A DNA stretch of 32,000 nt from Kineococcus radiotolerans SRS30216 = ATCC BAA-149 (GTDB taxonomy: Bacteria; Actinomycetota; Actinomycetes; Actinomycetales; Kineococcaceae): contig NC_009664.2 of the NCBI RefSeq assembly GCF_000017305.1, positions 4,320,001 to 4,352,000 of the forward strand, written 5' to 3'. Of this stretch, positions 1 through 32,000 are shown piece after piece. A program made the translations under genes and the position numbers. The number at the start of each line of letters is the position of its first letter. Within the stretch, counting starts at the first letter, position 1. A model generated the notes under the pieces. The model worked only from the letters and a program-made list of their open reading frames with translations, was not told the origin of the DNA and searched no databases.

Positions 1-144
1 TACCCGGGGGTCGCCGTGGTGAACGGTGCCCGGGGAGTCGGTGAACACGATCAGCGTCGACGTGCTCGTGGGGTGAGCAGCGCGGACGTCGAGGCCGCGC
101 GGCATCCACCGTTCACCGGCAGCGGTGTGGGCGGGAGGGCCGGT

Positions 145-729
145 TCAGCCGCTCCTGCGCTGGCGGTAGGTGCGGGTCTTGTGCCGGTTGCCGCAGATCT
201 CCATGGAGCACCAGCGGCCTGCGCCGCTGCGGGAGGTGTCGTGGAAGGCCCAGCGGCAGTCCGGCGCCGCGCACAGCTTCAGGCGGGCCCAGCGGCCGGT
301 GGCGGCGCTGGCGGCGACCGTCTCGACGATGACGTCGAGTCCCGCCACGCCGGTGGCCGCGGCCAGGCGCAGCCGGCCGGGAGGGTCCGGCACCAGGCGC
401 AGCGGGAAGCGGGCCAGGAGGTTCTCGGCTGGCGTCGGGTCGACCCGGGAGAGCGCCGGCTCACGGGGTGCCCGGAGCGGTGCGCTGGTCGACGCGTCGC
501 CCAGGACGTCGCGCAACGCGGTGCGCAGCGCCACCGCGGTGTCCAGGTCACGCGGGTGCAGGGCCGTGTCGGCGCTCGCGAGGTCGCGGGCCTGCAGCCA
601 GGCGGTGAGGGCTTCGAGGGAGGTCAGTTCGTCAGCGGCGGTGTGCTCGCGGCCGTGGCGGGTGAACGCCCGCTGGTCGAGGGTGTTGAGGAACTGCTCG
701 ACGAGGTCGAGGTCTCCCGCTCCGTGCAT
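145..729 (-). CDS. CGNR zinc-finger / ABATE-domain protein (putative nucleic-acid-binding regulator)
   Basis: ORF 145..777(-). The C-terminus CAAPDCRWAFHDTSRSGAGRWCSMEICGNRHKTRTYRQR is the CGNR zinc-finger signature, and the N-terminal DLVEQFLNTLD resembles the ABATE-type domain. Start placed at ATG 729 (MHGAGDLD...). Codons 730-777 have poor third-position GC and overlap promoter-like sequence. GTG 777 is the alternative. Confidence 0.85.
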   Translation of the reverse strand: MHGAGDLDLVEQFLNTLDQRAFTRHGREHTAADELTSLEALTAWLQARDLASADTALHPRDLDTAVALRTALRDVLGDASTSAPLRAPREPALSRVDPTPAENLLARFPLRLVPDPPGRLRLAAATGVAGLDVIVETVAASAATGRWARLKLCAAPDCRWAFHDTSRSGAGRWCSMEICGNRHKTRTYRQRRSG

Positions 730-731
730 CA

Positions 732-801
732 CGACACCAGTGTAGGTCGAATCCGGTGTTGACAAGGCCACCGACACCAGCTCTACGCTTCACTGGTGTC
801 G
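732..801. promoter_or_regulatory. Divergent promoter region with three copies of CGACACCAG (two direct, one inverted)
   Basis: CGACACCAG at 732-740 and 772-780 on the + strand, and its reverse complement CTGGTGTCG at 793-801. 732-742 and 791-801 form a perfect 11-bp inverted repeat (CGACACCAGTG / CACTGGTGTCG). The copies overlap the predicted -10/TSS areas of both divergent promoters. Confidence 0.45.
759..789 (+). promoter_or_regulatory. Candidate housekeeping-type promoter of the epoxide hydrolase pair
   Basis: TTGACA (759-764), 19-nt spacer, TACGCT (784-789, TAnnnT pattern). The spacer is longer than the usual 16-18 nt. Confidence 0.35.
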
Positions 802-848
802 ACAGCGCCGACGCTGGGACCACCCCCGAGACCGCTGGAGGGACTGCT

Positions 849-2111
849 GTGGACACCACCTCGAAGACCACCGTGGAGGACGGAACGACCACGCCCGTCG
901 ACCGGCGTCCGGTCGACCACCCCCTGGTGGAGGTGCCTGACGCCGAGCTCGAGGACCTGCGCGCCCGGCTGCGGTCGACCAGGTGGGCCGCGCCGTGGCC
1001 TGCTCCGGGCCGAGAGCCGTGGCAGGCGGGCACCGACGGGGACGAACTGCGCCGCCTGGTCGCCTACTGGGCCGACGGCTACGACTGGCGCCGGTACGAG
1101 GCCCGGATCAACGCGCTGCCCTCCCACGTCGCCGACATCGACGGCACGCGCATCCACTACCTGCGCTTCGACGCTGAAGGGGGCCAGGAGGATCAGGGAG
1201 ACCAGGGAGGTCGCGGCGCGCGACGGGCCCTGCCGATCGTGCTGACAAACGGCTGGCCCAGCACCTTCTACGAACTGGTGGAGCTCGCCCAGCGGCTCTC
1301 GGCTCCCTCCCGCTTCGGCGGCGACCCCCGGGACGCCTTCACCGTCATCGCGCCGTCGCTGCCCGGTTTCACCTTCTCCACCCAGCGCCCCAGCCTGGAT
1401 CGTGCGCTGCCGACGCACGAGTCGTGGCACCGCCTCGTGCACGACGTCCTCGGCTTCCCTCGCTACGGCGCCCACGGCGGGGACCTCGGTGCGGGCATCA
1501 CCGGCTGGCTGGCTCAGGCCCACCCGGAGGCCGTGGTCGGGATCCACCTCCTCGACGTCGATCGCACCCCGCCCGCCGACGCCACCGGCCTGACCGCTGA
1601 GGAACGCGCCTACCTGGACGCGATGGCGACCTGGTCGGCGGAGGAGGGCGCTTACGCCCACCAGCACAGCACCCGCCCGCTGACCCTGGCCCAGGCGCTG
1701 AGCGATTCCCCCTCGGGCCTGCTGGCCTGGATCCTGGAGAAGTACCGGGCCTGGAGCGACTGCGGCGGGCAGGTGTCCTCCCGCTTCAGCGACGACTTCC
1801 TGCTCACCCAGGCCTCGCTGTACTGGTTCACCGCCACCATCTCCACCTCGTTGCGGCCCTACTACGAACGCGCCCACGACCTCGCACCGACGCTGGACCG
1901 GGTGCAGGTCCCGACCGCTGTCGCGGTGTTCCCCGCCGACCTGGGCGCCGCGCCACCTCCGAGCTGGGTCCGCCGCCGCTACGACCTCGCCCGGTACACG
2001 ACGATGCCGCGCGGGGGGCACTTCGCCGCCCACGAGGAACCCGAGCTGCTGGCGGAGGACATCACCGCCTTCTTCCGCAGCCTCTCGCCCCAGGTGGTGC
2101 AGCACCCGTGA
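849..2111 (+). CDS. Epoxide hydrolase (alpha/beta hydrolase with epoxide-hydrolase N-terminal domain), paralog 1
   Basis: ORF 756..2111(+). The N-terminal block PLVEVPDAELEDLRARLRSTRWA...IHYLRF is typical of the EH N-terminal domain, and HGGDLGAG sits at the nucleophile-elbow position. Start moved to GTG 849, which has GGAGGG 7 nt upstream. The earlier part of the ORF overlaps the promoter. Confidence 0.85.
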   Translation: MDTTSKTTVEDGTTTPVDRRPVDHPLVEVPDAELEDLRARLRSTRWAAPWPAPGREPWQAGTDGDELRRLVAYWADGYDWRRYEARINALPSHVADIDGTRIHYLRFDAEGGQEDQGDQGGRGARRALPIVLTNGWPSTFYELVELAQRLSAPSRFGGDPRDAFTVIAPSLPGFTFSTQRPSLDRALPTHESWHRLVHDVLGFPRYGAHGGDLGAGITGWLAQAHPEAVVGIHLLDVDRTPPADATGLTAEERAYLDAMATWSAEEGAYAHQHSTRPLTLAQALSDSPSGLLAWILEKYRAWSDCGGQVSSRFSDDFLLTQASLYWFTATISTSLRPYYERAHDLAPTLDRVQVPTAVAVFPADLGAAPPPSWVRRRYDLARYTTMPRGGHFAAHEEPELLAEDITAFFRSLSPQVVQHP

Positions 2112-3331
2112 GGCGGCACGCGTTCGTCCGCGCCGACCAGGCCGTCCTCGACGACCTGCAGGAGCGGCTGCTGCGCTTCCGCGCCGTGCCCAGCGCTCAC
2201 CGTCACGGCGACCCCCTCGGTGGCGGTTCCGAGGACTCCGCGGGTGATCTCGGCGTTCCCGCCGGCCTGCTGAGCGCGCTCCTCGAGCACTGGCGCAGCG
2301 GTTACGACTGGCGCGTCCACGAGGACCGCGTCGCCGCCCACCCCTGGTTCGAGACGGAACGGACCGCCGTCCCCCTGCGCGCCGTGGTCCGCGAGGCCGT
2401 GGTCCGCGAGGCCGTGGTCCCCGACGTGGCGCCGGCCGCGCTCGCCGCCCCGGGCGCCCCGGACGGCCCGAGCGCCCCGGGCGACCCGGGCGGGTCGGCA
2501 GCTCCCGTCGTCCTGCTGCTGCACGGCTGGCCGGACTCGGTCCTGCGCTTCGAGCGTCTGTTCCCGCTGCTGTCCGACGTCACCGTCGTCGCCCCAGCGC
2601 TGCCGGGTTTCCCCTTCGCCGCGCCCGTGCCGCAGGGCGGTCTGTCGTCCACGGCGATGGCCGACGCGGTCGCGGCGGCCATGGAGGAGTTCGGGTTCGC
2701 GCGCTACGTCGTCTCCGCCGGTGACGTGGGCTGCGACGTCGCCGAAGCCCTCGCTGCGCGTCACCCCGGTGCCGTGTCCGCCCTGCACCTCACCGACGTC
2801 TCCCAGTACCACTTCCTGCACGACGTTCCTGCCGACCTGGACGCGGAGGAGCGGGCGTACCTGGCCCGGGGAACCCGCTGGCAGGCGGAGGAGGGTGGGT
2901 ACATGCACGAACAGGCGACGCGGCCGAACACGCTGGCGGTGGGGCTGGGGGACTCCCCGGCCGGGCTCGCGGCGTGGATCGCGGAGAAGCTGCTGCGCTG
3001 GAGCGACGGCGACGGATCCCTGACCGACGTGTTCAGCCTCGACGAGGCGCTGACGTGGATCACCGCGTACTGGGTGAGCGGTGCCGTCGGCACGTCGTTC
3101 ACGCCCTACGCCGCCGCCGGGGCGAAGAACTGGCCCCGCGTCGAGGTGCCCACCGTCGTCACGGTGTTCGCCCACGACCTCGTCAACGCGCCGCGGCGGT
3201 TCGCCGAACGCTTCTTCGACGTGGTCCAGTGGCGTGAGTACGAGCGGGGAGGTCACTTCGCGGCCTGGGAACGCCCCGGCGACTACCTCTGGGGTGTGCG
3301 CGCCGCGGTGGACCACCGGCGATCGGGCTGA
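2108..3331 (+). CDS. Epoxide hydrolase family protein, paralog 2
   Basis: ORF 2108..3331(+). Same architecture as paralog 1 (AVLDDLQERLLRFR..., HGWPDS, AGDVG elbow, C-terminal GGHFAAWE). The GTG start overlaps the upstream stop (GTGA, 2108-2111), suggesting translational coupling. Confidence 0.85.
   Translation: MRRHAFVRADQAVLDDLQERLLRFRAVPSAHRHGDPLGGGSEDSAGDLGVPAGLLSALLEHWRSGYDWRVHEDRVAAHPWFETERTAVPLRAVVREAVVREAVVPDVAPAALAAPGAPDGPSAPGDPGGSAAPVVLLLHGWPDSVLRFERLFPLLSDVTVVAPALPGFPFAAPVPQGGLSSTAMADAVAAAMEEFGFARYVVSAGDVGCDVAEALAARHPGAVSALHLTDVSQYHFLHDVPADLDAEERAYLARGTRWQAEEGGYMHEQATRPNTLAVGLGDSPAGLAAWIAEKLLRWSDGDGSLTDVFSLDEALTWITAYWVSGAVGTSFTPYAAAGAKNWPRVEVPTVVTVFAHDLVNAPRRFAERFFDVVQWREYERGGHFAAWERPGDYLWGVRAAVDHRRSG
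2381..2420 (+). repeat. In-frame 15-bp tandem repeat (2.7 copies) inside epoxide hydrolase 2
   Basis: gccgtggtccgcgag at 2381-2395 and 2396-2410, then a partial copy at 2411-2420. It encodes AVVRE AVVRE AVV. Confidence 0.9.
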
Positions 3332-3711
3332 CCCCGTCCGACCCGCGCCGGATCGAGGACGGTTCGCCCGGGAGCGGGCCTGCGACGAGCCACGCCACCC
3401 GGCCGCGTCGACACGGGCGGCGCCACCGGGGCGACGATCCTCACGCGAGGTGTCGAGGCTGATGATCAGGAGGGCGCGGAGGAACCAGGTGGGCGAGGCG
3501 GTCGGCTCGGCCGCCACCACCGTGGCCGGTTCCTGTCTGCGTCAACGCCTGCGGTGTCGGGACGCAGGAATCGTCCACGCCACACGGGGAATCCCAGGAG
3601 GACGAGTCGAGGTGCACACCGGGCGGATCCGGAGTCGCGCAGCCGGGACCGATCCAGGCGCGGTTCCTCCCGGACCCGGCGTCGTCCCCATCGCCGGAAC
3701 CGGGGGACGGA

Positions 3712-3942
3712 TCACCCGAGGGCCTCCTCCCACCAGGCCGACAAGGGCCACGATCGCTGGACGTCGCCGTCCGCGGCGCGGGTGTGCCGCTGGAGGCGCG
3801 TGAGGCGGGCGAGACCGGCTCGCACCAGCGTCACCCCGAGCGGAGCGGCCGGTGCACGCCGGTCCTGGACCGCGCAGACCCAGCAGTCCGGTGGGCACGA
3901 TGGATCCGCAACCACCGCGGTTCGCGGCAGGTTGAAGCGCAC
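3712..3942 (-). CDS. Small hypothetical protein (76 aa, Cys/Trp-containing)
   Basis: ORF 3712..3942(-). GTG start preceded by GAGGAG about 5 nt upstream, and very high third-position GC throughout. No family recognised. It lies in an otherwise uncallable 1.15 kb gap. Confidence 0.3.
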   Translation of the reverse strand: MRFNLPRTAVVADPSCPPDCWVCAVQDRRAPAAPLGVTLVRAGLARLTRLQRHTRAADGDVQRSWPLSAWWEEALG

Positions 3943-4468
3943 GAGTACTCCTCATCACGATGACGTCGAGAACGGGTGGGGCATCCGGAGGCTCACGGTC
4001 TGAACGGGCCTCTCGACCGGTGCCGGTCACCGGAGTGACGTTAGGAGCTGCACCGCACTGCAGGTCAACTCCATTTCGGGCTCCTCGGGGTGAGGCAGCG
4101 TGCTCCCTGGTCAGCGGAGCCGGTGAGCGCGAGGCCACTCAGTGGGTCCACTCAGCCAGGAGTTCACGCAGCCAGGAGAAACCCGCACCTCGGCCGTCGC
4201 CTCCTCGACCCGAGCCGTGGAGAGGGCATCGGTGGGTTCACCCACCTCGGCCGGTGGCAACCCCCGCCGCGCTGATGGACTGCGCCCAGGGCCGGGTGGG
4301 GCTGCACCGAGCGGGGAACCGGCCCGGACGATCGGTGTCGCGGCGTGAGGCGAGGAGGCTGCGTTCCCGGTGGTGGTGGACCGCCGGTCGGTGGAGTCGG
4401 TGCTGGCGACGTCGGCGCCGATGAGGAGCGGGTCCTTCGGGACGCCGGTGAGCGCGCCCGCGCGGGGC

Positions 4469-4499
4469 TTGACCTCAAGTCCGCTTGAGCAGGTGGACT
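4469..4499 (+). promoter_or_regulatory. MerR/SoxR-type promoter-operator (SoxR-box-like)
   Basis: TTGACC (4469-4474), 19-nt spacer, TGGACT (4494-4499). The spacer holds the inverted repeat CCTCAAG-tccg-CTTGAG (4473-4489), close to the classical SoxR box CCTCAAGnnnnCTTGAGG. The predicted TSS falls at or next to ATG 4506 (leaderless). Confidence 0.5.
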
Positions 4500-4505
4500 C
4501 GCCGC

Positions 4506-5279
4506 ATGCGTATCACTCACGTCCAGGTGCCCGTGCCCGATCCGGTGGCCAGCGCCGCCTTCTACGCTGATGTCCTGGGGGTGGGAGTGAGCCCAGCCGC
4601 CGGCTGCGGCGCCGCCCGTGCCGGCGGCGACGCGAACACCGCTGATGGTGTCGGTGGCGTCGGTGGTACGGCTGGGCTGTGCGCACGGGCGGTCCAGCTG
4701 GGGGCGACCACGCTGGTGCTGGTGCGCGATCCGCACGCCGATCCCTTGATGCAGCACCTGGCGATCACGGTGCCCGGTGATGCCGGCCGCAGAGCGCACG
4801 ACTGGCTGCGCGAGCGGGTGCGGGTGCTGGCGCACGCGGGGAGCACCCTCCTGGAGGCGTCCGCGGGGTGGCAGGCGCAGTCGGTGTACTTCCGCGCCCC
4901 GGACGGGACGGTGCTCGAGCTCATCGCCCGCCGGCGCCTGGCGGGTGACCTGGGGGACACGGCGTTCGGCCCGCAGGCCCTGCTCGCGGTCAGCGAGGTG
5001 GGGCTGGCGGTGCCGGACGTGGCGGTGGCGGCGGCGCGTCTGGAACGCGCCTTCGGGCTGCGGGCCTTCGGCGGCCCGCCGTCGTCCAGCTTCGGTGCGG
5101 TGGGCGACGACGAGGGCCTGCTGGTGCTGGTGCGCACCGGCCGGACGTGGTTCCCCACCCGTGACGCCGTCGCCGGGCCCGAGGAGGTTCACGTCCGGAT
5201 CAGCGGGACCCCGGCCGGCTCGATCGACGTGAACGGCCTGGCGACCGTGACCGGGGGGAGTCCGACGGGCCAGGCGTGA
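4506..5279 (+). CDS. VOC (glyoxalase / bleomycin-resistance / extradiol dioxygenase-like) family protein, two-domain
   Basis: ORF 4485..5279(+). MRITHVQVPVPDPVASAAFYADVLGV is a typical VOC N-terminus, with a second VOC-like half (LLAVSEVGLAVPDVAVAAARLERAFG). Start placed at ATG 4506 because 4485 lies inside the promoter/operator. Confidence 0.75.
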   Translation: MRITHVQVPVPDPVASAAFYADVLGVGVSPAAGCGAARAGGDANTADGVGGVGGTAGLCARAVQLGATTLVLVRDPHADPLMQHLAITVPGDAGRRAHDWLRERVRVLAHAGSTLLEASAGWQAQSVYFRAPDGTVLELIARRRLAGDLGDTAFGPQALLAVSEVGLAVPDVAVAAARLERAFGLRAFGGPPSSSFGAVGDDEGLLVLVRTGRTWFPTRDAVAGPEEVHVRISGTPAGSIDVNGLATVTGGSPTGQA

Positions 5280-5374
5280 GACGCCCGCACTCCTGGAGCC
5301 GTGGGCGCCGCCGTCGACACGTCGACGGGTGCGTGACCGGGGCGGGCGCGCGGTGCGGTCGCAGGTGGTGGCTC

Positions 5375-5410
5375 TTGACGGCCTCAGTTCGTTAACGTAC
5401 GTTCATTAAC
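5375..5410 (+). promoter_or_regulatory. Candidate tetR promoter with AT-rich palindromic operator
   Basis: TTGACG (5375-5380), 17-nt spacer, TACGTT (5398-5403). A perfect palindrome AACGTACGTT (5394-5403) lies within an AT-rich island gttaacgtacgttcattaac, which is unusual for this GC-rich DNA. Confidence 0.4.
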
Positions 5411-5433
5411 CAAGGGTTCGGTCTCCAGGAGGG

Positions 5434-6030
5434 GTGGGAGTGGCACGGCCACGTACCGTCAGCGACGAAGCGATCCACGCGGCGACGGCTGAGGTGATGC
5501 GCCGCCACGGCCTGCAGGGCACCACCCTCGCGGCGGTCGCCGCCCACGCCGGGTTGTCCGCAGCGGGTCTGGTGCAGCGCTTCGGGTCCAAACGCCAGTT
5601 GCTGCTCGACTTCGCCCGCCGCGGCGAAGCGGCCACCGTCGAGTGCTTCACCACCGCCCGCTCCACGTCGACCTCACCGCTGCACGCCGTGCAGACCGCG
5701 CTGGCCATGCTGACCGCGCAGGTGCGTGAGCGCTCCGAGCTGGCCAACAACCTCAGCTTCCTGCAGCTGGACCTGGCCGACGAGGACTTCCGAGCGCTGG
5801 CGGCAGCCAACGCCCGCCAGGCGCAGGCGCAGATCGAGGAGCTGTTGCGGGAGGCGGTGACGGCGGGGGAGCTGGCCGCCACCGATACCGGCGCGCTGGC
5901 CCGCACCGTCTACCTCACCTACAACGGCGTGCTCACCCTGTGGCCGCTGACCGGCACCCGACCCCTGGCCCGCGAGCTGCACGACGCGGTCAGCGCCGTC
6001 CTGCGCCCGTACCTGCCCACCCGGCGGTGA
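5434..6030 (+). CDS. TetR/AcrR family transcriptional regulator
   Basis: ORF 5434..6030(+). N-terminal HTH TTLAAVAAHAGLSAAGLVQRFGSKRQLL, GGAGG upstream of the GTG start. GTG 5440 is the alternative start. Confidence 0.9.
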   Translation: MGVARPRTVSDEAIHAATAEVMRRHGLQGTTLAAVAAHAGLSAAGLVQRFGSKRQLLLDFARRGEAATVECFTTARSTSTSPLHAVQTALAMLTAQVRERSELANNLSFLQLDLADEDFRALAAANARQAQAQIEELLREAVTAGELAATDTGALARTVYLTYNGVLTLWPLTGTRPLARELHDAVSAVLRPYLPTRR

Positions 6031-6116
6031 CGAACCCGCACTCCCGCCGGCTTCGACGTCCGCCGGCGTCCAACAACCTCCGTCGACCGTCCACCACGCG
6101 CAGAGAGCGAGCAGTC

Positions 6117-6755
6117 ATGACCTCCGCACCACCGTCCTCGACGTCTCCCGAGATCCCTCCCGCGACCTCCCCGGCAGTGGTGACGCTCGCCGCGGCAGCC
6201 CCTCCCGGTGCGGGCTCGCCCACGCGGGCCGCGCCCTTCACCGGCGCAGTCTTCATCGCCACCAGCCTCGACGGCTACATCGCCCGCCCGGACGGTGACA
6301 TCGACTGGCTCACCGAGCGCGGCGCTGACGCCGGGGACACCGGCTACGAGTCCTTCATCGACGGGATCGACGCCCTGGTGATGGGGCGCGGCACCTACGA
6401 GAAGGTCCTCACCTTCGACGCCTGGCCCTACCCGGGGCGCACGGTGTTCCTGCTCAGCCGCCGCGCCGAGCCCGGCGTCGACGACCGCGTGCGCGTCGTG
6501 CGCGACGTGGCGGAGGCCGTGGACGCGATCAGCGCCTGCGGAGCCCGGCGTGTCTACGTCGACGGCGGACAGGTGGTGCAGTCCTTCCTGGCCGCCGGTC
6601 TGGTCCAGGAGATCACCATCACCACGGTCCCGGTGCTGCTGGGGGAGGGGTTGCCCCTCTTCGGCCGGCTGGGAGCCGATGTGGATCTGCAGCACCGGGC
6701 CACGACCGTCCTGGGAGCCGGTTTCGTGCAGTCCACCTACGCCGTCAGGCGGTGA
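6117..6755 (+). CDS. Dihydrofolate reductase-like (RibD C-terminal domain) family protein
   Basis: ORF 5940..6755(+), start moved to ATG 6117 downstream of the tetR stop. Motifs IATSLDGYIARPDG, LVMGRGTYE, VYVDGGQVVQSFL and ITITTVPVLLGEGLPLF are typical of the RibD_C/DHFR-like family. Confidence 0.85.
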   Translation: MTSAPPSSTSPEIPPATSPAVVTLAAAAPPGAGSPTRAAPFTGAVFIATSLDGYIARPDGDIDWLTERGADAGDTGYESFIDGIDALVMGRGTYEKVLTFDAWPYPGRTVFLLSRRAEPGVDDRVRVVRDVAEAVDAISACGARRVYVDGGQVVQSFLAAGLVQEITITTVPVLLGEGLPLFGRLGADVDLQHRATTVLGAGFVQSTYAVRR

Positions 6756-7335
6756 GGCCCAGCCCCTTGGATCCACCGACGAGACGCGGCCGCGGTGTCT
6801 CGAGGGGGTGGGTCGAACTCCCTCGGCTGGTGCCCCAGCGGCCGGTGGCCCGGGGCGGGGGCGACATGTCGCGAGGCTGCCGCTCGTACTCGGCCGCGGT
6901 GGTGGCGCCGGCGAGGGGGTGAGGCCGCACCAGCCGGGAAGACCGAGGCGGGAGCTGGGAGCTGCGACGATGCCGGGGCCGAAAACGTCGAGGAACCACG
7001 AGGCGAACCCGCCAGGTGCTCTCAGGTGCGGCGCACGACGGCGTGTCCACGCAGCTGGGCATTCAGCTCGGCGTGATGTGCCCCGGCGGGAGCGGACGAG
7101 CGGGCACGCCGGTGTCGGGGTGGTGCGCGCGCTCCTGAGGGCTGATCCGTGACGCCCCTCAATGCCCGGGCCGCTAGGACCGCCTCGGCCGCGGAAGGGC
7201 CGTCCCACGAGGAGATGACTGAGGTCCGGTGGTCAGCTCCGTCTCAGGGCCGGGGAGTCGATCGCGTGCTGGATCCTGCAGCTCACCGCGGCAGCAGCGG
7301 CAGCGGCTGGACGCAGCGGTGGCGGGCGCCTGCCC

Positions 7336-7596
7336 TCACCCCTGGTCCCGCAGGAGGGCCCGGTCCATGGCCGCGATCTCGTCGATGAGCCAGAGCGTCT
7401 TCAGCGCCAGGGCCTCGTCACCGGCGGCCAGGGCGTCCTGGCCCAGCTCGTGGACGCGCGACCGCAGGTCGGCGGTGCGTGTCGCCTGCGCCGGGGTGAG
7501 GTTCCGCCCCTGCGCGGTGCGGTCGCGGTCCGCGGAGTGCAGGTGGTCGCGAACTCGCTGCAGCGGCGACGGCGCCACCTGGGGTGCATCCGGCAT
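7336..7596 (-). CDS. Hypothetical small helical protein (86 aa)
   Basis: ORF 7336..7596(-), ATG start, consistently high third-position GC. No family recognised. Confidence 0.55.
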   Translation of the reverse strand: MPDAPQVAPSPLQRVRDHLHSADRDRTAQGRNLTPAQATRTADLRSRVHELGQDALAAGDEALALKTLWLIDEIAAMDRALLRDQG

Positions 7597-7975
7597 CCGC
7601 TGGACGGTAGCCCGTCGCTCCCGCCGCAGCTACCACCTGGGGCCTCGCGTTGCCGAGGTGGTGCGGGGGGCCGCCGGGATGGCGTGGAGGTCAGGAGCGC
7701 GAGGTCGGCGAGCGGACGCCTGCCGTCGGACGTCGTCGGTGTGACTGGATGTCCATCCTGCACCGGCGCTTCCGCTGGCTGGGGCGTTCCATCGGGGTAT
7801 CGGCCGGTCGTCACGGGTCACGGGCGCGGCTGCTGTCCCCCCGAGGCCGCGGGGGAAGCCTGGCCGCCGCAGGTGCAGCGCGCACCGTTGAGGGGTACGT
7901 GGTCGGCACCGAGCGGTGGACACGTCGCCCGGGGCGGGTGTGGCGGCTGCCTGTCCTCAGGCGTCAGCGGGTACG

Positions 7976-8992
7976 TCAGTCGCGTGCTGCCCCGGCGTTG
8001 GGGAGGCGCTCGACACTGGTGGACAGCGATGAGCCGACGCCGTGGGTCCAGGGCATGACGCGGTGCCAGCCGGCCCGCTGCAGCGCTCGGTCCAGCACGT
8101 CGGTGCTCATGGGTTCTGTAGAGACTGGGGAAGCCCACGGCAGCAGCCGGTACCAGCCCGACCACTCCCGCAGCTCCCTCGATCGTGACGGCGTCCACGT
8201 GGACGACGGGCTCGTCTCCCCGACGCCCGAGAGGGCTCTGGCGGGGGAGGGGGCTTCCGGCTGGTGCAGGTCGTCGGGTGGACGGGGGTCCTCCAGCAGC
8301 ACGCGTGAGTGCCGTTGGCCTGTCTCGGGCAGCGTCAGCACCAGGCTGTGGGCGAGACCGTGGGCGCGGTGGACGACGCTGTCGAGATGGTCACCACCGT
8401 GGCCACTGACGACGGTGTAGGTCGCCCTCAACCGCTGCCCTCGGGGGGCGGGGCCGTCCCAGTCCGGCGGGTCACCGAGGTCGCGGGCTCGGGCCACTCC
8501 GCAGGTGAGGTCGCCGATGCGGTCGGTCAGTTCCGACAGGTGAGCGTGCAGCTGCTGCAGCGAGGCCAGCACGTCGACGTCGGATCCAGGTGGAGGGGCT
8601 GCTGGCGCGGGGGAGGCGGCGGGACGCCACCGGCTGAGGCCGTCGGGGGCCTGGCGCCAGTGCCGTGACCGCCGCGGCTCCCCAGCAGGGCCGGCAGAAC
8701 CGGCGGAACCGGCCAGGGCCCAGTCCTGGTGCAGCAGGGTGTGCTGGGTGCGGGCGAGGTCTTCGGCGGTGTCGACGGCTTGCAGGAGCTCGTCGAGGAG
8801 GTGCCCGGTGAGGCGCTCGATGGCCAGGCGGCGGATCCTGGTGCGGATGCCCTTGCCGCCGCGGATCCTCTTGCCCCGGGCGGTGCGGTCCAGCGTGATC
8901 CACAGCTGGGTGAGGGCGTGGTCCAGGCGGGAGCTGGTGAGGGTGATGCGGCCGACGGCGAGCAGCACGTCGTCGGTGGGGGAGTCGGGCAC
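7976..8992 (-). CDS. Hypothetical protein (~338 aa), helical N-domain, Pro/Ala/Gly linker, unknown C-domain
   Basis: ORF 7976..9172(-). Third-position GC is low in codons 40-60 and high from about GTG 8992 onward, so the start is placed there (GTG 8968 is the alternative). Coding-like signal continues in another frame down to 7818, so a frameshift is possible. No family recognised. Confidence 0.5.
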   Translation of the reverse strand: MPDSPTDDVLLAVGRITLTSSRLDHALTQLWITLDRTARGKRIRGGKGIRTRIRRLAIERLTGHLLDELLQAVDTAEDLARTQHTLLHQDWALAGSAGSAGPAGEPRRSRHWRQAPDGLSRWRPAASPAPAAPPPGSDVDVLASLQQLHAHLSELTDRIGDLTCGVARARDLGDPPDWDGPAPRGQRLRATYTVVSGHGGDHLDSVVHRAHGLAHSLVLTLPETGQRHSRVLLEDPRPPDDLHQPEAPSPARALSGVGETSPSSTWTPSRSRELREWSGWYRLLPWASPVSTEPMSTDVLDRALQRAGWHRVMPWTHGVGSSLSTSVERLPNAGAARD

Positions 8993-9376
8993 TGGATGAG
9001 CATGGCCCAGGACGGCGGGAAGGCAAGATGAGTCCGTCGCAGGAGCAGGTGGGGCGGTCGCGGTCGGTGGGCGTGGCGCGCGGGTGCGGCCTCCGTTCAC
9101 CGGCAACGCTGAACGCGCGCTGCCCGTGCGCCGTGCACCGGGCTCGCAACCCTCGACGTCGCCACGGCGCACTCGGTGGTCTCCCGCCGATCAGTGACCC
9201 GGAACGAACGTGATGGCCGAGTGCACCCGGGCGGTGTGGGATTCCGACGTCCTACCTCGGCGTCGGGTGGTGGAACGCTCCTCGCTCGCATCAGCCGAGC
9301 CCGGCAGTCGGCTCGTGGCTTCGAGCGGTCGGTGAGTACGGCGCTCGCCGTGGCGGGAAGCGCCTGTGCGCGGATG

Positions 9377-9409
9377 GTGCTGCGCCGGTCGACGAGGTCG
9401 GCGCAGCAC
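9377..9409 (-). terminator. Hairpin downstream of the peptidase gene (candidate intrinsic terminator, no U-tract)
   Basis: Perfect 11-bp stem GTGCTGCGCCG (9377-9387) / CGGCGCAGCAC (9399-9409) with an 11-nt loop, 40-70 nt beyond the stop at 9450. Confidence 0.4.
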
Positions 9410-9449
9410 TCACCAGGCATCGGAAGCGATCACGCAGTGCTGCGGGTGC

Positions 9450-10811
9450 TCAGGACGTGGCGTCAGGGTGCTCGGCGCGGACCGCGGCGCCGGCGGCGGT
9501 GACGAGGGCCACGGTCTGATCGACGACGGCCTGCCGATCGGCCTCGAACGCCGGGTCGGTGAGCAGCGACTCGTCGCTCGGGTACTCCAGCGCAGAAACG
9601 TGCAGGTGTCCTCCAGGGACGTCCCACGCCTGCATGCCGATCCGCAACCGGTTGGAGCGGTACATGCTCTCGTTCGACAGGTAACTGCCCCCCGGGCCCG
9701 ACCCGGCCCGGCTGCCGGGCGTCGGGTCGTCCCCGCACTGCAGGGCCGTCGGCTCCGGCCACGTCCCGGCCGGCCATTCGCAGATGCCGTCGTTGAGCTG
9801 CACCGGCCACGGGCCCGTCCCGGCGGCGATCATCGCCTCGTACGGGAGGGTCGTCTCGATCCACTCCGGCGAGTCGTACGGCTGCGGCCAGTGCGAGGGC
9901 CGCGAGACCGGGCCGAACTGCTGGTTGCGGTTGTTGTCCGGAGAGCCGCCGCGGGCGTTGGCGGCCCACTGCTCGATGTCCATCTTGCCGCGGCCGGTCT
10001 GGCTGATCGTCATGATCATGTCGGTGCGGTCCTCGCCGGTGGCCAGCACCGGCCCGAACGCGTCCTCGACGACGCCCTGGTCGAAGTCGGTGTAGTTGAC
10101 GGGCAGGACGACGGCCTCCACCGTGACGGGACCCTGCGCGGTCTGCACCGTCCGCCCGTCCAACTGCAGGGCGCTGGCCCCGGAGGGGTTGGAGTTGCGC
10201 AGGCTCGCGTCGAGGCTGTACGTGTCGAAACCGCTGATGACGACGCGCGTCGCGTCGGGTTCCTCCTGCGACCAGACCACCGAGGAGATCCCGCGGCTGG
10301 TGCGGTCGAGCAGGTGCAGCAGGGCCTGCCGCTGCAACGGGCTCTCCAGGTACGTGGCGTCCAGCGCGCGCAGCGCCGCGCTCATCGACGTGCGCGCCCA
10401 GTACAGCGGCCGGTCGTCGTAGCGGTCGATCGTGCCGCTCTGCAGGCGACCCTGGGCGCGGGCGACGGCGGTGTCCCACAACCCCTGGCCGCTGCTGCGG
10501 ACGAGGTCCTGCGCCTGCTCCAGGGTGGTCGCCGCGCACAGCCGGGAGGAGAAGTCCGCGACGAGGCCGTCGAAACCGGCGGCGCGCAGGAACTGCTGGG
10601 AGGCGGGTTCCCCTCCGGGCACCAGCGGCTGACCGAGGCGGGACTCCTCGACGGTGAGCACGGTCGACGGTGCGGCGCACGCCGGGGCAGGGGCGGGGGC
10701 GTTCTGCGCGGCGGAGGGTGCCGCGGCACCGCCCAGCACGAGCGCGGTGGCCGAGGCACCGAGGACGGCGGTGCGCCAGCCGGTGCGGGGCGGACGAGGA
10801 GGAAGGGCCAC
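9450..10811 (-). CDS. Secreted peptidase C15 (pyroglutamyl-peptidase)-like protein with N-terminal extension
   Basis: ORF 9450..10811(-). The signal-peptide-like N-terminus has RR (PRPPRTGWRTAVLGASATALVLGGAAAPSAAQ). Blocks RVVISGFDTY...NSNPSG, GSYLSNESMY and PGGHLHVS resemble the C15 motifs (TGFxPF..NPS, AGxYxCN, GFIHVP). Confidence 0.7.
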   Translation of the reverse strand: MALPPRPPRTGWRTAVLGASATALVLGGAAAPSAAQNAPAPAPACAAPSTVLTVEESRLGQPLVPGGEPASQQFLRAAGFDGLVADFSSRLCAATTLEQAQDLVRSSGQGLWDTAVARAQGRLQSGTIDRYDDRPLYWARTSMSAALRALDATYLESPLQRQALLHLLDRTSRGISSVVWSQEEPDATRVVISGFDTYSLDASLRNSNPSGASALQLDGRTVQTAQGPVTVEAVVLPVNYTDFDQGVVEDAFGPVLATGEDRTDMIMTISQTGRGKMDIEQWAANARGGSPDNNRNQQFGPVSRPSHWPQPYDSPEWIETTLPYEAMIAAGTGPWPVQLNDGICEWPAGTWPEPTALQCGDDPTPGSRAGSGPGGSYLSNESMYRSNRLRIGMQAWDVPGGHLHVSALEYPSDESLLTDPAFEADRQAVVDQTVALVTAAGAAVRAEHPDATS

Positions 10812-10864
10812 GGTGACCTCACCAGGTGGGGGTGGGACGAGCGGACGGCCTCGACGCTAGCGAG

Positions 10865-10875
10865 TTGTTGAACGA
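10865..10875. promoter_or_regulatory. GntR-family operator-like site 1 (TTGTTGAACGA)
   Basis: Fits TNGTNNNACNA exactly and lies in the 102-bp divergent gap between the peptidase gene and gntR. Confidence 0.45.
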
Positions 10876-10913
10876 CCTGGCAATGGTCCTGCTGTTTCGA
10901 CTACGTTTCGCAG

Positions 10914-11609
10914 ATGCACTCCCCGGCGCCGGACGGTGACGCGCGACTGCCGGAGCGGTTGAGCTCCGCCGGCCGCGCCCTGGTCGCCGGCGGGGGCGCG
11001 GACCGGGTCGCGGAGGCCCTGCGGGACCTCGTCGCCGACGGCGCGCTGGTGCCGGGGACGCGGCTGCCGGAGGACGCGACGAGCGCGTCCCTGGGCGTCT
11101 CACGGAACACGCTGCGCGAGGCGTTCCGGCTCCTGGTCCGCGAGGGCCTGCTGCGCCACGAGCTGCACCGCGGCGTCTTCGTGCGCTCGCTGACCGCCGC
11201 GGACGTCGTCGACGTGTACCGGTTCCGGCGCGTGCTGGAGTTCGCCGCCATCGACGGGCCCCACGAACCCTCTGCCCTGCAACGAGCTCGCGAGGCCGTC
11301 GAAGAGGGCCGGACGTCCCGTCGGGCCGGTGACTGGGAGGGCGTGGGCACCGCGAACAACCACTTCCACTCCGCGGTCGTCGCGCTCGCGGGCAGCCCGC
11401 GCATGGACGACAGCATGCGCCACCTGCTGGCCGAGCTGCGGCTGGCGTTCGTCGTCGTGACCGACCCGCGCCCGTTCCACGAGCCGTACCTGGAGGACAA
11501 CGGACGCATCGCCGACCACCTCGAAGCAGGCGAGCGCGGTCGCGCGGGACGGTTGCTCGCGGCCTACCTCGACCGCGCCGAGGGGCAGTTGCTCGCTGCC
11601 CACCGATGA
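10914..11609 (+). CDS. GntR family transcriptional regulator (FadR/FCD-type C-terminal domain)
   Basis: ORF 10914..11609(+). Winged HTH LPEDATSASLGVSRNTLREAFRLLVREGLLRHELHRGVFV followed by an all-helical C-terminal domain. Confidence 0.9.
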   Translation: MHSPAPDGDARLPERLSSAGRALVAGGGADRVAEALRDLVADGALVPGTRLPEDATSASLGVSRNTLREAFRLLVREGLLRHELHRGVFVRSLTAADVVDVYRFRRVLEFAAIDGPHEPSALQRAREAVEEGRTSRRAGDWEGVGTANNHFHSAVVALAGSPRMDDSMRHLLAELRLAFVVVTDPRPFHEPYLEDNGRIADHLEAGERGRAGRLLAAYLDRAEGQLLAAHR

Positions 11610-11634
11610 GCCGTCCCCGCGCGGGAGCAGACGG

Positions 11635-11645
11635 ATCGTTGAACA
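11635..11645. promoter_or_regulatory. GntR-family operator-like site 2 (TCGTTGAACAA)
   Basis: This is the reverse complement of site 1 except for the central base. It lies 26 nt after the gntR stop. Confidence 0.35.
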
Positions 11646-11808
11646 ACCCTCGGAGTGCTGCGTGCGGACCCGATCAGACCGGTGGAGGCCCGCACCCGGC
11701 GCCCGGTGCACCTCCTCGCGGACACTTCGCCAGACCGGGGCCGCTTCCCCGCCGGCGCGGTCCCGCCCACGGCCGGTTGGTCGCACGGTGGGACGCAGCC
11801 GAGTCCGA

Positions 11809-12312
11809 TCACGGTGAAGGGTGCCCGCGGTCGGTCGAGCGCAGCAGGAGGGCGCGGGTGGCTCCGGCGGCGTGGTGGGCCCAGTGCGTCCAGTAGTCCT
11901 GACGCCACTGCCACTGCACGTCGTTCAGGCTCATCCCCGCGTCGAGGGCCAGCAGCCCGTTCTCGGGGTCCCGCCAGACGTCAGCCAGGTCGTCGACGAA
12001 GTCACCCAGACCGACGCCGGCCTGGGCTTCGTCCTCGGCGAAGGGGTAGGACGCCTCCCAGCAGCAGCCGGCCCCGGCGCCGATGCGCTGCCCGATGCGC
12101 CGGTAGCAGGCGTGCCACTGCTCGTGGGAGACGGCCACCGGGGATTCCGCGTCGCTGGGTTCGACCTCGGGCAGGCGCAACGCCGAGGCGACGGCGTCGG
12201 CGAGGGCGGTCAGCAGTCGGTGGGCGAAGGCGGCGTCCTCGTCCCGACTGCCCTGATCGTCCTCTTCGCCGACGAGGGAGCAGTAGACCCGGGCGGCTTC
12301 ACGCATGTCCAC
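11809..12312 (-). CDS. Acidic helical hypothetical protein, DUF5063-like
   Basis: ORF 11809..12312(-). The C-terminal pattern DDLADVWRD...GL...W..DYWTHWAHHAAGATRALL matches my recollection of the DUF5063 family. The family call is unverified. Confidence 0.65.
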   Translation of the reverse strand: MDMREAARVYCSLVGEEDDQGSRDEDAAFAHRLLTALADAVASALRLPEVEPSDAESPVAVSHEQWHACYRRIGQRIGAGAGCCWEASYPFAEDEAQAGVGLGDFVDDLADVWRDPENGLLALDAGMSLNDVQWQWRQDYWTHWAHHAAGATRALLLRSTDRGHPSP

Positions 12313-12382
12313 TGGAGGATGGTGACAGGACCGCCGCGATCGTCCGCTTCTCGGTGTAGCCCAAAGATCATCGACCCTGCAT

Positions 12383-12420
12383 GACCGCGCCCGGATCGGG
12401 GGATGACTGTGAAGTCGCCA
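12383..12420 (+). repeat. Hairpin + GGGAYGACYGTG intergenic repeat, copy a
   Basis: GACCGCGC, then hairpin CCCG-gat-CGGG (12390-12400), then core GGGATGACTGTG (12400-12411) followed by AAGTCGCC. It lies between the stop of gene 12435..12800 and the start of 11809..12312. Confidence 0.8.
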
Positions 12421-12434
12421 GGGGCGACCGCTGG

Positions 12435-12800
12435 TCAGGTGTTGTGCTGGGTGCGGCTGAGCTTGCGTTGCAGTGACCTCAAGACGGTGATGGTCTGCTG
12501 GTCACCCAGGGGGCTGACCATCTCCCAGTCCAGCCCCGACCCCCAGCGGTCGCTGACGAAGGCCAGCTCAGTGACGGCGAGGAGCTGCTGGAGGTCCTGC
12601 CCGGTCAGCGGCTGACGCTCCGTCAAGCGCTGGAGAAGACGCGGGCTGCGCTCGTGCAGGTCGGCGACGTCGCGAAAGCCCATCAGGCGTGCCAGCTCCT
12701 CGGTGGGGTGGGCTGAGCCGCCCCACTCGGCGAGGCCGGTGCTCAGCATCAGGCGCTCTTCGTCGTTGAGGTCGACCTCGAGGTGGGGTACTGCGGCCAT
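12435..12800 (-). CDS. Hypothetical protein (121 aa)
   Basis: ORF 12435..12911(-), start moved to ATG 12800 (MAAVPHLEVDLNDEERLML...). The upstream part of the ORF runs through repeat copy b. High third-position GC, no family recognised. Confidence 0.65.
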   Translation of the reverse strand: MAAVPHLEVDLNDEERLMLSTGLAEWGGSAHPTEELARLMGFRDVADLHERSPRLLQRLTERQPLTGQDLQQLLAVTELAFVSDRWGSGLDWEMVSPLGDQQTITVLRSLQRKLSRTQHNT

Positions 12801-12877
12801 GACCTCAGCATGACTTCCGCGGACGTCATCGTGATCCTTCTTGCCATCGAAGCTTGCGGCGGACGCCGCTACGACAG

Positions 12878-12930
12878 CGCCATGTCTGCGGGATGACCGT
12901 GCGCTTCGCACGCACCGCGGGATGAGCGAG
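12878..12930 (+). repeat. Hairpin + GGGAYGACYGTG intergenic repeat, copy b (tandem double core)
   Basis: CGC-catgtct-GCG, then core GGGATGACCGTG (12890-12901). A second degenerate core GGGATGAGCGAG (12919-12930) follows 29 nt later and abuts the stop of gene 12933..13250. Confidence 0.75.
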
Positions 12931-12932
12931 CA

Positions 12933-13250
12933 CTACGCCGAGGGACCTGCGGTGGCGCGGCGCACCCACGAAAGCAGAGTCAGCAGTGTGGCGGGGTCGA
13001 GGTCGCGGGCTGCCCAGTCGGCGATCGTCAGGTCGTGGGCGCCAACCGAGACGCCGTTGTCCAGGAGGAAGTCGACGATGTCCCGTCCTTCCAACGGGCG
13101 GTAGTCCGCGTACCTCCGGGGGGTGCGAGCTCGCCAAGACGGGGCGTCGTCCAGTACGTCGTCAGGCACCTCGAAGCCCAGGTCGACGCGCAGCACCTCC
13201 CAGTTCTCGTTGCCTGCTTCGTCGCGCTCAGGGATGAAGCCCTGTGTCAT
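12933..13250 (-). CDS. Hypothetical acidic protein (105 aa)
   Basis: ORF 12933..13250(-), ATG start with GAGGA upstream, high third-position GC. No family recognised. Confidence 0.65.
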   Translation of the reverse strand: MTQGFIPERDEAGNENWEVLRVDLGFEVPDDVLDDAPSWRARTPRRYADYRPLEGRDIVDFLLDNGVSVGAHDLTIADWAARDLDPATLLTLLSWVRRATAGPSA

Positions 13251-13360
13251 CTGGTCCTCGTTTCCGGCTCAGGTGTCCTGGTCCACTGAGACTGGCACCC
13301 GCCCCAGGCCCTCGCTGCAACATCCTCACTTCGCCATGTGAGGTCCTTACCGGCCACCCG

Positions 13361-13396
13361 GGACCGCGCACAACGCGGGATGACCGTGAAATCGCG
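13361..13396 (+). repeat. Hairpin + GGGAYGACYGTG intergenic repeat, copy c
   Basis: GGACCGCGCACAACGCGGGATGACCGTGA (13361-13389) is identical over 29 nt to copy e. The hairpin is CCGCG-cacaa-CGCGG (13364-13378) and the core is at 13377-13388. Confidence 0.9.
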
Positions 13397-13431
13397 TTTG
13401 CTCCGCCCACAGCACGGAGTGGTCGTGCGTC

Positions 13432-13818
13432 CTACGCGAGGTGCCGGCTGATCACCGCCGCCAGTTCCGCGGCGTCGAGCTCTCCGGCGGCCACGGCCAG
13501 CACCATCTGCTCGGCCTCGTCGACGTGCATGACCAGGTCGGTGCCGTTGAGCAGGCAGAAGACGCGGGTCGCGGACCAGGCCAGGCGCTTGTTGCCGTCG
13601 ACCAGCGGGTGGTTGCGAGCCAGGGAGTGCATCAAGGCTGCGGCCTTGTCGGCGAGGGTGGGATAGGCCTCGCGGCCGAAGACGGTGGTGCGGGGACGGG
13701 CAGCGGCCGAGGCGAGCAGACCCAGGTCGAGGACCTGCACGTCCTCGACGACGCCGGCGGCGATCTCGAGCAGGTCCTCGGTGGAGAGGTGGTCGAGCGG
13801 GGGTTCGGGCTGGGTCAC
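13432..13818 (-). CDS. doc: Doc (death-on-curing) / Fic-family toxin
   Basis: ORF 13432..14085(-), start placed at GTG 13818, which overlaps the antitoxin stop (GTGA). The Fic/Doc motif HPLVDGNKRLAW is present. Confidence 0.9.
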   Translation of the reverse strand: MTQPEPPLDHLSTEDLLEIAAGVVEDVQVLDLGLLASAAARPRTTVFGREAYPTLADKAAALMHSLARNHPLVDGNKRLAWSATRVFCLLNGTDLVMHVDEAEQMVLAVAAGELDAAELAAVISRHLA

Positions 13819-14012
13819 CGCGCCAGGCGGGCGAGGAGTTCGGCGTCCTCGGTGCGGACTCGGTCGATGGCCGCGCGCAGGCGAGCGGGACGGTCGGAGA
13901 CGTACTCGCCGATGGCGGCGCGGGCGACTTCCTGCATGGAGCGGCCCTCCTGCTCGGCGCGGCGGCGCAGGGCGTCGGCCTCGTCGTCGGTCAGCCGGAG
14001 GTTCATCGCCAT
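13815..14012 (-). CDS. Ribbon-helix-helix (CopG/Arc-like) antitoxin partnered with Doc
   Basis: ORF 13815..14012(-), 65 aa. MAMNLRLTDDEADALRRRAEQEGRSMQEVARAAIGEYV is a typical RHH N-terminus. A 4-nt overlap links it to doc. Confidence 0.85.
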   Translation of the reverse strand: MAMNLRLTDDEADALRRRAEQEGRSMQEVARAAIGEYVSDRPARLRAAIDRVRTEDAELLARLAR

Positions 14013-14084
14013 GCACGCATGGTACCGCTCTGGTACCAGTCAGGCCAGGTGCGTGGACCTCGTCATGGCCGTGCCTCGTGATCA

Positions 14085-14116
14085 CGCGCTGAGCGCGGGA
14101 CGACCGTGCGTTCGCC
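14085..14116 (+). repeat. Hairpin + GGGAYGACYGTG intergenic repeat, copy d
   Basis: Hairpin CGCGC-tga-GCGCG (14085-14097), then core GGGACGACCGTG (14097-14108). It lies between the antitoxin start (14012) and the ABM gene start. Confidence 0.8.
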
Positions 14117-14162
14117 CGACCCGCCTCAAGCGCTGAGATGCGAAGCGGTGAGGATGAAGGCC

Positions 14163-14459
14163 ATGATCCTCGAGCAGGCCGTCCTCGATGTCCGACCTGG
14201 CCAGACCGACGACTTCGAGGTGGCCTTCTCCCAGGCCAAGACGATCATCTCGGCGATGCCTGGCTTCCAGCGGCTGACGCTGTCGCGCTGCCTCGAGCGC
14301 CCGGACGCCTACCTCCTGCTGGTGCAGTGGGACACCTTGGAAGATCACACCAAGGGATTCCGTAGCTCGGCGCAGTATCACGAGTGGAAGCGGCTGCTGC
14401 ATCACTTCTACGACCCGTTCCCGACGGTCGAGCACTACCGGCAGGTCGATAGCGCCTGA
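14163..14459 (+). CDS. Antibiotic biosynthesis monooxygenase (ABM) domain protein
   Basis: ORF 14106..14459(+). MILEQAVLDVRPGQTDDFEVAFSQA...LLLVQWDTLEDH is a typical ABM fold sequence. Start placed at ATG 14163 (GAGGA 8 nt upstream), with ATG 14154 as the alternative. The ORF-track start at 14106 lies inside repeat d. Confidence 0.85.
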   Translation: MILEQAVLDVRPGQTDDFEVAFSQAKTIISAMPGFQRLTLSRCLERPDAYLLLVQWDTLEDHTKGFRSSAQYHEWKRLLHHFYDPFPTVEHYRQVDSA

Positions 14460-14480
14460 GCGCGTGACGACGCCGGCGTC

Positions 14481-14516
14481 GGACCGCGCACAACGCGGGA
14501 TGACCGTGAGGTCGTG
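14481..14516 (+). repeat. Hairpin + GGGAYGACYGTG intergenic repeat, copy e
   Basis: Identical 29-mer to copy c (14481-14509), core at 14497-14508. An upstream degenerate half-copy CGCGTGACGACGCCG lies at 14461-14475. Copy e sits between two convergent stops (14459 and 14529). Confidence 0.9.
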
Positions 14517-14528
14517 CCGCACACCCGC

Positions 14529-15188
14529 TCACGCGGCCCGGAGTCGCTCGTGCAGTGTCTGCACTCCTGGGCCGTTCAAGGTGTTCAAGCCGTCAGGCCG
14601 TCCTGAGACGACCAGCAGCAGGTCGCGGTCCGGTCCCTGGACCTCGATGCCGGACCCGTGCTCCCACGGGGAGTCGGTGGACACCAGATGGAGTCCCTTC
14701 ACGCGCTGGGGTGCGCCCATGAAGCGGTTGCCGATGGCGTGGGTCAGGCAGGCGGTGACGACGTGAGCGGGTGAGGAGTAGGTCAGCTGCAGGGGGCGGG
14801 CGATGTCGTGGGCGTGGATGACCAGGTCCATCAGCGGGTCCATGGGGCTGCTGCCGGGGAAGCGGCGGGTGGACTCGGCGCTGTCGTGCAACTGCTCGAG
14901 GAGTTCGGTGGTGCTGTAGCGCTCGGCGCGGGCCGCGGCCATGGCGAGTTCCATGCGGTCGAAGGAGCCGCGAGCCCTGATCGCTTCGCGTGCGACCTTC
15001 GACACGGTCAGGCGTGTGGTGGTGGTCAGGTGAGCGAGGACGTTGCGCACCGTCCAGGCGGTGCACAGCGACGGCGTACTCCACTGCTCCTGCCTCAGGG
15101 GCATCAGCCAGTCAGCGAGTCGGTGGCGTTCGTCGCGCACGGCGGCGGTCGTCTGCTCGGAGGTCAGCGGGGACGGGTCGATGGCCAT
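14529..15188 (-). CDS. Mycothiol-dependent maleylpyruvate isomerase-like / DinB-superfamily protein
   Basis: ORF 14529..15221(-), start placed at ATG 15188 (MAIDPSPL...). ERHRLADWLMPLRQEQWSTPSLCTAWTVRNVLAHL is the typical MDMPI N-terminal (DinB-like) domain pattern. Confidence 0.8.
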   Translation of the reverse strand: MAIDPSPLTSEQTTAAVRDERHRLADWLMPLRQEQWSTPSLCTAWTVRNVLAHLTTTTRLTVSKVAREAIRARGSFDRMELAMAAARAERYSTTELLEQLHDSAESTRRFPGSSPMDPLMDLVIHAHDIARPLQLTYSSPAHVVTACLTHAIGNRFMGAPQRVKGLHLVSTDSPWEHGSGIEVQGPDRDLLLVVSGRPDGLNTLNGPGVQTLHERLRAA

Positions 15189-15611
15189 GATCGTGAGACT
15201 AGGGACGAGTCCATGATTCATCGATGCCGTGACAGCTGATCACGTCCACCTCTCGTCATGACCGGTAGATCGCTGAAGGTGCAGCGGTTCGTCGTGCCGG
15301 TGTGCCCGCCGACCCTGGAGTGGGCTTCGTCGTGCTCGCCAGGAGTGCGGACGCCGGTCTGCGCAGCCGTGGCAGGGAACGGGTGGAGGAGCTGGACTCC
15401 GCGTCCGCGGTCGGTGCGGTCTACTGCCGACTCGACGCGGAGACGATCACGGCGGAGCGGTTCGGCGATGACCTGCTGCTCTGGAGGTCGAACCGACTGC
15501 GACGGGGCGGATGCTGCGCTCGCGTTGACACAGCTGGTCGTCGATGAAGGGCCACCGACGAGGCATCGCAGCGCACGGCTCGAGCATCGGCGGAGGAGTC
15601 GGTGTTGAGTG

Positions 15612-15740
15612 TCACGTCCTTGCGGCGGGGGTGCGCGCTTCGCGCAGGCTGTGGCGCAGGACCAGGAAGGTGTTGAGGCCGGGCGTCAGTTCCAGCAGCA
15701 GGCACAGGGCGGCGAAGGCCAGCAGCGCGTCGAGGCTCAC
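15612..15740 (-). pseudogene. Truncated LysE/RhtB-family translocator (N-terminal 42 codons only)
   Basis: GTG 15740 then VSLDALLAFAALCLLLELTPGLNTFLVLRHSLREARTPAART and a stop at 15612. This matches the first TM helix and TPG-x-N...VLR motif of LysE-family exporters, which are normally about 200 aa. No continuation was found in any frame. Confidence 0.55.
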
Positions 15741-15814
15741 GCGGGCATGCTGCCAGGCCGCTGATGGAACCGGGCGCTGCACGAGACGCCTGGCCGACGG
15801 CGTGGAGCGGCAGG

Positions 15815-16741
15815 ATGCAGGGCCGAACCTCGTCGCCGCTGGTGGGCGAGGAGGCCGCTGTGCAGGGGGAACGCACAGTGCGCGCTCGGACGGGCGAGGA
15901 CGATTCCGTGCCCAGCGACGTACCCAGTGACGTGCCTGATGACGGGCGGGGCGATCAGTGGCTGGCGGGTCTGCTCGTGGAGGCACTAGTGCGAACGGGT
16001 GACGGTACACCACGGTGCCGCCGCAGGAGCCAGCATGAGGCCGTGACCTTCGATCCGCCCCCACACCCCCCGGAGGGGCACGACCCGGAACTCGGCCATC
16101 CCGCGGAGCTCGAGCAGCAGCGCAGCGAGAACCTGCGGGGCAGCGGGCACCTGCACGCCGGCGGGCCTCGCGGCGGCGGTGGACTGCCGCCGGTGCCGGT
16201 GGTCCTGGGCGCTGGTGGTGTGGGCCGCGGTTTGCTGTGGGCGCTCGCGTTCCTGCTGCTGGCTGCGGGTGGGTGGTGGCTGAGCCCGGGGGACGGGTTC
16301 GCCTTGCTGTACTTCAGCGGCCAGCTGGCCTTGAGCGCAGCGTGCGTCGTGTACGCCGTGGCCCGCCACCGTCTGGACACCGTGCGGCTGGAGGAGCAGG
16401 CGATCGTGGTGGTGACCCGGCGGGGGGAGAAGACGTACGCGTGGGCTGATGTGCTGGAGGTGTCCTGGCAGGGGTCGTCGTGGCCGTACGCCGGCAGCGG
16501 GCCGGTGCTGCGGCTGCGGGGTGGTCCTTTCGACACCCCGGGCCCCAACGCGCCGGCGCAGATCGCGCACCTGCCGATCTTCGGCCGGGCCGCTTCCCGG
16601 CAGGCGGTGGACCTGCTGCGTCGTGCTGCCGCGGCGCACCAGGTGCCGTACACGGCGAAGCTCATCGAGCTGATCAACACGGGCAAGCGCATGCCGCGGT
16701 TGCCCGGTGAGCCGCGTGCTTCGACCCGTGGCGGGCGGTGA
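15815..16741 (+). CDS. Membrane protein with bacterial PH-like domain (bPH_6-type), long N-terminal extension
   Basis: ORF 15764..16741(+). Two predicted TM helices (LLWALAFLLLAAGGWWL, LLYFSGQLALSAACVVYAV), then LEEQAIVVVTRRGEKTYAWADVLEVSW, a PH-like beta pattern. The start is uncertain (ATG 15764, 15815 or later). Confidence 0.6.
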   Translation: MQGRTSSPLVGEEAAVQGERTVRARTGEDDSVPSDVPSDVPDDGRGDQWLAGLLVEALVRTGDGTPRCRRRSQHEAVTFDPPPHPPEGHDPELGHPAELEQQRSENLRGSGHLHAGGPRGGGGLPPVPVVLGAGGVGRGLLWALAFLLLAAGGWWLSPGDGFALLYFSGQLALSAACVVYAVARHRLDTVRLEEQAIVVVTRRGEKTYAWADVLEVSWQGSSWPYAGSGPVLRLRGGPFDTPGPNAPAQIAHLPIFGRAASRQAVDLLRRAAAAHQVPYTAKLIELINTGKRMPRLPGEPRASTRGGR

Positions 16742-16960
16742 GGGTTTGGAGCGGACAGTCGTGACAGCCAGGTGATCGGGAAACCGCGGCTCGGCCAGGG
16801 CTGGCGGACTCGCGGTGATGGCTCAGCTGGCCCTGCCCCGGCGGCTCGACGCCGTCTCCGCCGCTGCTCGCGCTGCTGGCAGGCTGCGGGAGTGCACGGG
16901 AGCAGCCGAGAACCCAGCCGAGGACCTGACCCCCTCACGCCCGGAACCACCCCTCCCGGC

Positions 16961-17395
16961 GTGGACTCGACCGGGGTGGAGCCGGTCTACGTCCTGCGCT
17001 CCTCCAGCCTGTTCCGGCGGCTGGTCACCGGCTGCTTCGCGGCCACCACCGGGTCCGCGACCTTCCGGGTTTGGGAGGGTCGGCATGACCTCGCCGGTGT
17101 CGTCCTGGGGCTGGTTCCGGTCCTCATCGGCGCTGTTCTCGTGCTCATCCTCCTCACCCGGCCTTCCACCATCGCCTTCAGCGCAGACGGGGTGCGGATC
17201 CGCTCGTTCCTGCGGTTCGGGCCGCTGGTTCCGTGGTCTGAGGTGGTGGACATCGAGGTGGCGGGACGCTGGGACGATGAGCCCTCGATCCGGCTGCCGA
17301 TCGAGGGCTACGTGCGCCGGCGATGGCTGCGGGGGATGCCGGACGAGGATGTGAGGCGGTTGGCCGGCGCCTTCGCGCGCTCACGCGGGTGTTGA
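16961..17395 (+). CDS. Membrane protein with bacterial PH-like domain (paralog)
   Basis: ORF 16772..17395(+). Two TM helices, then TIAFSADGVRIRSFLRFGPLVPWSEVVDIEV. The start is uncertain (GTG 16961 or 16976), and the upstream part of the ORF looks non-coding. Confidence 0.6.
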   Translation: MDSTGVEPVYVLRSSSLFRRLVTGCFAATTGSATFRVWEGRHDLAGVVLGLVPVLIGAVLVLILLTRPSTIAFSADGVRIRSFLRFGPLVPWSEVVDIEVAGRWDDEPSIRLPIEGYVRRRWLRGMPDEDVRRLAGAFARSRGC

Positions 17396-17551
17396 GGGTG
17401 GGATGCCTCGACGCCACCTGCCGCCTGGAGCGAAGACGTCGGACGGAACGGAGCCGGGGACCGGGACGGAAACCGAGGTCGATCTCAGCGGTCGCCCTCA
17501 GTCCCGCTGGTTGCTCTGCTCGGGCGGGGCGCTGTGGAGGTTCCGTCGTCC

Positions 17552-18577
17552 TCACCGGGGGAGGGCCTTCTCGAGCAGGGGGACGAGGGCGTCGAGGGCG
17601 TACTGCAGGGACAGGACGCTGCTCAGCGAGTAGGCGCTGGAGACCTCGGCGTCGAGGATCACCGCGCGGGCGTCGGTGACGGCGGGCAGCGCCTGCCAGA
17701 CCGGGTCGTCGGTGATGTCGTCCACCGGCACCGAGATCGGGAAGGTGACCACCACGTCGGCGTCCAGGACCGCCAGGCGCTCGGGGGAGAGGTCCACGGT
17801 GAACCCGCTGCCGCTGACGGGCAGGGCTGCGATCTGCGGGTTCTGGACGAACCCGAGCCGTTGGAGGAACTGGACGCGTTCGCTCGCCTCGACGTAGGCG
17901 CCCCAACCTCTGCTGGTGCGCGCAGCCGCGCTGGCCGTGCGCCCTCGCCAGTGCGGGTGGGCAGCGGCGGCGGCCGCGAATGCCTCGTCCACGGCGGCGT
18001 CCAGACGCCGACCCTCCTCGGGACGTCCCAGTGCCTGGGCGATCATCGTCACCTGCTGCCGGCGGCTGGTGAGGTAGGAGTCCCCGTCGACGGGGACGCC
18101 CACGGTGGGGGCGATGGCGGCGAGGGTGTCGTGACGATCCTGGTCGCCTGAGCTCTTGACGTCGAGGATGAGGTCCGGTCGCAGGGCGGCGATGGCCTCG
18201 TAGGAGGGTTCGAGCGTGCCGATGATCTGCGGTGGTGTCGTGTAGCGGCCCGCCGCCCAGGGTCCGACGCCGTCGCCACCGAAGGCCAGCCAGTCCGAGG
18301 CGCCGACGGGCTGCACGCCCAGGGCCAGCGCGGTCTCCGCGTCGCCCCAGCCGAGCGCGACCACCCGTCGTGGTGCTTCCTCGACGGTCACCGTCCCGAA
18401 CTTCGTGGTGATGGTGACGGGGAAGGCGCCCGTCTCGGCGCCCGTGTCGGGGTTGGGGGTCCCCGGGTCGGAGGCGGGTGCGTCCTCGTCGGACGCCCCG
18501 CAGGCGGTGGTCGTCAAGGCCGCGCCGAGAGCACTGAGGAGCATGGCGCGTCGGGAGGCAGAGGGGAACCGGGTCAT
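17552..18577 (-). CDS. Iron-siderophore ABC transporter substrate-binding lipoprotein (FecB/FhuD-like)
   Basis: ORF 17552..18607(-), start placed at ATG 18577. MTRFPSASRRAMLLSALGAALTTTAC gives a twin-arginine plus lipobox Cys. RRVVALGWGDAETALALGVQPVG and LRPDLILD are typical of siderophore-type binding proteins. Confidence 0.88.
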   Translation of the reverse strand: MTRFPSASRRAMLLSALGAALTTTACGASDEDAPASDPGTPNPDTGAETGAFPVTITTKFGTVTVEEAPRRVVALGWGDAETALALGVQPVGASDWLAFGGDGVGPWAAGRYTTPPQIIGTLEPSYEAIAALRPDLILDVKSSGDQDRHDTLAAIAPTVGVPVDGDSYLTSRRQQVTMIAQALGRPEEGRRLDAAVDEAFAAAAAAHPHWRGRTASAAARTSRGWGAYVEASERVQFLQRLGFVQNPQIAALPVSGSGFTVDLSPERLAVLDADVVVTFPISVPVDDITDDPVWQALPAVTDARAVILDAEVSSAYSLSSVLSLQYALDALVPLLEKALPR

Positions 18578-18611
18578 GGTGGGGGTCAGCTCCTGAGGGG
18601 TCGCCATCGAG

Positions 18612-18630
18612 TGAGGCTGACCTTACCTGA
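18612..18630. promoter_or_regulatory. IdeR/DtxR iron-box-like site
   Basis: TGAGGCTGACCTTACCTGA matches 13 of 19 positions of the consensus TTAGGTTAGCCTAACCTAA. It lies 35-53 nt upstream of the binding-protein start. Confidence 0.4.
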
Positions 18631-18886
18631 GGGTGGATTCGACCCGCGGGGCGCCGGTGGGGAGCCTCCGCGACGCGCATCCGGGATCCAGTCGCTCGTG
18701 CGCTGGTCCCCTCCGGCTGCCGTGCCCGTGGAACGGCGTCGGCCATCGACGACCGCTCGTACCGCGGGGGGCCCGCGAGGTCGTGCATCCCGTGCTTCAC
18801 GGCGACTACGAGGTCAGTAGTAGTTCCCGTGCGCCTGGCGGGCTGACGAGCCCGGCGGCCGTCGTGGGTCTCGGGTCAGGTCAGCG

Positions 18887-18915
18887 CCGCGCCGAACGCG
18901 GGACGACCGCGCAGG
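18887..18915 (+). repeat. Hairpin + GGGAYGACYGYG intergenic repeat, copy f
   Basis: Hairpin CCGCG-ccgaa-CGCGG (18887-18901), then core GGGACGACCGCG (18900-18911), 30 nt upstream of the RidA-family gene. Confidence 0.7.
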
Positions 18916-18940
18916 GCAGCGCCGGCGGCCCCGGACAGGC

Positions 18941-19342
18941 ATGATCGAGAGCGTGTCCGATCGTGAAGTCGTCTCGTCCGGCGCCGTGTGGGAGCCGCTG
19001 GTCGGTTACTCCCGTGCGGTGCGTGTCGGATCCTGGATCAGCGTGGCGGGTACCACCGCTGCCGGCCCGGACGGTGCCCCCGTGGGTGGTGACGACATCG
19101 CCGAGCAGACCCGCGAGGCCATCCGGCGCATCGAGGCCGCCCTGGCGCAGGTCGGGGCGGGCCTGGGCGACGTGGTGCGCACCCGCATGTTCGTCACCGA
19201 CATCACCCGGTGGGAGGAGGTCGGCCGCGCTCACGGTGAGTTCTTCGCCGACATCCGCCCCGCCTCGTCCATGGTGCAGATCAGTGCTCTCATCGACCCG
19301 CGTCTGCTGGTGGAGGTCGAGGCGGACGCGGTCCTGGGGTGA
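18941..19342 (+). CDS. RidA/YjgF/UK114 family protein
   Basis: ORF 18941..19342(+), 133 aa. [18 protein letters not shown]...[10 protein letters not shown]...VEVEADAV is the family pattern. Confidence 0.88.
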
Positions 19343-19503
19343 CCCGGGCGCTCACCGAACTCTTCGACGAGACCCCGACGCCGTCGCCCGCCAGCCGCAG
19401 CGTACCCATCGCCGGATGCCCGTGAGGTTCGTACGTTCCTGGGCGCTCATCGTCGATCGTTCACCGGCTCGGGGTTCCTCGCTCCACTGGAGAGGGTGAG
19501 CGT

Positions 19504-20208
19504 TCAGCGTCTCCAGAGCAGGTGGTGCACGACTCCGCTGGGGCTGGGGACGACGTCGTGGTGGAAACGGTCGTCCAGCTCGTCCGGGGAGGCCCACAGC
19601 CGGGTACCCGAGCCGAGCTCGAGGGGGGCGACCACGACGTGCAGGGTGTCGATGAGGTCGGCGTCGAGGAAGGCGCGGATGGTCTGCGCGCCCCCGCCGA
19701 GGCGGACGTCCTTCCCACCGGCGCTCGCGCGGGCCTGGCCCAAGACCTCGGCGGGGGATCCCTGGACGAAGTGGAAGGTGGTGTCGGCGAGGGTGAAGGA
19801 GGGGCGCGGGTGGTGGGTGAGGACGAAGACGGGGGTGTGGAAGGGTGGCTCCTCACCCCACCAGCCTCGCCACCGGTGGTCGGTCCAGGGTCCGCGGTGG
19901 GGGCTGAACTTGTTGCGTCCCATGATTTCGGCGCCGATGTCGTGGTGAAAGGCCCGGGCCAGGTGGTCGTCGAGCCCGCGGGTACCTCCGGGGGTGGTGC
20001 GGCCGGGGAAGCTGGCGGTGGGGAAGACCCAGGACATGAGGACGCCGGGGTCGGCGTGGCCGAAGGGCCGTTGCAGGCTCTGGCCGTCCCCGGCGCCGTA
20101 GCCGTCGGTGGAGACGGTGAAGTTCTGCACTCTCAGCAGCTGGGGCACGGCTCTCCTCGGTCTGGCGGGCGCTCTCGTCGATGGACCGTCGTCATCGTCG
20201 GATGTCAT
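19504..20208 (-). CDS. Dihydrofolate reductase family (RibD_C-like) protein, second copy in window
   Basis: ORF 19504..20208(-). VSTDGYGAG, EIMGRNKF, VFVLTHHPR, VRLGGGAQTIRAFLDADLIDTLHVVVAPLELG. The N-terminal start is uncertain. Confidence 0.82.
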   Translation of the reverse strand: MTSDDDDGPSTRAPARPRRAVPQLLRVQNFTVSTDGYGAGDGQSLQRPFGHADPGVLMSWVFPTASFPGRTTPGGTRGLDDHLARAFHHDIGAEIMGRNKFSPHRGPWTDHRWRGWWGEEPPFHTPVFVLTHHPRPSFTLADTTFHFVQGSPAEVLGQARASAGGKDVRLGGGAQTIRAFLDADLIDTLHVVVAPLELGSGTRLWASPDELDDRFHHDVVPSPSGVVHHLLWRR

Positions 20209-20459
20209 CGCTGGGCCCGTCCACGCCGCGTCTAGTCACGGCTGAACCCTCTGGCCGGGGTCGGTGATCTCTTGGACATCATCGGGACCGGAGTTGACGA
20301 CGTCCACGACAGCGGGGTGATCCTGCATCGCGCTCGCTCCGAGGACCCGGGTGCTGTCTGGAGACGTGGACAGCCTGCAGGCACGGCCGGCTCCGCAGGC
20401 GTGACCGGGCACTGGGGCAGACTGCGCTGTGTCGAACCTGTCGAGGAGGGCTGCGCACC

Positions 20460-21362
20460 ATGATCGATCTTCCGGACCGTGCGGTTCCCCTGTACCTGCG
20501 CCTGAGCAGGGCCAACCGGCCCTACGCCACCGCCGAGGGGGCGCGGCAGCGACTGCAGGACACGATCCTGCGGCCCCGCTCCTACGGGCCTCCACGGTGG
20601 CTCCGGCGTGACGTGCACCTCGAGGTCGCCCACGACCGGCACTGGCCGGTGTACACGCTCACCCCGGCCACCGGAGCCGCACCCACCGGAGGCGTCGTCT
20701 ACGTCCACGGTGGGGGGTGGGTGAACCAGATCTCCCCGCACCACTGGAAGCTGGCGGCTGACATCGCCGCCGAGGCGGGGGTGACGGTCACCGTCCCGAT
20801 CTACCCGCTGCTCCCCTACGGCAGCGCGGCGCAGGTGGGGCAGTGGGTCGTCGAGCTCGTGCGTCGCAGCTTCGACACCCGAGGGCCGACGTGCCTGGCG
20901 GGTGACTCCGCCGGCGGGCAGATCGCCTTGTCGGCGACGCTGCGGCTGCGTGATGCAGGCATCGTCCTGCCCCGCACCGTGTTGATCTCTCCTGCGCTGG
21001 ACCTGACGTGGAGCAATCCCCGGATCCCGCAGGTGCAGCCCTCGGACCCGTGGCTGGGTCGGCCCGGGGGGCATTTCTTCGCCGACGCCTGGCGGGGCGA
21101 GCTCCCCATGACCGACCCGGTGGTGAGTCCCCTCTTCGGGGACTTCACGGGGCTGGGCCCGTTGAGCGTGTTCAGCGGAACGCGCGACATCCTCAACCCC
21201 GATGCTCACCTGCTGGTGGCCAAGGCCCGCAGCGCCGGTGTTCAGGTCGACTTCCACGAAGCGTTCGGTCAAGTCCACGTCTACCCCCTGGTGCCGACCC
21301 GGGCGGGCCGTGAAGCGGCGCAGGCGGTGGTGGAAGGTCTCAAGATCGCGTGCCGGGGGTAG
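20460..21362 (+). CDS. Alpha/beta hydrolase, hormone-sensitive-lipase-like esterase
   Basis: ORF 20460..21362(+). Oxyanion motif HGGGW and nucleophile elbow GDSAGG, with GGAGG upstream of the ATG. Confidence 0.9.
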   Translation: MIDLPDRAVPLYLRLSRANRPYATAEGARQRLQDTILRPRSYGPPRWLRRDVHLEVAHDRHWPVYTLTPATGAAPTGGVVYVHGGGWVNQISPHHWKLAADIAAEAGVTVTVPIYPLLPYGSAAQVGQWVVELVRRSFDTRGPTCLAGDSAGGQIALSATLRLRDAGIVLPRTVLISPALDLTWSNPRIPQVQPSDPWLGRPGGHFFADAWRGELPMTDPVVSPLFGDFTGLGPLSVFSGTRDILNPDAHLLVAKARSAGVQVDFHEAFGQVHVYPLVPTRAGREAAQAVVEGLKIACRG

Positions 21363-21692
21363 CGGTCCTACGGCGAGCAGGACCCGCAGGTCGCCGCCCG
21401 CCTCACGACGTACTGCGCGGTCGTGGTGTGCCGCGGGCTCGGCCGTGGGCTCCTGCGCTCCCCGACCCTCCCGGTTCTGCCACGCGGGGTGACGCCACGA
21501 CGCGGATGACCGGCTCACGTGGGGGTGACCAGGACCCGCGCAGTGCAGAGCCGACCGCCGACCCGCTGACTCGCCGGCTCGTCCTTCCAGGCTGCCCGGG
21601 CGCTCGCCGTGGGGTGGGAGTGGCGGCAGGTGCACACCGCCGGTGTGATTACTCTGAGTCGTCATGAGTGGGTGTGATGTGTTCGATGCTGC

Positions 21693-23051
21693 ATGACAGT
21701 GTGCCTGCCTGCGGATGGGGAGTGTCCAGGACATGACGTGGGAACCGCTCCCGTGAGCACCAAGGTCGGCGCGGGCACCGATGCCGGTGGGAACGCCGAT
21801 GAGGGCGCCGACGTGGGTACCGCCGTGCGAACCGGCACGAGCGCGGGGACCGTCGGAGTGCAGGCGAGCGTGCCCCTGCCCGCTACCGCCGCGAGCGTGG
21901 CGGCGGCGCGCCGGCACCTGCGCGCTGTGCTGGCGGATCGTTCCCCTGCGGCCTCGCAGGCGGCGTCGCGGGTGGTGCCCGAGGCGGTGTCCGAGGCGGT
22001 GCTCGCCGACGCCGAGGTCTGCGTGAGCGAGCTGGTCACCAACGCCGTCCTCCACGCCGGTAGCGGGATCGTCCTCACCGTCACCACGCTCCTCGTCGGC
22101 GGTGAGGAGCGGCTGCGCCTGACCGTCCGTGATGGCTCCCCGACCCTCCCGCGGTGGGTGCCGCACACGCTGGGCGCGGGCACGGGGCGGGGTCTGACCC
22201 TCATCAGTGCTCTGGCCCGTGCGCACGGGGCGCAGGTCAGCACCGACGCTGCCAGTGGCGCAGGCGGCAAGGACGTCTGGTGCGAGCTGACCCTGCGGCG
22301 TGCCGGTGCAGCGGACGCGGCGCCCGAGCCGAGGAGGACCTCACCGTCCCTGACCGCGTCATCGGATGCGGCTGACCTCGACGATCTGGCCGTGCACGGT
22401 CTCGACGAGGTGGACCCCGTCCTGGCCGCCCAGTGGGCCGACGCGGTGGCGGAACTGCTCAGTCCGGAACCCGAAGGACGGGGCCCCGACGGGCGGGGGC
22501 CCGACGCACACCGGCCCGACGCACCGGAGCTCGACGGGGCGGGACCCGACGAGCCGGGACCCGGTGGATCGGAGCAGGACGGACCGGCGGGTGCCGGTTC
22601 CGGGGCGGCGGCCTTGTGGTTGCTCGACTACCCGGTAGCGCTGGGGGTGCGGATGCGTGAGCACCGGGAAGCGGTGCTGCGGGAGCTGCAGGTCATGGTC
22701 CTGGGCGCGCCGGTTGAGCGCACCGATGTGGCCGGGGTCATCGAGGGGGTGCGGGCCATGCTGGACGCGCTGTACGGGCGGCTGACGCCGGTGGAGGCGC
22801 GTGCTCTGCAGGCCCTGGTGGACGGGCGTGAGCGCATCGACCTGGCCTACCCCCGGCTGCCGGAGCACCTGGTGCTGATCGAACGGTGGCGGGCCTGCCT
22901 GCGCGACCTGGAAGGTCTGAGCCGATCTCCCCGGTACGCCAGTCTCGCGACCCCCGCGGAGGTGGAGGCGTTGGAGACGTGGATCGTGGAGGAGATCTCC
23001 CGGCAGTTGGACGGTGCCGCGGCTCGGCCCTGGCCGGGCAGGACCAGCTGA
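21693..23051 (+). CDS. ATP-binding protein with RsbW/SpoIIAB-like HATPase domain plus uncharacterised C-terminal domain
   Basis: ORF 21693..23051(+). AAARRHLRAVL...CVSELVTNAVLHAGSG...RLTVRDGSP...GRGLTLISALA resembles anti-sigma-factor-type kinases. A Gly/Pro/Asp-rich linker follows (GRGPDGRGPDAHRPDAPELDGAGPDEPGPGG), then a helical C-terminal region of about 150 aa with no family recognised. The start is uncertain. Confidence 0.7.
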   Translation: MTVCLPADGECPGHDVGTAPVSTKVGAGTDAGGNADEGADVGTAVRTGTSAGTVGVQASVPLPATAASVAAARRHLRAVLADRSPAASQAASRVVPEAVSEAVLADAEVCVSELVTNAVLHAGSGIVLTVTTLLVGGEERLRLTVRDGSPTLPRWVPHTLGAGTGRGLTLISALARAHGAQVSTDAASGAGGKDVWCELTLRRAGAADAAPEPRRTSPSLTASSDAADLDDLAVHGLDEVDPVLAAQWADAVAELLSPEPEGRGPDGRGPDAHRPDAPELDGAGPDEPGPGGSEQDGPAGAGSGAAALWLLDYPVALGVRMREHREAVLRELQVMVLGAPVERTDVAGVIEGVRAMLDALYGRLTPVEARALQALVDGRERIDLAYPRLPEHLVLIERWRACLRDLEGLSRSPRYASLATPAEVEALETWIVEEISRQLDGAAARPWPGRTS

Positions 23052-23056
23052 ACCGG

Positions 23057-23569
23057 GTGCTGACCGGTGGGAGGGGATGCACGCCGCCCCGCCACCCCTC
23101 GGGCGAGCCCGCGGCGGTCGTCGCAGCCGCGCTGCTGACGCACGCCGACCTGTCCCGTCTGGTGCGGGAGCTGACCGAGCACCCCCAGGCTCCCGACCAG
23201 GCGGGTCCGCCGGCGGTGCCGGTGCAGGTCCGCACGCGGGGCGATGATCGCGATGGACGACACCGGCACTGGCTGCGCGGGGCTGAGTCACTGCCGGCGC
23301 TGCGCCCGCACGTCGTGGAGCTGGCACTGGAGCTGATCGGCGGCGCTGCGCGGGAGACCCGGGTGATCGGTCATCCATGCTCATCCGTTCTTCGTGCCGG
23401 TCCGCCCGTGTGCAACGGGGCGCAGTCGGACCTGAATCCGCTGCTTGGATGCCGACCAAGGGCCTCCGAGCCGCTGTCAGGTCCTCTCTGCCCGGGCCCT
23501 CAACTGGCGAGTCTCAAGTCAGCGGTGGAAGGCGCCCTCGTCTCCTCCACGTGCCCTTCGACGCGGTGA
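23057..23569 (+). CDS. Possible hypothetical protein downstream of the ATPase gene
   Basis: Same frame as ORF 22886..23569(+). GTG 23057 lies 6 nt after the upstream stop. Third-position GC is high until about 23370, then decays. The 3' end overlaps the convergent lipid kinase gene by 70 nt, so the true end is doubtful. Confidence 0.3.
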   Translation: MLTGGRGCTPPRHPSGEPAAVVAAALLTHADLSRLVRELTEHPQAPDQAGPPAVPVQVRTRGDDRDGRHRHWLRGAESLPALRPHVVELALELIGGAARETRVIGHPCSSVLRAGPPVCNGAQSDLNPLLGCRPRASEPLSGPLCPGPQLASLKSAVEGALVSSTCPSTR

Positions 23570-24585
23570 GCCGAGGGCCGGCGCACACGCAGCGCCGCAG
23601 GGGTGGTGCACAGGCGGATGCACCGGGCACGGCCCACCAGGTCACCGTCGACCTGCACCGGCAGTGCGACGTCGCTGCGCACCTCCAGGCCCCGCGCTCC
23701 CAGCCGCGGCAGCAGGTGCGGCGCCGGAACGCCCACCGCCACCGACCACACCGCCCGTGCCCACTGCACCAGGTCACGAGGTGGCAGCACGACACCGTTG
23801 AGCACCCCGTCGCACGGGTCGGCCTCGGGCATGAGGGCCAGCCCCATCGTCAACTGCCCGCAGTTGCCGACGGTGACGCCCTGGGTGGCGCGGGTCCAGC
23901 TCTCCCCACCGTCAGCCCGGACGGTGACCCTGGCGCACGGGCCCCGGAGGGCGCGCACCCCGGAGGCCAGGTAGGCGACGTGGCCGAACCTCCGCTTCAG
24001 GTCCTCCCCGGCGCCAGCGATCAAGGCTGCATCGAACCCGATGCCGGTCATCACCAGGAACAGGTGGTGTTCGACGTTCGTGCCTTCTCCATCGCGGTCG
24101 ACCTCCAGTCGACCGGCGTCCACTGCGACGTCGGTCCCGAGGCAGGCGGTACGCACAGCCGCAGCCACGTCGTTCAGGGGGATGCCGAGGTTGCGGGCCA
24201 GGAGGTTCCCCGTGCCGCAGGGCAGCAGTCCCATCGCAACGTCGGTTCCGAGCAGCACCTCGGCCACCACGCGCACCGTGCCGTCCCCGCCGGCCACCAG
24301 CACCAGGTCGGCGCCGGCCTCGACCGCTTGGCGAGCCTCGTCCCGGCCGCGACTGGTCGCGGTCGTTGGCAACCACAACACCATCTCCCACCCGAACCGG
24401 GAGAACTCCCGCTCGACGTCCGCACGCAGCCGGGCCAAAGCCTGCTCGCCGGAGAACTTCGTCGGGTTGACCACCAGGGCGGCTCGGCCGGTGGGGGTGG
24501 GTCCCGGTGAGGCCACCGGCGGGGAGGTGGGCAGTGCGAGCAGGCGCTGGGTCGTGCCGGGGCGGGACTGCGACTGACTGGTCAT
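23500..24585 (-). CDS. Diacylglycerol kinase catalytic-domain lipid kinase (YegS/BmrU-like)
   Basis: ORF 23500..25068(-), start moved to ATG 24585 (MTSQSQSRPG...). Motifs LVLVAGGDGTV and LLPCGTGNLLARNLGIP are present. Confidence 0.85.
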   Translation of the reverse strand: MTSQSQSRPGTTQRLLALPTSPPVASPGPTPTGRAALVVNPTKFSGEQALARLRADVEREFSRFGWEMVLWLPTTATSRGRDEARQAVEAGADLVLVAGGDGTVRVVAEVLLGTDVAMGLLPCGTGNLLARNLGIPLNDVAAAVRTACLGTDVAVDAGRLEVDRDGEGTNVEHHLFLVMTGIGFDAALIAGAGEDLKRRFGHVAYLASGVRALRGPCARVTVRADGGESWTRATQGVTVGNCGQLTMGLALMPEADPCDGVLNGVVLPPRDLVQWARAVWSVAVGVPAPHLLPRLGARGLEVRSDVALPVQVDGDLVGRARCIRLCTTPAALRVRRPSAHRVEGHVEETRAPSTADLRLAS

Positions 24586-24780
24586 GTCTGCGAGGTTCGC
24601 TGAGCTGGCGGTGGAGGTCGTCGTGCAGGCGGTTGGTCCTGGCCTGCTGCTTCCGCAGTACGTGGGGGAACCGCTGGTGCGGCCAGCGCGACCGACTCTG
24701 CCGCACGACGGGTCTGCTGCGGTCGCAGCAGGCCCGGGCACTGCGAGGGGACGACGTACGCGTGGCGCCCGGCGATCAGG

Positions 24781-25074
24781 GTGAACGGCATGACCACGGA
24801 GTTGGGGACCTCGTCGAGTGATGACACGGCTTCGGCTGGTGCGGCACCGTCGGGTTCTGCTCCCACAGGCGGAGGCGGGCCCGTCACGGTGTTGACCGTC
24901 GTCGCCGTCCACCCTCACCTGCTCGTGGAGGTCTTGCGCTTTCGCGGCATGTCGGCGCACGTGCAGGACGAGGACGACGGGGTGGTTCAGGTGTTGGCCG
25001 CCTCGGTCGTGGACGTGACCACCGCCGCCGCCCGCAACTGCCTCCCCGTCACCATCGCCGCCCGGCACCCCTGA
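24781..25074 (+). CDS. Possible small hypothetical protein
   Basis: ORF 24781..25074(+). High third-position GC and G-rich first positions favour this strand over the antisense ORF. No family recognised. ATG 24790 is the alternative start. Confidence 0.35.
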   Translation: MNGMTTELGTSSSDDTASAGAAPSGSAPTGGGGPVTVLTVVAVHPHLLVEVLRFRGMSAHVQDEDDGVVQVLAASVVDVTTAAARNCLPVTIAARHP

Positions 25075-25116
25075 GCCGGCGTCAGGCCGACCCCGGCCGC
25101 CGGGGACCGGCGGTCA

Positions 25117-25142
25117 GCGACTACTGCCGACGCAGTAGTCGC
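25117..25142. promoter_or_regulatory. Perfect 11-bp-stem palindrome with core CTACTGC-cgac-GCAGTAG (operator or terminator candidate)
   Basis: GCGACTACTGC (25117-25127), loop CGAC, GCAGTAGTCGC (25132-25142). It lies 43 nt after the stop of ORF 24781..25074 and about 110 nt upstream of the MMPL start. The core is shared with 28342-28359. Confidence 0.5.
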
Positions 25143-25249
25143 GATGACCGCAGCGGGACGACGTGGGAATCACCGCCTCGGTCGATGCTCGAGGAGTCTC
25201 GCCGGCCCGTCGCTGTGCTCGGACCCACCCATCTTTCAGGAGGAACACG

Positions 25250-27499
25250 ATGTCTGCTCTCGCACGCTGGTGCGCCCGCCGGCGCTGGACCGTGGTGGCG
25301 GGGTGGTTGCTGGCCCTGGTGGCCCTGGCCACCGCCGCCCTCGGAGTGGGGACGAGCTTCTCGGACGAGACGAACGTCCCCGACAGCGACTCCGTCCGCG
25401 CTTCCGCCTTGATGGCCGAAGCCGGCCTGTACTCCGCTGGGACCGCCGGCACCATCGTCTGGCACACCGACGGGGTGGGCGTGGACGACCCGAGCGTGGT
25501 CTCCGACGTCACCGCCGCCCTCGACCAGATCGCCGCTCTGCCCGGGGTGGAGGCGGTCGTCGTCCCCTACACCGAGGCCGGCGCCGCGCAGCTGAACACC
25601 GCCGCCGACACCGCCTACGCCACGGTGACCCTCTCCTCTGAGGACAGCGTCGCGCAGATCGAGGAGATCGCCTCCGGCCTGGACTCCTCCAGCCTCGACG
25701 TCGCCGTCGGCGGCGACGCCTTCGCCGGCGAGGTCGGGGCCAGCGGCGGCACCGAGGGCGCCGGCATCTTCGCCGCCCTGATCGTCCTGCTGATCGTCTT
25801 CCGCTCCCTGTGGGGCGGGCTGCTGCCGATCATCACCGGCGTCATGGGCGTCGGCACCTCGCTGCTGTCGATCCTGCTGCTGTCCAACGTGATGACGCTG
25901 TCCGCCAACGTCATCACCATGGGCTCCCTCGTCGGCCTCGGCGTCGGCATCGACTACGCCCTGTTCATCGTCAACCGCTACCGCAACGCGCTGATGGCCG
26001 GCAAGAGCGTCCAGGACGCCATCGCCGAGGCGGTGAACACCTCCGGACGCGCCGTCGTCTTCGCCGGTGCCACCGTCGTCATCGCCCTGCTCGGCGTCTT
26101 CATCGTCCAGATCGACCTGCTCACCGCCATGGCCCGCGGTGCCGCCGTGGCCGTGGTCATGAGCGTCCTGGCCGCGATCACCTTCCTGCCCGGGATGCTC
26201 TCCCTCCTGGGCCTGCGGGTCCTGTCCAAGCGTCAGCGCCGCCAGCTGGCCACCACCGGCCCCACCACCCCCGACACCACCGAGCGCGGCGCGGCCCGGC
26301 GCTGGGCCGGCCTGGTCCAGCGCAACCCCATCCGATTGGCCGTCCTCGGCCTGCTGGTCATGGTGGCTCTGGCCGCCCCGGCGGTGAGCCTGCGCCTGGG
26401 CGCCAACGACGCCAGCAGCGACCCCACCGACTCCGCCACCTACCAGTACCACGCGATGATGTCCGAGGGCTTCGGCGACGGCTTCGACGCTTCCCTCGTC
26501 GTGGTCGGGCGGACCCCCGACGCCAGCACCCAGCAGGCCTTCGACGACCTCGTGACCCGGATCGGCACCCTGGACGGGGTGGCGAGCGTGGGCGCCGCGC
26601 CGGCTACCGGGCAGGCCATCTCGGCCGCCACCGTCTACCCGAGCACCACCGCGCAAGCCGCCGAGACCGCCGACCTGCTCGACACCCTGCGCGACGACGT
26701 CATTCCCGCCGCGGAGTCCGGCACCGGCCTGGAGGTCTACGTCGGCGGGTCCACCGCCAGCGGCCTGGACTTCGCCGAGGGCACCCTGTCCAAGATCCCG
26801 GTCTTCCTCGCCCTGATCGCCGTCCTGGGCTTCTTGCTGCTGGTCATCGCCTTCCGCAGCATCCTCATCCCCCTCATCGGCGCGCTGGGCAACCTCGTCA
26901 CCCTCGCCGTCAGCCTCGGCGTCCTCGTCCTGGGCTTCCAGCAGGGCTACATCACCGAGGTCCTGCAGCTGGGCACCGGGGCCCCCATCGAAGCTTTCGT
27001 CGCGGTCCTGGGCATCGGCATCCTCTTCGGCCTGGCCATGGACTACCAGGTCTTCCTGGTCAGCCGGATGAAGGAGGAGTGGGAACACGCCCACGACAAC
27101 GCCCGCGCCGTCCGCGTCGGGATGGCCGAGACCACCAAGGTCATCGCCACCGCCGCCGTGATCATGTTCTGCGTCTTCATCGCCTTCGGCTTCGCCGGGC
27201 AGCGCGTGGTCGCAGAGATCGGGGTCGGCCTGGCCGTCGCGGTCCTGGTGGACGCGTTCATCCTGCGCCTGACCGTCATCCCGGCTCTCATGCACCTCAT
27301 CGGGGACCGCAACTGGTCCTACCCCCGCTGGGCGGACCGCATCACCCCCCGCGTCTCCATCGAGGGAGAGACCACCCCCGCACCGGCTCCGGTCGCCGCG
27401 ACCGCTACGGCTGCTGGGCCCGCCATCCCCGCCAGCGCAGCGAGCCGCGACGGCGTGATCGAGATGGCGCCAACTACCCGTGGCCGTCAGAACGACTGA
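25250..27499 (+). CDS. MMPL family (RND-superfamily) membrane transporter
   Basis: ORF 25163..27499(+), start at ATG 25250 with AGGAGG 8 nt upstream. The duplicated transmembrane blocks carry GIDYALFIVNRYR and GLAMDYQVFLVSRMKEEW, typical of MMPL proteins. Confidence 0.92.
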   Translation: MSALARWCARRRWTVVAGWLLALVALATAALGVGTSFSDETNVPDSDSVRASALMAEAGLYSAGTAGTIVWHTDGVGVDDPSVVSDVTAALDQIAALPGVEAVVVPYTEAGAAQLNTAADTAYATVTLSSEDSVAQIEEIASGLDSSSLDVAVGGDAFAGEVGASGGTEGAGIFAALIVLLIVFRSLWGGLLPIITGVMGVGTSLLSILLLSNVMTLSANVITMGSLVGLGVGIDYALFIVNRYRNALMAGKSVQDAIAEAVNTSGRAVVFAGATVVIALLGVFIVQIDLLTAMARGAAVAVVMSVLAAITFLPGMLSLLGLRVLSKRQRRQLATTGPTTPDTTERGAARRWAGLVQRNPIRLAVLGLLVMVALAAPAVSLRLGANDASSDPTDSATYQYHAMMSEGFGDGFDASLVVVGRTPDASTQQAFDDLVTRIGTLDGVASVGAAPATGQAISAATVYPSTTAQAAETADLLDTLRDDVIPAAESGTGLEVYVGGSTASGLDFAEGTLSKIPVFLALIAVLGFLLLVIAFRSILIPLIGALGNLVTLAVSLGVLVLGFQQGYITEVLQLGTGAPIEAFVAVLGIGILFGLAMDYQVFLVSRMKEEWEHAHDNARAVRVGMAETTKVIATAAVIMFCVFIAFGFAGQRVVAEIGVGLAVAVLVDAFILRLTVIPALMHLIGDRNWSYPRWADRITPRVSIEGETTPAPAPVAATATAAGPAIPASAASRDGVIEMAPTTRGRQND

Positions 27500-27596
27500 G
27501 GAGCACGAAGGGCCAGGCAGCGAGCAGGTCATGCTCGTCCAGGATCTGCTGCTGATCGGCCCAAAGACGAACGATCCCCGAGCCGGACGAGCAGGC

Positions 27597-27630
27597 GAGC
27601 GGGCAGGTTCCCACCAGAACCTGCCCGCTC
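27597..27630 (+). terminator. Strong hairpin after the MMPL gene (candidate terminator, weak T-tract)
   Basis: Perfect 13-bp stem GAGCGGGCAGGTT (27597-27609) / AACCTGCCCGCTC (27618-27630) with an 8-nt loop, about 100 nt after the stop. The flanks GGACGA / TCGTCC extend the pairing. Confidence 0.6.
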
Positions 27631-27717
27631 GTCGTCGTTCGTCCAGAAGGGCGAGAACGGATCAGCCGGGCGAAGCCGAGGAGCGGTTGCCCGACGCGCC
27701 CGTGCCGCACTGACCTG

Positions 27718-28281
27718 ATGCCCCGGGGTGACGTCCCCCTACTGCTCGGGGACGACGACCCGCTGGCGTTCGGCGCCGATTCTTTGACCATGTCGATCGA
27801 CGCGCTACGACCCGACAACCACACGGACGACCACGTCGTCGACGCCCACCCCCGCAGCGGTGGATCCCGGGTCAGCTCTACCCGGCGAGCCGCAGCTGCG
27901 CTGCGGGCGGGCATCGCGGCCCGTCCCGTGCTGAAGCAGCTCTACCAGTTCATCCTGGCCATCCTGGGGTTCGCGACGGTCGCCGTGGGACTGATCCTGG
28001 TCCCGCTGCCCGGGCCGGGTTGGGTCGTGGTCTTCGGGGGTTTGTCCCTGCTGAGCACGAGGTTCCTCTGGGCGCGCCGCCTGCGGGAACGCCTCCTCCT
28101 GATCCTCCAGCACGTCGCGCACCGTTACACCCGCCTGTCGTGGCTCTGGCGTTCGGCGCTGAGCCTGCTGGGTGGGTTGTGCAGCCTGGCCGGGGTGTGG
28201 GCGTGCGTGGCGGTGCTGGGCATACCGGCGTGGGTGCCGCAGTCATGGTCGCCGACCCTGCACACGGTGCCGGGTTGGTGA
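27718..28281 (+). CDS. PGPGW-domain small membrane protein
   Basis: ORF 27718..28281(+). ILVPLPGPGWVVVFGGLSLLSTRFLWARRL is the PGPGW transmembrane-domain signature. The start is uncertain (27718 or ATG 27790). Confidence 0.78.
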   Translation: MPRGDVPLLLGDDDPLAFGADSLTMSIDALRPDNHTDDHVVDAHPRSGGSRVSSTRRAAAALRAGIAARPVLKQLYQFILAILGFATVAVGLILVPLPGPGWVVVFGGLSLLSTRFLWARRLRERLLLILQHVAHRYTRLSWLWRSALSLLGGLCSLAGVWACVAVLGIPAWVPQSWSPTLHTVPGW

Positions 28282-28341
28282 TCGGGGAGAACGCGACAAG
28301 GTTCGGCGTCACCGTGCAGGACGCCACCGCTCCACGCTCGC

Positions 28342-28359
28342 CTACTGCGCCCGCAGTAG
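28342..28359. promoter_or_regulatory. Palindrome CTACTGC-gccc-GCAGTAG (operator candidate)
   Basis: It has the same 7+4+7 core as 25121-25138. It lies 60 nt after the PGPGW gene stop and about 150 nt upstream of the membrane protein / kinase / regulator genes. Confidence 0.45.
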
Positions 28360-28507
28360 CCGTTCGTACTCCGCCTCGACGACGCGTCCCCGCGCCGGTT
28401 CAGCGATCGTCGACCCGTGACCGCGCACCAGTTCAACGCTCCTCCCGCCAAGGTGCGGGCAATGGTGGTCCGTCGTCAGCCCTCGACGCAGGAACGGGTG
28501 CGCTGAG

Positions 28508-29221
28508 GTGCCCGTCTTCTACGCCGAACTCGCCCACCGGCGCAACCTGCAGTTCGTCGCCGACGCGCTCCTGCTGACCTGGATCGCGGGTGCGGTCTGG
28601 CTCGGTCGCCACGTCGAGCAGGCGTTGGCCGCACCGGCGGAAACCCTGCGGGCGAACACCACGAACCTGGCGAAGATCGGTGACGACGTCGCCGACTCCG
28701 CGCAGTCCGTGGGTAACCTTCCGCTGATCGGCGATCGGCTGTCAGCACCGGTGAGCCAGGTCGCCGACAGCGCACAGCAGCTCTCCAGCACCGCGCGCTC
28801 CGTCTCCGACACCCTGCAGGACGTGGCCCGCTGGGCCGGCCTGGTCACCACCACCGTCCTGCTGGTCCTCGCCCTGCTCCTGTGGCTGCCCCCGCGCCTG
28901 CACTTCGTCCTCGGCGCCACCCGCCTGCGTCGGATCATGCGCCGGCCCGGCGCCTTGGAGCTGCTGGCGCTGCGAGCCCTCACCACTGCGCCCTTGGCGC
29001 AACTGCGCCACCTCGGCGAGGACCCGGTGGCGGCGTGGACCCGACACGATCCGCTCGTGCTGCCGTTGCTGGCCGACATGGCGGTGCGTCCCTACGGCCT
29101 CAGCTGGCACGATCCGCACTCCGCTGCCGGCGCGAACACGGAGTCCAGCCCGACAGCGGCCCTGCCCCTGACGCAGGTGGGAGACCGTGGAGGTGCCGGC
29201 CGCCGGGGTGGGCAGGGGTGA
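28508..29221 (+). CDS. Hypothetical membrane protein preceding the two-component system
   Basis: ORF 28508..29221(+), GTG start. Two predicted TM helices (FVADALLLTWIAGAVWL, LVTTTVLLVLALLLWL) flank a helical segment. No family recognised. Confidence 0.6.
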   Translation: MPVFYAELAHRRNLQFVADALLLTWIAGAVWLGRHVEQALAAPAETLRANTTNLAKIGDDVADSAQSVGNLPLIGDRLSAPVSQVADSAQQLSSTARSVSDTLQDVARWAGLVTTTVLLVLALLLWLPPRLHFVLGATRLRRIMRRPGALELLALRALTTAPLAQLRHLGEDPVAAWTRHDPLVLPLLADMAVRPYGLSWHDPHSAAGANTESSPTAALPLTQVGDRGGAGRRGGQG

Positions 29222-29271
29222 GCGTGCTCACCCGGTCTCACCGGCCCGTGCCCGGTGTGAGCGTTGCGGGG

Positions 29272-29313
29272 AGCACCAGCGCGAGCACCAGCGCGAGTAC
29301 CAGCAACAGCACC
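29272..29313 (+). repeat. 12-bp tandem repeat (3.5 copies) encoding (STSA)n
   Basis: agcaccagcgcg at 29272-29283 and 29284-29295, agtaccagcaac at 29296-29307, agcacc at 29308-29313. It lies between the two candidate starts of the kinase gene. Confidence 0.85.
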
Positions 29314-29361
29314 GGCAAGAGCGGCCGTCGTGGGCGGCGGGTGGCTGGGAGGATCGTCACC

Positions 29362-30579
29362 ATGAGCATGCGCGCCGGGGACCAGGACCGCCCCCAGCGG
29401 CCGGTGTGGCTGGTGCCCGTCCACCTGCTGGAGAAGATCACCCTCTTCGTGATCGTCGCGGCGATGATCGCAGGTCTCGTCCTGGAGGCCGACCCGTCGT
29501 GGGGGTACCTGGCCTACGCGGTGGCCGCGGTCGGCGTCGTGGTCGCACGGTCACGGTGGTTGCCGGGGCTGATGCTGGTCGCGATCGCGCCCACCGTGGC
29601 GGTGGGGCTGGGTGGTGAACCGATCACCTTGTGGACCGTCACCTCGTTCACGGCCTTCTCGGTGGCAGTCCGCGGCGCCCCTGCGGTGCTCACCGCGGCG
29701 ATCGGCGCCGTCGGCAACGCCGTCGCCCAGTGGTGGTCCATCGGGGCCTTCACCGGAGAAGCGTTCATCACCCCCGGAGTCGCGGCGCTGACAGCAGTGG
29801 CCGCCGCTGCGGTGGGCAGCGCCATCCGCGGCAACGACCGCTACTGGGAGGCGCTGGAACAGCGTGCCCGCGACGCCGTCACCGGGCGCGAACTCCTGGT
29901 CCGCCAAGGAGTCGCCGAGGAGAGGGTCCGCATCGCCCGGGACCTGCACGACAGCGTCGGGCACGCCGTGGCGGTGGTCAGCATGCGCCTGGGTTCGGCG
30001 GAGGTGCAGTTGCCTGCCGGCGCTGACGCCGCCCGGGCTGACCTGGCCGCGGCCCGGACCGGGATCCAGGAGGTGCTGCGCGAGATGCAGCAGATCCTGC
30101 AGGTGCTGCGGGTGGAGGACGGGCAGACGCTGACTCCGACTCCCGACGCCAGTGGCGTCGAGCAGCTCGTGGACGTGGCGCGCTCGGCCGGCCTCGACCT
30201 GGCCGCCGACCTCGGCGATCCCAGCGACCTGCACCGGCCTCTGCCTGCGCAGGTGGGATCGGCGACCTACCGCATCGTGCAGGAAGCCTTGACCAACGTG
30301 CAGAAGCACGGGACCGGCAGTGCGCGGCTGCGGCTGGACATCGCCGAGGACGGTGTCCGCATCGAAGTCGTCAACCCGTCGGCCCGCACCGGCCCGCCAC
30401 CGACCTGGGGGACCGGGGCCATCGGGGGGATGGGGCTGGACCGGTCCTCCGGTGGGCACGGGCTGATCGGCATGTGTGAGCGCGCCACCGCCGCCGGTGG
30501 CCGACTCGAGGTGTCGCACGATGGCGACGTGTTCCGTGTTCGGGCGCACCTGCCGGTGCGGAGAGGAGATGTGGGGTGA
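29362..30579 (+). CDS. Sensor histidine kinase, HisKA_3 (NarX/DesK-like) class
   Basis: ORF 28882..30579(+). Multi-TM N-terminus, H-box RIARDLHDSVGH, N-box QEALTNVQKHG, G-box GGHGLIGMCERA. Start placed at ATG 29362 (GGGAGGA 9-10 nt upstream). GTG 29218 overlaps the upstream stop (GTGA) and is a plausible longer alternative. Confidence 0.9.
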   Translation: MSMRAGDQDRPQRPVWLVPVHLLEKITLFVIVAAMIAGLVLEADPSWGYLAYAVAAVGVVVARSRWLPGLMLVAIAPTVAVGLGGEPITLWTVTSFTAFSVAVRGAPAVLTAAIGAVGNAVAQWWSIGAFTGEAFITPGVAALTAVAAAAVGSAIRGNDRYWEALEQRARDAVTGRELLVRQGVAEERVRIARDLHDSVGHAVAVVSMRLGSAEVQLPAGADAARADLAAARTGIQEVLREMQQILQVLRVEDGQTLTPTPDASGVEQLVDVARSAGLDLAADLGDPSDLHRPLPAQVGSATYRIVQEALTNVQKHGTGSARLRLDIAEDGVRIEVVNPSARTGPPPTWGTGAIGGMGLDRSSGGHGLIGMCERATAAGGRLEVSHDGDVFRVRAHLPVRRGDVG

Positions 30580-31235
30580 TCAGCGTCATGATCGTCGACG
30601 ATCAGGAGATGATCCGGGAGGGACTGCGCACGATCATCGGCGCCCACCCGGACCTGCAGGTGGCTGCTGTCGCCGGCGACGGGCTCGAAGCGCTGAAGCT
30701 GCTGGAGTCGACAGCGGTCGACGTGGTCCTGATGGACATCCGCATGCCCGGCATCGACGGGGTGGAGGCTACCCGCCGCATCCGCGCCACCCGCAGCAGC
30801 GCGCAAGTGCGGATCTGCGTCCTGACCACCTTCGACAACGACGAGAACGTCCTGCGTGCCCTGAAGGCCGGCGCCGACGGCTTCCTCAGCAAGGGCGCCG
30901 GGCCGACCGAACTGACCGCCGGGATCCTCGACATCGCCGGCGGGGGAAGCGCTCTGTCTCCCACCGCCCTCAGCGCCGTCGTCACCCACGTCGCTGAGGA
31001 CAACTCCGTGCCCGACGACCCCCAGGCCCTGAAGCTCTTCGCCGCCCTCACCGCCCGCGAACGGGAGGTCGTGGAGGCCATCGTGACCGGACTGGACAAC
31101 CAGCAGATCGCCGAGGCGATGTTCGTCTCCCCGTTCACGGTGAAGACCCACGCCAACCGCGCCATGAGCAAGGTCGGCGCCCGCGACCGGGCCCAGCTCG
31201 TCTCGATGGCGGTGCGGGCCGGGATGCGTCCCTGA
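30576..31235 (+). CDS. NarL/LuxR-family response regulator
   Basis: ORF 30576..31235(+). Receiver domain (MIVDDQ...VVLMDIRMPGIDG...K) and C-terminal LuxR HTH (LTAREREVVEAIVTGLDNQQIAEAMFVSPFTVKTHANRAMSKVG). The GTG start overlaps the kinase stop (GTGA). Confidence 0.92.
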   Translation: MISVMIVDDQEMIREGLRTIIGAHPDLQVAAVAGDGLEALKLLESTAVDVVLMDIRMPGIDGVEATRRIRATRSSAQVRICVLTTFDNDENVLRALKAGADGFLSKGAGPTELTAGILDIAGGGSALSPTALSAVVTHVAEDNSVPDDPQALKLFAALTAREREVVEAIVTGLDNQQIAEAMFVSPFTVKTHANRAMSKVGARDRAQLVSMAVRAGMRP

Positions 31236-31259
31236 GCCCGGACGCGATCGGCGGCTCAG
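31232..31259. terminator. Shared hairpin between convergent genes
   Basis: CTGAGCC (31232-31238) / GGCTCAG (31253-31259) with a 14-nt loop. The arms contain the stop codons of both convergent genes. Confidence 0.3.
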
Positions 31260-32000
31260 CCCAGCTGCTCGCGGAGGTAGTTCATGCCGATGCTCAGGTG
31301 CGCCTGATTACCGATGGAATCGGCGGCGATCTGGGTGTAGATGTGCCAGCTCAGCGGGATCTCCGCGACCTCGACGTCGACTCCGGCGGCGCGGGCCCGC
31401 TCGGCGAAGTCGAGCACGCTGCGGGTCGGGACGAGGGTGTCGCGGGTGGGTTCGATGATCAGCGTGGGCGGGGCCTGGGGCGAGAGGTAGGTCGCGGTGC
31501 TGACGGCGTCGTAGCGCTCGGGGAACTCCTGCGCGGTGCCCCCGATGTACTGCTGGCTCAGTCCGGCGCCGTTGAGGGGGCCGAGAGAAACGGTGGAGGC
31601 AGCGGAGGCGCGGACGTCGGCGGCGGGGTAGTCGGTGACGACCGCGGCGGGGACGGGAACCGTGCCACCGCACGAGGACAGAGCCGTTCCCTGCGCGGCG
31701 GAGTAGGCGGCGTTCAGGGCCAGGTTGCCGCCGGCGGAATCCCCCCAGTAGGCGAGGCGGTTCATGTCGACGCCGAGTTCGGTGGCGTGCTCGGACAGCC
31801 ACGCCGCTGCGCAGCTCACCTGCGCCGGGGCCTTGTCCCAGGTGGGATTGCTCTCGGTGGAGAGCTCGTAGTTGACCGAGACGACGACGTAGCCGGCGTC
31901 AGCCAGTGCGCGGTGGTCGGCGGCGGTGGTGGTGCCGCTGCCCTGGCTCCAGCCTCCGCCGTGGACGTAGAGGACCGCGGGGGCGAGGTCGGATGCAGGA
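31256..32000 (-). CDS. Alpha/beta hydrolase (esterase/lipase), 5' end outside the window
   Basis: ORF 31256..31819(-) continues in frame, with no stop, to the window edge. Upstream it reads LYVHGGGWSQGSG (oxyanion HGGGW), and GDSAGGNLA is the nucleophile elbow. Confidence 0.85.
   Translation of the reverse strand, partial: PASDLAPAVLYVHGGGWSQGSGTTTAADHRALADAGYVVVSVNYELSTESNPTWDKAPAQVSCAAAWLSEHATELGVDMNRLAYWGDSAGGNLALNAAYSAAQGTALSSCGGTVPVPAAVVTDYPAADVRASAASTVSLGPLNGAGLSQQYIGGTAQEFPERYDAVSTATYLSPQAPPTLIIEPTRDTLVPTRSVLDFAERARAAGVDVEVAEIPLSWHIYTQIAADSIGNQAHLSIGMNYLREQLG

What the first reader, a model, noticed from the sequence alone, without database searches (positions are those of the whole stretch)
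12383..14516. Same-orientation hairpin + GGGAYGACCGTG repeat family that splits 12.4-14.5 kb into single-gene cassettes
There are six clear copies, all in one orientation and all intergenic. The cores are 12400-12411 GGGATGACTGTG, 12890-12901 GGGATGACCGTG (with a second degenerate core at 12919-12930), 13377-13388 GGGATGACCGTG, 14097-14108 GGGACGACCGTG, 14497-14508 GGGATGACCGTG and 18900-18911 GGGACGACCGCG. Copies c and e are identical over 29 nt (13361-13389 = 14481-14509), which cannot be chance. Each core directly follows a short hairpin. The hairpin sequence changes while its pairing is kept: CCGCG/CGCGG in c, e and f, CGCGC/GCGCG in d, CCCG/CGGG in a. That looks like selection on structure. 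Each interval between consecutive copies holds exactly one gene or one operon: unknown 121 aa, unknown 105 aa, RHH-Doc, and ABM (the last on the opposite strand). Weaker look-alikes lie at 7211-7228, 15258-15273, 21483-21514 and 25141-25168, the last immediately after the 25117-25142 hairpin. The possibilities are a REP/BIME-like element, recombination sites of a non-canonical cassette array, or a shared operator or RNA 3'-end element. I do not recognise it as any described motif.
Basis: seen in the sequence. Interest (0 to 1): 0.72.

Follow-up and report, generated by a model that had tools for sequence, protein, structure and literature searches.

The report
Integron-like gene cassette array in Kineococcus
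The repeats are real and mark the junctions of small mobile gene cassettes that are shuffled between Kineococcus genomes, an integron-like arrangement in a phylum reported to lack complete integrons, using a different site and an unidentified enzyme.

Summary
The six same-strand copies of GGGAYGACYGYG are real: 6 were found against 0.27 expected, and no shuffle reached 6. The window comes from a Kineococcus chromosome (72% GC). The same roughly 31-nt site, read on the other strand as cGACyT-CACGGTCATCCC-GCGkTGyGCGCGG, occurs in every Kineococcus array locus I could fetch. I counted 92 sites in 244 kb. All lie within 67 kb of arrays, none in the other 177 kb, and within each locus all are on one strand. 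They are almost always intergenic, with a median of about 0.7 kb between junctions.

Seven cassettes recur in other genomes with different neighbours or a different order. They include two from this window, the 121-aa gene and RHH-Doc. Wherever the block ends could be resolved, homology starts and stops at the 12-nt core. Two 99%-identical strains diverge just after a core.

The hairpin-covariation claim and the four weak look-alikes are not supported. The sites lack attC boxes, are not dispersed or inverted like REPs, and are not spaced like CRISPR repeats. No recombinase gene lies near any array, so the enzyme and mechanism remain inferred. I found no prior description.

The parts
12383..12422 (+). 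Site a (core 12400-12411, GGGATGACTGTG). Junction between the DUF5063 gene and the 121-aa cassette.
   Evidence: PWM 33.1; E=4e-9. Homology with L044 ends at this core.
12873..12907 (+). Site b (core 12890-12901). Junction between the 121-aa and 105-aa cassettes.
   Evidence: PWM 27.8; E=3e-7. Homology with L044 starts exactly at this core.
12905..12936 (+). Site b2, a degenerate tandem unit 29 nt from b (core 12919-12930). It abuts the stop codon of the 105-aa gene. The same doublet follows the K. aurantiacus homologue.
   Evidence: PWM 11.1; E=0.03.
13361..13396 (+). Site c (core 13377-13388). Junction between the 105-aa and RHH-Doc cassettes. Its first 29 nt (13361-13389) are identical to site e.
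   Evidence: PWM 46.2; E=3e-12. One end of the RHH-Doc block shared with L165.
14081..14119 (+). Site d (core 14097-14108, GGGACGACCGTG). Junction between the RHH-Doc and ABM cassettes.
   Evidence: PWM 33.9; E=1e-9. The other end of the RHH-Doc block shared with L165.
14481..14518 (+). Site e (core 14497-14508). Junction between the ABM cassette and the MDMPI gene.
   Evidence: PWM 46.8; E=3e-12.
18884..18917 (+). Site f (core 18900-18911, GGGACGACCGCG), 29 nt upstream of RidA. A partly decayed copy.
   Evidence: PWM 22.4; E=7e-7.
19386..19430 (+). Degenerate same-strand site downstream of RidA. With f it brackets RidA as an old cassette.
   Evidence: PWM 17.1; E=0.013.
18740..18785 (+). Weak degenerate same-strand site between the periplasmic-binding-protein gene and f.
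   Evidence: PWM 14.9; E=0.09. Borderline.
11809..12312 (-). DUF5063 gene, the last unit of the array. Synteny with K. terrestris ends at about 11802.
12435..12800 (-). 121-aa ORFan cassette gene. The cassette runs about 490 bp, core a to core b.
   Evidence: only 2 homologues in 5.8 billion proteins. Found in a different context in L044.
12933..13250 (-). 105-aa cassette gene, a Kineococcus-only family.
   Evidence: (24 clusters, all named ones Kineococcus).
13432..14012 (-). RHH antitoxin (13815-14012) and Doc toxin (13432-13818) cassette.
   Evidence: Pfam Fic/DOC, RHH. The same cassette is at L165 10702-11459, in the opposite order relative to the 105-aa gene.
14163..14459 (+). ABM monooxygenase cassette gene. 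It is the only gene of this array on the same strand as GGGATGACCGTG.
18941..19342 (+). RidA (L-PSP) gene lying between site f and the degenerate site at 19386-19430.

Best explanation
The repeats are the junction sites of a chromosomal array of mobile gene cassettes. This kind of array is found across the genus Kineococcus.

Anatomy, read on the strand where the core is CACGGTCATCCC:
- A cassette starts at a core.
- It continues with 45-200 nt of its own non-coding DNA.
- It then carries one gene or one small operon, in either orientation.
- It ends 3-40 nt after the coding region with cGACyT, followed by the next core.

Shown:
- The site family and its statistics.
- Strict single orientation within each locus, and confinement to arrays.
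- The same cassettes recur in different genomes with other neighbours or order. Homology begins and ends at the core wherever the block ends could be resolved.
- Near-identical strains differ in cassette content from a core onwards.
- A more distant lineage carries a variant core.

Inferred:
- Cassettes are excised and inserted by conservative recombination whose crossover lies inside the 12-nt core.
- The enzyme is encoded elsewhere in the genome and co-evolves with the site.
- Tandem 26-28-nt units at some junctions are secondary local amplifications.
- Sites decay once cassettes become fixed, as around RidA.

The system therefore works like an integron cassette array lacking a nearby integrase (CALIN). 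It is not a member of that family.
For: - Real family: 6 exact cores against 0.27 expected. The conserved block runs from about -6 to +24 around the core.
- Organism: Kineococcus.
- Distribution: among the 120 stretches returned by the capped GTDB scan, only Kineococcus loci carry two or more sites, e.g. nine scoring PWM >=14 (eight with a strict core match) in 8 kb of K. vitellinus T13.
- Clustering: 92 sites (PWM >=14) in 244 kb of Kineococcus DNA, all within 67 kb of array spans and none in the other 177 kb. One strand per locus in all 14 loci that carry sites.
- Spacing: median inter-junction distance 695 bp.
- Position: 55 of 58 sites in L165-L168 are intergenic, and nearly every intergenic gap in the arrays has one.
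- Window cassettes in new contexts:
  - 121-aa cassette, window 12383-12901 = L044 136-653 (88%), with unrelated DNA on both sides.
  - RHH-Doc, window 13365-14105 = L165 10702-11459 (84%), with its order relative to the 105-aa gene swapped.
- Cassettes shared between other loci (same calls): L044/L058, L058/L167, L048/L167, L062/L166 and L058/L168.
- Strain difference: L165 and L166 are 99.2% identical for 10.4 kb, then diverge 26 nt after a degenerate core.
- Variant core CACGCTCATGCC in a distant lineage, L170.
- Tandem clusters have cluster-specific unit lengths of 26 versus 27/28 nt.
- Cassette genes have lower GC3 (0.80-0.85) than flanking core genes (about 0.9).
Against: - No tyrosine, serine, HUH or Cas1 recombinase gene was found in about 240 kb of array-bearing loci. 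Only IS110, ISL3 and IS3 transposases turned up.
- No circular intermediate or attI-like entry site is known.
- The site shows no clear dyad symmetry of the kind bound by classical tyrosine or serine recombinases.
- Tandem 26-28-nt units cannot arise by excision and integration, so they need a second process.
- Most arrays were reached through the 105-aa gene or through the site pattern itself. Sampling is therefore biased, and genome-wide copy number in a complete genome was not measured.
- The PWM and model R1 were trained on sites that include the window's own copies.
Confidence: 0.62

Rival explanations
1. The repeat is a REP-like or otherwise functional intergenic element, such as a protein-binding, insulator or terminator element. 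Selection keeps it for its own function. Cassette swapping is then a by-product of homologous or short-homology recombination between copies after horizontal transfer. No dedicated recombinase is involved.
For: - No recombinase gene lies near any array.
- Copies can share up to 29-30 identical nt, as c and e do.
- Tandem amplification is typical of repeat dynamics.
Against: - Only 12-14 nt are reliably identical between sites, because the right arm is cassette-specific. That is short for RecA-dependent exchange.
- Sites are absent from 177 kb of non-array DNA.
- They are always on one strand whatever the gene orientation. This argues against a gene-linked function and against REP/BIME organisation.
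- A lineage-specific variant core suggests co-evolution with a recogniser.
Confidence: 0.15
2. The core is a duplicated target or shared donor-target sequence made by an integrase that inserts DNA site-specifically. One candidate is an RNA-guided IS110-family recombinase whose guide pairs with the roughly 12-nt core. Another is a Cas1/casposase-like integrase acting on a CRISPR-repeat-derived unit. Repeated insertion into the same sequence would build head-to-tail arrays.
For: - An IS110-family RNA-guided transposase (NCBIfam NF033542, E=4e-53) sits in the K. aurantiacus array like a cassette. It lies between two site-like sequences that share CGGTCAT.
- The strictly conserved part is about 12-14 nt with variable flanks, which I recall is close to guide length.
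- The 28-nt tandem unit aligns with published actinobacterial type I-E CRISPR repeats in length, 5' end, GC stem and GGGATGA-CCG tail. The score is 14 against 9.7 +/- 1.6 for shuffles, and 5 of 300 shuffles do as well.
Against: - Only one IS110 copy was found in all loci held.
- No bridge-RNA-like complementarity was found, and no Rfam hit, CRISPR-DR families included.
- No cas genes were seen.
- The unit's right half is cassette-specific rather than duplicated on both sides. That does not fit duplication of the whole repeat.
- Spacing is 0 or 0.1-4.7 kb, never about 32 nt.
Confidence: 0.12
3. The element acts at the RNA or transcription level for each small gene, as a shared operator, a U-tract-less terminator or a processing site. 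Its position between genes would simply reflect that role.
For: - The sites are always intergenic.
- They lie close to stop codons of genes on the CACGG strand (3-40 nt).
- Short GC stems can be drawn.
Against: - Orientation is constant within an array while gene orientation varies. Most T13 genes are antisense to the site, and most window genes are sense.
- There is no covariation and no unusual folding energy.
- There is no Rfam match.
- The ATG inside the core is not used as a start in frame with downstream genes.
- The RHH-Doc operon has its own operator-like GGTACC pair next to its start codon.
- This reading does not explain homology breaks at the core.
Confidence: 0.05

Closest known systems
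Integron cassette arrays, especially CALINs (clusters of attC sites lacking an integrase)
   Same: - Arrays of mostly single-gene cassettes.
- One site per junction, all in one orientation.
- Cassettes encode toxin-antitoxin pairs, small unknown proteins and modifying enzymes.
- Cassettes are shuffled between genomes with boundaries inside a short conserved core.
- Sites are lineage-specific.
- The non-coding site DNA sits asymmetrically at one cassette end.
- No integrase is adjacent, as in CALINs.
   Different: - The site is about 31 nt with an invariant CACGGTCATCCC core. It is not a 57-141-nt attC with R''/L''/L'/R' boxes; 0 paired boxes were found in 47 kb of arrays.
- There is no evidence for a folded-strand structure.
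- No IntI was found.
- Gene orientation is mixed, and many cassettes carry about 100 nt of their own upstream DNA.
- The host is an actinobacterium, a phylum reported to lack complete integrons (PMC4889954).
REP / BIME / REPIN elements with RAYT transposases
   Same: - A short GC-rich extragenic repeat with a conserved tail next to a possible stem.
- The enzyme, if any, is encoded elsewhere.
   Different: From my own knowledge, REPs are dispersed genome-wide, often as inverted pairs, and do not delimit cassettes. Here there are 0 sites in 177 kb outside arrays, and every site in a locus is on the same strand. The GTAG-type tetranucleotide of REPs was not looked for.
Tandem accretion of integrase-less integrated elements at one attachment site (SCC composite islands with ISS/DR repeats; CIMEs mobilised by an ICE integrase)
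   Same: - Units are separated by short direct repeats of the crossover core, all in one orientation.
- Many units lack their own recombinase and would depend on one supplied in trans.
   Different: From my own knowledge, those elements are kilobases to tens of kilobases long and sit at a defined gene or tRNA attB. At least one member carries the recombinase. Here the units are about 0.4-2 kb, number 15 or more per 20 kb, occur at several chromosomal loci, and have no attB gene or recombinase identified.
Type I-E CRISPR repeats of Actinobacteria (PMC4762764, Table 1)
   Same: - The 28-nt tandem unit has a GTGCG... 5' end, a six-pair GC stem and a GGGATGA-CCG tail.
- The repeats all point in one direction.
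   Different: - There is no regular spacing of about 32 nt; units are either directly tandem or 0.1-4.7 kb apart.
- No cas genes were seen.
- No Rfam CRISPR-DR match was found.
- The resemblance is only marginally better than shuffles (5 of 300).
- Half of the unit is cassette-specific.
IS1111/IS110 elements that target integron attC sites or REPs
   Same: An IS110-family element lies inside a Kineococcus array, flanked by site-like sequences sharing CGGTCAT.
   Different: This is a single example. It is unknown whether the IS merely targets the site or supplies the recombinase.
Acinetobacter pdif modules (XerC/D-dependent) and Neisseria NIME/dRS3 arrays
   Same: Short conserved sites bound small modules that are exchanged between replicons or strains. 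The unit length of 28 nt equals that of a dif site.
   Different: From my own knowledge, pdif sites alternate in orientation and are AT-rich dif-like sequences. NIME units are non-coding and flanked by inverted dRS3 repeats. Neither fits these GC-rich, single-orientation sites.

Membership tests
Integron / CALIN | attC sites with paired R'' (RYYYAAC) and R' (GTTRRRY) boxes 30-130 nt apart | tested here: not met
   0 paired boxes on either strand in 47 kb of arrays: window 11.8-14.6 kb, L058, L166, L167 and L168.
Integron / CALIN | Site recognised as a folded single strand, with conserved structure and variable sequence | tested here: not met
   No covariation. Folding z-scores range from -1.4 to +1.3. 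Sequence is conserved, not structure.
Integron / CALIN | IntI tyrosine recombinase next to the array (complete integron) | tested here: not met
   No Phage_integrase or any other recombinase domain in the window or in the array loci. A distant intI cannot be excluded.
Integron / CALIN | Discrete cassettes that move or reshuffle with boundaries in the core site | tested here: met
   Seven cassettes shared between loci in different contexts. Where the block ends could be resolved, they fall at the core.
REP / BIME (RAYT-associated) | Many copies dispersed through extragenic DNA genome-wide | tested here: not met
   92 sites, all within 67 kb of arrays and 0 in 177 kb elsewhere. A complete genome was not scanned.
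REP / BIME (RAYT-associated) | Copies frequently in inverted pairs (BIME/REPIN) | tested here: not met
   74 of 74 strong sites share the strand of their locus.
REP / BIME (RAYT-associated) | A RAYT (IS200-like Y1 transposase) gene flanked by the repeats | not testable with these tools
   No whole-genome protein search of Kineococcus was possible. None was seen in the loci held.
CRISPR array (type I-E) | Repeats regularly interspaced by unique spacers of about 30-35 nt | tested here: not met
   Partner cores occur at +26 to +29 nt, i.e. directly tandem, or 0.1-4.7 kb away. There is no 60-nt period.
CRISPR array (type I-E) | Repeat sequence and structure of the I-E family | tested here: inconclusive
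   The best alignment to published actinobacterial I-E repeats scores 14 against 9.7 +/- 1.6, and 5 of 300 shuffles do as well. No Rfam CRISPR-DR hit at E<=10.
CRISPR array (type I-E) | Adjacent cas genes | tested here: not met
   No Cas domains among the Pfam hits in any locus.
XerC/D dif-like modules (pdif) | 28-bp dif-like sites flanking modules in alternating orientation | tested here: not met
   All sites are in one orientation. The sequence is GC-rich and unlike the AT-rich dif consensus, which I recall from memory and did not test.
Intrinsic terminator / cis-regulatory RNA | Orientation tied to the flanking gene, with a stable or covarying structure | tested here: not met
   Orientation is independent of gene strand. 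No structural signal. No Rfam family.

The most novel reading that the evidence does not exclude
Kineococcus carries a second, independently evolved integron-like gene-capture system. In this reading the roughly 12-nt core is read by a guide RNA rather than by protein arms, for example by an IS110-family bridge recombinase. Alternatively, its 28-nt unit descends from a type I-E CRISPR repeat and is used by a Cas1-like integrase to take up gene-sized DNA.
Probability: 0.1. Interest if true: 0.95.

Novelty: new variant of a known kind. Interest (0 to 1): 0.78.

Why it matters
Integrons are the standard example of modular gene capture, and complete integrons were reported absent from Actinobacteria (PMC4889954). 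A genus-wide array system with a different, much shorter site and no IntI nearby would show that cassette-based gene capture arose more than once.

It would also give a compact about 31-nt site and a still-unknown recombinase that could be useful for engineering high-GC actinomycetes.

It opens a reservoir of small accessory genes to study. These include toxin-antitoxin pairs, many APH-type kinases, acetyltransferases and genus-specific ORFans.

Identifying the enzyme is now a directly testable question, because the site, its lineage variant and many natural cassette junctions are defined.

Tried and rejected
- Rfam at gathering and at permissive thresholds on the window, an array and a tandem cluster: nothing.
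- tRNA/tmRNA scan for att-site remnants: none.
- Hairpin covariation on 20 sites, all-pairs complementarity on 74 sites, and folding against shuffles: no signal.
- attC box search: none.
- Core ATG (GGG-ATG-ACC-GTG) as a shared start codon: open frames from it are no longer than in another frame, 24 versus 25 of at least 60 codons.
- Sigma-70 promoter and terminator consensus scans in 11.6-14.7 kb: uninformative.
- Orthologous locus in K. arenarius and K. terrestris: only the PA0049_N-like and GntR genes are syntenic, so cassette presence/absence could not be read there.
- Viral collection scans with two patterns: only chance hits in coding DNA of unrelated phages, so no phage attP.
- Plasmid collection: only Doc and ABM gene homologues, no arrays.
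Distribution outside Kineococcus is therefore not settled.
- 105-aa protein: AlphaFold2 gives a confident C-terminal three-helix bundle, but no PDB fold match and no Pfam, NCBIfam or PADLOC hit.
- IS110 upstream region: no convincing complementarity to the site, and no other IS110 copy in any locus held.
- Literature searches by organism, by concept and by the sequence itself: no description found.


Full report
**1. The observation**

The window is 72% GC. GGGAYGACYGYG occurs exactly six times, all on the + strand, at 12400, 12890, 13377, 14097, 14497 and 18900. Dinucleotide shuffles give 0.27 +/- 0.49, and none of 100 reaches six.

Copies c and e are identical over 29 nt. GC3-guided gene calling, Pfam and the gene calls on identical public contigs give this gene order:

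| Gene | Coordinates | Strand |
|---|---|---|
| GntR | 10914-11609 | + |
| DUF5063 | 11809-12312 | - |
| 121-aa unknown | 12435-12800 | - |
| 105-aa unknown | 12933-13250 | - |
| Doc | 13432-13818 | - |
| RHH | 13815-14012 | - |
| ABM | 14163-14459 | + |
| MDMPI | 14529-15221 | - |
| RidA | 18941-19342 | + |

A position weight matrix and a sequence-only Infernal model (R1) were built from 20 sites. Both recover the six copies. They also recover the degenerate tandem partner b2 (12905-12936, E=0.03) and two further decayed same-strand copies at 19386-19430 (E=0.013) and 18740-18785 (E=0.09). With f, these bracket RidA.

Two score E=1.6 and 3.7, and two are not found at all.

**2. The hairpin**

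Short GC stems can be drawn next to the core, but I found no evidence that structure is selected.
- On 20 aligned sites, the two candidate helices (GACC/GGTC and CCGCG/CGCGG) pair in 81% of cells. Column shuffles give 79%, and all covariation measures are reached by 73-158 of 500 shuffles.
- An all-against-all complementarity scan of 74 sites shows no pair above noise.
- Single-strand folding energies of eight site regions have z-scores from -1.4 to +1.3.

What is conserved is sequence, a block from about -6 to +24 around the core. I call this strand F below.

**3. Organism and distribution**

A flanking 453-aa protein is 89% identical to Kineococcus vitellinus T13 and 82-87% identical to other Kineococcus species. 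The exact window sequence is present in several Logan and ENA assemblies with the same gene order.

Most were single chance hits in unrelated high-GC taxa. Seven were Kineococcus loci, and only Kineococcus loci carry two or more sites. K. vitellinus T13 has nine scoring PWM >=14 (eight with a strict core match) in 8 kb.

The 105-aa protein is a Kineococcus-only family of 24 clusters. The 20-kb neighbourhoods of its homologues in six further assemblies are arrays of small genes. Nearly every intergenic gap in the array parts holds a site.

The totals are as follows:
- 92 sites (PWM >=14) in 244 kb of Kineococcus DNA.
- All within 67 kb of array spans, and none in the other 177 kb.
- A single strand in each of the 14 loci that carry sites.
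- 55 of 58 intergenic in L165-L168.
- Median distance between junctions 695 bp (interquartile range 516-1320).

**4. Cassettes move**

Decisive for this window is L044, a metagenome contig encoding an 88%-identical 121-aa protein. It aligns with the window only over 12383-12901. Homology starts exactly at CACGGTCATCCC (core b) and stops just after the next core (a). Both flanks are unrelated.

L044's upstream neighbour is instead homologous to a T13 cassette, L058 4012-4154, up to that core. In T13 the same cassette has other neighbours.

The RHH-Doc cassette (window 13365-14105, cores c to d) recurs at L165 10702-11459 (84%). There its order relative to the 105-aa gene is reversed.

Four more cassettes are shared between other pairs of loci: L058/L167, L048/L167, L062/L166 and L058/L168. 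The core-to-core fit is clearest for L058/L167. The ends of the L062/L166 and L058/L168 blocks could not be read cleanly.

Two assemblies that are 99.2% identical over 10.4 kb diverge completely 26 nt after a degenerate core.

The junction anatomy is asymmetric.
- The sequence before the core on strand F, ending cGACyT, belongs to the preceding cassette and abuts its coding region by 3-40 nt.
- The sequence after the core belongs to the next cassette. It is followed by 45-200 nt of non-coding DNA.

Gene orientation within cassettes is mixed. It is mostly sense to F in the window and mostly antisense in T13.

**5. Other features**

About a quarter of sites have a second core 26-29 nt downstream. 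Some junctions carry two to four tandem units, such as CACGGTCATCCCGCGGTGCGCGCGGGCG. Unit length is cluster-specific, which indicates local amplification. The window's b/b2 pair is one of these, and the same doublet follows the K. aurantiacus homologue of the 105-aa gene.

A contig from a more distant lineage (L170) uses a variant core, CACGCTCATGCC. That points to co-evolution with whatever recognises the site.

Synteny of the window with K. arenarius and K. terrestris covers only 9447-11802. The array therefore sits in a variable region that begins at the DUF5063 gene. Cassette genes have a lower GC3 than their neighbours.

**6. What it is not**

- *Integron attC sites.* No paired R''/R' boxes occur in 47 kb of arrays, there is no structural signal, and no IntI was found. 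Complete integrons were reported absent from Actinobacteria (PMC4889954).
- *REP/BIME.* The sites are clustered and always on one strand.
- *CRISPR.* The spacing is wrong and no cas genes were seen. However, the 28-nt tandem unit resembles published actinobacterial type I-E repeats (PMC4762764) somewhat better than shuffles do, with 5 of 300 as good. Rfam gives nothing.
- *Shared start codon.* Not supported.
- *Known RNA family.* None matches.
- *Phage attP or plasmid-borne array.* Not found in either collection.

**7. Mechanism**

Shown:
- The sites are cassette junctions.
- Cassette content and order vary at the core.

Inferred:
- Conservative recombination with its crossover inside the 12-nt core, carried out by an enzyme encoded elsewhere.

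No recombinase gene was found in any array locus.

The one suggestive lead is an IS110-family RNA-guided transposase. It sits like a cassette in the K. aurantiacus array, between two site-like sequences that share CGGTCAT. It is a single case, and I found no guide-like complementarity.

Recombination between copies without a dedicated enzyme remains possible. It is disfavoured by the short shared identity and by the strict conservation of the core.

**8. Novelty**

Searches of the held literature by organism, by concept and by the sequence itself found no description.

I rate the finding as a new variant of a known kind. It works like an integron or CALIN array but fails that family's defining tests. 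The main gap is the unidentified recombinase.

Noticed in passing
window 14021-14039: Two GGTACC palindromes 11 nt apart (TGGTACCgctcTGGTACCA) lie immediately upstream of the RHH start codon at 14012. They are probably the RHH-Doc operator. They are separate from the array site d, which lies about 60 nt further upstream.
   Followed up: no
window 9447-11802 versus L041 and L042: Synteny with K. arenarius and K. terrestris covers only the PA0049_N-like and GntR genes. Beyond GntR the relatives carry pxp/acetyl-CoA carboxylase genes, whereas the window carries the cassette array. The array therefore begins at a synteny break near 11803.
   Followed up: partly
window 12933-13250; L165, L166 and L169 10001-10318: The 105-aa protein is conserved across Kineococcus (56-98% identity, 24 clusters). 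In three assemblies it is the first unit between core genes and the array. AlphaFold2 gives a confident C-terminal three-helix bundle with no PDB match. Its recurrence may partly reflect that I used it as bait.
   Followed up: partly
L167 15631-17545: An IS110-family RNA-guided transposase (448 aa) lies inside the K. aurantiacus array. It is flanked by GATCTTGCGGTCATGG and ACATCCGGTCATCCCGCC, as if inserted in, or behaving as, a cassette at the site core. The 106-aa 'gene' upstream of it may in fact be its non-coding RNA region.
   Followed up: partly
L170 (JGI 3300012890 contig), sites at 1544-16438: A more distant lineage uses a variant site, CACGCTCATGCC-GCTGGTCGCGCGG. This would be useful for finding a co-varying recogniser.
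   Followed up: no
L166 11300-11414, 14780-14863 and 16323-16411; window 12876-12936: Junctions carry two to four directly tandem 26-28-nt units. The unit, read as GTGCGCCCGCGCGCACCGCGGGATGACC, resembles actinobacterial type I-E CRISPR repeats in length, 5' end, stem and tail. The similarity is only marginally significant.
   Followed up: partly
L058 689-1747, L100 4348-5193, L166 14939-15853, L167 4567-5565, L168 8152-9096, L169 14677-15480, L170 9876-10874: APH-type phosphotransferase (aminoglycoside or hydroxyurea kinase-like) genes recur as cassettes in seven of the arrays. Toxin-antitoxin pairs (RHH-Doc, VapBC), GNAT acetyltransferases and ECF sigma/anti-sigma pairs also recur.
   Followed up: no
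L166 = CP170445.1 4,712,062-4,732,379 of 4,808,488: In the one complete genome sampled, the array lies about 80-95 kb from the end of the chromosome record. Kineococcus radiotolerans is said to have a linear chromosome (from my own knowledge), so the arrays may sit in chromosome arms.
   Followed up: no
window 12372-12380 (TCGATGATC, with TTTGGG running down to 12366); L166 about 14875-14895 and about 16015-16035; L167 15625-15644: A second recurrent motif, CGATGATCTTGCGGTCAT, lies 30-50 nt after some cores. It looks like a diverged copy of the site, with cGATCTTGCGGTCATgg in place of cGACCTCACGGTCATCC.
   Followed up: no
window 16093-16123 (+): This is the only weak model hit on the opposite strand (E=0.046). 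It lies inside the 325-aa ORF and is probably chance.
   Followed up: no
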